Below are positions 1 through 51,419 of a DNA stretch of 51,419 nucleotides, piece after piece; positions within the stretch are counted from its first letter, which is position 1; each line of letters begins with the position of its first letter. Origin of the DNA: Chromatiaceae bacterium (lineage in GTDB: Bacteria; Pseudomonadota; Gammaproteobacteria; SZUA-140). The stretch spans positions 1 to 51,419 of the forward strand of contig QIJH01000085.1 of assembly GCA_003232725.1 (NCBI GenBank), given 5' to 3'. The position numbers and the translations under genes are program-made. The notes under the pieces are model-generated. The model was not told the origin of the DNA, did not search any database, and saw nothing but the letters and a program-made list of their open reading frames with translations.

Positions 1-2
1 AA

Positions 3-89
3 TGGTGCCCAGGGCCGGAATCGAACCGGCACGGCCGTGAAGCCGAGGGATTTTAAGTCCCTTGTGTCTACCAATTTCACCACCTGGGC
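3..89 (-). tRNA. tRNA-Leu (anticodon UAA)
   Basis: The reverse complement reads GCCCAGGTGGTGAAATTGGTAGACAC..GGGACTTAAAATCCC..GGTTCGATTCCGGCCCTGGGCACCA. It has a 7-bp acceptor stem, a long variable arm, anticodon loop CT-TAA-AA, a T-loop GGTTCGATTCC and an encoded CCA. It is the last member of an E. coli-like glyW-cysT-leuZ cluster. Confidence 0.95.
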
Positions 90-105
90 AAGTGGGTCTT
101 AAAAC

Positions 106-179
106 TGGAGGCTGAGGGCGGAATCGAACCGCCGTCCACGGCTTTGCAGGCCGCTGCATAACCACTCTGCCACCCAGCC
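106..179 (-). tRNA. tRNA-Cys (anticodon GCA)
   Basis: The reverse complement reads GGCTGGGTGGCAGAGTGGTTATGCAGCGGCCTGCAAAGCCGTGGACGGCGGTTCGATTCCGCCCTCAGCCTCCA. It has anticodon loop CT-GCA-AA, the U73 discriminator typical of tRNA-Cys, and an encoded CCA. Confidence 0.95.
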
Positions 180-255
180 TGGATGGAACTCAATCACACC
201 TTAGTTCAATAAGTTACTCAAGGGGATTTAGAGAATTTAATACAGGTATAAAATT

Positions 256-331
256 TGGAGCGGGAAACGAGATTCGAACTCGCGACCCCAACCTTGGCAA
301 GGTTGTGCTCTACCAACTGAGCTATTCCCGC
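256..331 (-). tRNA. tRNA-Gly (anticodon GCC)
   Basis: The reverse complement reads GCGGGAATAGCTCAGTTGGTAGAGCACAACCTTGCCAAGGTTGGGGTCGCGAGTTCGAATCTCGTTTCCCGCTCCA. It folds as a canonical cloverleaf with anticodon loop CT-GCC-AA. Confidence 0.95.
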
Positions 332-340
332 CCTTTAAAC

Positions 341-369
341 AAGACACCGGATCTACACATGTGTGTCAA
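341..369 (-). promoter_or_regulatory. Putative sigma70 promoter of the tRNA Gly-Cys-Leu operon
   Basis: On the minus strand there is a perfect -35 TTGACA (369..364), a 17-nt spacer and a weak -10 TGTCTT (346..341). This places the predicted start a few nt upstream of the tRNA-Gly 5' end at 331. The -10 matches consensus at only 3 of 6 positions. Confidence 0.35.
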
Positions 370-410
370 GCGTTTGACCTAAAAAAACCAATATGTTTCA
401 GTAGCTAACC

Positions 411-968
411 TTATGCGTCACGAAGTATTGGCCATGCCTTACGCAGGTACTCCCACATTGACCACAAGGTCAGGGCTGCCGCAATATAGAGTGCAATGTA
501 TCCCAGCATTTCTGTTGGAATCACACCAAATAGCGGTTCGCGATACAGCAATAAAATAATCGCCGTAATCTGCGCTGCGGTTTTAACCTTACCCCACATA
601 TTCACCGCAACAATATTCCCCTGCCCTATCTCTGCCATCCACTCTCGCAATGCAGAGACGGCAATTTCACGTCCAATAATAATCACAGCAGGGATCGCCA
701 TCCAGGCCGTCGCACTCGCCTCCACCAGCAACACCAATGCCGCAGCAACCATTAATTTATCTGCCACCGGATCTAAAAACGCGCCAAAAGCAGACGTCTG
801 GTTCATCTTGCGAGCAAGGTAACCATCAAGCCAGTCGGTGATGGCGGCAATACTAAAAACAGCAGTGACCGCGATATTCGACCAGCTGACCGGCAAATAG
901 AAGAACGCCACAAACACAGGGATCAAGGCAATCCTGAGAAAGGTGAGGCTTGTTGCCGTTGTCATCAC
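411..968 (-). CDS. pgsA: CDP-diacylglycerol--glycerol-3-phosphate 3-phosphatidyltransferase
   Basis: The 185-aa polytopic ORF carries the CDP-alcohol phosphatidyltransferase motif (DWLDGYLARKMNQTSAFGAFLDPVADK). It is near-colinear with E. coli PgsA and shows the same uvrC-pgsA-tRNA synteny. Confidence 0.95.
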   Translation of the reverse strand: MMTTATSLTFLRIALIPVFVAFFYLPVSWSNIAVTAVFSIAAITDWLDGYLARKMNQTSAFGAFLDPVADKLMVAAALVLLVEASATAWMAIPAVIIIGREIAVSALREWMAEIGQGNIVAVNMWGKVKTAAQITAIILLLYREPLFGVIPTEMLGYIALYIAAALTLWSMWEYLRKAWPILRDA

Positions 969-1029
969 TGCCTGTTTGGCTCCAAATACTAAAATAATTG
1001 ACGATTAAAAGTGGGTTTTATCCGTCCTC

Positions 1030-2854
1030 TCATTTACCCGCATGAAAGATATCATAAATCCGCTGCGCAAGTTCGCGACTAATGCCTTTTATACTGGCTA
1101 AATCCTCAACACCCGCACGTGCTACCCCTTGCAAGCCACCAAACTGCTGCAATAGTTCGCGCCGACGTTTTGCGCCAATGCCAGGAACCCCCTCCAGTAC
1201 TGAGGTTTTTTGTGCCTTTGCACGCCGCGCACGATGACCCGTAATCGCAAAACGATGCGCCTCATCTCTAATTTGCTGAATCAAATGGAGTGCGGGCGAA
1301 TCAGCTGGCAAATTAATCTCGATGCCGCTCTCAGAAAAATAGAGCGTCTCCTCTCCCGTCTTACGCGCACGCCCTTTCGCAATGCCAATTAAATTAACGC
1401 CACTGACTTGCAACTCTTCCAGCACCTTTTCAGCCTCACGTACCTGCCCTTTGCCACCATCTATAAACAAGATATCAGGTAATTTACCCTCACCCTGCTT
1501 CAAGCGTGTATAACGCCGCATCAACGCCTGATTCATCGCCGCATAATCATCACCACCGGTAATTCCTTCAATATTAAAGCGGCGATAGTCTGATTTGAGC
1601 GCACCTTCACTGTTAAACACCACGCACGATGCCACCGTCTGCTCACCGGATGTATGGCTAATATCAAAACATTCCATTCGCTGTGGCAGACTATCCATCT
1701 GCAGCACTTCTTGCAGTGCAATAAAACGCTGCATCATATTGCTTTTGGTATTGATGTAGCGTGCAAGGTTTTGCTTTGCATTGGCAGTCGCCATTGTCAG
1801 CCACCGGCTACGCTCGGCACGCACACTACTGCTCACTGCCACTTGTCTGCCCGCTGCTTCACTCAATACTGTTTTCAACACGTCAATATCATCCAGCTGA
1901 TGATTGATAATAACCTGCGATGGAATCTCAGTTGCCCCCTCCTTACCGAGATAGAACTGCGGTAAAAATGCAGCCAGTATCTCTTCGGCTGTTGCATTAT
2001 TGGTATGACGCGGAAAAAAACTTTTATTGCCAAGGTTATGGCCATCACGAATATAAAAAACCTCGACACAGCCGATGCCATTTTGAGTCACTGAACTCAC
2101 CACATCGATATTGCCTTTATCACTACTGATGTACTGTTTCTCCTGAATAACGCGTAATGCTGCAATTTGATCGCGAAATTGAGCCGCCTTCTCATAAGCC
2201 AATTGCTCAGCGGCTTGCGCCATCTTCTCAACCAGTTCATCAATCACATGGTGGTTCTTCCCATCAAGGAACATCGCTGCCAGACGCACATCATCAGCAT
2301 ACGCAACGTCAGAAATACGCTTCGTACAAGGTGCACTACAACGTTTAATCTGGTATTGCAGACAAGGGCGAGAACGATTGCTGAAAAAACTATCTTCGCA
2401 TTGTCGAATTTGAAATAATTAGGTTTAAGGTTTCACGCACGGCTCCAGCATTTGGATAAGGCCCAAAATAACGCCCCTTCTGTTTTCGGGCACCTCGTTG
2501 CAAACTAAGTCGTGGGTACTCCTGCTCAGTCGAGAGAAATATATACGGATAGCTTTTATCATCACGCAACAGCACATTGTAGCGTGGCTTATGCTGCTTA
2601 ATCAGATTATTTTCAAGAATCAGCGCCTCAGTCTCAGTGTGGGTTGTTGTCACCTCAATGTGATCGATATGAGTCACCAGTGCGGTAAAATAACTTGAAA
2701 CACGCTTTTTCAGGTTGCGCGCCTTACCCACGTAAATAATTTCATCACACACATCAAACATGCGGTACACACCCGGGGCTTCCGACAATCCTTGTAGAAA
2801 CCCTTTAACATCAAATTCATGACGATTAGCTTCTGTCACGTTATCGATATCCAT
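1030..2854 (-). pseudogene. uvrC: Excinuclease ABC subunit C, disrupted by a frameshift (or a sequencing error)
   Basis: The N-terminal GIY-YIG part ([42 protein letters not shown]) sits in ORF 2390..2854 and ends at a TAG. The rest ([51 protein letters not shown]..HhH C-terminus) continues in another frame that is open from 2418 down to 1030. The two frames overlap at 2390..2418. Combined length is about 600 aa, normal for UvrC. Confidence 0.9.
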
Positions 2855-2862
2855 ACTAGCGA

Positions 2863-3537
2863 CTATGAGGTTAATTCTTTTGCGCGTGCAAAAATGGCCT
2901 GAAACATCAATTCAGTCAAACGCTTGGTTTGCGTGTTGTAACGACTACAGTGATAAGAATCGATCATCGTCAACGTCCCTGGTAGCGCGTGCTCTTCACC
3001 ATGGCCAAATTTACACGCAGTTAACTTCATCTCAAAGGCGCGCAATACTGCAGCATGAGCAATCGATCCCAACGCAATCACCACGCTACCTTCTTTAAGA
3101 ATCTGTAATTCTGCTACAAGATAAGCACTGCAATTTTTAATCTCTGCCAGCGTTGGTTTATTTTGCGGAGGAAGGCACTTTACCGCATTGGTAATACGAC
3201 AGTTAAACAACTGTAACGCATCATCGACCAGCAAAGAATCCGGCGCACTGCTGAACCCGTATTCATATAATGTTTCAAAGAGCATTTTGCCGGACTGATC
3301 ACCCGTAAAAGGCCTCCCAGTAGCATTTGCACCATGCATACCAGGCGCGAGTCCAACGACCAGCAAGGCCGCGGATTCATCGCCAAATGCAGCCACTGGC
3401 GCTGCATAATAAGAGGGATACTTCTCTCTGTTTTGAGCGAGAAATGCCACCAATCGTGGACAACGTTGACAATCCATATCAAACAAACACTTTTTAATTG
3501 CCATCCGTATTTTGTACTCTAAATATTGCAGGTTCAT
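2863..3537 (-). CDS. Uracil-DNA glycosylase superfamily protein (family 4/5-like)
   Basis: The ORF has the motif [22 protein letters not shown], an N-terminal Cys pair (CQRCPRL) and a C-terminal HCSRYN-type motif. The true start is probably the internal Met (MAIKKCLF..) near 3504. Confidence 0.8.
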
Positions 3538-3740
3538 CGTTAAAGCGCTCTGATTTCATGTTATATTCTTACTTTGAACAATGCCTACAACGTCGATACC
3601 TCATTGTTTTTTATGTGAAATTCAACATTCACATACACTTCCAGCTTCTAAAGGATATCACTCAAAAGCCGATACGTAATCCAGAGTGTCATGGAAAATA
3701 ATAACGACTCAATATGTAGTCATTCGAGGGCTGAAACAAT

Positions 3741-4040
3741 ATGGCAATACAAAACGAGCCGGAAATCGGCAACTGGTACCAATCAGCCAGCAGCCTGCTA
3801 TTCAAAGTTGTTGCAATAGATGAGCATGACGACACCATTGAAATTCAATATTTTGATGGCACTATCGGTGAATTAGAGATGGATCTATGGGAATCAATTG
3901 CGCCAGAACAGTTAGATGCCCCTGACGACTGGTCTGGTCCATTTGATGATATTGATGATGATGTGGTCTCTTCCTATGAAGATGACAACAACACCAGAAA
4001 GTCGTGGGATAGCGTTCTTGAAGGCTACGAAGATAATTAA
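3741..4040 (+). CDS. Small, highly acidic hypothetical protein
   Basis: This 99-aa ORF lies in an otherwise empty interval and has a D/E-rich C-terminus. I recognise no catalytic motif. Confidence 0.55.
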   Translation: MAIQNEPEIGNWYQSASSLLFKVVAIDEHDDTIEIQYFDGTIGELEMDLWESIAPEQLDAPDDWSGPFDDIDDDVVSSYEDDNNTRKSWDSVLEGYEDN

Positions 4041-4084
4041 GCTTCCCAGTAACATTCAAACCGAAACCACTAGTATAAATAGGG

Positions 4085-4555
4085 CTAATTGGCGCGCATC
4101 ACCTTAATAACTTCATCCTCAAGCTCAATTCGATCAGCTAGTTTTTCACCGAGTACTGAAAGATCACCCTCTAATCCAGTGATCAAATCACTATGCTCTG
4201 TAATGTCGTATTTATCATTAAAATCTAAAATTGTTTGTGTCGTTGAAACAATTTTCGGGTAGACCAGATCGGCAACCTCGATAACAGCGCGTCGCCGCTC
4301 TTTTCGTTCATCAATAAAACGATAAAGCCTAAAATGGGAATCAGCAGTATAGTCAATCAACGACTGACAAAACTGTTCCAATAACTCCGAAACTGATTCG
4401 TCATTATCAAATGGGTGTTGTGCAGCAAGTTCACCATATAAGGTCAACATCTGAGCCCTTACATTAACAAGCTCATCAATCATGCCATGCGAGTTGGCTC
4501 TACGGTCTATGGATGGCGGGGATGCGGACATCGCGTGCTCCTTGGAATTGCACAT
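4085..4555 (-). CDS. rsd: Rsd/AlgQ-family anti-sigma-70 regulator
   Basis: The segment ..QFCQSLIDYTADSHFRLYRFIDE.. matches the Rsd/AlgQ signature (LVDY.S.GHF..YE.I), and the size is about 150 aa. The start is probably the second Met (MSASPP..). Confidence 0.75.
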   Translation of the reverse strand: MCNSKEHAMSASPPSIDRRANSHGMIDELVNVRAQMLTLYGELAAQHPFDNDESVSELLEQFCQSLIDYTADSHFRLYRFIDERKERRRAVIEVADLVYPKIVSTTQTILDFNDKYDITEHSDLITGLEGDLSVLGEKLADRIELEDEVIKVMRAN

Positions 4556-4732
4556 AAATCTTACTGGTAATTCTATCAGAATTCATCTACCGCTGGCACA
4601 ATAAATTACCTAAATTATTGCTATCTTTTTGATTAAAAAGAGATATAAAGCTTGCTCTTTCCCCGTCGATACCATAGATAAGCACAAAAAACAGGGTAAC
4701 TGCTGCAAAATACGTCATCCGCCCATAGAATC

Positions 4733-5698
4733 ATGATTGAATATAGAAAATGCATAAAAACTGCATGCAGACTGCTACTAGCAGGATTTGCCGCCCTTTC
4801 ACAGCCTTTACTGGCTGCGCCATCGGTTATTACTGCCATCAATATCAAGCCAACTCAGAGCGGTGACCTTTTGCTTATCACCTATCAGGGGCATCTTAAC
4901 GCCACCCTAATGTCCATTGACAAGGAAAAGCACGCCAATCTTAAACTGCCTCAGACATCAATTGCCCCTCAATTAAAGCTAAAAAGGCGCAGTGGGAAAT
5001 TAATTAAATCTCTTACAATAAAGTCGGCATCACCTAATCACTCAACAATTGCGATCGGCTTTAAGCGCAGGCTTGGCAGACACTCAAAAAAACACCTTAT
5101 CGAAAATGGACAAAAAACACTTCAAATTAAGCTATTGGATGAGGTCGCCGAAATAAAACCACCACCAACGGAGCAATCCGTCATTCAAGCAGTACTCGAA
5201 CCCGGTATGTTTGAGTTAGACGGCACAAAAGAAAAAAAACCACTGGATTACAGTAAGGATGACCGCAAGAAAATATCGACAGAAGAATTTTTAGCACTGT
5301 TTGGAACAAAAGTAATTCCTCGTCCCAATCGCATTACCGGGATAACATACAACCTCACTGACGAATCGTTGAAACTAACCCTGTCGTTCCATCATCGCCC
5401 TCGTTATACCCTTCAATCACGTAAAACCCCACCGAGAATTGAACTAAAAATAATGAGGACACTTGGCGATGTTGAAATTGCCCATCCACAAGCAATGCAT
5501 GACTTTCTCGGTGACTTGATCTCTTCAAGAACCAACACGAATACACTCACCATAAAAGCGGCCATTTATGAAACAACCGAGACAAGCAGCAAAATCATCA
5601 AAAACAAGAGCCAAACCGGCTACCAACTAGTGCTCAATATAAGGAGAATTTACCCCTGGGAAACTGCGGCCGCAATCCCGGAAATAGAGATCCATTAA
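4733..5698 (+). CDS. Secreted hypothetical protein (signal peptide, possible AMIN-like N-terminal domain)
   Basis: This 321-aa ORF has an N-terminal hydrophobic segment ending LLAAPS. It is K-rich and I recognise no enzymatic motif. Confidence 0.55.
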   Translation: MIEYRKCIKTACRLLLAGFAALSQPLLAAPSVITAINIKPTQSGDLLLITYQGHLNATLMSIDKEKHANLKLPQTSIAPQLKLKRRSGKLIKSLTIKSASPNHSTIAIGFKRRLGRHSKKHLIENGQKTLQIKLLDEVAEIKPPPTEQSVIQAVLEPGMFELDGTKEKKPLDYSKDDRKKISTEEFLALFGTKVIPRPNRITGITYNLTDESLKLTLSFHHRPRYTLQSRKTPPRIELKIMRTLGDVEIAHPQAMHDFLGDLISSRTNTNTLTIKAAIYETTETSSKIIKNKSQTGYQLVLNIRRIYPWETAAAIPEIEIH

Positions 5699-5817
5699 TA
5701 ATATAACTTTTTGTTTAATCTTTAAAGAATAACATTAACCGTCAACTGTGAACCATCTCTCAGAAAAAAACACCCAAACCAGGCATAGTGTCACCGTAGT
5801 TAATCGGGAGAATCATT

Positions 5818-6192
5818 ATGCACCTAAAAACCACCCTGCTAGCCACTTTACTCTGCCTCGGCACAACCACTGCAGTTGCTAACTCATACGATAACGCAGT
5901 TAATTCCGCTATCAATGAAAATTATAGTGCCGCATTCTCACACTGGATGCCACTCGCAAAGGCAGGTGATCCACGCGCTCAATTCAATGTCGCCTTAATG
6001 TACCACGGAGGCTTACACGTAAAATTTGATGAGGAAACCGCACTTAAATGGTATCAATTAGCCGCCGCAAATGGTGTTATTGAGGCACAGGAATACCTTG
6101 CAATCGGCTATAAAGAGGGGTGGTTTGGCCTTCCTGTCGATAATATGAAAGCAAATTATTGGCAGCAGAAAGTTGAAACATCGAGTTTATAA
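5818..6192 (+). CDS. Sel1-repeat (TPR-like) exported protein
   Basis: The ORF has a signal peptide (..TTTAVANS) and two Sel1-type repeats (AKAGDPRAQFNVALMYHGG.., AAANGVIEAQEYLAIGYKEG). A GGAG Shine-Dalgarno sequence lies upstream. Confidence 0.8.
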   Translation: MHLKTTLLATLLCLGTTTAVANSYDNAVNSAINENYSAAFSHWMPLAKAGDPRAQFNVALMYHGGLHVKFDEETALKWYQLAAANGVIEAQEYLAIGYKEGWFGLPVDNMKANYWQQKVETSSL

Positions 6193-6215
6193 CCTGCTCA
6201 TTAACTAACCAATGC

Positions 6216-6249
6216 CATTTAGCAATCAGTCAACACTGACTGCTAAATG
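6216..6249. terminator. Hairpin between convergent genes (possible bidirectional terminator)
   Basis: The sequence catttagcaatcagt-caaca-ctgactgctaaatg forms an imperfect 14-bp stem between the ends of 5818..6192 (+) and 6312..7259 (-). There is no clear U-tract. Confidence 0.4.
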
Positions 6250-6311
6250 AGTCGTTTCACTCACTACCAATCATCATCGGCACACTTAAAAAATGCTCTT
6301 CCAAGTGATGC

Positions 6312-7259
6312 CTAAATGGCTTTAGGCAAAAACAGTTCAATTGCAGCACTAAACTGTAACGCGGCTTCTTCCTTAACATTATCGAGTGCTGACTCACTCA
6401 AACCTGTAATGGCAATAGCCACAGGGTCTACTTTTGTCGTGATAAACTCATCACTTTGCAACGCTGATTTCATTTCAACATTAATTGCAAGTTCACTTGC
6501 AATATGAACAATACTTGCCCCAAGTGGTGATAACGCTGCCTTGCTAGGCTCATGATGAAATTCGGTGGAATCAATAATTGTTTCAGGCAAACGCCAGTCA
6601 CGTAACAATTCACACCCCACCTTTGCATGGTCAAAACCGATGACTTCACGTTCAACCTCATGTAATAACATCATCCCGTCATGAGCCCGCATTTGTGTTT
6701 CGCGTGACATCTCTGGTAGTTTATTCAAAATAATCAGCTGGCCAATATCATGCAAAAGACCAGAGACAAAAAATGGTTCGGTATGCAGTGCATTACACTT
6801 CACCGCAATCAAACGTGCAATAACGCCACAATAAAGGCTGTGACTCCAAAATTTATGCATATCTATATGATCACTAGGCATGCCCGTAAAATTATTAATC
6901 ACAGAGGTCGCTAAAATCAAATCGCGCAGGCCCCGAGTGCCAATGATCGTAATAGCGCGTGAAACTGTATCAATCCTGGAAGGGAACCCGTATAGCGGAC
7001 TATTAGCTATTTTCAAAAGCCTGGCGGTCAAACCAGGATCTTGACTAATAAACTTACCAATATCTGACGCTGATGAAGATGGGTCATCCACCATTTCATT
7101 TATTTTGGTAAACACCTCAGGTAGCGTCGCAAGCTTAACTGATCCTTTGATTAAATCGACCGCTTCCATTTCCATGAGCCCCTTTAGTATTCTCATTTTA
7201 TATTTTAGAATGACAGTCATAATCACATTTAAGTGACTATGCCAATAACTTATCGCCAT
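6312..7259 (-). CDS. HDOD domain signalling protein
   Basis: HDOD hallmarks are present: LPTLPEVFTKINEMVDDP..DIGKFISQDPGLTARLLKIANSPLYGF..ITIIGTRGLRDL..GLLHDIGQL..DHAKVG..FHHEP. The true start is probably an internal Met (MRILKG../MEMEAV..). Confidence 0.85.
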   Translation of the reverse strand: MAISYWHSHLNVIMTVILKYKMRILKGLMEMEAVDLIKGSVKLATLPEVFTKINEMVDDPSSSASDIGKFISQDPGLTARLLKIANSPLYGFPSRIDTVSRAITIIGTRGLRDLILATSVINNFTGMPSDHIDMHKFWSHSLYCGVIARLIAVKCNALHTEPFFVSGLLHDIGQLIILNKLPEMSRETQMRAHDGMMLLHEVEREVIGFDHAKVGCELLRDWRLPETIIDSTEFHHEPSKAALSPLGASIVHIASELAINVEMKSALQSDEFITTKVDPVAIAITGLSESALDNVKEEAALQFSAAIELFLPKAI

Positions 7260-7363
7260 AAGTTAAACATTCTTTAAAATAGCCGAATTTAAGTCCTTTT
7301 GAACATAGTAGCACACCAAAAAAAACAAGTAATAAAGCCTTAGCAATATATGATTTAACCCTC

Positions 7364-8719
7364 TTAACGAATTATCTCAGTTAACTCGGCCTCAAGCTTT
7401 TGTCGCTGTTGATCAGCCACAACCACTGCCGTTGCAAGCGCTGAAGCAACAGATGCACCATTTTCAATACGAATAAAAGCCTTTTGAAATACATTATCAA
7501 TAACAGGGTAAAGTGGGGATTTCAGCTGAGAAGAGATCTCCCCTCTTTGATGAGCATTAATAAGCGAAGTAATCAGCGGACTATCACTTACAACATCATA
7601 GTCGGCAAGCGCACTATGAGTGCCGGGAAGGATGCCAGATGCTTGCGCAGCCAACTTCACCTCTTCAGGTAAGAACAAGAACTCTAAAAAACGCATCGCA
7701 GCCTGCGTATCCTCACAGTTACGTGTCAGCCCCCATCCCCAGGACTGTTGCACATACTGGCTGCCAAAACCAAAATCAGGTAAGGGTACAACAATAAGAT
7801 CATCTCCAAATTGGGCTTTATACGAAGCATATTTATCAAGTCCAGCCCATGCCAGAGCCACCCGCCCATCACTAAAGGCTTTATGGTCACTATTGTTATC
7901 GATATAATCTTGTTCAACCCAGCGTTGAACCCGTGTTAGAAACGCGATATTACGAGCACTGTTCAGTACGCCCTCTATTTGATATGGCGCGTGCTCATCA
8001 ATCACTGCCCCACCCGCAGATAACAACATTGGGTAAAGCGTTGCAGTAAGTGACTTATCTAGATTATTAAGCCCTATATCGATGGCCGAAGGATAATCAT
8101 CATGTTTCAAAATCAATGTGAGCAACGCTTCAAATTCATCCAAACTCCACGCATCACTTAAGTCAGCCGGAATACGATAGCCGACTGATTCTAGCAAGCT
8201 TCGCCTTGCATATAACAGGTGGCTATTAGACGTTTCTGCCACAGAATAAAGACGACCTTGATACATCCCCTGTTCAAACACAGCTGGCAAAATATCCTGA
8301 CGCGTCGTTGTCGTTAATATTTTATCTAACTTCATTAAGGCACCACGAGCCGCAAAACTAGCTAAAGATGGGCCGTCCAACTCAACGATATCAGGCAACG
8401 TACCAGTTCTTGTCGCTGCAGCGATCTGCGCACCATAGGTGCCCTTCGGGATTGAAATTATCGTAATATTAATTCGACTATGCCTCGCATTAAAACGAGC
8501 CACTTGGTCTTTACGCAATAAAAGCATCTCTTTATTGCCGGTATGAACCCATACATCAAGTTCGCTTATAATAGATTGTTTGCTTACTACTATCTCCTCG
8601 CGATCACAGCCAGCCAGCGCCAACAACAAGCACATCACAAAGAGTGTGTGAATATAAAAACGGTTTGATTTTAGATCATCAAGCATAGCAAGATGATAAC
8701 CTAATATTTTTAGTTGCAT
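7364..8719 (-). CDS. Extracellular solute-binding lipoprotein (ABC family-1 SBP), orphan
   Basis: The ORF has a lipobox LLALAGC and sugar-type SBP features along its length. No cognate permease or ATPase gene is adjacent. Confidence 0.7.
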   Translation of the reverse strand: MQLKILGYHLAMLDDLKSNRFYIHTLFVMCLLLALAGCDREEIVVSKQSIISELDVWVHTGNKEMLLLRKDQVARFNARHSRINITIISIPKGTYGAQIAAATRTGTLPDIVELDGPSLASFAARGALMKLDKILTTTTRQDILPAVFEQGMYQGRLYSVAETSNSHLLYARRSLLESVGYRIPADLSDAWSLDEFEALLTLILKHDDYPSAIDIGLNNLDKSLTATLYPMLLSAGGAVIDEHAPYQIEGVLNSARNIAFLTRVQRWVEQDYIDNNSDHKAFSDGRVALAWAGLDKYASYKAQFGDDLIVVPLPDFGFGSQYVQQSWGWGLTRNCEDTQAAMRFLEFLFLPEEVKLAAQASGILPGTHSALADYDVVSDSPLITSLINAHQRGEISSQLKSPLYPVIDNVFQKAFIRIENGASVASALATAVVVADQQRQKLEAELTEIIR

Positions 8720-8799
8720 AAAATCTTTAGCTTTCTCTCAGAGATAAAAAAACCCTTTCCAACAAAAAAGGGTTAGTAGTCGATCAATTCATAGTTATT

Positions 8800-8960
8800 G
8801 AGACCTTTTCACGATTGTTCTTTTGCCTTCTGGTGGCGTTAAAAACGTACTCAATCGGTCATTTATTGTTATAAACTGCCTCATTCCGTGCGCTTTTTCC
8901 TCGCCTAAAGCATCTACTGTTGGTGCCAGAGAACAAAACCACTTCTCATGTAAAGCTCTC
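8800..8960. mobile_element. Degenerate MITE-B-like element
   Basis: Its ends, gagaccttttcacgat.. and ..ctcatgtaaagctctc, resemble the MITE-B terminal inverted repeats (gagacctttgcacgag / ctcgtgcaaaggtctc). It is flanked by the direct repeat TTATT (8795..8799 and 8961..8965). The interior is diverged. Confidence 0.4.
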
Positions 8961-8970
8961 TTATTATTTT

Positions 8971-9130
8971 GTAACTACTCAGCGAGTAGTCAAAATTAAC
9001 AGTGGCTGCTCAGATCGCCCATGAAATCTGCCAGTTTCTTTATGCCCTCGGGTGCAAGTGAGTTTACACGTGTAAATGATCATTTTTTAACGCTGAACGG
9101 GTGGATTTCATGGGTTAGCTGAGTAGTTAC
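8971..9130. mobile_element. MITE-A copy 1 (about 160 bp, 13-bp TIR, 8-bp TSD)
   Basis: The terminal inverted repeats are gtaactactcagc / gctgagtagttac. There are nested internal inverted repeats (cccatgaaatc / gatttcatggg) and a central palindrome gtttacacgtgtaaa. The element is flanked by the direct repeat ATTATTTT (8963..8970 and 9131..9138). It matches 46806..46956 closely apart from one internal indel block. Confidence 0.8.
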
Positions 9131-9136
9131 ATTATT

Positions 9137-10930
9137 TTAATCATTAATAGAACCACCCGCTAACAACTGCTCAATCTTTTTAAAACCATGTTTTTTTGCA
9201 GCGCCCAGCGCAGTCTCTCCAGTATTGGAAGAGAGACGCCTATCCGCCCCATTTTTTAATAGAATAGCGGCGATATTTGCATGCCCGCCCCTGGAGGCAT
9301 AGATAAGCGCTGTCATTCCACCAATGGATATATCGCGGTGCGAGCTTGGATCAAGCTGTTCAATTGCATTCACATCCGCATCATGTGCTATCAATTGCTC
9401 AACTATACTCTGATAGCCATTTCGCGAAGCGATCATCAGCGGCGTGCGGCCTATATTATCAAATAGGTTAGGAGCCGCCTGATGGGCTAACAATAACGCC
9501 ACTGCATCAACATGCCCCTGTTCAGCAGCCTTAAATAGCGCAGTGATACCCGCCTCATTCTGAATATCAATATCAGCCCCCGCAGCTAACAGAACCTTCA
9601 TCGTTTCAACATGCCCACCATTCGCTGCGGCTATCAACAGCGAAGGTCTTTTCACTTTTTTATGGATACGTGTGATAAAACGATCTATCTTCTTTTTAAC
9701 CACTGCTCGATTCGTATCGGCACCATGCTTCAGCAATAGCATCATCAGCTCAGCATTCCCATTTCTAGCGGAAATTAATGTCGGCGTCTCTTCTTTTCGG
9801 TTAGCAACCGCAATCTTTGCCCCTTTTTCAATCAAGTAACTTGCAATTTCAACATCGCTCTTCTGAATGGCAACAAGCAAGGCCGTATCACTACGTGAAA
9901 TAGTTCTCAATAACTCCCGCTCTTTGAAAGTAACGCTAGAGCTGGCAATCCGCTGTTCTTTTAAGCCCCAAGGCACGAGGTTAACATTAGCTCCATGCTC
10001 AACTAGCGTACGAACTACCTCAATATTGCCAAAATAGACTGCTGACAATAGCGCAGTCACACCAGTATTGCTATCACGGTAATTAACGTTCGTAGATTGG
10101 TTAAGTAATAGCTGAATCTTCACCTGATCATCAATCTTAGCCGCTTTAATCAAAGACGCTTCACTGGAAAGCGCTGCATAATGAGTTTCATCACGGGCAC
10201 CCGCATTTTTCAGCGTATCGACAATCGTGCCATGATTATTCCACTGCGCAATCGTCAATGCAGTATCACCATTAGCCCGCGTTAAATTAGTATTAGCGCC
10301 ATATTTCAGCAGTGTCACCACAACCTGATTCCAGTCATCTGCTATGCCTTTTACCCCATGTTGAGCCGCAAACATCAGCGGCGTTTTACCGCCACCTTCA
10401 TTAAAAGCACCGTTGGTGACCACATTTGCATCCGCCCCTTTTGACAGCAGCAGTTCTATCATCGGCAGATGTCCATACTGAACGGCTCCCACTAACGCCG
10501 TTTCGCCATCGATCTTTTTCAGGTCAATCTTGCCACCGACCTCTAAAAGCAGATTTACGACGTCAAGATTACCGTACATGGAGGCATTCATCAGCGCAGT
10601 TGAGCCATTATTGCTTTGAGCGTTAACGTTAGCACCTCGTTCAATAAGCAGCTTGAGAATCGACTGCTTGTTTTCAGCTGCTGCAACAATCAGCGCCGTA
10701 TTCCCAAGCTCATCTTTAAGCTCAATATCTGCACCGCCATTAAGCAGATTTACAATCACGTTTTCATGACCGAACCGTGCGGCCAGTACAAAATTGTGGC
10801 CATCTAATGTTGCCTGTCCCGCTCCCTCTTCCGCACTAGCATTCATTGGCGCAATAAAAACAGCAAGTGAGATAGCACTACACAACATAATGGAAGCTAC
10901 CGTAAAGGATGGTTTTGCTAACATTTGCAT
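9137..10930 (-). CDS. Secreted ankyrin-repeat protein (about 15 ANK repeats)
   Basis: The 597-aa ORF has a signal peptide (..APMNASA/EE). The consensus G.T(A/P)L..A...G....V..LL..GA..N recurs across the whole protein. Confidence 0.9.
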   Translation of the reverse strand: MQMLAKPSFTVASIMLCSAISLAVFIAPMNASAEEGAGQATLDGHNFVLAARFGHENVIVNLLNGGADIELKDELGNTALIVAAAENKQSILKLLIERGANVNAQSNNGSTALMNASMYGNLDVVNLLLEVGGKIDLKKIDGETALVGAVQYGHLPMIELLLSKGADANVVTNGAFNEGGGKTPLMFAAQHGVKGIADDWNQVVVTLLKYGANTNLTRANGDTALTIAQWNNHGTIVDTLKNAGARDETHYAALSSEASLIKAAKIDDQVKIQLLLNQSTNVNYRDSNTGVTALLSAVYFGNIEVVRTLVEHGANVNLVPWGLKEQRIASSSVTFKERELLRTISRSDTALLVAIQKSDVEIASYLIEKGAKIAVANRKEETPTLISARNGNAELMMLLLKHGADTNRAVVKKKIDRFITRIHKKVKRPSLLIAAANGGHVETMKVLLAAGADIDIQNEAGITALFKAAEQGHVDAVALLLAHQAAPNLFDNIGRTPLMIASRNGYQSIVEQLIAHDADVNAIEQLDPSSHRDISIGGMTALIYASRGGHANIAAILLKNGADRRLSSNTGETALGAAKKHGFKKIEQLLAGGSIND

Positions 10931-11331
10931 CAGCTTCTCCTCGATTTGTTCTTTAATATCAGCATAGCGGAAATGTCATGCCTACTCATAATCGTAACCG
11001 TGCAGCACCAGCGTGAAGCGTCAATTTAACCAAATAATAGACCATTACAGTCAAGATCGACAATAAAAGCAGCCCTCACAACACCTATTCACCATGACAA
11101 AATTGCCCTCATATCGTTATCACAATGATTTTTATAGCGAAAAAATGCCATGCGGCCCGCAAAAAACACTAAAAATATTTAAACAATACAGTTCATAACC
11201 GCTTTACATCTCCATAACAAATGAAAAATAGAGACCTAATGACCCATGATATGCATTAAATATTACTCAGTAATTGACGATAGAAATGAAAGGAATAGGA
11301 TTGTTTAGATATATCAATATGGAGATTTACC

Positions 11332-11901
11332 GTGAAATTAATGATCGTCGATGATGACAAAGATATTCTCATCTATCTTGAAGGCATTGCCAAACGATTT
11401 GGTATTCAATACGAAGCCTTCCTCGACTCATCGCTTGCCTTAGAGCGCTTTTCTGAAGACCCAGCCAAATTCAATGCCGCAGTACTGGACGTCTTTATGC
11501 CAGCACCGGATGGCATCTTACTCGCACAACAGATGCATGAGTTGAACGGAAAAATGCGTTTCTTGTTTATCAGCGGCCTGAGCGATCCAGCCAATGTTAA
11601 CTTCATCATGGAGAAAGGTGATTACTTACATAAGCCGTTCTGGTTTGAAGATGCCGCTAACCGTATCAAAAACCTCATTAGCCTTGCTGAAAAAGCAGAG
11701 GAATACCATGACCAAAAAACACTGAATGAAATCACAGACAAAGCAGTAGCAATGGCCGATATCTGCTCTTGCAAAGAACCTTACTTCCTTGCGGTGCTTG
11801 CTGCCAGCAAACTCAATCTGCCAATCAATGACTACCCCGAAAGCTTCTGGGAGTTAACTGCATCTGAAATTAAGCGGAAAACCCAAAGTGTCAATGCATA
11901 A
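11332..11901 (+). CDS. Orphan response-regulator receiver protein with an uncharacterised C-terminal extension
   Basis: The ORF starts at GTG and shows REC features: MIVDDD, a phosphoacceptor context (AAVLDVFMPAPDG) and ..LHKPF. There is no DNA-binding domain and no adjacent kinase gene. Confidence 0.8.
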   Translation: MKLMIVDDDKDILIYLEGIAKRFGIQYEAFLDSSLALERFSEDPAKFNAAVLDVFMPAPDGILLAQQMHELNGKMRFLFISGLSDPANVNFIMEKGDYLHKPFWFEDAANRIKNLISLAEKAEEYHDQKTLNEITDKAVAMADICSCKEPYFLAVLAASKLNLPINDYPESFWELTASEIKRKTQSVNA

Positions 11902-11988
11902 TTCATCACCAACGTCTGTTTCAGTAAGATTGTATACTTGTCATGATTGACAATGTTTTGCAATGGCAAGCCTGATCCATGATTTCGA

Positions 11989-12385
11989 TTGCTAACTATC
12001 TATCAAAACCGGGTGATTGATCAGATTGGCAGAGCCTGTGAAGCCCGCCATACCAACTTAAGTGATGATGCTACCCAGGAGATCGTCTGTCTGACGCTCA
12101 ATCAACTACCACCACGCTGAGACCTTTGCACGAGAACTGGTTTTCGTTCCAGCAAGACATAAATGACCGAAAAATCGAAGTTTACACGCAGTAAATAACT
12201 GTTTTAAGATCATTTATAACGCAGCTGGAGCGGAAAATAGACTCGTGCAAAGGTCTCACGCTATATTAGACACACTATCGATACTATCTTTATATATTTC
12301 TGATGAAGAGTACGCTTCAATTTATAATGCGGTTGCAGAGACAGTCAACAATGCAATTGAGAAAGTCTTTAACAACCCGCGTTAA
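11989..12385 (+). pseudogene. ComFB-family gene remnant split by MITE-B
   Basis: The left part reads ..IYQNRVIDQIGRACEARHTNLSDDATQEIVCLTLNQLPPR. The 139-bp MITE follows. The right part reads YIRHTIDTIFIY, then a further frameshift, then SDEEYASIYNAVAETVNNAIEKVFNNPR*. LNQLPPRYIRH is the hallmark ComFB motif. Removing the MITE plus one TSD copy restores CCA CCA CGC TAT ATT AGA CAC exactly. The start codon is uncertain (TTG at 11989?). Confidence 0.6.
12119..12257. mobile_element. MITE-B copy 1 (139 bp, 16-bp TIR, 5-bp TSD)
   Basis: The TIRs are gagacctttgcacgag / ctcgtgcaaaggtctc. The element is flanked by the direct repeat ACGCT (12114..12118 and 12258..12262). It matches 39447..39584 closely along its whole length. 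Confidence 0.85.
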
Positions 12386-12394
12386 CCAACTCTC

Positions 12395-13156
12395 TCAATG
12401 GCGTAGTTTGTAACCCTGCTTAAGCAGCTTGATTGCAAATTTCGCCAAGCCTGCAAAGGCCAGCGCAATTAACACCAGGCTTATCCAGGGCGACGTATCA
12501 GAGACGCCAAAAAAACCATACCGGAAGCCATCAACCATATAAAAGAAAGGATTCAGGTGAGATACCATCTGCCAGAAAGCTGGCAAAGAGTGAATCGAAT
12601 AAAAAACACCACTTAAAAATGAAAGCGGCATGATAATAAAGTTTTGAAAACCCGCCAGCTGATCAAACTTCTCCGCCCAGATACCCGCAATAATCCCCAA
12701 TGTCCCGAGCACCGCGCTAGCCAGCAGAGCAAAGACAAAAAGAAAGGCATAGCTATGCACTGGCACTGATACAAAGCAGATCACAATTAAAAACACACCG
12801 ATACCCACTACCAGGCCACGCACCATCGCCGCCAATATGAACGCCATATAAAATTCCACATATGAAAGTGGTGTCAATAGCAAAAATATAATATTACCCG
12901 TCACCTTTGACTGGATCAGGCTAGACGAACTATTCGCAAAGGCATTCTGGATGATCGTCATCATCACCAGACCAGGAATCAGAAAGGAGGTGTAACTCAA
13001 ATCTTCGAAGACCATCACGCGATCTTTGAGCACATGCGAAAAAACCAGAAAGTAAAGCAACGTAGTGATGATCGGTGCAAGGATCGTCTGCAGCGCCACC
13101 TTATAAAAGCGCAATGTCTCTTTATAGAAGAGCGTATAAAAACCGCGATTAATCAT
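12395..13156 (-). CDS. ABC-2 type transporter permease (YadH-like)
   Basis: The 253-aa ORF is a six-TM protein. It overlaps the upstream ATPase gene by 4 nt. Confidence 0.85.
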   Translation of the reverse strand: MINRGFYTLFYKETLRFYKVALQTILAPIITTLLYFLVFSHVLKDRVMVFEDLSYTSFLIPGLVMMTIIQNAFANSSSSLIQSKVTGNIIFLLLTPLSYVEFYMAFILAAMVRGLVVGIGVFLIVICFVSVPVHSYAFLFVFALLASAVLGTLGIIAGIWAEKFDQLAGFQNFIIMPLSFLSGVFYSIHSLPAFWQMVSHLNPFFYMVDGFRYGFFGVSDTSPWISLVLIALAFAGLAKFAIKLLKQGYKLRH

Positions 13157-14091
13157 GACGATGCCTTCTTGCTGGTTAGCTCAATAAAAACATCTTCAAG
13201 GTCAGCACGTTCCGTCTCTAAATCGACTACCTTAATCCCGGCATTGGCAATCGCGGCCAGCACGTCAACAATCACATCTTTGTCTTTATCCAGTTCAAGT
13301 CGCATCTGACAACCATCCAGGTGCTTAATCTTATCCCGAATAGATGGCGCTAGCGCATCAGGCAGTTGTTCAATCGGTTCAGCGGTTTTAATAATCAAAT
13401 GCAACTTGCTGCAAATTTCACTCTGTAACAGAGAGGCCTTAGTATCCAACGCAATCACCTCACCGTGGTTAAGGATCGCAATCCGATCACACAGCTTCTC
13501 AGCCTCTTCCAGGTAGTGAGTCGTCAATACAATGGTGTGTCCTTTTTGATTAAGCTGCTCTACAAAACCCCATAGCAGTTTGCGCAGTTCAACATCAACC
13601 CCTGCCGTCGGCTCATCCAGAATCACCACTTCCGGTTTATGCACCAGTGCCTGCGCAATCAACACGCGTCGTTTCATGCCACCAGAAAGTGCGCGCATAT
13701 TCACGCTGGCCTTATCAGTAAGCGCTAACGCTTCCAGTAGTTCATCAATCCACACATCATTTTCTTTTCCCAGACCAAAATAGCCCGACTGGATCTTCAG
13801 CACCTCACGCACAGAAAAGAAAGCATCAAACACTAGCTCTTGCGGCACCACGCCGAGCGCTTGTCGTGCCTGTCGATAGTCAACCACCACATCATGGCCC
13901 AGCACACTTACCGACCCCGCATCGGCATTTGCCAACCCAGCGATAATATTAATTAACGTTGATTTACCCGCCCCATTTGGCCCTAGCAGGCCAAAAAACT
14001 CGCCGCGATTAATCGTTAGATCAATCCCTTTCAGGGCATCAAGTGAACCATAGGATTTTTTTACATTATTGATTAAGATCGCAGCAGTCAT
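13153..14091 (-). CDS. ABC transporter ATP-binding protein (YadG-like)
   Basis: The ORF has Walker A GPNGAGKST, signature LSGGMKRR and Walker B VVILDEPT. Confidence 0.9.
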   Translation of the reverse strand: MTAAILINNVKKSYGSLDALKGIDLTINRGEFFGLLGPNGAGKSTLINIIAGLANADAGSVSVLGHDVVVDYRQARQALGVVPQELVFDAFFSVREVLKIQSGYFGLGKENDVWIDELLEALALTDKASVNMRALSGGMKRRVLIAQALVHKPEVVILDEPTAGVDVELRKLLWGFVEQLNQKGHTIVLTTHYLEEAEKLCDRIAILNHGEVIALDTKASLLQSEICSKLHLIIKTAEPIEQLPDALAPSIRDKIKHLDGCQMRLELDKDKDVIVDVLAAIANAGIKVVDLETERADLEDVFIELTSKKASS

Positions 14092-14438
14092 CGGCTTAGC
14101 TATTACAACTAGTATAAAACACCGTATTCTACACTAATAAAAGCCACCGCTGGGATCTACCCTCGTTAGCGCTTTACACCGTTAATCCCACCATTTTTCA
14201 GGAAATTAAGTGGGTGACAAAATGAACCTTCACCGATTTAATCCTGCATCAAGAGAACTCTGAAACAATGATGTGTGTTTAGGGGAATAGCTGCTAGCAC
14301 TTAGCCGCACAAGCCACGGCAGTAATAGAAGCGTACAATTGAGCAAGCAAGAAAACAACCACCTAAGGCTTGAAAAACCTGTCAAGTCGTTTTTGTCATG
14401 AGGGCGCGGGGAATCGTTACCTTACATAAACTAATAAT

Positions 14439-15422
14439 TTATGCTCGGGATGCCGCTAAAAATGGATCCGCATGGATATCCTTTAATGCAGCTCCCATCA
14501 AAAAAGCCTTACGTTTCGTGTTATTGACCATGTCAGGGTGCCCACAGAGAAAAACCTGCCACTTGGATAATACTGGCTGCTTCGAAAACGCGACATCATT
14601 TGGAAACCCTAAAGAGAAGCCATCCGGCAAATCACTCCCATCACCCGTTGAAACACACGGATAATAAGTGAAATTATCATGCGCCCCTTCGAGTTCGCGC
14701 AACTCATCAACGTAATAAAGTAACTCTGGAGTCACTCCCCCATGACAAAGAATAATTGTTTTGTCACAATCATGAGTCAGCGCATCACGAACAATTCCCC
14801 ATAGAGGAGCAAGTCCTGAGCCCGTACCCACTGCTAACAACCCTTCTTCATTTTCGGTTTCATGATAGAAGCATTCACCCAGCGGCCCTGCTACCGATAA
14901 TGGGTCACCAACCTGAACATCATCACACAGCCAGTTACTCACTACCCCCATCGGCACACGCTTAATATGAAGCTCAAGCATACTTTCGCTATCAGGCAAT
15001 GAAGCCAATGAATAACTTCTAATTAAGTCATCTTTAAAAAGATTAATAAACTGCCCGGCATGATATTTAAAAGACTCATCACAAGAGAGTCTTAATCGTA
15101 ATATCTCATCATTTAAAAACGACTTCTCAACAACCGTCAGTTGCTGCTTTTGTTGATGTGCATCATCAAGCGCCACCACCTCAAGATCACCTTCAGGCTT
15201 ACAGACGCAGGGCTTAAAATAACCGAGTACTTTTTGTGTCTCTTTGAGATCTTCCTGAGCGCTCGACGGGATAACACCTTTCGTTGCCTGCATCGTGCAA
15301 GACTGACAAGCACCACTTTCACATGAATACGGCGCGCGTACATCGTTTCTCAACAGACAGCGTAACACCGTTTCATCGTCTCGCCGCTCATACGAGCGGC
15401 CCTGGTAGACGATTTTTGTCAT
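14439..15422 (-). CDS. 2Fe-2S ferredoxin-fused FAD/NAD(P)H oxidoreductase (FNR-family reductase)
   Basis: The N-terminus has a plant-type ferredoxin Cys pattern (CESGACQSCT..PCVC). It also has the FAD motif RSYSLAS and the NAD(P) motif GTGSGLAPL. It lies 24 nt downstream of the globin gene on the same strand. Confidence 0.85.
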   Translation of the reverse strand: MTKIVYQGRSYERRDDETVLRCLLRNDVRAPYSCESGACQSCTMQATKGVIPSSAQEDLKETQKVLGYFKPCVCKPEGDLEVVALDDAHQQKQQLTVVEKSFLNDEILRLRLSCDESFKYHAGQFINLFKDDLIRSYSLASLPDSESMLELHIKRVPMGVVSNWLCDDVQVGDPLSVAGPLGECFYHETENEEGLLAVGTGSGLAPLWGIVRDALTHDCDKTIILCHGGVTPELLYYVDELRELEGAHDNFTYYPCVSTGDGSDLPDGFSLGFPNDVAFSKQPVLSKWQVFLCGHPDMVNNTKRKAFLMGAALKDIHADPFLAASRA

Positions 15423-15446
15423 AATTAGTCTATTAATCTAATTCAA

Positions 15447-15815
15447 CTACTTGCCCAGCACATCATTGCGAGTGCTTTCCGCAATCGCCGCAGCCTCACC
15501 AATCAAATCATCGGGCACACCTAGCTCTTTCAATGTAGCCCCGAGATGTTCCATCACAGCATCAAAATGAGCATCATTTAGCCCTTTCTCAACCAGATGA
15601 GCATGCCCTTTTCGCATATCTTCACCCGTGTAATTATTGGGACCACCTAGCGCCATAGTCAAGAAAGCTTTCTGCTTAGCCGCCTGCCTTTCCATGTCGG
15701 TGCCATCAAAAAAACCATTAATTCGATCATCAGCCAGCACTTTACGGTAAAAGAGATCAACCGCCGCATTGACTGCCACATCACCACCAATTTTTTCATA
15801 AACACTTTGACTCAT
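15447..15815 (-). CDS. glbN: Group I truncated haemoglobin (trHbN)
   Basis: The 122-aa ORF reads ..YEKIGG..AV..AVDLFYRKVLADDRINGFF.. and ..QKAFLTMALGGPNNYTGEDMRKGHAHL... These are the 2-on-2 globin hallmarks, including the proximal His. Confidence 0.9.
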   Translation of the reverse strand: MSQSVYEKIGGDVAVNAAVDLFYRKVLADDRINGFFDGTDMERQAAKQKAFLTMALGGPNNYTGEDMRKGHAHLVEKGLNDAHFDAVMEHLGATLKELGVPDDLIGEAAAIAESTRNDVLGK

Positions 15816-15897
15816 AACACTGATCCTCCAAGTAACCTATACAGATAAATTATGCCCGAAGCAAAAAGATGCATCCTGAACTCCACTACTGAAATGT

Positions 15898-15918
15898 AGT
15901 TGTATCATAGATACAACT
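15898..15918. promoter_or_regulatory. Perfect 9-3-9 palindrome upstream of the globin-reductase operon (candidate operator)
   Basis: The palindrome AGTTGTATC-ATA-GATACAACT lies about 85-100 nt upstream of the glbN ATG. An AAGATGCAT element at about 15866..15874 lies between it and the start codon. Confidence 0.4.
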
Positions 15919-15981
15919 TATAATCAAACGCAAAATTGCGACCATTCCACCGCCATGCATAAAACGATACCTAGCTGTGTA

Positions 15982-16821
15982 TTAGCAGTTCAGCGGCATC
16001 TTCCCGGTACTCATAAAATCATCACAATTAAGACCTAATTCAATCAAAATATGACGATTATATTGGGCCCAACGCTCAACTTTACCCTCGTCTGAGCAAA
16101 GGGAAACAGAGGTATCAGCAAGCATTGAAATAAAATCAGAAAGCACCAGTGTTGATGTCAAAGTACGTGCCGCATCATCACTGATATGCTCAAGAGAGGT
16201 CTCATGATGATGTCAAATCGCAAGTGCTACCACACCAGGCAATTGCCAGTTTTTTGCAACCATATAACCCACCACCGCATGATTAGTGCTGTAACGCGCC
16301 TCTTCCATCGCAATCATATCCTTGCCACCACCTAAACAGGGAAAAGCAATGTCCTCATAATCAGGAAATCGGTTCAACATTAAAGGCACGGCGCAATCAT
16401 GAAAAAGCCCGACCATATAAGCCAGATCAACTGAAATCATTCTACTTCTGAGTGCGATCATTTCGCACAGCTGCGCCATCAACAACGTATGCTCCCAAAA
16501 TCGTTCATTCAACTCACCATCAACCTTGATCACCTCACGCATTGCAGATGAAAGCACTATATTATTAAAATTATTCAAACCAAGCAGAGAGAGCGCCTGA
16601 GAGATTGACGCCACAGGACAAGACAGGCCATAAAACGGTGAATTAATCAGCTTAATGACCTTTGCTGACAGTGCGACATCTTTGGCAACAATCGCTGATA
16701 TTTGAGAGAAATCTGGTTCACCACTTGCCATCGCTAGCTGCAAGTCTATCACTACCTGTGGCTGAGCAGGAATTGAAATGGTAGCAATCAATTTTTCAGC
16801 CTCCAATACAGCTGTGTTCAT
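15982..16821 (-). pseudogene. HDOD domain protein interrupted by a single in-frame TGA
   Basis: ORF 16213..16821 ends ..NWQLPGVVALAI at the TGA at 16213..16215. The same frame then stays open for 76 more codons (HHHETSLEHISDDAARTL..) to a TAA at 15982..15984. The stop falls inside the conserved HDOD AI-x-HHE motif. The restored length of about 279 aa is normal for HDOD proteins. Confidence 0.75.
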
Positions 16822-16921
16822 TGCAACTCCCGATACAGTTGTAGCTTCATAAGTTTACGTATATCGTATTATATCGCGCATTATTTACATCTATTGCAAA
16901 TAATGGTTTCTTAAAAAAGGT

Positions 16922-16948
16922 AAAAAAAAGAGCGCCGATTTGGCGCTC
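16922..16948 (-). terminator. Rho-independent terminator (minus orientation)
   Basis: On the minus strand the sequence reads GAGCGCC-AAATC-GGCGCUC followed by eight U. No annotated minus-strand gene ends upstream of it. Confidence 0.6.
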
Positions 16949-17112
16949 AAATATCGAGGGAGAGGGAAAAGTAAAAAAGCGGGGGGGCTTTTTCACATCC
17001 TCAATTATCATAAAGCACAAAACATGCCATAACAATAATCTCAGTAAAAAACATTAGCTTATAAAAACCCACCCATCATTAACGCCAAAAAATAGATACC
17101 AATACATTCAAA

Positions 17113-17140
17113 ATCATAAATTTTTGAGCATCTGCGTCAA
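17113..17140 (-). promoter_or_regulatory. Putative strong sigma70 promoter (minus strand)
   Basis: There is a -35 TTGACG (17140..17135), a 16-nt spacer and a -10 TATGAT (17118..17113). It is oriented toward the terminator at 16922..16948 and the HDOD gene. Confidence 0.45.
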
Positions 17141-17204
17141 ATTTCCCTCTTCAATCATCAATAAATGACGATAAAGCCTATGCATCAATTGACCTGGGGC
17201 TTCG

Positions 17205-17729
17205 ATGAAAATATTCCTGAAATTACTAATGGCACTGGTTGTATTAGCGGTTATCGCGCCGTTCTACCTGAAAAATCAACAAGGCGCACCGCTAATGTCG
17301 TTCAATGACATTAAGATGCCTAACCTGAGCATGCCGGCTATTCCAGACAGCGTGAAATCTGCCGTCTCAGAAATATCGAGCAAGATCCCATCATCCGACA
17401 TGATTGATGGTACGCCGGAAAAAGCTCAGATTAAGGTTCACAAATGGCGGGGCAAAGATGGCGTGTGGCATTTCTCTAATATTGATGAATCACACACGGG
17501 AAGCAACAGCACGGTGATCTTGCTCGACCCAGGAAAAGACACCTTCACACCAACCCCAGTCAAACAACCTCAACGAGAGGCCACCAGCATGAAAACCAGC
17601 GGCATCGAAAATGTCACGCCCAATATACTGCTCCCGCTCATTCACGGAAAGGCGGCCATGAATCAGGCAAAACAGGTAAAGGAACTACTCGAACAGCGCA
17701 GCCAGATGCAGCAGCAGATGATGCCCTAA
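17205..17729 (+). CDS. DUF4124-like exported protein
   Basis: The ORF has an N-terminal TM/signal segment and the motif VHKWRGKDGVWHFSN, typical of DUF4124. The C-terminus is Q-rich. Confidence 0.6.
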   Translation: MKIFLKLLMALVVLAVIAPFYLKNQQGAPLMSFNDIKMPNLSMPAIPDSVKSAVSEISSKIPSSDMIDGTPEKAQIKVHKWRGKDGVWHFSNIDESHTGSNSTVILLDPGKDTFTPTPVKQPQREATSMKTSGIENVTPNILLPLIHGKAAMNQAKQVKELLEQRSQMQQQMMP

Positions 17730-17822
17730 TAGCGCAACGCTTGCATAACCCGAGGATAATTTGCTCTAATCAAGGATCATTAATACAGTCTCCTGGCCGA
17801 AGAATACAAACTCTCTTGCGTT

Positions 17823-18593
17823 ATGTTTTTATTTAAAAAAATCACTACCGCACTACTGGCACCACTGCCACTGTGTCTGATAGCAATACTACTTGGGCTA
17901 TTATTACTCTGGTTCACGCAAAAAAAGAAAACAGGCAATGCACTTATTCTCATCGGTATTATTTCATTAACCCTTTTCAGCTTGCCCTCAATCAGTAATA
18001 CTTTACTGGCATCTCTCGAAAACCAGTACCCGAGCCAAATACAATATTCAACCACCTCGGAAATTCATGTGGGATTTATTGTTGTGCTTGGTGGCGGGCA
18101 TGTTACCGACCCAACCATCCCTGTCACTAGCCAGGTAAATACTGCCACATTAGCTCGAGTAACAGAAGGTACCAGACTACTTAAAACATTCCCAAATAGT
18201 AAACTGATTCTCTCTGGGGGAAATGTCTTCAGTCACTATCCTGAGGCTGAAACGATGCGCGCCATCGCCAACATAATGGGGGTGAAAGAGAGCACTATCA
18301 TCCTTGATCGCTTATCAAAAGATACCAAAGATCAGGCAATCAATATAAAAGAGATCGTTAAAGACGATGGTTTTATTCTCATCACTTCAGCCTCTCACAT
18401 GCCACGCGCCATGGCACTTTTTAAAAACCAGGGGCTCACACCTATTCCTGCACCAACCAATCATAATGCCAGAAAGTTTAACGCCCCCGGCCCAGGCTAT
18501 TACTTTCCCAATGCGACTGCATTGCGCAATTCAGAGAGGCTGATTCATGAATATCTTGGCACTATGTGGGCAAAGCTACGAGGACAAATTTAA
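17823..18593 (+). CDS. ElyC/SanA/YdcF (DUF218) family envelope protein
   Basis: The ORF has two N-terminal TM helices followed by a DUF218-type core (VVLGGG..LILSGG..ITSASHMPRA). Confidence 0.8.
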   Translation: MFLFKKITTALLAPLPLCLIAILLGLLLLWFTQKKKTGNALILIGIISLTLFSLPSISNTLLASLENQYPSQIQYSTTSEIHVGFIVVLGGGHVTDPTIPVTSQVNTATLARVTEGTRLLKTFPNSKLILSGGNVFSHYPEAETMRAIANIMGVKESTIILDRLSKDTKDQAINIKEIVKDDGFILITSASHMPRAMALFKNQGLTPIPAPTNHNARKFNAPGPGYYFPNATALRNSERLIHEYLGTMWAKLRGQI

Positions 18594-20059
18594 TCAAATC
18601 TGCTAATGTTCAGACCAATCCGCTCTATCTCGTTATCGATCAAGGCGGACATGCCAGCCGTGCCTTTGTTTTTAACCAGGCAGGGAGAATACTGTCACAA
18701 GGGATCATACCCATTGAAGCGCGAGTCAATGCCAGTGCCCTTGATTATGTGGAGTACAACGCTAAAACACTGCTAAAATCAATACAGATGGCCATCCAAA
18801 AGGCTGTCGTGTCTCCTGATGTCAATCTGACAGACATCGTCGCCGCGGGTATGGCTACACAGCGTTCTAATGTCGCCTGTTGGGACAAAATAACAGGGCA
18901 AACGCTCTCTCCCATCATTAGCTGGCAAGATAGACGTGCGGCTAACTGGATCAAGCAATTCAAATTTCACGAGGAAGCGATTCATCAAGCAACCGGACTA
19001 TTTTTATCACCACATTACGGTGTTGGTAAACTTCAATGGTGCTATGAAAATTTACCTGCTGTTGCTGAAGCCCAGCAACAGCAGCGCCTCTGCTGGGGGC
19101 CGATGACCAGCTTTTTATTACACCAGCTACTCGATGAAAAGCCATATCTGATTGATCACGTCAACGCCTCCCGTACGATACTCTGGAACATCGAAGATCG
19201 AGACTGGGATCCATTACTAGCGCAGCTCTTTACGCTCCCCCAAGCTCCGTTACCAAAATGTGTCACCAATCATTACCCATATGGCACGCTGACCATTGAA
19301 AACCATAAAATCCCGATGACGACCGTTATCGGCGATCAATCTGCATCCTTGTTTGCATGGCAACAGCTACAAAACGATGCACTCTATATCAACATCGGTA
19401 CCGGTGCCTTTATTCAGCGGGTGGTTGGTAATGGATGTACCATAAAACCCAACTTACTCACAAGCCTGCTGATAAGCGAAAAATACAGTGCCCACTATGC
19501 ATTAGAAGGTACCGTCAATGGTGCTGGCAGCGCTCTTGGCTGGATCGAACAACAACTTCAGCCAGACAGACTCTACCAACAGTTACCGCTCTGGTTAACA
19601 GATAAAACATGCCCACTACTATTTCTAAATGGTATCTCTGGTGTTGGCTCGCCTTACTGGCAAGCTGATTTCAAGTCACATTTCATCGGCGAAGGTGATG
19701 ATATACAAAAAATCGTTGCCGTTATCGAGAGCATCGCCTTTCTACTGCAGGTCAATATTGAACAGTTACGACAACAACCAACCACCAATAAAATTTTGAT
19801 CAGTGGAGGATTGGCGCAACTCGACGGCCTGTGCCAACGCATTGCAGACCTAAGTGGCCTGATGGTACAACGTATGTCATCGTGTGATGCCACTGCCAGT
19901 GGCGTCGCATGGCTACTTGCTAATACAGACCAAAAGACTACCGATATCGCCTGGTTCCAGCATAAGCTAACAAAAATTGCACCGCAGACCAACCCACCAT
20001 TAACTGAGCGCTATCAGCGCTGGAAAATCGCCATGGAACAAGCGATCACTCAACCTTAA
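18566..20059 (+). CDS. FGGY-family carbohydrate kinase (glycerol-kinase-like)
   Basis: The N-terminal motif LVIDQGGHASRAFVF matches GlpK ALDQGTTSSRAVV. FGGY N- and C-domains run throughout. It overlaps the upstream gene by 28 nt, so the start is uncertain. Confidence 0.8.
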   Translation: MGKATRTNLIKSANVQTNPLYLVIDQGGHASRAFVFNQAGRILSQGIIPIEARVNASALDYVEYNAKTLLKSIQMAIQKAVVSPDVNLTDIVAAGMATQRSNVACWDKITGQTLSPIISWQDRRAANWIKQFKFHEEAIHQATGLFLSPHYGVGKLQWCYENLPAVAEAQQQQRLCWGPMTSFLLHQLLDEKPYLIDHVNASRTILWNIEDRDWDPLLAQLFTLPQAPLPKCVTNHYPYGTLTIENHKIPMTTVIGDQSASLFAWQQLQNDALYINIGTGAFIQRVVGNGCTIKPNLLTSLLISEKYSAHYALEGTVNGAGSALGWIEQQLQPDRLYQQLPLWLTDKTCPLLFLNGISGVGSPYWQADFKSHFIGEGDDIQKIVAVIESIAFLLQVNIEQLRQQPTTNKILISGGLAQLDGLCQRIADLSGLMVQRMSSCDATASGVAWLLANTDQKTTDIAWFQHKLTKIAPQTNPPLTERYQRWKIAMEQAITQP

Positions 20060-20136
20060 GTAGCACAATGAAATAGAAAGCATCGCGTTACAACTCATGA
20101 TAGATTATAGCCAGACACTCGACGACAAATTGAACC

Positions 20137-20895
20137 ATGAAAATACCTAAACTCATTGCCCATCGCGGCCATGCCTCACAGTACCCAGAAAACACGCTAC
20201 CTGCTATCGAGTCGGCTCTAAAGGCTGGAGCCTGTTATATAGAGGTCGATATACAGTTAACAGCCGATGGTATTCCAGTACTCTTTCATGACGATAATAT
20301 GCAACGCATTACTGGCCATTCACAAAATATAACCCAACTCAATGCAGAACAACTCAGTCAATATTCAGCCTGTGAGAAATTTCGTTTCGGCAAAAAATTC
20401 TCAGGCACCCCGATTCCAACATTAGCAGAACTGCTGACACTGTTACGTGTATGGCCCAATTGTCAGGCATTTATTGAGATAAAAAATGAGAGCACAAAAC
20501 GATTTGGCACCAAAATAGTCGTAGAAAAAATAATGGCGCAGCTCACACCGCATGGCTCGCAGTGCATACCCATTTCATACCAGGCCGCAGCGCTTGAAAT
20601 TGCACGCACGCTAGGTGCTAAAAGTATCGGTTGGGTCGCCGCAAAATGGGATGATGCATCACACCAAACAGCCACACTTCTTGCTCCCGACTACCTGTTT
20701 ACTAACCATACCCGTCTGCCAAAAAAACCAGATGAGATCTGGCGTGGCCCGTGGCAGTGGGCTCTCTATGAAGTGACAGATCCAACTCTAGCCCTCACAC
20801 TTGCTGAAAAAGAGATTGAGATGATCGAGACAATGGCGATTGAAGAGATGCTATCCCACCCACTACTCAAACAGAATGCCTGTATTGGGGTTTAG
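20137..20895 (+). CDS. Glycerophosphodiester phosphodiesterase (GDPD family)
   Basis: The ORF carries the GDPD signature HRGHASQYPENTLPAIESALKAGACYIEVDIQLTADGIPVLFHD. Confidence 0.88.
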   Translation: MKIPKLIAHRGHASQYPENTLPAIESALKAGACYIEVDIQLTADGIPVLFHDDNMQRITGHSQNITQLNAEQLSQYSACEKFRFGKKFSGTPIPTLAELLTLLRVWPNCQAFIEIKNESTKRFGTKIVVEKIMAQLTPHGSQCIPISYQAAALEIARTLGAKSIGWVAAKWDDASHQTATLLAPDYLFTNHTRLPKKPDEIWRGPWQWALYEVTDPTLALTLAEKEIEMIETMAIEEMLSHPLLKQNACIGV

Positions 20896-20897
20896 CA

Positions 20898-22109
20898 ATG
20901 GGCAATAAGTATTATGACGTCATCATCATCGGTGGCGGCATACATGGTGTCGGGGTGGCCCAGGCAGCTGCCGCAGCGGGGCACTCAGCACTACTACTTG
21001 AACAGGAAACAGTCGCGTGCGGCACCTCTAGCCGCTCTAGCAAGTTAATCCACGGTGGTCTACGCTACCTTGAAGCAATGCAGTTTTCATTGGTACGCGA
21101 ATGCCTGCATGAACGCGCACTGCTGTTGAAAAACGCCCCTTCGCTGGTCAAACTACAGCCATTTTATATACCCATTTACAAAGACACTCGCCGTCGCCCA
21201 TGGCTGATTCGTAGCGGCCTCATGCTTTACGCACTACTGGGAGGATTTAATCGCACCAGCACTTTTCGTGCGTTAAGTAAAGATAAATGGGATAACCTCG
21301 ATGGTCTCGACACCATCGGACTCGAAGCCGTCTTTCGCTACTATGATGCGCAAACCGATGATGCGGCACTGACACGAGCAGTCATGAGCTCGGCGCAATC
21401 ACTCGGTGCAGAGCTCGAAATCCACGCTCGATTCATTGCGGGTACTCTCCATAATGATGGCGCAATCATTCGATATCAAAAGAATGGCAAGACCATCACC
21501 TGCGAGGCACGTACTGTAGTAAACGCCGCAGGCCCATGGGTTAACCACGTACTTGCAAAAATCTCCCCACAGCAGCCCCTTCAAGCCATTGATCTGGTGC
21601 AAGGGACACACATTTTGCTCAACGGAACATTAGCTAATGGCATCTATTACATGGAAGCCCCCGGCGATCGACGTGCCGTTTTCGCCATGCCATGGCAAGG
21701 AAAGACACTGGTTGGCACCACCGAAACCACCTTTGACCCGACTACCGACCCTGGCAACGTTGCACCACACGAAGATGAAGCGCGCTATCTTATGGAAACA
21801 ATCGCCTGCTACTTTCCTGAGTACCGAAACTTGCAGACAAACCCTATATGCAGTGCATTTTCAGGGCTACGCGTTTTGCCTCGTGCAGCTAACCATAACA
21901 ACGGTCCATTTTCTCGCCCACGTGAAACGAAACTACAAATTGATCGTCATGCGTCCCCACGCCTGCTGAGCATCTATGGTGGAAAACTTACCGCCTATCG
22001 CACCACTGCTGAAAAATGCATCAAAAAACTCAAATCCAGCCTCCCTGCACGTAAAGCCATTGCTAACACTAAGAAGCTACCACTCCATAAGCCGATAAAC
22101 GAGCTATAA
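20898..22109 (+). CDS. FAD-dependent glycerol-3-phosphate dehydrogenase/oxidase-like protein (short form)
   Basis: The ORF reads YDVIIIGGGIHGVG..CGTSSRSSKLIHGGLRYLE, close to the GlpD N-terminus. At 403 aa it lacks the roughly 100-aa C-terminal domain of E. coli GlpD. Confidence 0.8.
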   Translation: MGNKYYDVIIIGGGIHGVGVAQAAAAAGHSALLLEQETVACGTSSRSSKLIHGGLRYLEAMQFSLVRECLHERALLLKNAPSLVKLQPFYIPIYKDTRRRPWLIRSGLMLYALLGGFNRTSTFRALSKDKWDNLDGLDTIGLEAVFRYYDAQTDDAALTRAVMSSAQSLGAELEIHARFIAGTLHNDGAIIRYQKNGKTITCEARTVVNAAGPWVNHVLAKISPQQPLQAIDLVQGTHILLNGTLANGIYYMEAPGDRRAVFAMPWQGKTLVGTTETTFDPTTDPGNVAPHEDEARYLMETIACYFPEYRNLQTNPICSAFSGLRVLPRAANHNNGPFSRPRETKLQIDRHASPRLLSIYGGKLTAYRTTAEKCIKKLKSSLPARKAIANTKKLPLHKPINEL

Positions 22110-22240
22110 ATCACGCCTGAGATACACCTACTAAGCGGACATTACAAATACCCATTGGTTATTTTTTTCAGTTAAGATAGACACAAATGCGCACTGAACC
22201 ATACTTAACTTAACGCTATTCAAAAACGACAGCCTGTATA

Positions 22241-23359
22241 GTGAAAATTCATCAACCTCACCCCAACAGCACGCTTCGCACAACGAAGCTTTACTTGACA
22301 TTGCTATTCATTAGCATGACGTTAGGGGCATGTGCCATTCTTGAAAAACCATTAGAGCCCAGCCCCCCGGGGGCTATCATCGCCCCCCTCCCTGAAGAGC
22401 CAAAGATATCAGCCGTTAAACCACCTGAAACAACTAAAACAACTAAAACAACTAAAACACCAGTTATAAAGGTTGATACATTTAAACCACTCGACGTTGC
22501 GATCATTATCAGTCGAGACATTGAAAACCACCATGTTATCTATCAAAAAATAGAAAATTTAATCAGTGACAAAAAGGGCCGCGCCACACCTTTTTACCTC
22601 TACCAAAAAAACACTTCTGATATCATCAAGCAAATAAAAAGTGCACAACACCGGCAAGTTGTCGCGATTGGGCTAGAGGCTGCCAAAACTGCATCCAGCC
22701 TATCACGCACACCCGTTATCTTTTGTCAGGTGTACAATTATCAGGATCATGATTTAGTCAATGAGTACATAAAGGGGGTTAGTCTTGTCCCCTCTATTGA
22801 TCAACAGTTTCTGGCATGGAAAACAGTTTTCCCGCAACTTAAAACGGTTGGTTTCATCTCGGGTAGTGGCAAACAACCCTTCATTGATAATGCACTGAAA
22901 ACTGCCGCCGACCATGGCATCACGCTGCTCAATCACACCGTCACTAGCGACAAAGAGATGTGGGCAGAGTTTCGACGCCTGACACCCCAGGTTGATGCCT
23001 TCTGGTTACTACCGGACAATAGGATTTTAAGTAAGCGTACGCTGCGTAGCATTGTCAGTTACAGCACAAAACACACCACGCCACTGTTCACCATTAACGG
23101 CCTGTTGCTACAGGCAGGTGCCGTCATATCGAGTTCTCAAGTTAGCGATGATATCGCTCAGAAAGTGGTCATGCGCCTGCTCTCGATCAATTCTGACCAC
23201 ACCATTCCAGGGCGTGATGTCGAAGCGCTTGATCAAGCACTTAGTTTTTTCAATACTCAGACAATAAAACGCTTAAATCTGACCATTCCAACGCAAACGA
23301 TGCCAAAAAACCTCAAAAGGTGGCCGCCTCCCAGAGTTAGCGTTACACTGGCACAATAA
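22241..23359 (+). CDS. Lipoprotein with an ABC-substrate-binding-like domain (COG2984/PF04392-like) and a (TTK)3 linker
   Basis: The ORF has a lipobox (LGAC), a Pro/Thr/Lys linker and a periplasmic-binding-like core. It lies immediately upstream of a GGDEF-EAL gene. Confidence 0.6.
   Translation: MKIHQPHPNSTLRTTKLYLTLLFISMTLGACAILEKPLEPSPPGAIIAPLPEEPKISAVKPPETTKTTKTTKTPVIKVDTFKPLDVAIIISRDIENHHVIYQKIENLISDKKGRATPFYLYQKNTSDIIKQIKSAQHRQVVAIGLEAAKTASSLSRTPVIFCQVYNYQDHDLVNEYIKGVSLVPSIDQQFLAWKTVFPQLKTVGFISGSGKQPFIDNALKTAADHGITLLNHTVTSDKEMWAEFRRLTPQVDAFWLLPDNRILSKRTLRSIVSYSTKHTTPLFTINGLLLQAGAVISSSQVSDDIAQKVVMRLLSINSDHTIPGRDVEALDQALSFFNTQTIKRLNLTIPTQTMPKNLKRWPPPRVSVTLAQ
22430..22459 (+). repeat. 9-bp tandem repeat (acaactaaa x3.3) encoding TTKTTKTTKT
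   Basis: The tandem copies are perfect and lie inside the linker of ORF 22241..23359. Confidence 0.9.
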
Positions 23360-23455
23360 AATCACCTCTATTCCTGGCATCACCAACTAAGCCGCTGAAT
23401 AAAAGCATTGACGCCATGATGAAGACAAATAATCGTCAAAGCCCATACCAATAAA

Positions 23456-25534
23456 ATGATAAAAATTAAAAACAGAAAACGAAGTCTAGTCGGTGACATT
23501 ATGATGATTCATATCGTCTACGCACTAATCGTCTACTTGGCTGCCGCTTCATGCCTATGGCTAATGACCGACTGGATCGTTGAAAATAACCTCGAAAAAT
23601 GGGCCGCACGCTGGACACAGGAACTCAACGAACTAGGCACACCACTTTATGAAGATGATACAAAACCTGACCGCTTTATTCATATCGAAGATTATATTAA
23701 GAAATTCCCTGAAATTGCTTACGTTAACTACTACTCACAATCCGGAAAATTAATATTCAGTGAAGGCAAAGAAAATGTCAGTCAACACCTAACGCTGAAT
23801 AGCCAACAAATAGCACAACTTAACAATACCCAGTCCCTCAAAAAACCTCAAATCATAGAACAAGAACTAGATGACTCGCCATACGTTAAAACTTACACGC
23901 CAATCTGGATTGAATCCATCCCTAATGATGGCTTGCTAGACTTCAACCTTGCAGATGCCACCGTAGATGATATTACAATTGCTGGTTATGTTGAGCTAGG
24001 CCTTGATTTTAGCCCTTATGAAAAACAGTTTATCAGCAATCTCATTAGCGGCAGCCTTGCCATCTTGGTAATATTCCTGATCATCCTAGCCATTAGCAAA
24101 AAAACTATTAAGCGTGCAGTAAAACCACTTGAGCTGCTTAATAAACCGCTAAAGAGCCTCGCAGAAGGTAATACAGATATATATGTACATCCCTCCAAGC
24201 ATAGCGAAATCAATGCTATCAGCCATGCGCTAAACACGACTATCACTGCGCTGCGTGAGCGTGATGCCACACTATCACGACTAGCTAACCACGACTCACT
24301 AACAGGGCTTTATAACCGCAACTTCTTCTCAGAAAAGCTAGAGCAACTGGCAGCAACAAACAGCACCAGTGCACTACTCTTTATTGATCTGGACCATTTC
24401 AAATACGTTAATGACACACTTGGCCATGAGGCTGGCGATCGTATGCTAGTGCAAGCCGCCCGTTGGTTTAGACATCGACTTAGAGAGTGCGACACATTAT
24501 GTCGTTTTGGTGGCGATGAATTCACCATCCTGATTGAAAGTACAACTCAGGAAAAAGTCATTCAACTAGCCAACAAACTCGTCACCACCATGAGCGAGCA
24601 GCTAATTTTTATCGACAATAATCAAAACTTTCAGGTCAGTTGTAGTATCGGTATTACTATGATCGATTCTGACCTCTATACCCCTGATGAATTTCTATCA
24701 CAGGCCGACCTTGCCTGTCATGAAGCTAAAAGAACCGGTCGTAACCGCTTTTACTTCTACGAAAAGCTTAAAAACGAGACCGGCAAAATGGAAGAAGATA
24801 TCGGCTGGTCACGCCGTATTGAAACGGCACTCAAAGAAGATCAGTTCATCCTGGAGTATCAACCGATCATCAACATGCATACCGGAAACTGTGACATCTA
24901 CGAAGCACTACTACGCATGCCAGGTGAAGGTGACAAACTTATTCCACCATCAGCATTTCTGCCCGCTGCACAGCGCTTTGGCTTAATGGTAGACATTGAC
25001 CACTGGGTAATCCAGCATGCACTCAAAGCCCTGTCAATTCAGCGCCAGACTAATCCAACCATTAAGTTTGCTATCAACCTGTCAGGACATGTTTTTGAAG
25101 AGGTCAATCTGGTCAAAATAGTTCAGGATAATATTGAGCGATACAATATCCCTCCCGACGCGCTGATCTTTGAAGTCACTGAGCAGGTTGCGGTACAACA
25201 TATTGCAGAGGCCAATCTGCTAATCAAGAAACTGATCGCACTTGGTTGCGAATTTGCGCTGGATGATTTCGGCTCTGGCTTTAGCTCCTTTAACTACTTA
25301 AAACACCTGCCCATTCACTACATCAAGATCGATGGTAACTTCATTGAAAACATGACCAATGACAAGACTGATCAGGCGATGGTGCAGTCCATGATTCAGA
25401 TTGCGAAAACTGTCGGAAAATTCACCATTGCAGAATATGTACTGGATGAGGACACCATGACACTACTCAAGAAACTCGGTATCGACTATGCACAAGGCCA
25501 TTATATCGGCAAGCCACAACAAAAAATCGCCTAA
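23456..25534 (+). CDS. Membrane sensor diguanylate cyclase/phosphodiesterase (periplasmic loop-HAMP-GGDEF-EAL)
   Basis: The ORF has two TM segments. The GGDEF domain reads RFGGDEFTIL and the EAL domain reads YEALLRM, DDFGSG and IKIDG. The start may be the downstream MMIHIV... Confidence 0.9.
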   Translation: MIKIKNRKRSLVGDIMMIHIVYALIVYLAAASCLWLMTDWIVENNLEKWAARWTQELNELGTPLYEDDTKPDRFIHIEDYIKKFPEIAYVNYYSQSGKLIFSEGKENVSQHLTLNSQQIAQLNNTQSLKKPQIIEQELDDSPYVKTYTPIWIESIPNDGLLDFNLADATVDDITIAGYVELGLDFSPYEKQFISNLISGSLAILVIFLIILAISKKTIKRAVKPLELLNKPLKSLAEGNTDIYVHPSKHSEINAISHALNTTITALRERDATLSRLANHDSLTGLYNRNFFSEKLEQLAATNSTSALLFIDLDHFKYVNDTLGHEAGDRMLVQAARWFRHRLRECDTLCRFGGDEFTILIESTTQEKVIQLANKLVTTMSEQLIFIDNNQNFQVSCSIGITMIDSDLYTPDEFLSQADLACHEAKRTGRNRFYFYEKLKNETGKMEEDIGWSRRIETALKEDQFILEYQPIINMHTGNCDIYEALLRMPGEGDKLIPPSAFLPAAQRFGLMVDIDHWVIQHALKALSIQRQTNPTIKFAINLSGHVFEEVNLVKIVQDNIERYNIPPDALIFEVTEQVAVQHIAEANLLIKKLIALGCEFALDDFGSGFSSFNYLKHLPIHYIKIDGNFIENMTNDKTDQAMVQSMIQIAKTVGKFTIAEYVLDEDTMTLLKKLGIDYAQGHYIGKPQQKIA

Positions 25535-26118
25535 GAGAAAATCTAGCAATTAGTCAGCGCTACCAGTAATCGCTGCCATAAAGACTACTTCGCACGTGCG
25601 CTACGTATTGATACGGCTGGCTATCAAAGAAAAATCATTCTGCACTTTAATGAAGATAATAGTTAACACAGGCTTGCCATTCAGCGAGTGCGGCGAGCTG
25701 TTTTATGCCTGGAAAAAAATTGTTCGAAATTTAACCCGCTTTCAAAGGCAGGCATTAAAAACACAAAACACATACAGGTATTAGCAATATCACGAATGAG
25801 TTTATGGGACTTTTCGGAAAACGTCTATTTCTTGATGGGCACTAACTACAAAAGGGAGGACGGCGTTGGCCATCAGCGACTAGCGGCCCTCACTTCGCTC
25901 CTTAAGGTCGTTAGCGGTTGTAAATAACATAGGCTTGGATAAACTGTTCGAGTAAGAAGTAAGAAATTCTTATCTGCTATAGTTCGCATTTAAGATCCAT
26001 TGAGTTGTAGATCTTTAAATATTGTAAAAATAAGGACAAGCGCTATAAACAATCAACACGACACCGACGAATTGACACCATAACCGTATACATACAGAGA
26101 AATAGAGAACATTATAGA

Positions 26119-26748
26119 ATGACCGTATATTCAGACTTCATGGTCCTGATGGCACGTGGCGGCCCCATAATGTGGGTGATTTTTTTCATCGCCTGTATAG
26201 CGATGGTAATGCTGATGTGGCAAGCCCTACGTGTTTTTCAATTGTTAACGCAAGCCCGGCGAGACTATCACCATCTACTTAAACAGAACGGCGACCCTTT
26301 TAATGTCACCAGCTCAGGAAGTGCTAGCCCGATCGTCCAACTCCTCAACCTGATTCACTGGGATGAAGTCAACAACAAAGATGACCTCGCTAAAGAGATA
26401 AACATCCATCTAGCCGATATCATGCCAAAATTGGAAGGCGGCCTTCCCACCATCGCGATGATAGGATCGATGCTGCCAATGCTTGGTCTTCTAGGCACAG
26501 TGATGGGAATGATCAACGTATTCGATGTCATCGCCATACAAGGCAGTGGCAATCCCAATGAGATGGCTCATGGCATCTCGCAGGCTCTGCTGACCACGGC
26601 CAGTGGTTTGATTATCGCCATACCGGTCATTTTCATGCACCACATATTGTCACAACGCCTGAATGTGTTATTGGCAATTACCGGTCAGGCTATGCAACTT
26701 GTTCTACATCGTGATCTAGAAATTTTCAAACATGGAAAAACGCAGTGA
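26119..26748 (+). CDS. MotA/TolQ/ExbB proton-channel family protein
   Basis: The ORF has three TM segments and the conserved stretch PMLGLLGTVMGMI..AL.TTA.GL. It overlaps the next gene by 4 nt. Confidence 0.85.
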   Translation: MTVYSDFMVLMARGGPIMWVIFFIACIAMVMLMWQALRVFQLLTQARRDYHHLLKQNGDPFNVTSSGSASPIVQLLNLIHWDEVNNKDDLAKEINIHLADIMPKLEGGLPTIAMIGSMLPMLGLLGTVMGMINVFDVIAIQGSGNPNEMAHGISQALLTTASGLIIAIPVIFMHHILSQRLNVLLAITGQAMQLVLHRDLEIFKHGKTQ

Positions 26749-27170
26749 AAATGACCTCCCAGGTTCTTTTACCAACACCAAGAACCGGCAAGCCAGAAAT
26801 CACAATGGCACCATTAGTTGATGTAATTTTTCTATTATTGATCTTTTTTATGGTCACTACTGTTTTCCCCAAAGAAAGCGGCCTAATGATAGAGAAACCT
26901 GCCTCCGAATTTTCCGCCCCTCTGGATGATAACCATATTGTCATCAAACTAGGGCATGATGGACGCGTTGAATACAAAAACAACCTAGTAACCTCCGAGA
27001 CATTAGGAATACTGCTAAAAAGAGACCTGCTAACGCGCCCTAACACCACTGTCACCATAAATGCGGACAAACTGGCTACCACAGAATCCTTGATTCAGGT
27101 CATTGATATCAGCAAATCCAGTGGCGCTACACAACTAGGCATCGCTACAGATGAAAAATCTGATCAATAG
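26745..27170 (+). CDS. ExbD/TolR biopolymer transport protein
   Basis: The N-terminus reads EITMAPLVDVIFLLLIFFMVTT, typical of ExbD/TolR. The ORF is 141 aa. Confidence 0.85.
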   Translation: MKMTSQVLLPTPRTGKPEITMAPLVDVIFLLLIFFMVTTVFPKESGLMIEKPASEFSAPLDDNHIVIKLGHDGRVEYKNNLVTSETLGILLKRDLLTRPNTTVTINADKLATTESLIQVIDISKSSGATQLGIATDEKSDQ

Positions 27171-27756
27171 TGACTTGGCTCGAGCCGGGTTTGCACTGAC
27201 CTCGGGATTCGGTCTTACCCTGTCTCTTTTTATGGCAACCACTCTCACGTCAACATCACAAATTACAACGATGGAACGCAGGCCATTGCTAATAGTGGAA
27301 CTAAGTCGCTGGCAGCCAAAGATCGAAACCATCAAAGCCAAAGCAACACCGAAGCGCCTGCCTCCCCCTGTGACTCCGCAGTCCCCTACAAACATCAATC
27401 CCAACCAGCTCCCCCCAAAGGTAACCGCCACCCCCACACCTCAACCAAAAGAGAATACTTTGCGAGCCTACGACCTCATTAACCACAGCAAGGATTGGGT
27501 ACGCCAACAGGACATGGAACAGCTGTTCCCTTCCGGCCCAGGCATGATTAACAACCTGCCCCCTGATTCCCGCACCTTAGCGCCGGTACAGCAGACAAGT
27601 ATCATGGAAGCTTACCGCCTTCCCCACGGCAATACCATGGTCAAGACCATAACGCTGTTCGGCAATGAACAGTGCTTTGAAGTTCCGCAACAGAATGCGC
27701 TAAACACCCTGCATGAGCTTGCCAGCAGCGTGTGGATGTTAACCAGGTGCCCATGA
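27151..27756 (+). CDS. Proline-rich membrane-anchored protein in the TonB position, without a recognisable TonB C-terminal domain
   Basis: The ORF has an N-terminal TM segment and a Pro-rich spacer (PKRLPPPVTPQSPTNINPNQLPPKVTATPTPQPKE). The C-terminal 90 aa do not show the usual TonB pattern. Confidence 0.5.
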   Translation: MKNLINSDLARAGFALTSGFGLTLSLFMATTLTSTSQITTMERRPLLIVELSRWQPKIETIKAKATPKRLPPPVTPQSPTNINPNQLPPKVTATPTPQPKENTLRAYDLINHSKDWVRQQDMEQLFPSGPGMINNLPPDSRTLAPVQQTSIMEAYRLPHGNTMVKTITLFGNEQCFEVPQQNALNTLHELASSVWMLTRCP

Positions 27757-28045
27757 GAAGGCCAAGCCATGCCCACCCCATAATCAAGCAGCACAGCTCA
27801 CATGTGACACTAGCCTGTCGATAAAACAGCAATAAACAATAGACCGATAAGAGCGCCATTATGGCCAAACGGACAGGTGCGTAGCTCAATATATTTTTGT
27901 TACAGTACTACTGTACGTCATCATGCTGCCAATAATTACCAACATGCATAGTTGTGCAGAAAGTTTTCAAGTGCTAGATGACCCATAGTTAAGAGCTGGA
28001 AGGCAAACACAGCTCCCAGACACCCAATAAAATAAGGGCTGGAAG

Positions 28046-30082
28046 ATGGCGTTGAAACACTTTTTAAAAGAACAAAACAAGCACACACTTCATATAAGCA
28101 TAGCGTTAGGGATCGTTATACTTTCAAGCTCTGGGCACATCAAAGCAAATGGAGGCGTGTTGTTTACTGATCTTGCCAGTGACAGCGCATCTGGGATTGA
28201 TTTCAGTCGCACAGGAGTACGTAATGACTCCTTCCTGGACGATACTTCTTCGTTTTCCCTTAAACAAGTAATGACTGGTTCGGTAAGGCTACCGCCGATG
28301 TTTACAGACGCCCCTGGAATAGCTCTGTTTGATTACGATAAAGACGGCGATCTGGATGCCTACGTAACCAACTATTCTGGTATAGCCAACAGCCTTTATT
28401 CTAATCAAAAAAATGAAACAGGAAAACTTACATTTCAGGATATGGGTCTGGCTGTCGGGGTAGACGCTACCACTCAGGACAGCACGGGGGTCTGTGCTGG
28501 CGACATAGATAATGACGGTGACGAAGATCTTCTGGTCCTTGGGGGAATTTCTCCAAACCGGTTATATGAAAACAATGCAGGACAAAACTTCATCGAGATT
28601 ACAAACCAAATAACTACCGACAAGGAAGGCGGCATTGCATCAGCCTGCTCCATGGGTGATGTAAATGGTGATGGGCTACTTGATTTTGTGGTCGCCAATT
28701 CGTACAAAATTCTAAGTACTGGGGGCATAGGGCCAGTATACAACACGCTGTTTATCAACCAAGGCAACAATACGTTCAAAGATGTCAGTGCTGCAGCGGG
28801 CATACACAATTATGAAGGAATCACTTGGGCCATTGCCTTGGTCGACTTGGATCTAGATGGAGATATGGACATAGTTGCTGCTGATGACTCCAACGGCTTT
28901 ATTCGCGTCCATAACAATGATGGCAACGGCAATTTCACAGATACTACCTATGACATAGCGACTAACCGGCCGGGATCTTGGATGGGGCTGGCATTTGCCG
29001 ATTTCAACAGCGACGGAAACATGGATATATTCGCCACCAACGTCGGGGACTATTTTGCCCAGGCATTTACCAATCTGCAATCACCTGGGGTTATACTCCC
29101 CCCCGGCATTGGTGCTTCGGGTTGGTTTTTAGGCCAGAACAACGGGACATTTATATTTCCGGGTACTGGTAGCCTTGGTGCTACCCCCTTTGGCTGGGGT
29201 ACGGGCTCAGCGGACTACGACAACGATGGTGACACCGACGTAGTCTATTACGGGGGAATGAACGCAGCCATGTTTGCTGATGCAACTAACCCCGGGGCCA
29301 TTTTGAGCAATGATGGCCATGCAAATTTTAACCGTGACTATATAGCGCTAAGCCAGTCTATCAATCATCAACGCCGCTCTGTACGCGGAGTAGCATTGGG
29401 TGACTTTGATGACAATGGCTTTATCGATATCGCATCAGTCTCCGCAATGGACTGGCCAGAACCTTTTCCATTAGTTCCTATCGTCCCGCTGACAAACGGC
29501 GGACAATTTGATGACGCGGCTCTGATGTGGCCCCAGTTTTCGCCAGTCGATCCAGAGGATCCGAGCCAAGGATACAGCTGGAACAATTACGACCCCATAA
29601 ACGGCGGAATGGCACTAGAGATGAATAGTGGAGGCAATGGCAACGCTTGGGTAAAGTTCGATGTAATGGGCAGTATTGACATCGTACCAGAGGCACAAGT
29701 AAACCGGAACGGGATAGGCGCAGTACTTAGTTTCTCTCCTCTGAGAGGGAAGACAGTAATGCGGCCCATCACGGCTGGATCGAGCCACGGATCCGCACAT
29801 AGCATGACAAGTCTGTTCGGCTTGGGTAAAAGCCACATGGGAAATGTAGAAATCATATGGCCAGGAGGGACAAAAAATAGACTCTATGGCGTAAAGGCTG
29901 GTGAACGACTGTTACTACCTGAAATACCCTGCAGCTATGATGACAGCTCTATAACCGGTTCTGAATATAGAAAATGCACCATAGGCTCACTACGAAAACT
30001 TGTGAAGAATGAGATACTGTCAATTTCGGAAGCTATTAGATTTTTTTTTAGTGCGATTAGAGCACGCAGGGCTACGCTATAA
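28046..30082 (+). CDS. FG-GAP/VCBS-repeat protein with a C-terminal ASPIC/UnbV domain (CRTAC1 family)
   Basis: There are at least seven D-x-D/N-x-DG-x-x-D Ca-binding repeats (DYDKDGDLD, DIDNDGDED, DVNGDGLLD, DLDLDGDMD, DFNSDGNMD, DYDNDGDTD, DFDDNGFID). An UnbV-like segment follows (NRNGIGAVLSF..GSSHGS..LFGLG). A signal peptide is present. Confidence 0.85.
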   Translation: MALKHFLKEQNKHTLHISIALGIVILSSSGHIKANGGVLFTDLASDSASGIDFSRTGVRNDSFLDDTSSFSLKQVMTGSVRLPPMFTDAPGIALFDYDKDGDLDAYVTNYSGIANSLYSNQKNETGKLTFQDMGLAVGVDATTQDSTGVCAGDIDNDGDEDLLVLGGISPNRLYENNAGQNFIEITNQITTDKEGGIASACSMGDVNGDGLLDFVVANSYKILSTGGIGPVYNTLFINQGNNTFKDVSAAAGIHNYEGITWAIALVDLDLDGDMDIVAADDSNGFIRVHNNDGNGNFTDTTYDIATNRPGSWMGLAFADFNSDGNMDIFATNVGDYFAQAFTNLQSPGVILPPGIGASGWFLGQNNGTFIFPGTGSLGATPFGWGTGSADYDNDGDTDVVYYGGMNAAMFADATNPGAILSNDGHANFNRDYIALSQSINHQRRSVRGVALGDFDDNGFIDIASVSAMDWPEPFPLVPIVPLTNGGQFDDAALMWPQFSPVDPEDPSQGYSWNNYDPINGGMALEMNSGGNGNAWVKFDVMGSIDIVPEAQVNRNGIGAVLSFSPLRGKTVMRPITAGSSHGSAHSMTSLFGLGKSHMGNVEIIWPGGTKNRLYGVKAGERLLLPEIPCSYDDSSITGSEYRKCTIGSLRKLVKNEILSISEAIRFFFSAIRARRATL

Positions 30083-30215
30083 TATAACCGTATAGAAAAT
30101 CACCTCGAGCGAACAGTCCGAAAAATAGCATAATAAGGGTTTTGAATAGGCATCTTTCCGTATAACAATATTGACTAAATAATCGACCCTGAAAAACCCA
30201 TATTCAATGGCAGTG

Positions 30216-30450
30216 TTACCATTGATCTGCCAGGCTGATTATCCAGGAATATATCTGCTCGATATTCGCAAGCCAAAAATAGACCTCTCGCATCCACTTC
30301 TTGAAGTTGAATGCGGCAGCCGCCATTAGCAGGTTGATTTGATCGCCCGTAAACCCCTTTAAAAAATTGCGGTTGAGTCGGCGATCAGACTTTAAAATCC
30401 TATCACCGGTTCTATGGACGCACCTCAAGGAAAGCGTTTGCACATTTCAT
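30216..30450 (-). mobile_element. IS5-family transposase C-terminal remnant (frameshifted)
   Basis: The ORF reads ..LKSDRRLNRNFLKGFTGDQINLLMAAAAFNFKKW... The conserved preceding IEPVIG motif is present at 30398..30424, but in a different frame. Neither an N-terminal transposase part nor IS ends are evident. Confidence 0.65.
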
Positions 30451-30996
30451 CAAATAATTTTTAGCGAAGTAACGACACAATCGTAGAAAATAACGGTCAT
30501 ATCGTAAGACACGTGGCCACATCAAGCCATTCCACTCATTTAATTTTCCCGCTAGCGTGATGCACGCTTTTTTCTGACATAATCCTACTCTGCCTCACCC
30601 ATCTAGCCGCCACTCAGCATGGAACCAAGAGATAAAAACATGCTTCACAAAAAATACTCAAAACAAAAATGGCTATGCGTGTGAAAATAGTTTCATTAAT
30701 TAAAATATTAATATAGCCAATCGAGAAACCTCTTAAACTGTATAAAAATCTCTATAGACTTTATTGCCACCATGACATCATAAAAAACTCAGTTATTTTT
30801 TACACGCCCTAAAATTCTGCGGGTTTCATCACACAAATGTAAAAAAAATGGATAATAATTTTAGGAAATAATATACTTCCACATGGAAAATAAGATAATC
30901 AGAAGCGCTTTTAGGAATGAAGTTATTTTATAATTTGCACATGTTGCTATTTTTAAAGTAAATGATCATGTGCCACGTCTTATCAGGTGAAGTCAA

Positions 30997-31785
30997 ATGG
31001 AATCGACTACAGACCTCTTTTCGGATACACAGATAGTTCAGCTAACTAAGTCATTTTCTGTCATCAAAACAAGCTTACAAGCAACCACCAGGGAAGATAT
31101 TTCCGAAATACTCAACCAAGTTAAAGTTACTTTAGGTTGTCACAGCATACACTGCCTCGTCCATGAAGCGAGCTACAGCCATGCAACCACAATCATTAGC
31201 TCTATTGAGAGCCCGCCCCACAGCCTATCGTTCAGAAATCACCTGAAAAATAAACTTCTTACCGACAATCCTGTTATTAAGGAGTCTCTAGAAAGTGGAA
31301 AAGCCGTTGTATGGAGCGATTCACTCAATCATGCCTGTTACTCAAAAAAATATTCATCATATATGAATATTCTAAATAAATTTGGCATTTGCAATGCCAT
31401 CACTTTTCCTTACAACGGAGATAGCTGCAAAACTAAACCCACTCTGCTAAACGTAATGCTAACATCTAAAAATTTAGTGCTATCTAGTCGAAAAATAGAC
31501 AAACGTTTTATTCAATACATAGGGGTTTTGCTTGGTTACGTAAATGAAGGAATTATACGAATTTGTTTCTCTCATAAGTCTCACCAAGAAAATTACAACC
31601 TTACCGCTAGAGAGATTCAGGTCCTCGACTGGGCAAGTAAGGGGAAGACTGCTTGGGAAATCGCCAACATTCTGTCGATCTCTGAAAGAACAGTGAAATA
31701 TCATTTATCCAAAATTTATTCAAAGCTTAATGCAGTCAATCGCCAGCAAGCCGTTGCCATCGCGGTGCAGTACGGCATAGTTTGA
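30997..31785 (+). CDS. LuxR-family transcriptional regulator (ligand-binding-like N-domain plus HTH), no adjacent luxI
   Basis: The C-terminus reads LTAREIQVLDWASKGKTAWEIANILSISERTVKYHLSKIYSKLNAVNRQQAV, a LuxR/GerE HTH. The roughly 190-aa N-terminal domain has the size of an autoinducer-binding domain. Confidence 0.85.
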   Translation: MESTTDLFSDTQIVQLTKSFSVIKTSLQATTREDISEILNQVKVTLGCHSIHCLVHEASYSHATTIISSIESPPHSLSFRNHLKNKLLTDNPVIKESLESGKAVVWSDSLNHACYSKKYSSYMNILNKFGICNAITFPYNGDSCKTKPTLLNVMLTSKNLVLSSRKIDKRFIQYIGVLLGYVNEGIIRICFSHKSHQENYNLTAREIQVLDWASKGKTAWEIANILSISERTVKYHLSKIYSKLNAVNRQQAVAIAVQYGIV

Positions 31786-32120
31786 TCGGCATATTAAGTT
31801 ATGGCGCCCCCCAATTTAACCTTGAGTGATGGCACGTCAAACGACTTGAAAAAACATGAGTAAACCACGAAAAAAGGCGATACATGCAGTTAAATACAAC
31901 CAAATGAGCAGTAATCTAAAAGAAATACTGTTACGCTTATCAAGGAGAAATGCCTCATAAAACAGAGTTCCCATCTCTATCCATCTCTCCTGCCACCATC
32001 AAACAGGAATTAAGTATTATGAAGAAAATGAAACCCGATACCGGCACACATACTCGGGGAGGAATTAAGCGTAGCGATGTATATTTTGGGCTACAACAGC
32101 CCGTCCCCTCCAGTTAACAT

Positions 32121-33359
32121 TTGATTTATCACATGTTTCCCACCGCGAAAGTTGTCCTGCCTATCGTTATCGTTATAATCGGCTTCGCTGCGGCATTGCA
32201 GATCACCTCATATACACCACAGGCAGCCGCAGTACCTAATTCGACAACCCGTACAGCAGACGTATTCACCGTTGAGGTACTTAACGTCGCTTTACAGGAA
32301 GTTCGTATCCCTATACGAAGCCAGGGCCGCATCATTCCCCGAACCACTATAGATCTGTCTGCAGAAATTTCCGGTAAAGTCACTGAAATCGACCCCGATT
32401 TTGCTGCCGGGGGGCGCTTCAAAAAAAATGACACCCTTGTCAAAATCGATGATCGAGATTATAAACTGGCAATCGTCAAAGCAGAGGCGATTATTGCCAG
32501 CGCTCGGGCTCGCCTGACAAAAGCCGACGCGGAGTACCAACAAAAACAGAAGGAATACTACGCCCAAGGTTTGGAGGATGTCCCCCCTTATGCCCTGCGC
32601 AAACCTCAATATGATGAAGCATTAGCCAACATGAAGGCTGCCGAGGCAGATCTGGAGTTGGCAAAACTTGCCCTAGAGCGCACTCGGGTAACAGCACCGT
32701 TTGACGGACGTGTCGTAGAAACAACGACAGATGTCGGCCGCTATGTGACCCGCGGCACCGCACTGGGGAAGATATACGCAATGGATGTGGTAGAGGTCTA
32801 CCTGCCAGTATCACAACGGCAGGCACACATGCTCGAACTCCCTCAAGGCACCTCGCTAGACCAAAGCCCACTACGTGTTTCACTTACTGAGATCTTCTCG
32901 GGTAAAGGGCACACCTGGTCAGCACGCGTCGTCAGAACCAGTGCCACAGTGAGCGAAAATAATCAGTTATTATATTTAATCGCCCAAGTAGACACCCCTT
33001 ATTTTTCACAAGATACCAATGATGGACAACAGTCTCTGACAATCGGTACGTTTGTAACGGCAGAACTACAAAGCAAACCGCTTACTGATATAGTTGTTTT
33101 ACCCCGCCAAGCATTAGGCGAAAACAAATTCGTATGGGTGGTTGATGACCATTCAACTCTGCGCAAGCGCCAAGTTGAAATCGCTTACCTGGGCAAGCAT
33201 AATGCCTATATCAATGGCTTAGCACCAGGCACCCGCGTGGTCGTCAGCACCTTAGAGGGCGTCTTAGAGGGCATTACCATACGTATAACCAGAACACATG
33301 AACCCACCACCGCCACTGAATCACTAGCAAAACCGGCGGCCAAACCTTCGACTCTGTGA
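32121..33359 (+). CDS. RND efflux periplasmic adaptor (membrane fusion protein)
   Basis: The ORF has an N-terminal TM anchor, a lipoyl/hairpin coiled-coil region (AEADLELAKLALERTRVTAPFDG) and a beta-barrel C-terminus. The likely start is the ATG at 32133. Confidence 0.88.
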   Translation: MIYHMFPTAKVVLPIVIVIIGFAAALQITSYTPQAAAVPNSTTRTADVFTVEVLNVALQEVRIPIRSQGRIIPRTTIDLSAEISGKVTEIDPDFAAGGRFKKNDTLVKIDDRDYKLAIVKAEAIIASARARLTKADAEYQQKQKEYYAQGLEDVPPYALRKPQYDEALANMKAAEADLELAKLALERTRVTAPFDGRVVETTTDVGRYVTRGTALGKIYAMDVVEVYLPVSQRQAHMLELPQGTSLDQSPLRVSLTEIFSGKGHTWSARVVRTSATVSENNQLLYLIAQVDTPYFSQDTNDGQQSLTIGTFVTAELQSKPLTDIVVLPRQALGENKFVWVVDDHSTLRKRQVEIAYLGKHNAYINGLAPGTRVVVSTLEGVLEGITIRITRTHEPTTATESLAKPAAKPSTL

Positions 33360-33374
33360 AACAGATCAAATCAC

Positions 33375-36300
33375 GTGAAATATTTGAACATGTTAATCAA
33401 ATGGTTCTCCAACAACCGTGTCGCCGCCAATTTCCTGATGCTGATTATCATCGTCGGTGGATTACTGTCTCTTCCCGACCTCAAGAAAGAGGTCATCCCC
33501 AATGCCGCGTTAAATATGATACAAATCCATATCACTTATCCCGGCGCCGCCCCCAAAGAAGTGGAGCAATCTATATGCATGCGACTTGAAGAGGCGATTT
33601 TTAATCTGAGCGGGGTCAACGAGTTAATAACCAGGGCCAAAGAGGGGCAGTGTGGTGCCCTGGTAAAAGTGGCTGCCGGATTTGATCCTCGTTTTCTTCA
33701 GGATGCGATACGATCACGGGTCGAGGCTATTAACGATTTCCCCGCTGAAGCTGAACAGGCAGTCATCACTGAAATGTTTATTCGCACGCCTGTCATTAGC
33801 GTCGTCATATATGGGGAAAACAATGAAAAAACATTAAAAAATTTCTTGCAAAAAACACAGTTCGAATTACAGAGTTTACCCTCAGTAAGCCAAGTGGAAA
33901 TTAACAACGTTAAACCCTATGAAATCTCTATTGAGGTCTCGGATGTTGCCCTAAGATTGCATGACTTAACATTTTCCGAGGTAGCTGAGGCGATAAGGTC
34001 TAACTCAATAGATCTCGCCGGGGGCATGATCAACAGCCCTAATGGAAACATAGCACTTAAAACACAGGGCCAGGCCTATACGGGAAAAGAATTTGAACAG
34101 ATTCCAATACGCGCAGTTAAAGATGGCTCATACTTACAGGTAAATGACATCGCCACGGTAGTCGACGAGTTTAAACAGTCAGACCGAGAGAGCCACTATA
34201 ATGGTTACAAGGCGGGGTTATTAACCGTCTACCGTGTCGGCAATCAAAATATTCTTTCGCTCAGCAATGAAGTCAAGGAGTACGTCAAAAAAACCAATCA
34301 TGATTTACCCGCCGGTATTGGGGTAGAGATTTGGCAGGATCATTCACAGATGTTTACGAGTCGCCTTGAACTCTTAACCAAGAGCGCCCTGATGGGCCTA
34401 ACCCTGGTATTAATGGTCTTGGTTATTTTTTTACGCTGGCGTGTGGCCATTTGGGTAAGCATGGGTATTGTGGTCTCTTTTATGGGCACTCTGTTTCTGC
34501 TCGTCATCCTCGGGCAATCGATCAATATGATCTCCATGTTTGCCTTTATCCTGGTGCTGGGAATAGTCGTAGACGATGCCATTATCGTCAGTGAAAGCAT
34601 ATTTACCCAACAACGAAAGGGGGTTACTGGCATCGCCGGTGCCGTAGCTGGCACTTTAGCGGTAGCCAAACCGGTCACCGTATCAGCACTTACTACGATG
34701 CTCGCATTTTCGCCTATTTTATTTTTACCCGGCATTTCGGGCAGCCTCTGGAGCATCATCGCGATCGTGGTTATTGCAACTCTGGCCTTCTCTTTAATAG
34801 AGTCCTTACTGATACTGCCCACTCATTTGTCCGGCAGTGCCACTCCTCACAACAATACCAAACGCCCATTCAGCCGCCTGGCACGATTACAAGAAAGCTT
34901 TGTGACGCGGAGTGAACAATTCGTCTCAGAAACCTATAAAAACATACTGGCTGTGATATTACGATGGCGTTATGCAACAATCGCCCTTGCATTCACTGTT
35001 TTTGTTATCTCCGTGGCCCTGGTGGCGGGGGGGCGCTTACCTTTGGTATTTTTCCCCCAAATGGAGGGTGACATGATAGTCGCAAGTGTAAAACTACCTT
35101 CGAACAGCACATTAGATCAAACTCAGAAAGTCTTAAGCACCCTGGAATCTGCTGCCAGAACGTTACAACAAAGCCCCCAGAATCAAGATGGCGTTATCCG
35201 GGCCACCTTAACAACCCTGGGCGCTCAACCACAGAGCGGGGGAGCAGAAACAGAGAGCATCAGCAACATTGGCGAAGTCGCTCTAGAACTGATCCCAGCC
35301 GATTCTCGCCATTTGAGTGGCACGGAGATTATTCAACGTTGGCGAGATTCAGCTGGAACACTTCCTTTCGACGCCAAGGTCATTTTTAGTTCGACCTTAG
35401 ACCCTAAGACGCCTGACATTGCTCTTATATTGTCCGGCCGAGATCCCGAACAACTCCAGCAAGCAGCCAAACAACTTAAAGAACATTTGCGCACCGATCC
35501 CACCATATACAACATAAAAGATTCAATGGAGGATAAGATGAGCGAGGTGCGCGTGCAACTAAAACCTTACGCCAACAACCTCGGACTGGATACAACCTCC
35601 CTGGCTCGACAAGTCCGCCAGGCTTTCTACGGTGAAGAGGTGCAGAGCATACTCAGAGGATCCGAAGAAGTGAAAGTCTTTGTCCGTTATACCGCTGATG
35701 AACGACAGTCTCTCTACACTTTGGAAAACATGACCATTCGCTTGAACAATGGCGACAACGTACCTATAGCAGCGGTAGCTGATTTTATTTATGGATACAC
35801 CCCTAAGGAAATCCGCCGCGTAGATGGTGAACGGGTTATAACGGTAAGTGGTTATGTGGACCACGCCATTACCACTCCCGGCCATGTTATGCATACACTA
35901 GATGAACATTTTTGGGCAGACTTTGAATACCGCTATCCAGATATAAAGCGACACCTGTCAGGCAGCCAGGAGGAACAAAGCGATATTATTGCAGCGCTTA
36001 TAAAAGGACTATTTCTAGCGGTGTTGGCCATTTATGGACTGATAGCGGTGTCATTTCGCTCATATAGCCAGCCATTGATCATACTGGCTGCAATACCAAT
36101 GGGATTTGTAGGTGCAGTCGCAGGACATTTCCTCTTGGATCTACAGCTTAGCGTTCTCTCCCTGTGCGGGGTCATCGCCGTCGCGGGCGTGGTCGTCAAC
36201 GATAATCTGGTATTAGTCGAGTATATCAACCGGGCCAGAGACAAAGGAAGCGATTTATTTGAAGCGGTTAGCCAAGCCGGAATTGCCCGGTTTCGGCCTA

Positions 36301-36539
36301 TTATATTGACATCCGTGACGACATTTTTCGGACTGCTACCCCTAATGCTGGAACGCAGTACTCAGGCCCAGTTTTTAGTCCCTATGGCAGCTTCGTTGGC
36401 GTTTGGTGTACTGTTTGCCACCATAGTGACTCTGCTGGCCGTACCCGCCGCTTATATCATTGTGGAAGATCTGAAGAAGCTGATTACATTGCCTGTAAAA
36501 AAAATCGCCAAGAAGCGGCGGCAATATAGTAATGCTTAG
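33375..36539 (+). CDS. RND family efflux permease (AcrB/AcrD/AcrF type)
   Basis: The 1054-aa ORF has 12 TM segments and two large periplasmic loops. It carries the conserved GIVVDDAIIV and AGVVVNDNLVLV motifs. Confidence 0.92.
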   Translation: MKYLNMLIKWFSNNRVAANFLMLIIIVGGLLSLPDLKKEVIPNAALNMIQIHITYPGAAPKEVEQSICMRLEEAIFNLSGVNELITRAKEGQCGALVKVAAGFDPRFLQDAIRSRVEAINDFPAEAEQAVITEMFIRTPVISVVIYGENNEKTLKNFLQKTQFELQSLPSVSQVEINNVKPYEISIEVSDVALRLHDLTFSEVAEAIRSNSIDLAGGMINSPNGNIALKTQGQAYTGKEFEQIPIRAVKDGSYLQVNDIATVVDEFKQSDRESHYNGYKAGLLTVYRVGNQNILSLSNEVKEYVKKTNHDLPAGIGVEIWQDHSQMFTSRLELLTKSALMGLTLVLMVLVIFLRWRVAIWVSMGIVVSFMGTLFLLVILGQSINMISMFAFILVLGIVVDDAIIVSESIFTQQRKGVTGIAGAVAGTLAVAKPVTVSALTTMLAFSPILFLPGISGSLWSIIAIVVIATLAFSLIESLLILPTHLSGSATPHNNTKRPFSRLARLQESFVTRSEQFVSETYKNILAVILRWRYATIALAFTVFVISVALVAGGRLPLVFFPQMEGDMIVASVKLPSNSTLDQTQKVLSTLESAARTLQQSPQNQDGVIRATLTTLGAQPQSGGAETESISNIGEVALELIPADSRHLSGTEIIQRWRDSAGTLPFDAKVIFSSTLDPKTPDIALILSGRDPEQLQQAAKQLKEHLRTDPTIYNIKDSMEDKMSEVRVQLKPYANNLGLDTTSLARQVRQAFYGEEVQSILRGSEEVKVFVRYTADERQSLYTLENMTIRLNNGDNVPIAAVADFIYGYTPKEIRRVDGERVITVSGYVDHAITTPGHVMHTLDEHFWADFEYRYPDIKRHLSGSQEEQSDIIAALIKGLFLAVLAIYGLIAVSFRSYSQPLIILAAIPMGFVGAVAGHFLLDLQLSVLSLCGVIAVAGVVVNDNLVLVEYINRARDKGSDLFEAVSQAGIARFRPIILTSVTTFFGLLPLMLERSTQAQFLVPMAASLAFGVLFATIVTLLAVPAAYIIVEDLKKLITLPVKKIAKKRRQYSNA

Positions 36540-36700
36540 GGTTTAAAAGGCCAGCTGAGCGCTAGTAAATATAATCACAAGGGAGGTAATCACAATCTAC
36601 TTGTGCATAGTTTCATCCTTACCACTCACCCTCATCCACTCTCTTTTCTACTGTGACAGCCCAATGGCACGCCCTGCCTTGGGAATAAATAATTGGATAC

Positions 36701-37417
36701 TCAGAGTCCAGCTGGAAGGACAACTTTAAAGAAATCTGAATACACTTTGGTTTTAACCTGATGATGATCGCTGAAAAAAGCGCGGCCGGAGATCTTTTCC
36801 TCAGAGGATAACATTGCCATGGGCCCACCGGGGATAACCGCTCCTATTTCCATAACAATCTCAAAATAGGAAAAACTGACCAGAGGATTAACGTTAAAAG
36901 GCTGAGGCGCAAAAAGTCGATAAGACAGAAACCGGGCTGGTGCCTTACCAATCCGTGTTGCACCGACCAATTTTTGTTCATATCCCTTTTCGCCCATCAT
37001 CCCCGGGGCAACCGGAGCATGAACAGTCAGCTCCGCTTCATGATTTTCAACCAGCATGGGGTTTTCACCGACAAGATCAAAGGGACGATCAAGTAATATA
37101 TCAAGATCCGCATTATCTGAATGGGAAATTTCCTTAAACAGAGCAAACTCATCATCACTGATGCCTGACAATTCAGGTGATACCAACTTCCAGCGTTTTC
37201 CTTTGGAGACCCGGGGATCAAAACCGGCAACAATGACTTTATTCCCTGTCTGGACCTTTACAGTAAATCCCCAACGACTACCTTTTACTTCACGGGATTT
37301 TACATCGTTCACCGCAGCGTCGATCAAGACCGCCAACGTTTCCGAGTCCACCGATGCAGCACTCCCCGCCGACGCAACAACGAGCATAATGATGCCAATC
37401 CCTCCTCTTAAAATCAC
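36701..37417 (-). CDS. Exported hypothetical protein
   Basis: The 238-aa ORF has a signal peptide. It lies 6 nt downstream of the MipA/OmpV gene on the same strand. Confidence 0.5.
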   Translation of the reverse strand: MILRGGIGIIMLVVASAGSAASVDSETLAVLIDAAVNDVKSREVKGSRWGFTVKVQTGNKVIVAGFDPRVSKGKRWKLVSPELSGISDDEFALFKEISHSDNADLDILLDRPFDLVGENPMLVENHEAELTVHAPVAPGMMGEKGYEQKLVGATRIGKAPARFLSYRLFAPQPFNVNPLVSFSYFEIVMEIGAVIPGGPMAMLSSEEKISGRAFFSDHHQVKTKVYSDFFKVVLPAGL

Positions 37418-37423
37418 GGGCCA

Positions 37424-38284
37424 CTACCGTTCAAACTGATATAACAGACCGAAAAAAAACGTGGTCTGGAAATCACGCTCGACGATGGGACTGCGGGTAA
37501 TCTCATCGCTTAACCATTCGTGTTTAAATGATGCACTGCCACGCCACTGATTGCCAAAGTCATAGCTGAAATTAAGCCCCAAATTCATGTTAAGCGCAGA
37601 ATCGCCCAGATAGGCGGGGCGCCCTAACGTCGCTTCACCGGCACGAACACCATAATAATAATCCACTAACTCATGGTTTTTCATAGACACACCTACCACC
37701 CCACCTATACTGGCACGATTGCTAAGTTCAAACACATGGTCAGCCCCCAATTGAATTTCATAACCGTTGTGAGTATTGGTTATGTCCATAGCAGCGGACA
37801 TAAAAAGCGCGGCAAAACGAAACTCCAAACCTAACTCAAAAGCGCCATCACGCCCCTCCATGCCTGCAAGCAGAGGGCTGTTAGAATCTTCGTCAAACCC
37901 TTCAAAACGATAGTTTACCGTACCGGCCAGGAAGAATGGCAACGTTTTACCTCGCAGGAGTTTATAGTTGAGATACGGCCCCATCCATATAATATTCTCA
38001 CCGATATAACCCACTATCGGATATATTGGTGAAACCGTATCAGCATCTCCTATAAATGGATTTGGACCCTCTACCGCAGCAAAACCGGCAACCCAACCCG
38101 GCGGGGCACGCTCACTGAATCCTAATGGCGCAGTGCTTGCCATTAAGGGAGGAATTGCGAACAAGAGCCCCCCCCCGATACAGCACTGATAGTACCTAAT
38201 CCCGAAGCCTTTCCATCTTGTTTGCAAGAGGGAAAGGAATTGATGCATAAGCTTTGCACACATGGAAACCCAGGTCATAGACAT
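37424..38284 (-). CDS. MipA/OmpV family outer-membrane protein
   Basis: The ORF shows a beta-barrel alternation pattern and a C-terminus ..FFFGLLYQFER ending in an aromatic residue plus x. It resembles the second paralog at 47006..47842. Confidence 0.75.
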   Translation of the reverse strand: MSMTWVSMCAKLMHQFLSLLQTRWKGFGIRYYQCCIGGGLLFAIPPLMASTAPLGFSERAPPGWVAGFAAVEGPNPFIGDADTVSPIYPIVGYIGENIIWMGPYLNYKLLRGKTLPFFLAGTVNYRFEGFDEDSNSPLLAGMEGRDGAFELGLEFRFAALFMSAAMDITNTHNGYEIQLGADHVFELSNRASIGGVVGVSMKNHELVDYYYGVRAGEATLGRPAYLGDSALNMNLGLNFSYDFGNQWRGSASFKHEWLSDEITRSPIVERDFQTTFFFGLLYQFER

Positions 38285-38362
38285 ATCAATACTTTACTCG
38301 GTCAAAACACTGAGGAGATGATAACGCAGTATAAAATCATATGCGGAAAGCATCTTCACTAT

Positions 38363-38938
38363 TCAGTGTCGCGCTGAAGTGTCGTATTTATGACGCGCCG
38401 CAATAGCACTAGCCACCAACCTGTTACGAAACTGGCGATCGATTACCCCCTTCTCCAATGATTTCAGCGTATCAGCTACACAAACACCCGTACTGTCGTG
38501 ACCGGTCGCCGCAATACCGCTAAAAGACGTCACATCAACAAACCGTAGCTGACCTGTTTCGCTAAGTTGATTTGCATACAGAGCATTGGATGCCTGCGGG
38601 GCCGCTGAACCAAAGCGCTCTAGATTACCGTTGTTAACATAGACATCCAAATCCCCATCATTATCAAAATCCAACACAGCAACTCCGGGAGTGCTAAACA
38701 TTGGCGGCAAACGCACAGGCACTGCTCTGACCACTGATTCGGAAAAAATATCAAAAGCATTCAACAGGGTATCGTTCCTTAAACCCGCGTAACGGAAGTT
38801 GAGTCCGTTTTCCGGCATCTTAGCGATATCGGTATAGCTTATCACCGCTGGCGATTTCGGCGAGGCGTGGGCGTGCAATACAGATACCATTGGAAAAAAG
38901 ATATTAATGCAACACAACCCCAGCTGGCGGGGAACCAT
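38363..38938 (-). pseudogene. Internally deleted paralog of the CRTAC1/FG-GAP protein
   Basis: Residues 40-150 align with the N-terminus of ORF 28046..30082 (VRLPPMF, DGDLDVYVNN, LYANQLSETGQLRF, DSTGVCVAD). After one FG-GAP repeat the ORF jumps to a tail resembling that protein's last 35 aa (SLEKGV..SAIAARH vs SLRKLV..SAIRARR). Confidence 0.6.
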
Positions 38939-39446
38939 AACAATACGTTGCCACTTGCTTCTCTATCTTACCACTTATTGATGCTCAACATTACGCTTCC
39001 TGGCCCATTAGTTCATTGATTTCTTCTTCCTTAAAGGTCATTACACCTTATTGGCACCCAGCTATTTGTGCGTTATTAAGTTAATTATTAGGCGTGCTAT
39101 CCCAATTTTGGCCTCTTTCCTAGCCACAAACAATCTAGGTAATTATATCTCTCATAACCAAGTTGAGTCACTGTACGACTGGCCACATTTTAATACGCAA
39201 TTTGCGAGCCCATATGTATACCCAAAGCGATTTGGATTCAGGGCAAATAGCACGGCCGATTTCTCCCCTGACTGCGTTAGAATTCCTCTCAATAGAACGA
39301 CTATTCATCGTCATTCTGCCTTGCCATGGAAAAAATATTCCGCATTCTTTACACCTAAGTCCAAGTCGCTTTGGGTATATACATCGCTATCATTAAATTT
39401 GTAGAATGGCTATTGCATTTGAACCGAAGGTTTTATATTACATAAT

Positions 39447-39584
39447 GAGATCTTTGCACGAGAACTCGTTTTCGTTCCAGCAAGACATCAATGGTCGAAA
39501 AAATGGAATTTACACCAAGTAAATGAGTATTTGAGATCATTTATAACGCAGTTGGAACGGAAAATAGACTCGTGCAAAGGTCTC
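39447..39584. mobile_element. MITE-B copy 2 (138 bp, 5-bp TSD)
   Basis: The TIRs are gagatctttgcacgag / ctcgtgcaaaggtctc. The element is flanked by the direct repeat ATAAT (39442..39446 and 39585..39589). It ends 16 nt before the GNAT start codon, just upstream of its AAGGAG Shine-Dalgarno sequence. Confidence 0.85.
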
Positions 39585-39600
39585 ATAATAAGGAGATTAC

Positions 39601-40044
39601 ATGGACATTTTGCCGTATAACAGCAATCGAGATCTTGATCTTTATATCGCGGGAGAACTGCAATCCATCAAAAATTCAAAGCCCAACATAATAATACCTG
39701 ACTATATCATAGAAGGGATCAAGCAAAATTATCAGACCATGATAAACAGCGACGCTTTATCGGGCTTTACCGCCGTAGACAATCAACCATTCGGGTTCAT
39801 CGTTGTTTCCAGGGAAGAGGGCATAGACCAATCCTACGGCCTGATCAGGAACCTATATATCAGGCCAGAAAATAGAGGCGCACGGGCATGGAAAGCACTT
39901 GTACAGCGTGTTGAAACTCACTTCAAAGACCTGGGGTTGAATAGAATTGGCTTAGAAATATATAAGTCCAATGAATCAGTATGCAACCTAGCCCGCCTTT
40001 CCGGATATTCCATGGAGCGCTACTATATGGAAAAGGCTATTTGA
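39601..40044 (+). CDS. GNAT family N-acetyltransferase
   Basis: The 147-aa ORF has an acetyl-CoA motif A region (LYIRPENRGARAWKALVQRVE). A strong AAGGAG Shine-Dalgarno sequence precedes it. Confidence 0.8.
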   Translation: MDILPYNSNRDLDLYIAGELQSIKNSKPNIIIPDYIIEGIKQNYQTMINSDALSGFTAVDNQPFGFIVVSREEGIDQSYGLIRNLYIRPENRGARAWKALVQRVETHFKDLGLNRIGLEIYKSNESVCNLARLSGYSMERYYMEKAI

Positions 40045-40063
40045 CATTTATACAATATTTTAT

Positions 40064-42259
40064 TTATAAGGCTAAAGTAGAGGCCTGCTCTGGATGAAGC
40101 GCCTGCTCAGCCTTTCCACTAAGGCTAATAGCGAAGGCATAACTGATAGACATATTTTTCAACTGTGAAAAACGACCTGCTGGCCCGCTATGGCCTGAGT
40201 TCATATCTGTGCTTAGCAGCACCACACTGTGGTTAGTCTGACAGTGCCTCAACCGAGCAACCCATTTCGCCGCCTCCCAGTAACCTACCCGGCTATCGGT
40301 AAGGCCACACAGGGCAAGCACATGGGGATAGTCCTGCTCCTCAAGATTATCATAAGGTGAATACATGGCAATTTGATTATAGATGGCGGGATCTATCAAT
40401 GGATTTCCCAGCTCGGCCCAATCAGATGGTGTCAACGGCAGGTCTTTATCTAGCAACGAATTTAATACATCCACAAAAGGAACCCCGGCAATAATTGCAT
40501 TAAATAATCCTGGAGCAATATTGGCAGCAGCAGCTACCAAGGTACCACCCGCACTAACACCATGAGCGGTAATATTACCTCTAGAGGTGTACTTGTGTTT
40601 CACTAGATACTCTGCCGAAGCGATAAAATCAGAAAAACTGTTCATTTTATTATTCAACTTTCCTTCACTATACCAGTGACATCCCAACTCACGGCCACCA
40701 CGTACATGGGCAATAACATAAACAAACCCTCTATCGACCAAGCTAAAAAGTTCCGGTGAAAAAACCGGCACAACGCTATAACCATACGCACCATAGCCAT
40801 GCAAAAAAGTGGGGGCCGATCCGTCTAACAATGTCTCACTATGATAAAGCAATGAAAGAGGTATGCGTCTACCATCAGGCGTCGTGGCAAACAAACGCCG
40901 GGAAACATAGTTCTCAGCTCTATATTCCGCATAGACTTTCTGTTTCTTAATAAGCCGACAGCTGCAGTTACTAAGATCGTATTCAAGCAAACACCCAGGC
41001 GTACGCAGAGAACTGTAATACATCATTAGATTATCGGTATCATATTCGTAACCACCGACAATATCTAAATCATAGGCTTCATCCTCCATACCCGCCACAG
41101 GCAGTTCGTACTCATGGCTGTCATCAAGATTATAGATAATAATTCGTTTCAGACCACTGCGGGATTCAACCCGAGCATGATAATGCTTCAATGCCACATG
41201 TTTTAATATGTGACACCCTGGCCGATGAGGAACCATGGATTCCCAATAGGCACTACCCGGCTTGGTAACTGGAGCAATGACAATACGAAAATCCCCGGCA
41301 TCCCCAGCATTTGTGAGAATCATAAAATAACCCGGGCCAGGATGAGCGCTGTGTTCAATTTTATACTGAATCCCCGTACAACGTGGCTCTACAATAAATG
41401 ATTCAGCTTGGCAGTTAGAAAGATCAATCAGATGCAATTCATTGGCCCCATGAGCATAAGCACTGATAACTGCATAATAACCACTCTGCGTGCTCTGGAG
41501 TCCTACATAATAGGCCGGATCGTTCTCTTGATAAATCAAACGATCATCTTGCTGATCTTCACCTAACGTATGCGCATAAACTTTGGATGGTCTATCGTAT
41601 TCATCTCTGGCAACATAATAAATTACGTGACTATTCCGACTCCATACAACCTTTCCTGACGTATTATGGAGAATATCGGGCAGATCCTCCCTATGTTCCA
41701 TATCCCTAAATGATACAGAGAAACTCTCCGAACCACTACTATCCCAAGACCAGGCGAAATACCGATGATTAGGGCTATGCTGCCGGCAGGCAATCACAAT
41801 TCGTCGTCCCACCCTAGACAAAGCTGCATCGTCTAATATAATCTCCTCTGCCTGACTACCATCACGTGGGCGGCGGCAATAATATGGATAATCTAAGGTG
41901 GAGAGATAACGCTCATAATAAAGATAAGGGCCATCGGGAATTTCGATGCCAGTTTGATCGTGAAGCATTCGCGCATTGAATTCACCATTGAGGGTTTCGA
42001 TAAGAGGATCTATAGGCTGCAATACCTCACGGGTATAACTATTCTCTGTTTCCAGGTGACCCGCAATGTGAGGAGCCAAACAATCAGGGGATGACAATAT
42101 GCTGCGCCAGTTAGGATCTCGCATCCAGCTATAAGGATCAGTTCTTTTTTTTCCATGAATAGTATGTTCCTCTATCACACTTTCAGCGACAGGGGCCGGC
42201 ATTTCCAATACACGTGTCATTAAAGGACTAATACAGGTATTTAATTGTTTAAATAACAT
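40064..42259 (-). CDS. ptrB: S9A serine peptidase, oligopeptidase B (protease II)-like
   Basis: The ORF has an N-terminal beta-propeller and a C-terminal catalytic domain. The nucleophile is GVSAGG, followed by ..VPFVDV..SPYDN..GLTDSRVGYWEAAKWVARLR..TDMNSGHSG... It is colinear with E. coli PtrB (GGSAGG, MDSGHGG). It lies 23 nt downstream of the ABC gene on the same strand. Confidence 0.88.
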   Translation of the reverse strand: MLFKQLNTCISPLMTRVLEMPAPVAESVIEEHTIHGKKRTDPYSWMRDPNWRSILSSPDCLAPHIAGHLETENSYTREVLQPIDPLIETLNGEFNARMLHDQTGIEIPDGPYLYYERYLSTLDYPYYCRRPRDGSQAEEIILDDAALSRVGRRIVIACRQHSPNHRYFAWSWDSSGSESFSVSFRDMEHREDLPDILHNTSGKVVWSRNSHVIYYVARDEYDRPSKVYAHTLGEDQQDDRLIYQENDPAYYVGLQSTQSGYYAVISAYAHGANELHLIDLSNCQAESFIVEPRCTGIQYKIEHSAHPGPGYFMILTNAGDAGDFRIVIAPVTKPGSAYWESMVPHRPGCHILKHVALKHYHARVESRSGLKRIIIYNLDDSHEYELPVAGMEDEAYDLDIVGGYEYDTDNLMMYYSSLRTPGCLLEYDLSNCSCRLIKKQKVYAEYRAENYVSRRLFATTPDGRRIPLSLLYHSETLLDGSAPTFLHGYGAYGYSVVPVFSPELFSLVDRGFVYVIAHVRGGRELGCHWYSEGKLNNKMNSFSDFIASAEYLVKHKYTSRGNITAHGVSAGGTLVAAAANIAPGLFNAIIAGVPFVDVLNSLLDKDLPLTPSDWAELGNPLIDPAIYNQIAMYSPYDNLEEQDYPHVLALCGLTDSRVGYWEAAKWVARLRHCQTNHSVVLLSTDMNSGHSGPAGRFSQLKNMSISYAFAISLSGKAEQALHPEQASTLAL

Positions 42260-42282
42260 GCCTCAACACCTAATCCACAAAA

Positions 42283-43689
42283 TCATAGTTTGTGCCTAAC
42301 TTCAACGACCATTTTCCCACTCATTACTAGCTCATCAAGTTTTCGCGATACACTTATGACCTTATTACTATCAAGGTTCGCATCCCATTCATCTAGCAAA
42401 AATATATCAATGCCTTTTTGCTTAGAAATTTCATCGATAATTTGGATAACTTGCTCACCTGTGGAGCCATCTTTCTGGTTTAGAAAGAACAGATTATGCA
42501 TTGCCGGCAAATAAAAGCTCCTTTCCCCAAAATATTCTTTCATAGAAAGCAATAGACTGGTCTTGCCCGTACCATTATCTGCCTGTATGGTTACCCGCCC
42601 TTTTTCAGAAAGAGATTTACACCATTGATCGGTACTTTGCGACGCATTGATAGAGGGTGCACCGGCAACCGTAATTTCTTGAAATTTTATACGCTTATCC
42701 AGATCATCCATTTTGGTCTCATTGAAAAACTGGTCTACCAAAACGAGAGTACCTTTAACAAAGTTATACTGGGCGATGATAGTCATCATTGCCGTCATAG
42801 AATTTATCACTTGAACAATTTTCGGTAGAGCCACCAGCAAAACAATAAACGACTCACTAGCAACTCCATAATACTGAATCAGGAAAATAACAATTAAAAT
42901 AGTGGGGATAAATGCAGCAAACGAAAGAACTAGCTGAACAGCACACCTTGCTGTGGTTGACCTAACTTTAGCGGTGCGATAGTGCTTGAAAAAATTAACT
43001 TTATTGCTTCCCCAGGCATCTTTATTTAGTGTGTTTCCGATAACCAAATTATCCCAGACTGAGGAAAGGGCACCAGTCAAAGTAAGCAGTTTTCTCTCCG
43101 AAGTATAGGCCGTGACTTTCAAAAGTTTTCCGTATTTGAATATTATCAATGCGCATAAAACCACACTAATAAGATAAGAAACAATTATAAGCTCATCAAC
43201 CACAAATGCCATTATCAATATAGTTGTCACGGACATCAACATTGCGGAGAGAAGCTGATAGATGTACTCAGGATAGCTAGCCACAATCATTGGCCCAACC
43301 TTACTGTACATACTCGTCATTTTTTCTTTCTTTCTACCATCTGGGAACATAGCAACTTTACTGGACAAAACCGCCTGCCCTTCGATCGTAAATTGTTCTA
43401 TAGATTTTATCTTCCACTTTTCGAGAAAAATAGAGCTATACATTCCAAAAACATGGCCGCCGAGTATAAGCAAAAAATAGCTATACAAATTTGATATGAA
43501 AAAAGATCCGCTACTGACTGAACGTGCGAGCTCGGCAAGAAAATAGATTGATGAAGCCGTTAGGAAATATTGAATGAAAATAAGAAATATTGTAATAGTT
43601 CTCTCACTACATCGAAAGATTCGTTGTCTAATCAGTGGATCAGTCATAATCAACCTAAAATATAAACTAAAGAGGGCATCTGCACTCAC
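42283..43689 (-). CDS. Fused permease-ATPase ABC exporter with an unusually compact NBD
   Basis: About 330 aa with about six TM helices are followed by about 130 aa carrying Walker A-like DNGTGKTS, a signature-like STGEQ, Walker B IFLLDEWD and a terminal His (VRHKL). There is no N-terminal C39 peptidase domain. The start may be the internal MTDPLI... Confidence 0.75.
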   Translation of the reverse strand: MSADALFSLYFRLIMTDPLIRQRIFRCSERTITIFLIFIQYFLTASSIYFLAELARSVSSGSFFISNLYSYFLLILGGHVFGMYSSIFLEKWKIKSIEQFTIEGQAVLSSKVAMFPDGRKKEKMTSMYSKVGPMIVASYPEYIYQLLSAMLMSVTTILIMAFVVDELIIVSYLISVVLCALIIFKYGKLLKVTAYTSERKLLTLTGALSSVWDNLVIGNTLNKDAWGSNKVNFFKHYRTAKVRSTTARCAVQLVLSFAAFIPTILIVIFLIQYYGVASESFIVLLVALPKIVQVINSMTAMMTIIAQYNFVKGTLVLVDQFFNETKMDDLDKRIKFQEITVAGAPSINASQSTDQWCKSLSEKGRVTIQADNGTGKTSLLLSMKEYFGERSFYLPAMHNLFFLNQKDGSTGEQVIQIIDEISKQKGIDIFLLDEWDANLDSNKVISVSRKLDELVMSGKMVVEVRHKL

Positions 43690-43767
43690 TGCGCACAGAC
43701 ACCCCCGCTTCCGACCTACCTAAACCAGGCATTAAACCCTAGTTTTCGGTAAAAAAGGATTTAGGAT

Positions 43768-43947
43768 TTAGAATCTAAAAGTCCAAGTCCATTTGCCACT
43801 CTGTTCTTCACTGTGCATACCACCTGCAGCATTGGCAGCCAGTTCACGGCCTGCCTTAGCTATAGATTGGTCTTGGTTTTCAGTGTAAGCAACAAATTTT
43901 TCAGCGACATCAGCCAAGTTAGCACAAGAAATTTCAGTAGTCTTCAT
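43768..43947 (-). CDS. RiPP precursor peptide candidate (59 aa), C-terminal core ..GG-MHSEEQSGK-WTWTFRF
   Basis: I translated this by hand: MKTTEISCANLADVAEKFVAYTENQDQSIAKAGRELAANAAGGMHSEEQSGKWTWTFRF*. An AGGAGG Shine-Dalgarno sequence lies 7 nt upstream of the ATG. The ORF sits between the radical SAM gene (70-nt gap) and the ABC gene (78-nt gap) on the same strand. It is absent from the ORF track only because it is under 60 aa. Confidence 0.8.
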   Translation of the reverse strand: MKTTEISCANLADVAEKFVAYTENQDQSIAKAGRELAANAAGGMHSEEQSGKWTWTFRF

Positions 43948-44017
43948 AATATTTCCTCCTAAGGAAAAGTTAACAAATATACTTCATGGTAAAGTTAAAA
44001 AACCATCCACTATCATC

Positions 44018-45433
44018 TCAAGACACCCCAACCTGTGGCTTTTCTTCACGACTCCGTGAAGAGCTGTACTGCTGGGGAAAACCTAATTTTCCGTCGATGT
44101 GCTTCAACAAGGATGACAAACCACAACACGACCCTTGGTAATCTTTCGAAAACCTTTTGTTTAACAGCTGGTCGTGAATACAACCCCCTTTGCAGACTGA
44201 GAAATACTCACAGCACCCCATTTTATCAGGCACCTTTTTCATCTCTCTGCGAAAATCACTAAGATTCTTTGATTCACTTAATATATCGCCCAGGTGGGAC
44301 TCCATAACATTGCCAAAAATATAGCTAGGATGGCCTATGTATTTATCGCAAGCGCCGATATCTCCGTTTGCCTCCAAGGTGACATACTTACCCATGCAGT
44401 CACCTTCAAACAGGCAGTTAAGATCATTTTGCTGGCCTTTCAGACGATCAATCAAGTTCTGCATTCCGGTGACCTTGAATTTATCTCTATGCGGCCACCA
44501 CTCATCACACACCTCAATCAAAAATTCGACAAACTCTGGATAAGGAAGATATTTCCCAATAACCTTAGTAGAGCCTATATTATTTTCAGGAAGCACATTC
44601 AGCAGGTCTATGCCGTGCAACCCCGACTCCAGCATATATTCAACCAACCGTTTTGCACCGAGATTTTTGACTTCTTTATCAACAACCACCAACGCACCAG
44701 TCTTTATGCCGGCATCACCCAATTTTTTTATCCCCGCTAAAACTCTTTCGGAAGTAGCTTTCCCCTCTACATCAACTCTACGCGTGTCATTGATTTCAGG
44801 CGGGCCATCCAGACTAACGCCGACACCAATTTTGTACGCCTTAATAAACTCAACCCACTCATCAGACAAATCAACGGCATTAGTCTGTATGCCATTTTCA
44901 ACCTGCTGCCCCACAGATCTGAAGTGTTCTTGCATCCACATCATTTTTATAAAAAACTTTGGATTTAAAAGTGTAACCTCTCCCCCATGCCATACAATAT
45001 GAATTTTTTTTGCATTTGGTAAGGAAATAATTTCCTTCATCGCCCTTGCCAATATTTTAAAAGACATAACCTGGTTAGGCCCCTCGGCCCACGAACGGCA
45101 GTATGTACAACGCAGATTACATAACCTAGTCGCTTTAACAATAACAATAAGAGAACTAGACAGGGCCTTGGCGGACGAAGTGGGCTCTTGACAGACAGCC
45201 TCAAAGATTACCTTCTCTCTAGGGCTTAAAATACTATCTACTGGCATCACCCCAAGTTGTTTTATCACATCCGTTTCACCTTCGCTAATCTTCAGCAAAG
45301 CAGAAAACTTAATTTTTTCATCTTCAGATAGTGACTCTTTGAAGTCACCAATAACTTTCTCCCAACGTGAAGGATATTTTCCTGAAGCAATTTCTTTAAT
45401 AGGGATTTTTTTAAGCAAAGAGTCATTATCCAT
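44018..45433 (-). CDS. Radical SAM enzyme with a SPASM-type C-terminal auxiliary-cluster domain (RiPP maturase candidate)
   Basis: The ORF has CNLRCTYC (CX3CX2C) at about residue 106 and the GGE motif WHGGEVTL. The C-terminal Cys clusters are NCLFEGDC..GACDKY, CCEYFSVCKGGCIHD and SCCG. An N-terminal extension of about 100 aa precedes the SAM cluster. Confidence 0.88.
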   Translation of the reverse strand: MDNDSLLKKIPIKEIASGKYPSRWEKVIGDFKESLSEDEKIKFSALLKISEGETDVIKQLGVMPVDSILSPREKVIFEAVCQEPTSSAKALSSSLIVIVKATRLCNLRCTYCRSWAEGPNQVMSFKILARAMKEIISLPNAKKIHIVWHGGEVTLLNPKFFIKMMWMQEHFRSVGQQVENGIQTNAVDLSDEWVEFIKAYKIGVGVSLDGPPEINDTRRVDVEGKATSERVLAGIKKLGDAGIKTGALVVVDKEVKNLGAKRLVEYMLESGLHGIDLLNVLPENNIGSTKVIGKYLPYPEFVEFLIEVCDEWWPHRDKFKVTGMQNLIDRLKGQQNDLNCLFEGDCMGKYVTLEANGDIGACDKYIGHPSYIFGNVMESHLGDILSESKNLSDFRREMKKVPDKMGCCEYFSVCKGGCIHDQLLNKRFSKDYQGSCCGLSSLLKHIDGKLGFPQQYSSSRSREEKPQVGVS

Positions 45434-46397
45434 AATGAATATCCTATTTATCGTCCCTTACTGTCAATAATGCCGTTGTTGATTTAGCTAGGAATTCTAG
45501 AGCCTAACTTCTCTTTGTTCAACTGTCCTTTCGTACAGAAATTAATATTTTCTATATGTAAGAAAGCCCCATCTATATGACAAACATACAGACACAAAAA
45601 ACAAACACATTTTTTAAAGAAAATTTTTTAATAGATATTGAATATCATTCAAATATAAGACTACTCACACAGTAACAAATTTTTATCAGTGCCTGGCAAT
45701 ACTATTGTTTGGCGAGCGGCACAAAAAAACACGCCGACAATACTTCGTTTTGTCAGTAAATTTAAAAATAATCACACCGCGTTATAATGATCGTGTCTTC
45801 TTTTCCAATGAGAAAGGCATCATTCGTAAGCTCAACAAATCCCATCTAACAATCACATAGTAATATCGCTATCATTTTGATTTCAACATCATCAAGGCGG
45901 GTTACATAACTTCGAATTAAAAAAAATAGTTCTGGCAACAGCACATTCATGAGTAAAATAAAAACAAACTTCCACAAAGAAATCATTGCTAACAATATAA
46001 TATCTTCTTTGCCAATGTTGGTTGTTAGCGAATGCGTTTGAATCGCTTGGACAATTCTGTGACGAAGCCAATACCAAAGCTGGTACCAGTTTTAACGCGC
46101 ACTACGATGGTGATACAGATGACGCTATCGATGAGCATACTCAGCGATTTTCAAGGGAGTTGTCGCCTAAAATTTAAATTTATGCGGCCTTGTTCTCTTT
46201 GCTTTCTGAGTTAACTTTCTCCGGGATTAGATGAATGTTGGTTATTCGGTTCCAGTCTCTGGTTTAACCCGACCAACAGCTGGGATTTTTTGGTTTTTCA
46301 TGTTCATCAACACGTTTCCGTTTGGCCACCCCAGCGATGAGCAAAAACGAGTCGTGCCAACTACACCTCCTGGGCCATATCCATAACAGTTACCGAA

Positions 46398-46742
46398 TTA
46401 CCCTGGAGGCCATTGCATACCTCGCCCTGCCAGCATATGAAGATGAATATGATAGACCGTCTGGCCACCATCATGGTTACAGTTCATCACCGTACGGTAA
46501 CCACCCTCTGCAACCCCTTCCTGTTTAGCAATCGCTTTCACTGCCAGATACATCTGTCCCAACAATGTCGCATGCCGCTCCTCAAGATCATTCAGTGTTG
46601 CTATATGTTCCTTTGGAATCACCAGCACATGATGCGGTGCCTGCGGACTAATGTCACGAAAGGCCAGCACATCATCATCTTCGTACACCTTATCTGGTGC
46701 AATTTCTCCGCTTATTATTTTGCAAAATAGACATTCACTCAT
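46398..46742 (-). CDS. HIT-family (histidine triad) nucleotide-binding protein
   Basis: The 114-aa ORF reads CLFCKII.GEIP..V.EDD..LAFRDI.PQAP.H.LVIPK and carries the triad HIHLHML. Confidence 0.9.
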   Translation of the reverse strand: MSECLFCKIISGEIAPDKVYEDDDVLAFRDISPQAPHHVLVIPKEHIATLNDLEERHATLLGQMYLAVKAIAKQEGVAEGGYRTVMNCNHDGGQTVYHIHLHMLAGRGMQWPPG

Positions 46743-46805
46743 TACTCACTCCTTCAAGGGAATTCATTCATGCTATGATTACAACACCAACTACATAACA
46801 ACATC

Positions 46806-46956
46806 GTAACTATTCAGCGAGTAGTCAAAATTAATAGTGGCTGCTCAGCTAACCCATGAAATCTGCCAGTTCAAGGCGAAAAATGTGAGTTTACACGTGT
46901 AAATGATCACTTTTTAACGCTGAACGGGTGGAGTTCATGGGTTAGCTGAGTAGTTA
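46806..46956. mobile_element. MITE-A copy 2 (151 bp, 8-bp TSD)
   Basis: The TIRs are gtaactattcagc / gctgagtagttac. The element is flanked by the direct repeat ACAACATC (46798..46805 and 46957..46964). It has the same orientation and core as 8971..9130. Confidence 0.8.
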
Positions 46957-47005
46957 CACAACATCATACATAACGTTACGGACTCAATCCAAAAGTAAAT
47001 CTTTT

Positions 47006-47842
47006 ATGACTTATAAACACCTTATCGCTGCAACACTATTACTCGCTACCATAGCGCCGAGTGCCTATGGTCAGCAACTGCCACGCTGGGAGCTAGGCAT
47101 AGGGGTTGGTGGATTAAACCTGCCAGATTATCGAGGTTCAGATATCTATCGTAATTATGTGATCCCATACCCATACATCACCTATCGCAGTGAACATCTC
47201 AACATTGACCGAGGCGGTATTCAGGGACATCTATTTAAAACAGACAAGGTGAAACTTGATCTTAGTTTAGCAGCGGGTATTCCCGTCTCAAGCGGCAGAG
47301 GCGGCCCACGTGCAGGGATGCCAGACCTCGACCTAACCGTTGAACTAGGCCCCTCACTTGAATTCAATCTGTGGCAACCGAACCACAAGCGTCAATCACT
47401 ATCGCTTAAGTTACCCCTACGCTCCGCACACTCTATCGGTGGAGATGGACTCTTCAAACATCGTGGCTGGACTTTTTCTCCCTTTCTTGAATACACCGCT
47501 AAAAGCCTCAAACCTGATGACTGGAAAACAAGCATCTCAATAGGCCCACTCTATGCTGACCGCGATTACCACAACTATTTTTATGAAGTTCGGTCAGCGT
47601 ATGTCACAGCTGCCCGCAGTGAATATAATGCAAGCGGTGGCTACAGTGGTGCGCGTACCACGTTAACAATTAGAAAACATCTCACCGACAAACTCCAACT
47701 CGGTGCATTCGCGCGCCTTGATACCCTTAAAAACAGTGCATTTGAAGAGAGCCCACTGGTCTCAACAAAACAGTACCGAGCATTAGGCATCACACTGATC
47801 TGGATGCTATCTCAATCCGATGAGATGGTTCACGTCCCATAA
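47006..47842 (+). CDS. MipA/OmpV family outer-membrane protein (second paralog)
   Basis: The ORF has a signal peptide (..APSAYG/QQ), the segment WELGIGVGGLNLPDYRGSD typical of MipA family N-termini, and beta-strand periodicity. Confidence 0.75.
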   Translation: MTYKHLIAATLLLATIAPSAYGQQLPRWELGIGVGGLNLPDYRGSDIYRNYVIPYPYITYRSEHLNIDRGGIQGHLFKTDKVKLDLSLAAGIPVSSGRGGPRAGMPDLDLTVELGPSLEFNLWQPNHKRQSLSLKLPLRSAHSIGGDGLFKHRGWTFSPFLEYTAKSLKPDDWKTSISIGPLYADRDYHNYFYEVRSAYVTAARSEYNASGGYSGARTTLTIRKHLTDKLQLGAFARLDTLKNSAFEESPLVSTKQYRALGITLIWMLSQSDEMVHVP

Positions 47843-47930
47843 GGTGAAGCGCTAGTTCATTGTAGACTCCGGCCTAAACGGCACTTATCAGCGTACGGTG
47901 AATAATGCCGTACGGAAATCCAACATACAT

Positions 47931-48020
47931 AAAGACGTGCGCACGACACAGATCTATACACATGTAATTCAACGCGGTGGTAATGCCGTGATTAGTCCGC
48001 TAGGCAGCGTGCTATCATAA
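47931..48020 (+). pseudogene. 3'-terminal remnant of a tyrosine recombinase (integron-integrase-like C-terminus)
   Basis: The frame reads [29 protein letters not shown]. This matches the catalytic-Tyr end of IntI/Xer-type integrases (..TTMIYTHVL.RGG.GV.SPLD). Upstream sequence loses similarity and is closed by a stop at 47853. Confidence 0.55.
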
Positions 48021-48068
48021 CGCCAGTCAACTGCCACGAGGGCATTGGTAGGCACATGCCCCGTAAAA

Positions 48069-49628
48069 TCACTCCCACTCGATGGTGGCAGGTGGTTTAC
48101 TTGAGATATCATAAGTAACACGCGAGATGCCTGAGACCTCATTAATGATACGGCTAGAGACAATCTCCAGTAGCTCATACGGCAGGTGCGCCCAGCGTGC
48201 GGTCATAAAATCGACGGTCTCGACCGCGCGTACTGCAACCACATATTCATAGCGACGCTGGTCACCCACCACACCGACTGACTTCACTGGCAGGAAGACG
48301 GTGAACGCCTGGCTTACCTTTTGATAAAAATCATGGTTATGCAGCTCTTCGATGAAGATCGCATCGGCACGGCGCAGCAGATCCGCATATTCTTTTTTCA
48401 CCTCGCCCAAAATGCGCACGCCCAGGCCAGGCCCTGGAAAAGGATGACGGTAGACCATCTCATGCGCCAGTCCAAGTTCTACACCAAGGTGGCGTACTTC
48501 ATCTTTGAACAGTTCACGCAGTGGCTCAACCAGCTTCAGCTTCATGTTTTCTGGCAGACCACCGACGTTATGGTGCGACTTAATCACATGCGCCTTGCCA
48601 CTCTTGACGCCAGCTGATTCAATCACGTCCGGGTAGATAGTACCCTGCGCCAGCCACTTCACATTTTTAAGCTTCTCTGCCTCTTCTTCAAAGACCTCGA
48701 TAAAGAGATTACCGATGATTTTACGTTTTTTCTCTGGATCATTTTCCCCTTCAAGGGCTGACAAAAAACGCGCTTCAGCATCGACACGAATCACCTTCAC
48801 CCCCATGTGCTCGGCGAAGTTAAGGCGCAACAGGCCGTTATCAACAAAGACGCAAGTTAAATGATCACCAATCGCTTTATGTAACAGTGCGGCCACTACC
48901 GATGAATCAACGCCACCGGAAAGGCCTAATAAAACTTCATCGGTACCCACCTGTTCACGTACTGTCTGAATACTGTCTTCAATGATATTCTCAGCAGTCC
49001 ACAACTGCTCACAACCACAGATGAAATGAACAAAGCGATCGATGATACGCTTGCCCTGATGGGTATGGGTCACTTCGGGGTGAAATTGCAACCCATAATA
49101 ACCACGCGACTCATCGGCGATACCGGCAATCGGTGCGCTCTCCGTACTGGCAATCACTTTAAAACCTTCGGGCAGTTTGCTAACACGGTCACCATGGCTC
49201 ATCCACACATCAAGGATACCGTAACCTTCCACTGTGGTGTGGTCTTCGATATCCAGTAGCAGTTGTGAATGGCCGCGCGCGCGTACCTGCGCATGGCCAT
49301 ACTCATGGTGGTCGGCACTCTCGACTTCGCCGCCCATCTGCGCTGCCATGGTCTGCATGCCGTAGCAGATACCGAGCACAGGCACTTCCATCTGAAACAC
49401 GACATCCGATGCACGCGAAGCATCACCGCCACTGGCGACTGATTCCGGGCCACCGGAGAGGATAATTCCTTTCGGGTTGAAGTCACGCATAGCCTGCTCA
49501 TCCATGTCCCATGCATGCAGCTCACAGTAGACACCTGCCTCACGCACACGGCGTGCAATTAGCTGGCTATACTGCGAACCAAAGTCGAGGATCAGGATGC
49601 GGTCAGAATGGATGTTATGGTCAGTCAC
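48069..49628 (-). CDS. guaA: GMP synthase (glutamine-hydrolysing)
   Basis: The 519-aa ORF is near-colinear with E. coli GuaA. It has the GATase Cys (GICYGMQ), the ATP-PPase P-loop (SGGVDSS) and the C-terminus ..KPPATIEWE. Confidence 0.97.
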
Positions 49629-49817
49629 GGCGGTATGGTCTTCTTTATTTTAAATTAAGTAGCGAAAAATAACGTCACTATTTCTTGGCAAAACTGTCGT
49701 TACATTTAGTTTGCTAAATATCACCCCGGCGCAGGCCGGGGTCCAGCGTTATCATCCCGGCCTTTGTCTCAAGGAGCGCTTCCTAATGGGCGCTCTGGTA
49801 CGGTACCCTCTAATAGC

Positions 49818-51281
<1,464 letters not shown>

Positions 51282-51419
51282 TCATACTATATAGACCCCT
51301 ATACAAAAACTAGCCGGGTATTATAGAGAGTGCAGCCCCTGCGGACAACTGCTAATATCGACAAATACCTTTCAATAAACCGGTGGATTCTCTATTTTGT
51401 TCAAGGTGTTATCATAAGA

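What the first reader, a model, noticed from the sequence alone, without database searches (positions are those of the whole stretch)
40064..45433. Candidate new radical-SAM RiPP operon: rSAM/SPASM -> hidden 59-aa precursor -> ABC exporter -> oligopeptidase B
Four same-strand genes are separated by short gaps of 70, 78 and 23 nt.
- A 471-aa radical SAM enzyme carries CNLRCTYC, a GGE motif and a Cys-rich SPASM-type C-terminus.
- A 59-aa ORF with a strong AGGAGG Shine-Dalgarno sequence was missed by the 60-aa ORF track.
- A 468-aa fused TMD-NBD ABC transporter follows.
- A 731-aa S9 peptidase ends the block.

No sulfatase, PQQ, mycofactocin or other known SPASM client gene is nearby, so the small peptide is the obvious substrate. 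The peptide ends in WTWTFRF. This has the same spacing as the darobactin core, which lies at the C-terminus of DarA (darobactin A is W-N-W-S-K-S-F) and is crosslinked by the rSAM/SPASM enzyme DarE. The published dar operon also encodes ABC-type export components. Two things differ here. The gene order differs from darABCDE, with the rSAM gene first and a dedicated peptidase last. Position 5 is Phe instead of Lys/Arg, so the product would differ from every darobactin or dynobactin core I know. By eye the block is more AT-rich than guaBA or the RND genes. It also sits among MITEs, an IS remnant and an integrase remnant, which suggests horizontal acquisition.
Basis: partly seen in the sequence, partly recalled or inferred. 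Interest (0 to 1): 0.93.

Follow-up and report, generated by a model that had tools for sequence, protein, structure and literature searches.

The report
Darobactin-family RiPP cluster, new branch
This is a real gene cluster for a small ribosomal peptide, cross-linked by a radical-SAM enzyme, from the family of the antibiotic darobactin; it is a new branch with a new core (WTWTFRF) and its own peptidase and acetyltransferase, not a new kind of system.

Summary
In detail: four minus-strand genes lie at the stated coordinates with gaps of 70, 78 and 23 nt.

The radical SAM/SPASM enzyme scores best against NCBIfam DarW (520 bits) and DarE (431). Both are below the 650 cut-off, and both are far above the sulfatase-maturase model (198).

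Its only close relative (74% identity) is on metagenome contig L001. That contig also has a downstream 60-aa ORF with a diverged leader but an identical GKWTWTFRF.

The ABC-like gene is not shared.

The core contains WTFRF, the published photorhaptin core, which gets a Trp-O-Phe ether. Engineered darobactin K5F forms a fused diether.

Best reading:
- It is a daropeptide cluster.
- The maturase probably installs W1-O-W3 and W3-O-F5 ethers.
- The peptidase probably cuts after Lys(-1).
- The GNAT probably acetylates the new N-terminus.

Novelty is a new variant of a known kind. The chemistry is inferred, not shown.

The parts
44018..45433 (-). Radical SAM/SPASM peptide maturase (471 aa). It forms a new clade of the DarE/DarW (daropeptide maturase) family.
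   Evidence: Pfam Radical_SAM and SPASM. NCBIfam DarW 520 bits and DarE 431 bits (cut-off 650 each), anSME 198. True DarW proteins score 740-800 and true DarE proteins 742-769. Only one relative is above 46% identity (P0002, 74%). NJ tree: window+P0002 bootstrap 100, inside DarE+DarW (72). Cys105/109/112 and eight C-terminal Cys are invariant across 11 homologues.
43768..43947 (-). Precursor peptide gene (59 aa). Leader = residues 1-52, ending in Lys52. Core = WTWTFRF (codons 43791..43771), directly followed by the stop codon. AGGAGG Shine-Dalgarno at 43960..43955.
   Evidence: Sequence. The L001 orthologue is 60 aa with the same frame and length and no indels. It differs at 28 nonsynonymous and 11 synonymous codons, yet GKWTWTFRF is invariant with 3 synonymous changes. 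0 of 300 shuffles give such an ORF.
43672..43706 (-). GC-rich 14-bp stem-loop with a U-rich tail just 3' of the precursor gene. It looks like a terminator or attenuator. It overlaps the GTG at 43689.
   Evidence: Terminator-like hit. RNA fold -41 kcal/mol, z = -4.2, 0 of 200 shuffles as stable. L001 has strong hairpins at the same place (z = -3.6) and shares the motif GGGGGTGTCTG.
42283..43689 (-). ABC-exporter-like membrane protein with a reduced (~125 aa) ATPase domain. Probable true start is ATG 43647 (454 aa). It is a candidate exporter but is not conserved in the sister locus.
   Evidence: About 6 hydrophobic segments. Walker A ADNGTGKT (370), STGE (409), Walker B IFLLDE (429), His465. 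Only weak ABC/AAA/SMC_N hits. Exhaustive HMMER: 614 representatives, all ~440-470 aa end to end, best 30% identity, database gene aa. Family members weakly match ABC exporter TMD and ABC_tran. No PDB sequence relative. Absent from L001.
40064..42259 (-). S9 serine peptidase of the oligopeptidase B subfamily (731 aa). Candidate leader peptidase cutting after Lys52.
   Evidence: Pfam S9_N 237 bits and S9 186 bits. Best PDB matches are oligopeptidase B at ~410 bits, against 190 or less for prolyl oligopeptidases. GxSxGG, the Asp and the SGH motifs align. Asp sits at the P1-defining Glu576 position (role of Glu576 from PMC3778648). 61% identical orthologue in L001, and another in L205.
39601..40044 (+). 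GNAT-family acetyltransferase (147 aa), convergent with the S9 gene and 20 nt from it. Candidate N-terminal acetyltransferase of the processed core.
   Evidence: Pfam Acetyltransf_1. The GNAT-> <-S9 pair is conserved as a unit in L001 (54% identity) and L205. Precedent: the cluster IV daropeptide BGC encodes an N-acetyltransferase, and aphotorhaptins are N-acylated by a GNAT after leader removal.
45494..45522 (-). Promoter-like site (TTGAAC-17-TAGAAT) about 60 nt upstream of the maturase start, inside a 35% GC region with no long ORF.
   Evidence: Consensus scan only: 26 sites found against 20 expected, so this is weak. GC profile.
39442..39589 (.). MITE-like palindromic element at the GNAT-side edge of the block.
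   Evidence: Inverted repeat I4. Second copy at 12118-12258, 87% over 141 nt.
46841..46953 (.). MITE-like palindromic element on the other side of the block, beyond a HIT-family gene.
   Evidence: Inverted repeat I1. Second copy at 8995-9131, 84% over 137 nt.

Best explanation
This is a daropeptide-class RiPP biosynthetic cluster, the family of darobactin and photorhaptin.

Shown by sequence and comparison:
- A DarE/DarW-family radical SAM/SPASM maturase is followed by a translated-looking 59-aa precursor whose last seven residues are WTWTFRF.
- An oligopeptidase-B-type S9 peptidase and a GNAT acetyltransferase travel with these two genes in another genomic context.

Inferred mechanism, with my probability for each step given that the class call is right:
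1. The maturase binds the leader. Using 5'-deoxyadenosyl radical chemistry it cross-links the aromatic-X-aromatic motifs of the core. The most likely product has two fused ethers, Trp1(C7)-O-Cbeta(Trp3) and Trp3(C7)-O-Cbeta(Phe5), a shift of +27.96 Da (about 0.5).
2. The S9 peptidase removes the leader by cutting after Lys52, the residue just before the core in both loci (about 0.5).
3. The GNAT acetylates the freed N-terminus of Trp1 (about 0.4).
4. The ABC-like protein exports the product or protects the cell (about 0.35).

A terminator-like stem-loop after the precursor gene suggests that maturase and precursor form the main transcript, with read-through into the downstream genes.

The biological target is unknown. 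BamA inhibition and host signalling are both open.
For: Family placement:
- NCBIfam best hits are DarW at 3e-156 and DarE at 3e-129, against anSME at 2e-58.
- The tree places the enzyme inside DarE+DarW, with bootstrap 100 separation from the anSME-like outgroups.
- No other rSAM client gene was found among the ORFs annotated across the window.

Small ORF is real:
- Strong SD.
- Conserved position, frame and length in L001, with an invariant GKWTWTFRF despite a fast-diverging leader and 3 synonymous core changes.
- 0 of 300 shuffles produce such an ORF.

Same layout in related branches (maturase, then a precursor with an aromatic C-terminus):
- Myxococcus DarW: ...WTWTWPF.
- R. sullae: ...WSFNIWNYRF.
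- L003 and L004.

Chemistry precedents:
- DarEpa puts a Trp-O-Phe ether on C-terminal WTFRF (PMC9055067).
- Darobactin K5F (W-x-W-x-F) gives an NMR-proven fused diether (PMC10705402).

Four-gene unit:
- Only maturase, precursor, GNAT and S9 are shared between the window and L001. The flanks are unrelated.

Peptidase and GNAT roles:
- The peptidase is OpdB-type, with the catalytic motifs aligned and an acidic residue at the P1 site.
- OPB cleaves after Lys/Arg (PMC3778648), and Lys precedes the core in both precursors.
- GNAT precedent in daropeptides after leader removal.

Stem-loop after the precursor in both loci.
Against: - There is no expression or mass-spectrometry evidence. Every chemical step is by analogy.
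- The enzyme is below the curated cut-offs of both DarE and DarW. It is only 38-46% identical to any characterised or named relative, and 38% to PasB. Substrate-controlled rules learned on DarE and PasB may not transfer.
- PasB-like enzymes can make C-C cross-links on other cores (PMC12912966).
- The leader shows no detectable similarity to DarA or DarApa. No NCBIfam precursor model matches.
- The linkage of S9 and GNAT rests on two informative loci. The third, L205, is a short contig that breaks at an IS-like remnant.
- In L001 the GNAT/S9 pair is inverted relative to the maturase, so S9 is not co-transcribed there.
- The P1-pocket residue equivalent to 578 is Ala here and Ile in L001, not acidic.
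- The ABC-like gene is absent from L001, and a terminator-like stem separates it from the precursor.
- Homology of this GNAT to PasC could not be tested.
Confidence: 0.8

Rival explanations
1. Monocyclic, photorhaptin-like product. The maturase makes only the Trp3-O-Phe5 ether on the embedded WTFRF. The preceding W-T is left uncross-linked or is trimmed away with the leader, giving (acetyl-)WTFRF or a monocyclic heptapeptide.
For: WTFRF at the C-terminus is exactly the cluster IV core, for which one ether was demonstrated. That cluster also has a GNAT and lacks DarBCD. DarE homologues acting on non-native substrates often stop at one ether.
Against: Both W-T-W-T and the preceding G-K are invariant between loci whose leaders differ at about half of the positions, which argues that the first Trp is part of the functional core. 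DarW-type cores are also W-T-W-T-W-x-F. K5F darobactin goes to the diether. The maturase is only 38% identical to PasB.
Confidence: 0.2
2. A carbon-carbon (cyclophane/triceptide-type) or mixed cross-linking pattern instead of ethers, because this maturase is a separate clade whose chemistry is not predictable from DarE.
For: A PasB-like enzyme (MicB) makes three C-C links. The cyclophane maturases AmcB, YhhB and XyeB are detectable relatives. The window enzyme fails both DarE and DarW cut-offs.
Against: In all tested daropeptide maturases, aromatic-X-aromatic motifs gave ethers, and C-C links formed when the third residue was non-aromatic. All three-residue motifs here are aromatic-X-aromatic. 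The cyclophane models score far lower (137 bits or less) than DarW and DarE.
Confidence: 0.1
3. Only maturase and precursor form the pathway. The S9 peptidase, GNAT and ABC-like genes are neighbours with unrelated housekeeping roles, and host proteases release the product, as proposed for darobactin.
For: Darobactin and photorhaptin were released by E. coli lysate without a dedicated protease. The GNAT/S9 pair has a different orientation relative to the maturase in L001. L205 shows the pair with a different upstream sequence. The ABC-like gene is not conserved.
Against: The pair is the only other thing shared by two contigs with unrelated flanks. The basic residue at -1 matches OPB specificity. 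There is a GNAT precedent in this RiPP class. No other close GNAT relatives were found in the 5.8-billion-protein index.
Confidence: 0.25
4. Not a RiPP system. The rSAM is an anaerobic sulfatase maturase or another protein/cofactor maturase, and the 59-aa ORF is spurious.
For: anSME is the closest solved structure, and TIGR03942 gives 198 bits.
Against: The TIGR03942 score is well below its cut-off of 349, and far below the DarW and DarE scores. No sulfatase was found among the ORFs annotated across the window. The tree separates this enzyme from anSME-like sequences with bootstrap 100. The small ORF is conserved with an invariant core.
Confidence: 0.02

Closest known systems
Photorhaptin / aphotorhaptin cluster (pas; 'cluster IV' daropeptides of Photorhabdus asymbiotica; Guo 2022, Ma 2023, Ma 2026)
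   Same: - The C-terminal core contains the identical WTFRF, with no follower peptide.
- A GNAT acetyltransferase is in the cluster.
- There is no DarBCD transporter.
- The product is released by cleavage immediately before the core.
   Different: - The core is extended by W-T, giving W-x-W-x-F, so a second, fused ring is possible.
- The maturase is only 38% identical to PasB. PasB passes the DarE model (676 bits) while this enzyme does not (431).
- The leaders are unrelated. DarApa is N/D/K/R-rich and has Gln at -1. This leader has Lys at -1.
- A dedicated OpdB-type peptidase and an ABC-like gene are present here.
DarW-type maturase systems (NCBIfam NF041300; e.g. Myxococcus faecalis, precursor ending WTWTWPF)
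   Same: - This is the best-scoring family model.
- The gene order is the same: maturase, then precursor.
- The core sits at the extreme C-terminus with the pattern W-T-W-T-aromatic-x-F.
   Different: - 520 bits, against 740-800 for true members, and about 45% identity.
- Positions 5 and 6 are F-R here, not W-P.
- The Myxococcus locus has no S9 peptidase or GNAT.
- No held paper pairs the name DarW with darobactin.
Darobactin (darABCDE)
   Same: - Homologous rSAM/SPASM maturase (40-44% identity).
- Heptapeptide core W-x-W-x-x-x-F.
- The first ring is expected to be the same Trp-O-Trp ether.
- Gammaproteobacterial host.
   Different: - Position 5 is Phe, not Lys/Arg, so an ether is expected where darobactin has the Trp-Lys C-C bond. 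Engineered K5F does this.
- No MacB-type permease, membrane fusion protein or ATPase (DarBCD).
- The precursor is downstream of the maturase.
- The leader is not detectably similar.
Rhizobium sullae 'type III' daropeptide (two discrete ethers; Ma 2023)
   Same: - Maturase-then-precursor order.
- Ether-only chemistry on aromatic-X-aromatic motifs.
- C-terminal ...RF.
   Different: - The rings there are discrete (WSF ... WNY). Here the motifs overlap (W-T-W-T-F), so the rings would be fused.
- That locus keeps DarBCD-like genes.
- The enzymes are 43% identical and fall in different clades.

Membership tests
Daropeptide RiPP class (DarE-like maturase plus aromatic-X-aromatic core) | Radical SAM/SPASM maturase homologous to DarE | tested here: met
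   DarW 3e-156 and DarE 3e-129 are the top two NCBIfam models. The enzyme is inside the DarE+DarW clade in the NJ tree. The rSAM and SPASM cysteines are conserved.
Daropeptide RiPP class (DarE-like maturase plus aromatic-X-aromatic core) | Adjacent small precursor with an aromatic-X-aromatic motif at its C-terminus | tested here: met
   The 59-aa ORF ends WTWTFRF, 70 nt downstream of the maturase. It is conserved in L001.
Daropeptide RiPP class (DarE-like maturase plus aromatic-X-aromatic core) | Aryl-O-Cbeta ether cross-link in the product | not testable with these tools
   Needs co-expression and HRMS/NMR. The only precedents are on related substrates.
DarE equivalog / darobactin operon | NF038005 score of at least 650 bits | tested here: not met
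   431.5 bits. True DarE proteins score 742-769, and PasB scores 676.
DarE equivalog / darobactin operon | Core W-N/S-W-S/T-K/R-x-F with Lys/Arg at position 5 | tested here: not met
   Position 5 is Phe in both the window and L001.
DarE equivalog / darobactin operon | darBCD transporter genes (MacB-type permease, membrane fusion protein, ATPase) with darA upstream | tested here: not met
   None of these lies in the block. Compare the canonical operon in L002.
DarW (NCBIfam NF041300) | Score of at least 650 bits | tested here: not met
   520.3 bits for the window enzyme and 532.6 for P0002. True members score 740-800. DarE proteins score 512-524 on this model, so the window enzyme is as far from DarW as DarE is.
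Photorhaptin/aphotorhaptin (cluster IV, pas) | C-terminal WT(F/Y)RF core | tested here: met
   The last five residues are WTFRF. The published core is from PMC9055067.
Photorhaptin/aphotorhaptin (cluster IV, pas) | Maturase orthologous to PasB/DarEpa | tested here: not met
   38% identity over 396 residues to the published DarEpa sequence. The NCBIfam profiles differ.
Photorhaptin/aphotorhaptin (cluster IV, pas) | Cluster-encoded GNAT homologous to PasC | tested here: inconclusive
   A GNAT is present and conserved with the cluster.
Anaerobic sulfatase maturase | TIGR03942 score of at least 349 bits and a sulfatase client nearby | tested here: not met
   198 bits. No sulfatase was found among the ORFs annotated across the 51-kb window.
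Oligopeptidase B (S9A) | Closest to OpdB rather than prolyl oligopeptidase, with the catalytic Ser-Asp-His present | tested here: met
   410 bits to OpdB structures, against 190 or less to POPs. GVSAGG, GLTDSRV and SGHSG align with the Serratia OpB motifs.
Oligopeptidase B (S9A) | Equivalog score (NF007511, at least 1313 bits) and the Glu576/Glu578 P1 pair | tested here: not met
   424 bits. The Glu576 position is Asp. The 578 position is Ala here and Ile in L001. So it is a divergent OpdB-like enzyme, and a preference for basic P1 residues is plausible but unproven.
ABC exporter | Pfam ABC_tran / ABC_membrane above the gathering score | tested here: not met
   There are only sub-threshold SMC_N and AAA hits and no PDB sequence hit. 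Walker A, Walker B, a signature-like STGE and an H-loop His are present. Relatives weakly match ABC exporters.

The most novel reading that the evidence does not exclude
The cluster makes a natural fused bis-ether bicyclic heptapeptide (WTWTFRF). That scaffold is so far known only from engineered darobactin K5F. The product would be matured by a dedicated oligopeptidase-B-type leader peptidase and capped by a GNAT. This would be the first daropeptide pathway with its own leader protease. The product would act on the Omp85/BamA machinery, and the POTRA-less Omp85-family barrel encoded right after the precursor in sister locus L001 would serve as immunity or decoy.
Probability: 0.2. Interest if true: 0.8.

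Novelty: new variant of a known kind. Interest (0 to 1): 0.55.

Why it matters
Darobactin-type peptides are among the few new scaffolds active against Gram-negative bacteria, so new natural cores and maturases are useful starting points.

This locus offers three things:
- A maturase clade with no close characterised relative.
- A core predicted to give the fused diether ring system, which has been seen only in an engineered variant.
- A candidate answer to an open point in this family: which protease removes the leader.

The reported WTFRF-type product appears to act on nematode development, not as an antibiotic. The locus is therefore also a test case for how core extension changes the function of these peptides.

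Tried and rejected
- Word-indexed protein search with the precursor found only itself. Small ORFs are poorly represented there.
It did not find the source genome or the pas locus. L002 turned out to be the canonical darBCDE operon.
None encodes the maturase, S9 or GNAT. Most are a recurrent out-of-frame match in gut contigs. Absence claims are therefore weak.
- The exact look-up of the maturase found no public record. Clusters at 90% identity for GuaA, S9, GNAT and other window proteins hold no named members, so the host could not be named. GuaB similarity suggests a gammaproteobacterium. The organisms of the top PDB entries are from memory.
- By eye the leader looked similar to the DarA leader. 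BLASTP gives no alignment at E <= 100, so I rejected this.
- No NCBIfam precursor model matches.
- Ma 2023 (JACS), Miller 2022 and Ma 2026 (PNAS) are not held. I could not check their precursor lists for WTWTFRF or obtain PasC. The string WTWTFRF occurs in no held paper.
- S9 as a macrocyclase like POPB, PCY1 or OphP: rejected. The core ends at the stop codon, so there is no follower to serve as a leaving group. The enzyme is also OpdB-like, not POP-like.
- Pfam gave no hit for the supposed integrase remnant.

Full report
**1. Observation**

| Gene | Coordinates | Length |
|---|---|---|
| Radical SAM enzyme | 45433..44018 | 471 aa |
| Small ORF | 43947..43768 | 59 aa |
| ABC-like ORF | 43689..42283 | 468 aa |
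| S9 peptidase | 42259..40064 | 731 aa |

- The gaps are 70, 78 and 23 nt.
- The first protein has Pfam Radical_SAM and SPASM domains. The last has both S9 domains.
- The small ORF has AGGAGG 7 nt upstream of its ATG and ends GKWTWTFRF-stop.
- An ORF of 30-120 aa ending W.W.[FWY].[FWY] occurs once in the window and never in 300 shuffles.
- The block is 42% GC, against 44.9% for the window and 52% for guaBA.
- It is bracketed by two palindromic MITE-like elements that have second copies elsewhere in the window.

**2. What the enzyme is**

NCBIfam scores:

| Model | Bits | Cut-off |
|---|---|---|
| DarW (NF041300) | 520 | 650 |
| DarE (NF038005) | 431 | 650 |
| Anaerobic sulfatase maturase | 198 | 349 |
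| DynA | 177 | 450 |

- Calibration: true DarW proteins score 740-800 on DarW. True DarE proteins score 742-769 on DarE and about 515-525 on DarW.
- The window enzyme is therefore as far from DarW as DarE is. It belongs to neither family.
- Among 5.8 billion proteins only one is close: P0002, at 74% identity. Everything else is at 46% or below.
- In a neighbour-joining tree the window enzyme and P0002 form a long branch of their own (bootstrap 100). That branch sits inside the DarE+DarW clade (72). It is apart from the Rhizobium sullae type and from sulfatase-maturase-like outgroups (100).
- The three radical-SAM cysteines and eight C-terminal cysteines are invariant across homologues.
- No sulfatase, PQQ, mycofactocin or quinohemoprotein gene was found among the ORFs annotated across the window.

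**3. The small ORF is a conserved precursor**

- P0002 lies on a 14-kb metagenome contig, L001. There it is followed by a 60-aa ORF ending GKWTWTFRFR.
- Codon by codon, the two small ORFs have no indels. They show 20 identical, 11 synonymous and 28 nonsynonymous codons. The nine residues GKWTWTFRF are invariant despite three synonymous changes.
- A fast-evolving leader with a frozen core is the usual signature of a RiPP precursor.
- Both loci have a very stable RNA structure just after the precursor gene (z = -4.2 and -3.6; 0 of 200 shuffles as stable). They share the motif GGGGGTGTCTG.
- In the window this structure is a 14-bp stem with a U-rich tail. It overlaps the GTG at 43689.

**4. Which genes belong together**

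- The only genes shared by the window and L001 are the maturase (72-74% identity), the precursor (53%), the S9 peptidase (61%) and a GNAT acetyltransferase (54%). In the window the GNAT lies at 39601-40044, convergent with S9.
- The flanks are unrelated. L001 has mfd and a non-orthologous RND gene. The window has guaBA, a HIT gene and MipA genes.
- The GNAT-> <-S9 pair is a fixed unit. It recurs in a third lineage, L205, a short contig that breaks at an IS-like remnant.
- In L001 the maturase operon reads into the GNAT. In the window it reads into S9. The pair is therefore inverted relative to the maturase.
- The ABC-like gene has no counterpart in L001. At that position L001 has a divergent POTRA-less Omp85-family barrel and a 284-aa protein.

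**5. The accessory proteins**

S9 peptidase:
- It is of the oligopeptidase B type, at 410 bits to OpdB structures against 190 or less for prolyl oligopeptidases.
- The Ser, Asp and His motifs align.
- OPB cuts after Lys/Arg, and Glu576 sets P1 (PMC3778648).
- Both orthologues here have Asp at that position and a non-acidic residue at position 578.
- Both precursors have Lys immediately before the core.

ABC-like protein:
- It fails Pfam ABC_tran and has no PDB sequence relative.
- An exhaustive HMMER search finds 614 representatives of about 440-470 aa aligning end to end. The best is only 30% identical, and the database gene call starts at Met15.
- It has about six hydrophobic segments, Walker A, a signature-like STGE, Walker B and an H-loop His within about 125 residues.
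- Relatives weakly match ABC exporter domains.
- It is a member of an uncharacterised exporter-like family with a reduced ATPase domain. It is not a truncated gene.

**6. Comparison with what is known**

- Guo et al. 2022 (PMC9055067) named the daropeptides. They described a Photorhabdus 'cluster IV' whose precursors end WT(F/Y)RF. Its BGC lacks DarBCD and encodes an N-acetyltransferase. Its enzyme, DarEpa, installs one Trp-O-Phe ether.
- A review divides daropeptides into darobactins, photorhaptin-type (one ether) and 'orphan' multi-ether types (PMC10849128).
- Woodard et al. showed that darobactin K5F gives an NMR-proven fused diether. They also noted natural cores with an aromatic position 5, such as WNWSFRF (PMC10705402).
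- A 2026 paper cites 'aphotorhaptins' as N-acylated by a GNAT after leader removal (PMC13647313).
- The R. sullae and Myxococcus (DarW) loci have the same maturase-then-precursor order. Their cores are WSFNIWNYRF and WTWTWPF.
- So the kind, the gene order, a Phe at position 5 and a cluster GNAT all have precedents.
- I compared the published DarApa and DarEpa sequences (Supplementary Table 2) directly. The maturases are 38% identical. PasB passes the DarE model (676 bits). The leaders are unrelated. This locus is not a close relative of pas despite the shared WTFRF.
- The string WTWTFRF is in no held paper. As a real precursor core I found it only in the window and L001.

**7. Mechanism**

Shown:
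- Family membership of the maturase at class level.
- A conserved precursor.
- A conserved four-gene set.

Inferred:
- The maturase cross-links W1-W3 and W3-F5 as fused ethers (+27.96 Da).
- F5-R-F7 probably stays open, because DarE did not make an ether from a preceding Phe to a following Trp.
- The OpdB-like peptidase cuts after Lys52.
- The GNAT acetylates Trp1.
- The ABC-like protein exports the product or protects the cell.

Rivals:
- A monocyclic photorhaptin-like product.
- C-C links.
- S9 and GNAT as bystanders.

**8. Verdict**

- This is a genuine daropeptide cluster. It represents a new maturase clade, a new core and a new accessory set, so it is a new variant of a known kind.
It overstated the novelty, left out the GNAT and over-weighted the ABC gene.
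- Function is open, whether antibiotic or signalling.
- The host looks like a host-associated gammaproteobacterium with no close sequenced relative.

Noticed in passing
L001:7581-8882 (+): In the sister locus, the gene right after the precursor is a divergent, POTRA-less Omp85/BamA-family barrel with a signal-peptide-like N-terminus. NCBIfam Omp85_fam gives E = 3e-11 and BamA gives E = 1e-4; Pfam gives nothing. Darobactins target BamA, so it could be an immunity decoy or an export pore. The window has no counterpart.
   Followed up: partly
window 42283-43689 (-): The ABC-like protein belongs to a sizeable uncharacterised family: 614 representatives at 50% clustering, all ~450 aa. The family has an exporter-type membrane domain fused to a ~125-aa mini ATPase that lacks the usual helical subdomain. 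It has no Pfam or NCBIfam family and no solved relative.
   Followed up: partly
window 9137-10930 (-) and 5818-6192 (+): A 597-aa protein made almost entirely of ankyrin repeats, and a Sel1-repeat protein. These are eukaryote-like repeat proteins typical of host-associated or intracellular bacteria.
   Followed up: no
window 1030-2854 (-): uvrC appears split into two ORFs: the GIY-YIG part at 2390-2854 and the rest at 1030-2289. This may be a frameshift, a pseudogene or a sequencing error. The uvrC-pgsA-tRNA(Gly, Cys, Leu) order resembles that of E. coli (from memory).
   Followed up: partly
window 38363-38938 (-) vs 28046-30082 (+): The 191-aa ORF beside the block carries a single FG-GAP repeat. 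It looks like a truncated copy of the 678-aa FG-GAP/ASPIC protein 9 kb away, which would be a sign of local rearrangement. The paralogy itself was not tested.
   Followed up: no
window 37424-38284 (-) and 47006-47842 (+): Two MipA/OmpV-family outer-membrane protein genes lie on either side of the cluster region.
   Followed up: no
window 39212-39384, 39442-39589, 46841-46953; copies at 12118-12258 and 8995-9131: Several palindromic MITE-like elements lie around the block. Two of them have second copies elsewhere in the window, at 84-87% identity.
   Followed up: partly
window 47898-48020 (+): A 40-aa ORF containing RTTQIYTHV, which by eye resembles the C-terminus of a tyrosine recombinase. Pfam gave no hit, so the 'integrase remnant' is unconfirmed.
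   Followed up: partly
L205:21-152 (-): An IS5-like transposase N-terminal fragment (identified by eye) sits just upstream of the GNAT/S9 pair in the third lineage. Homology to L001 stops there and the contig ends nearby.
   Followed up: no
L087-L201 (many gut metagenome contigs): The DNA pattern that encodes WTWTFRF recurs in about 40 human-gut contigs, inside a 48-codon frame ending ...KRRWTWTFRFRSCGS. This is probably an out-of-frame reading of a conserved gene and is unrelated to this system.
   Followed up: no

Follow-up and report, generated by a model that had tools for sequence, protein, structure and literature searches.

Gene content of the locus

We examined a window of 51,419 nucleotides, the whole stretch of DNA analyzed here, from a contig of a Chromatiaceae bacterium (QIJH01000085.1). 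Its chromosomal context is ordinary and, by gene content, gammaproteobacterial in appearance (uvrC-pgsA-tRNA Gly/Cys/Leu, Rsd, glpK/glpD, RND efflux, MipA, hinT, guaA, and guaB), and Rfam returned three tRNAs as the sole matches in the window. The cluster of interest has a G+C content of 0.33 to 0.43, below that of its flanks, and contains the following features.

39601..40044, plus strand: GNAT N-acetyltransferase (Acetyltransf_1), convergent with the S9 gene
40064..42259, minus strand: S9 serine peptidase, oligopeptidase-B-like, 731 amino acids (Peptidase_S9_N and S9)
42283..43647, minus strand: membrane protein with a compact ABC-type nucleotide-binding domain, 454 amino acids (recognized by motifs)
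43672..43706, minus strand: terminator-like hairpin with a 14-bp stem and a U tract, about 60 nt past the precursor stop (pattern scan)
43768..43947, minus strand: precursor gene, 59 amino acids plus stop (translation, Shine-Dalgarno sequence, and syntenic sister ORFs)
43771..43791, minus strand: core of the precursor, W53-T-W-T-F-R-F59, with the invariant G51-K52 just before it (Lys52 is position -1)
43792..43947, minus strand: leader of the precursor, residues 1 to 52
44018..45433, minus strand: radical SAM/SPASM peptide maturase of the DarE/DarW family, 471 amino acids (Pfam Radical_SAM and SPASM)

The order of transcription on the minus strand is radical SAM (rSAM) gene, precursor, hairpin, ABC-like protein, and S9 peptidase; the GNAT gene converges on them from the plus strand.

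Translation of the minus strand at 43768..43947 gives MKTTEISCANLADVAEKFVAYTENQDQSIAKAGRELAANAAGGMHSEEQSGKWTWTFRF*, which starts at an ATG and ends in ...SGKWTWTFRF-stop, exactly as the initial annotation had read it by hand. A Shine-Dalgarno sequence (AGGAGG, 43955..43960) lies 7 nt 5' of the ATG, and the ORF is found 70 bp downstream of the radical SAM/SPASM gene. The back-translated WTWTFRF pattern occurred once in the window and in none of 100 shuffles. The antisense frame of this ORF is also open. Since it encodes 59 amino acids, the ORF escapes a 60-amino-acid cutoff, in agreement with the initial annotation. It had also been called unannotated. This holds insofar as the product has no name; the public protein collection already contains a product with this very sequence, so the precursor is un-named rather than uncalled.

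The hairpin past the precursor has a fold of -41 kcal/mol (z = -3.6), and its sequence suggests that it acts as a terminator. The next gene on the minus strand codes for the ABC-like protein, in which we recognized a Walker A motif (NGTGKTS), STGEQ, a Walker B motif (IFLLDEW), and a terminal His. Its C-terminal 40 amino acids line up with the Walker B/D-loop/H-loop region in canonical exporters, and NCBIfam gave a weak match to an ABC exporter transmembrane domain. Searches of Pfam and PDB yielded no match above threshold for this protein, and the AF2 single-sequence model (pLDDT 37) was unusable. With low confidence, these motifs point to a possible exporter. We also considered that the 468-amino-acid ORF might be an ABC gene cut by an inversion of the GNAT/S9 pair. 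This was rejected because the motifs of the nucleotide-binding domain reach the terminal H-loop; the idea is countered as well by the ORFs beyond the GNAT gene, which are unrelated.

Sister loci and the genes kept with the precursor

Among approximately 15 billion public proteins, we found two further alleles of the precursor, in loci L001 and L073, which are two independent metagenomic/MAG contigs. In both, a 60-amino-acid ORF with its own Shine-Dalgarno sequence follows the rSAM gene at a distance like that in the window, and L001 carries a GC-rich hairpin at the place equivalent to that of the window. A word-indexed search of 5.8 billion proteins matched the precursor to itself alone, and an exhaustive phmmer search (1.84 billion representatives) retrieved the precursor plus one sister cluster and nothing else. 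A search of metagenome DNA for the K-WTWTFRF pattern gave 15 matches, none with a leader or a nearby rSAM gene, and for this reason they were rejected as chance occurrences. Scanning genome contigs with the rSAM protein as the query returned no match, while scanning them with the family alignment picked up generic rSAM motifs and distant enzymes only (31% identity or less).

The leader of the window precursor is 53% identical to those of the sister alleles, and three positions distinguish the leader of L001 from that of L073. Conversely, the C-terminal stretch GKWTWTFRF (nine residues) is the same in all three alleles, with variable residues just upstream. Both sister alleles end in an additional Arg that is absent from the window precursor, which calls for caution about how the C terminus is processed. 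Between the window and L001, dN/dS over the whole precursor was 0.28 (dS 1.16); the nine-codon tail showed three synonymous changes and no nonsynonymous change (dN = 0), and these three changes would all be nonsynonymous in the antisense frame. From the rSAM gene to the precursor, the two loci form one unbroken 1.7-kb DNA alignment block with 70% identity. The initial annotation had named conservation of the reading frame in related loci as one of the results on which its proposal would stand or fall, and the frame is kept in both L001 and L073. The substitution pattern indicates that the ORF is a genuine gene under purifying selection, and a drifting leader joined to a frozen core is, at the sequence level, the pattern expected for a RiPP precursor.

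These comparisons bear on two other ways of reading the ORF. It could be an untranslated ORF that arose by chance: it is short, no family model matches it, and the opposite strand is open too. Against this stand the strong Shine-Dalgarno sequence, the frame, length, and position kept in three alleles, the low dN/dS with an invariant core whose synonymous changes make sense in one strand only, and the adjoining gene for a peptide-modifying rSAM enzyme. On this sequence evidence, we regard a chance ORF as effectively excluded. No more credit is due to a double-glycine bacteriocin precursor, from which a C39 peptidase ABC transporter would cut after Gly43 and free the 16-mer MHSEEQSGKWTWTFRF. The initial annotation had leaned this way in ending the leader at residue 43 with a Gly-Gly motif, and there is indeed a GG at residues 42 and 43 and an ABC-like protein encoded next door. 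However, AAGG-M of the window reads ATGA-I in both sister alleles, and the ABC-like protein, which is absent from the sister loci, has too little space for a C39 domain and gave no C39 match; nor does the cluster encode a C39 peptidase domain elsewhere. The conserved leader/core junction is instead G-K|W, in a cluster with an oligopeptidase-B-like protease, and we place the leader at residues 1 to 52 and the core at residues 53 to 59.

The window and the sister loci share only four genes, and the identities between the window and L001 are 74% for the rSAM enzyme, 53% for the precursor, 54% for the GNAT, and 61% for the S9 peptidase. The flanks are unrelated across loci (HinT/MipA in the window, Mfd in L001, and a transposase fragment in L073), as are the genes that separate the precursor from the GNAT/S9 pair. 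In the window, compared to L001 and L073, this pair is inverted as a block with respect to the rSAM gene. As the sole other genes kept amid unrelated flanks, the protease and the GNAT appear to be members of the pathway, although the linkage of GNAT and S9 could also come from shared ancestry, since two lineages are known.

The S9 peptidase scored 410 bits with oligopeptidase B and 190 bits with prolyl oligopeptidases in PDB, and its Ser/Asp/His triad motifs are intact. It reached 424 bits on the equivalog model for E. coli-type oligopeptidase B, against a cutoff of 1313. In oligopeptidase B (OpdB), an acidic pair in the S1 pocket gives specificity for Lys/Arg. The corresponding region reads SDW(A/I)E here, compared to GE(Y/F)(D/E)E in canonical OpdB, and because the pair is only partly conserved, the specificity of the S9 peptidase for basic residues is uncertain. 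S9 proteases take part in other RiPP pathways (FlaP, OphP, MpgP, and WprP2; PMC12957482). With its likeness to oligopeptidase B and the invariant Lys at the junction, the S9 protease of the window is a candidate leader peptidase that would cleave after Lys52.

The GNAT is a near-orphan: among 5.8 billion proteins, its relatives were limited to those of L001, L073, and three additional contigs (L066-68). The relatives always lie tail-to-tail with an S9 gene, and the GNAT/S9 contigs L066-68 end too near the pair to show any rSAM gene. We detected no similarity between the window GNAT and that of a Devosia type III locus. The GNAT is a candidate tailoring enzyme by virtue of its place in the cluster. 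For the GNAT of the pas cluster of Photorhabdus asymbiotica, the function is reported as unknown (PMC9055067; PMC10849128), and the authors suspect that photorhaptin is an intermediate (PMC10849128).

The maturase and its predicted product

To place the rSAM enzyme, we compared it with curated models. The best NCBIfam matches were DarW (E = 3e-156) and DarE (E = 3e-129), and the enzyme fell below both cutoffs, with 520.3 bits on the DarW model (NF041300, cutoff 650) and 431.5 bits on the DarE equivalog (NF038005, cutoff 650). As controls, DarW enzymes scored 792 to 800 bits and Pseudoalteromonas DarE 769 bits on their own models. DarE itself cross-scores 524 bits on the DarW model, and the window enzyme does no better. 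The precursor had no match to the darobactin family peptide model (NF038004, cutoff 45 bits) even at E <= 10, whereas DarA scored 71.9 bits, and none to the DynW-associated RiPP model (NF041299, cutoff 40 bits), on which the Rhizobium and Leptolyngbya peptides reached 121 and 67 bits. The window enzyme carries CX3CX2C at residue 105, and the family alignment shows no variation in the cluster-binding and SPASM cysteines. It has an N-terminal extension of about 100 residues, such as DarE uses in place of an RRE. It is 74% identical to the L001 enzyme (P0003) and at most 46% identical to every other protein, and in a distance tree the two form a separate deep clade.

We then sampled family loci whose enzymes are 37 to 46% identical to the window rSAM. 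Each has a small ORF bearing a C-terminal W-x-aromatic core, located directly after the rSAM gene in all sampled loci except the Pseudoalteromonas dar operon. The cores were as follows.

Myxococcus (enzyme named DarW by NCBI): WTWTWPF
Metagenomic DarW locus (L049): WQWGWPF
Rhizobium sullae: WSF-NI-WNY-RF, a published daropeptide with two discrete ethers
Devosia: WTF-DI-WKH-SF
Leptolyngbya: WVF-S-WTY-RF
Pseudoalteromonas DarA: WNWSKSF-EK, with the precursor before darE in a canonical dar operon

A broad definition of daropeptides (Ma et al. 2023, in the summary given by PMC10849128) asks for a DarE-like enzyme and a C-terminal aromatic-x-aromatic motif, joined by an aromatic-aliphatic ether cross-link in the product. 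The window offers a DarE-like radical SAM/SPASM enzyme 70 bp from the precursor and two such motifs, W53-T-W55 and W55-T-F57, in the last seven residues. Judged by its sequence, the precursor fits this broad definition, and the ether cross-link is predicted. It departs from canonical type I darobactins in having Phe at position 5 and in a cluster that lacks the MacB/MFP/ABC trio (DarBCD). These results bear out the proposal in the initial annotation of a DarA-type precursor, with a C-terminal aromatic core and a link to an rSAM enzyme. The leader contains an amphipathic motif, V14-A-E-K-F18, which in an alignment matches the leader helix seen in other precursors of the family. By analogy, it would be the counterpart of the DarA residues Leu(-31)/Phe(-27), on which processing by DarE depends (PMC10705402).

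In the core, the W1-x-W3-x-X5-x-F7 register of darobactin coincides with WTFRF, the exact photorhaptin A sequence; in that peptide, a Trp-O-C-beta-Phe ether is made by the maturase of P. asymbiotica (PMC9055067). Work from two laboratories shows that the outcome is controlled by the substrate: an aromatic acceptor leads to an ether and an aliphatic one (Lys/Arg) to a C-C bond (PMC10705402). An ether is expected in place of a C-C bond because the aromatic acceptor stabilizes a benzylic C-beta radical; calculations tie aromatic C-beta radicals to ether formation through this radical-stability rationale (PMC10705402). Since Phe replaces Lys/Arg at position 5, we predict a second ether instead of the C-C bond. 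The closest precedent is darobactin K5F, which robustly gave a +28-Da fused Trp1-Trp3/Trp3-Phe5 diether proven by NMR (PMC10705402). From substrate control and this precedent with a W-x-W-x-F-x-F pattern, we infer the fused Trp1-Trp3/Trp3-Phe5 diether as the likely product. The Mitchell group noted natural cores with an aromatic position 5 (WNWSFRF and WRWSWPF) and predicted natural fused diethers (PMC10705402). The initial annotation had taken a second ring on an aromatic side chain to be new chemistry. That view does not hold: the cross-link goes to C-beta at residue 3 or 5 and not to the aromatic ring, and both the Trp-O-C-beta-Phe ether (PMC9055067) and the K5F fused diether (PMC10705402) are documented.

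Taken as a whole, the explanation that we consider probable is a daropeptide precursor that yields a fused diether, with release by the S9 protease and possible GNAT and export steps. According to this model, the rSAM enzyme would bind the leader helix (…VAEKF…) through its long N-terminal extension and would then install Trp-C7-O-C-beta ethers from Trp1 to Trp3 and from Trp3 to Phe5. The product would be a fused bicyclic diether (+27.958 Da), with an expected [M+H]+ of 1071.468 for the free heptapeptide; our mass calculator reproduced the published photorhaptin value of 770.3620. The oligopeptidase-B-like S9 protease would free the core by cleavage after Lys52. The GNAT may acetylate the product (+42.011 Da), and its export might fall to the ABC-like membrane protein. 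Past the precursor, the hairpin would end or attenuate the rSAM-precursor transcript.

The second ether is, by analogy with studied enzymes, the weakest step of the prediction. DarE formed the 3-5 ether only in part on K5W and K5Y (PMC10705402), and DarE homologues from other clusters made a single ether on a foreign substrate (PMC10705402; PMC9055067). The replacement of the critical Thr(-2) of DarA by Gly-Lys in the window precursor also counts against the prediction. Moreover, because the enzyme and the peptide lie below all curated subfamily thresholds, the reaction rules are borrowed from enzymes that are 37 to 44% identical.

Heterologous DarE homologues often halt after one ether, and the main rival is for this reason a monocyclic product of the same precursor and enzyme, with one ether (Trp55-Phe57 or Trp53-Trp55) and the other aromatic either unmodified or left in the trimmed leader. 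In its favor, the last five residues are those of photorhaptin A, where one ether (+14 Da) was seen (PMC9055067), and the cluster has a GNAT and lacks DarBCD, as does pas. However, W-x-W-x-F gave a robust diether with DarE (PMC10705402). Furthermore, none of the three alleles departs from G51-K52 and W53-T54, in contrast to the variable positions immediately before them, which argues that W53 is part of the functional core. We judge a single ring unlikely, though it deserves more weight than any other alternative. Considerably less probable is the topology of darobactin itself, with a Trp1-Trp3 ether and a C-C bond from Trp3 (C6) to the C-beta of Phe5 (+11.96 Da). The heptad register is that of darobactin and the enzyme belongs to the same family, but Phe at position 5 gave the +12-Da product in trace, with the diether dominant (PMC10705402), and the link between aromatic C-beta radicals and ether formation also speaks against a C-C bond.

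Beyond the fused diether, a bolder proposal can be made, which we hold only tentatively and think more apt to fail than to stand. The locus could encode the first natural fused bis-ether analogue of darobactin, made by an unrecognized deep clade of maturases with its own OpdB-type leader peptidase and GNAT, and the WTWTFRF bicycle, possibly N-acetylated, could act on BamA/Omp85-type insertases. In L001 and L073, the precursor is followed by a gene for an Omp85-like barrel. This could hint at a BamA/Omp85 target, with the barrel as a self-resistance or decoy protein.

Significance and comparison with known systems

Very few new scaffolds kill Gram-negative bacteria; the darobactins and dynobactins belong to this small set and act by blocking BamA. 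The locus is a new and rare branch of the daropeptides, a known family of antibiotic-like peptides, and a solid lead for genome mining. The class, the enzyme superfamily, and the predicted chemistry are not new. What is new is the third-of-a-kind core, the distinct maturase clade missed by curated models, and the conserved protease/GNAT pair. With three alleles among approximately 15 billion proteins and no curated model that detects them, a reader working from the letters of the DNA found what pipelines leave un-named. WTWTFRF was absent from the searchable full-text literature, and a fused-diether daropeptide from nature did not come up in our search, which covered few subscription journals. 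A natural W-x-W-x-F core would show that nature uses the fused diether so far made by mutagenesis only, and the window rSAM would supply a cognate enzyme evolved for it. The S9 protease and the GNAT are candidates for leader removal in daropeptides and for the role of the cluster acetyltransferase.

Photorhaptin A is the product of pas, cluster IV of Guo et al. 2022 in P. asymbiotica (PMC9055067), and counts as a type II daropeptide in the scheme of Ma et al. 2023. The window shares with it the last five residues (WTFRF), a DarE-like maturase, a cluster GNAT, and the lack of DarBCD (PMC9055067; PMC10849128). Unlike photorhaptin A, the window core has W-T before WTFRF, which adds a second donor Trp and gives the heptad its darobactin length. 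Compared to pas as it is described in print, the window also has the co-kept S9 protease and a GNAT without detectable relatives outside its own subfamily.

Darobactin A resembles the window system in its C-terminal W1-x-W3-x-X5-x-F7 register, its precursor of about 58 amino acids, its amphipathic leader helix motif, and a radical SAM/SPASM maturase with an N-terminal extension. It differs in position 5 (Lys/Arg, compared to Phe in the window), in the -3 to -1 junction (I-T-A in DarA and S-G-K in the window), and in the cluster, which in the window places the rSAM gene before the precursor and lacks DarBCD. Darobactin K5F has the same W-x-W-x-F-x-F aromatic pattern, and the structure predicted here is identical to its NMR-proven diether (PMC10705402). 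K5F, however, was engineered in the laboratory and made with the DarE of Photorhabdus, and its positions 2, 4, and 6 are N, S, and S, compared to T, T, and R in the window. K5F was not growth suppressive to E. coli (Woodard et al., PMC10705402).

The DarW family (NF041300; Myxococcus faecalis, WTWTWPF) is the top curated model for the window enzyme and shares with the window W-T-W-T plus an aromatic position 5 and a precursor right after the rSAM gene. Our literature search found no published product for DarW. The DarW core ends in W-P-F and that of the window in F-R-F, the enzymes are 44% identical, and the DarW loci have neither a GNAT nor an S9 gene. Type III or DynW-associated RiPPs, such as that of Rhizobium sullae, are similar in their DarE-like maturase, their ether-only chemistry, and their -RF end. 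Their cores, however, hold two separate W-x-aromatic motifs that form discrete rings, whereas the overlapping motifs of the window core share Trp3, and for this reason we predict that its rings would be fused.

Sequence context of the radical SAM and ABC-like genes

The DNA directly upstream of the radical SAM (rSAM) gene and the gene that follows the precursor were characterized in the window:

45434-46397, upstream of the rSAM gene: AT-rich stretch of about 960 bp, G+C 0.33-0.37
42283-43647, minus strand: ABC-like membrane protein, 454 aa

The AT-rich stretch contains several promoter-like sites and no ORF longer than 61 aa. It showed no similarity to the upstream regions of L001 and L073, the sister metagenomic loci whose precursors carry an additional C-terminal Arg. 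At the equivalent side of L073, a transposase fragment was observed.

The ABC-like protein is unusual: approximately six long helices are predicted, and after them comes a mini ABC ATPase domain of about 110 residues, which is about half the normal size and displays Walker A, a signature-like STGEQ, Walker B and a terminal His. Searches for Pfam, PDB or close database relatives of the 454-aa protein found none, and in L001 and L073 its place is taken by different genes. The G+C content of the whole segment from the rSAM gene to the ABC-like gene is lower than that of its flanks, which suggests that the segment was acquired horizontally.

Genomic background of the window

Three further regions of the window were annotated:

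3-331 and 411-968, minus strand: pgsA, then tRNA-Gly(GCC), tRNA-Cys(GCA) and tRNA-Leu(TAA)
1030-2854, minus strand: uvrC, apparently split into two ORFs
9137-10930, minus strand: ankyrin-repeat protein, 597 aa

The pgsA-tRNA order matches pgsA-glyW-cysT-leuZ of Escherichia coli and supports a gammaproteobacterial origin. One uvrC ORF (2390-2854) encodes the GIY-YIG N-terminal domain, and the other (1030-2289) matches positions 184-573 of the UvrC model; this suggests that the gene is frameshifted or a pseudogene, or that a sequencing error is present. The ankyrin-repeat protein matches Dot/Icm Ank effectors of Legionella at the level of the repeats, with every score far short of the family cutoff, and may hint at a host-associated lifestyle.

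Neighboring genes in the window and sister loci

We compared the surrounding genes across loci:

Window 39601-42259; L001 10334-12975; L073 5903-8520; also the short contigs L066-L068: GNAT acetyltransferase and S9 peptidase genes, tail-to-tail
Window 32121-36539 (plus); L073 8781-12893 (minus); L001 13212-14192 (minus): RND efflux pair (MFP and AcrB-type pump)
Window 37424-38284 (minus) and 47006-47842 (plus): two MipA/OmpV-family outer membrane protein genes
L001 7581-8882; L073 3150-4451: Omp85-like gene, directly after the WTWTFRFR precursor

In every locus, 2 to 20 bp separate the GNAT and S9 genes; relative to the rSAM-precursor pair, the block is inverted between the window and L001/L073. 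In the window, L001 and L073 alike, an RND pair lies within a few kilobases of the cluster. Since the pumps of the window and L001 are only 27% identical, this proximity probably reflects chance and not the conservation of an export system. One MipA/OmpV-family gene flanks the cluster region on either side.

The Omp85-like gene, which has no counterpart in the window, encodes a 433-aa secreted protein. Its similarity to the Omp85 family model NF047779 (E = 3e-11, which does not reach the cutoff) and to the barrel of BamA (E = 1.5e-4) is weak but specific, and its LGGFSRLRSY motif resembles Omp85 loop 6. Because darobactin targets BamA, this protein could confer resistance, act as a decoy or serve as a barrel for export.
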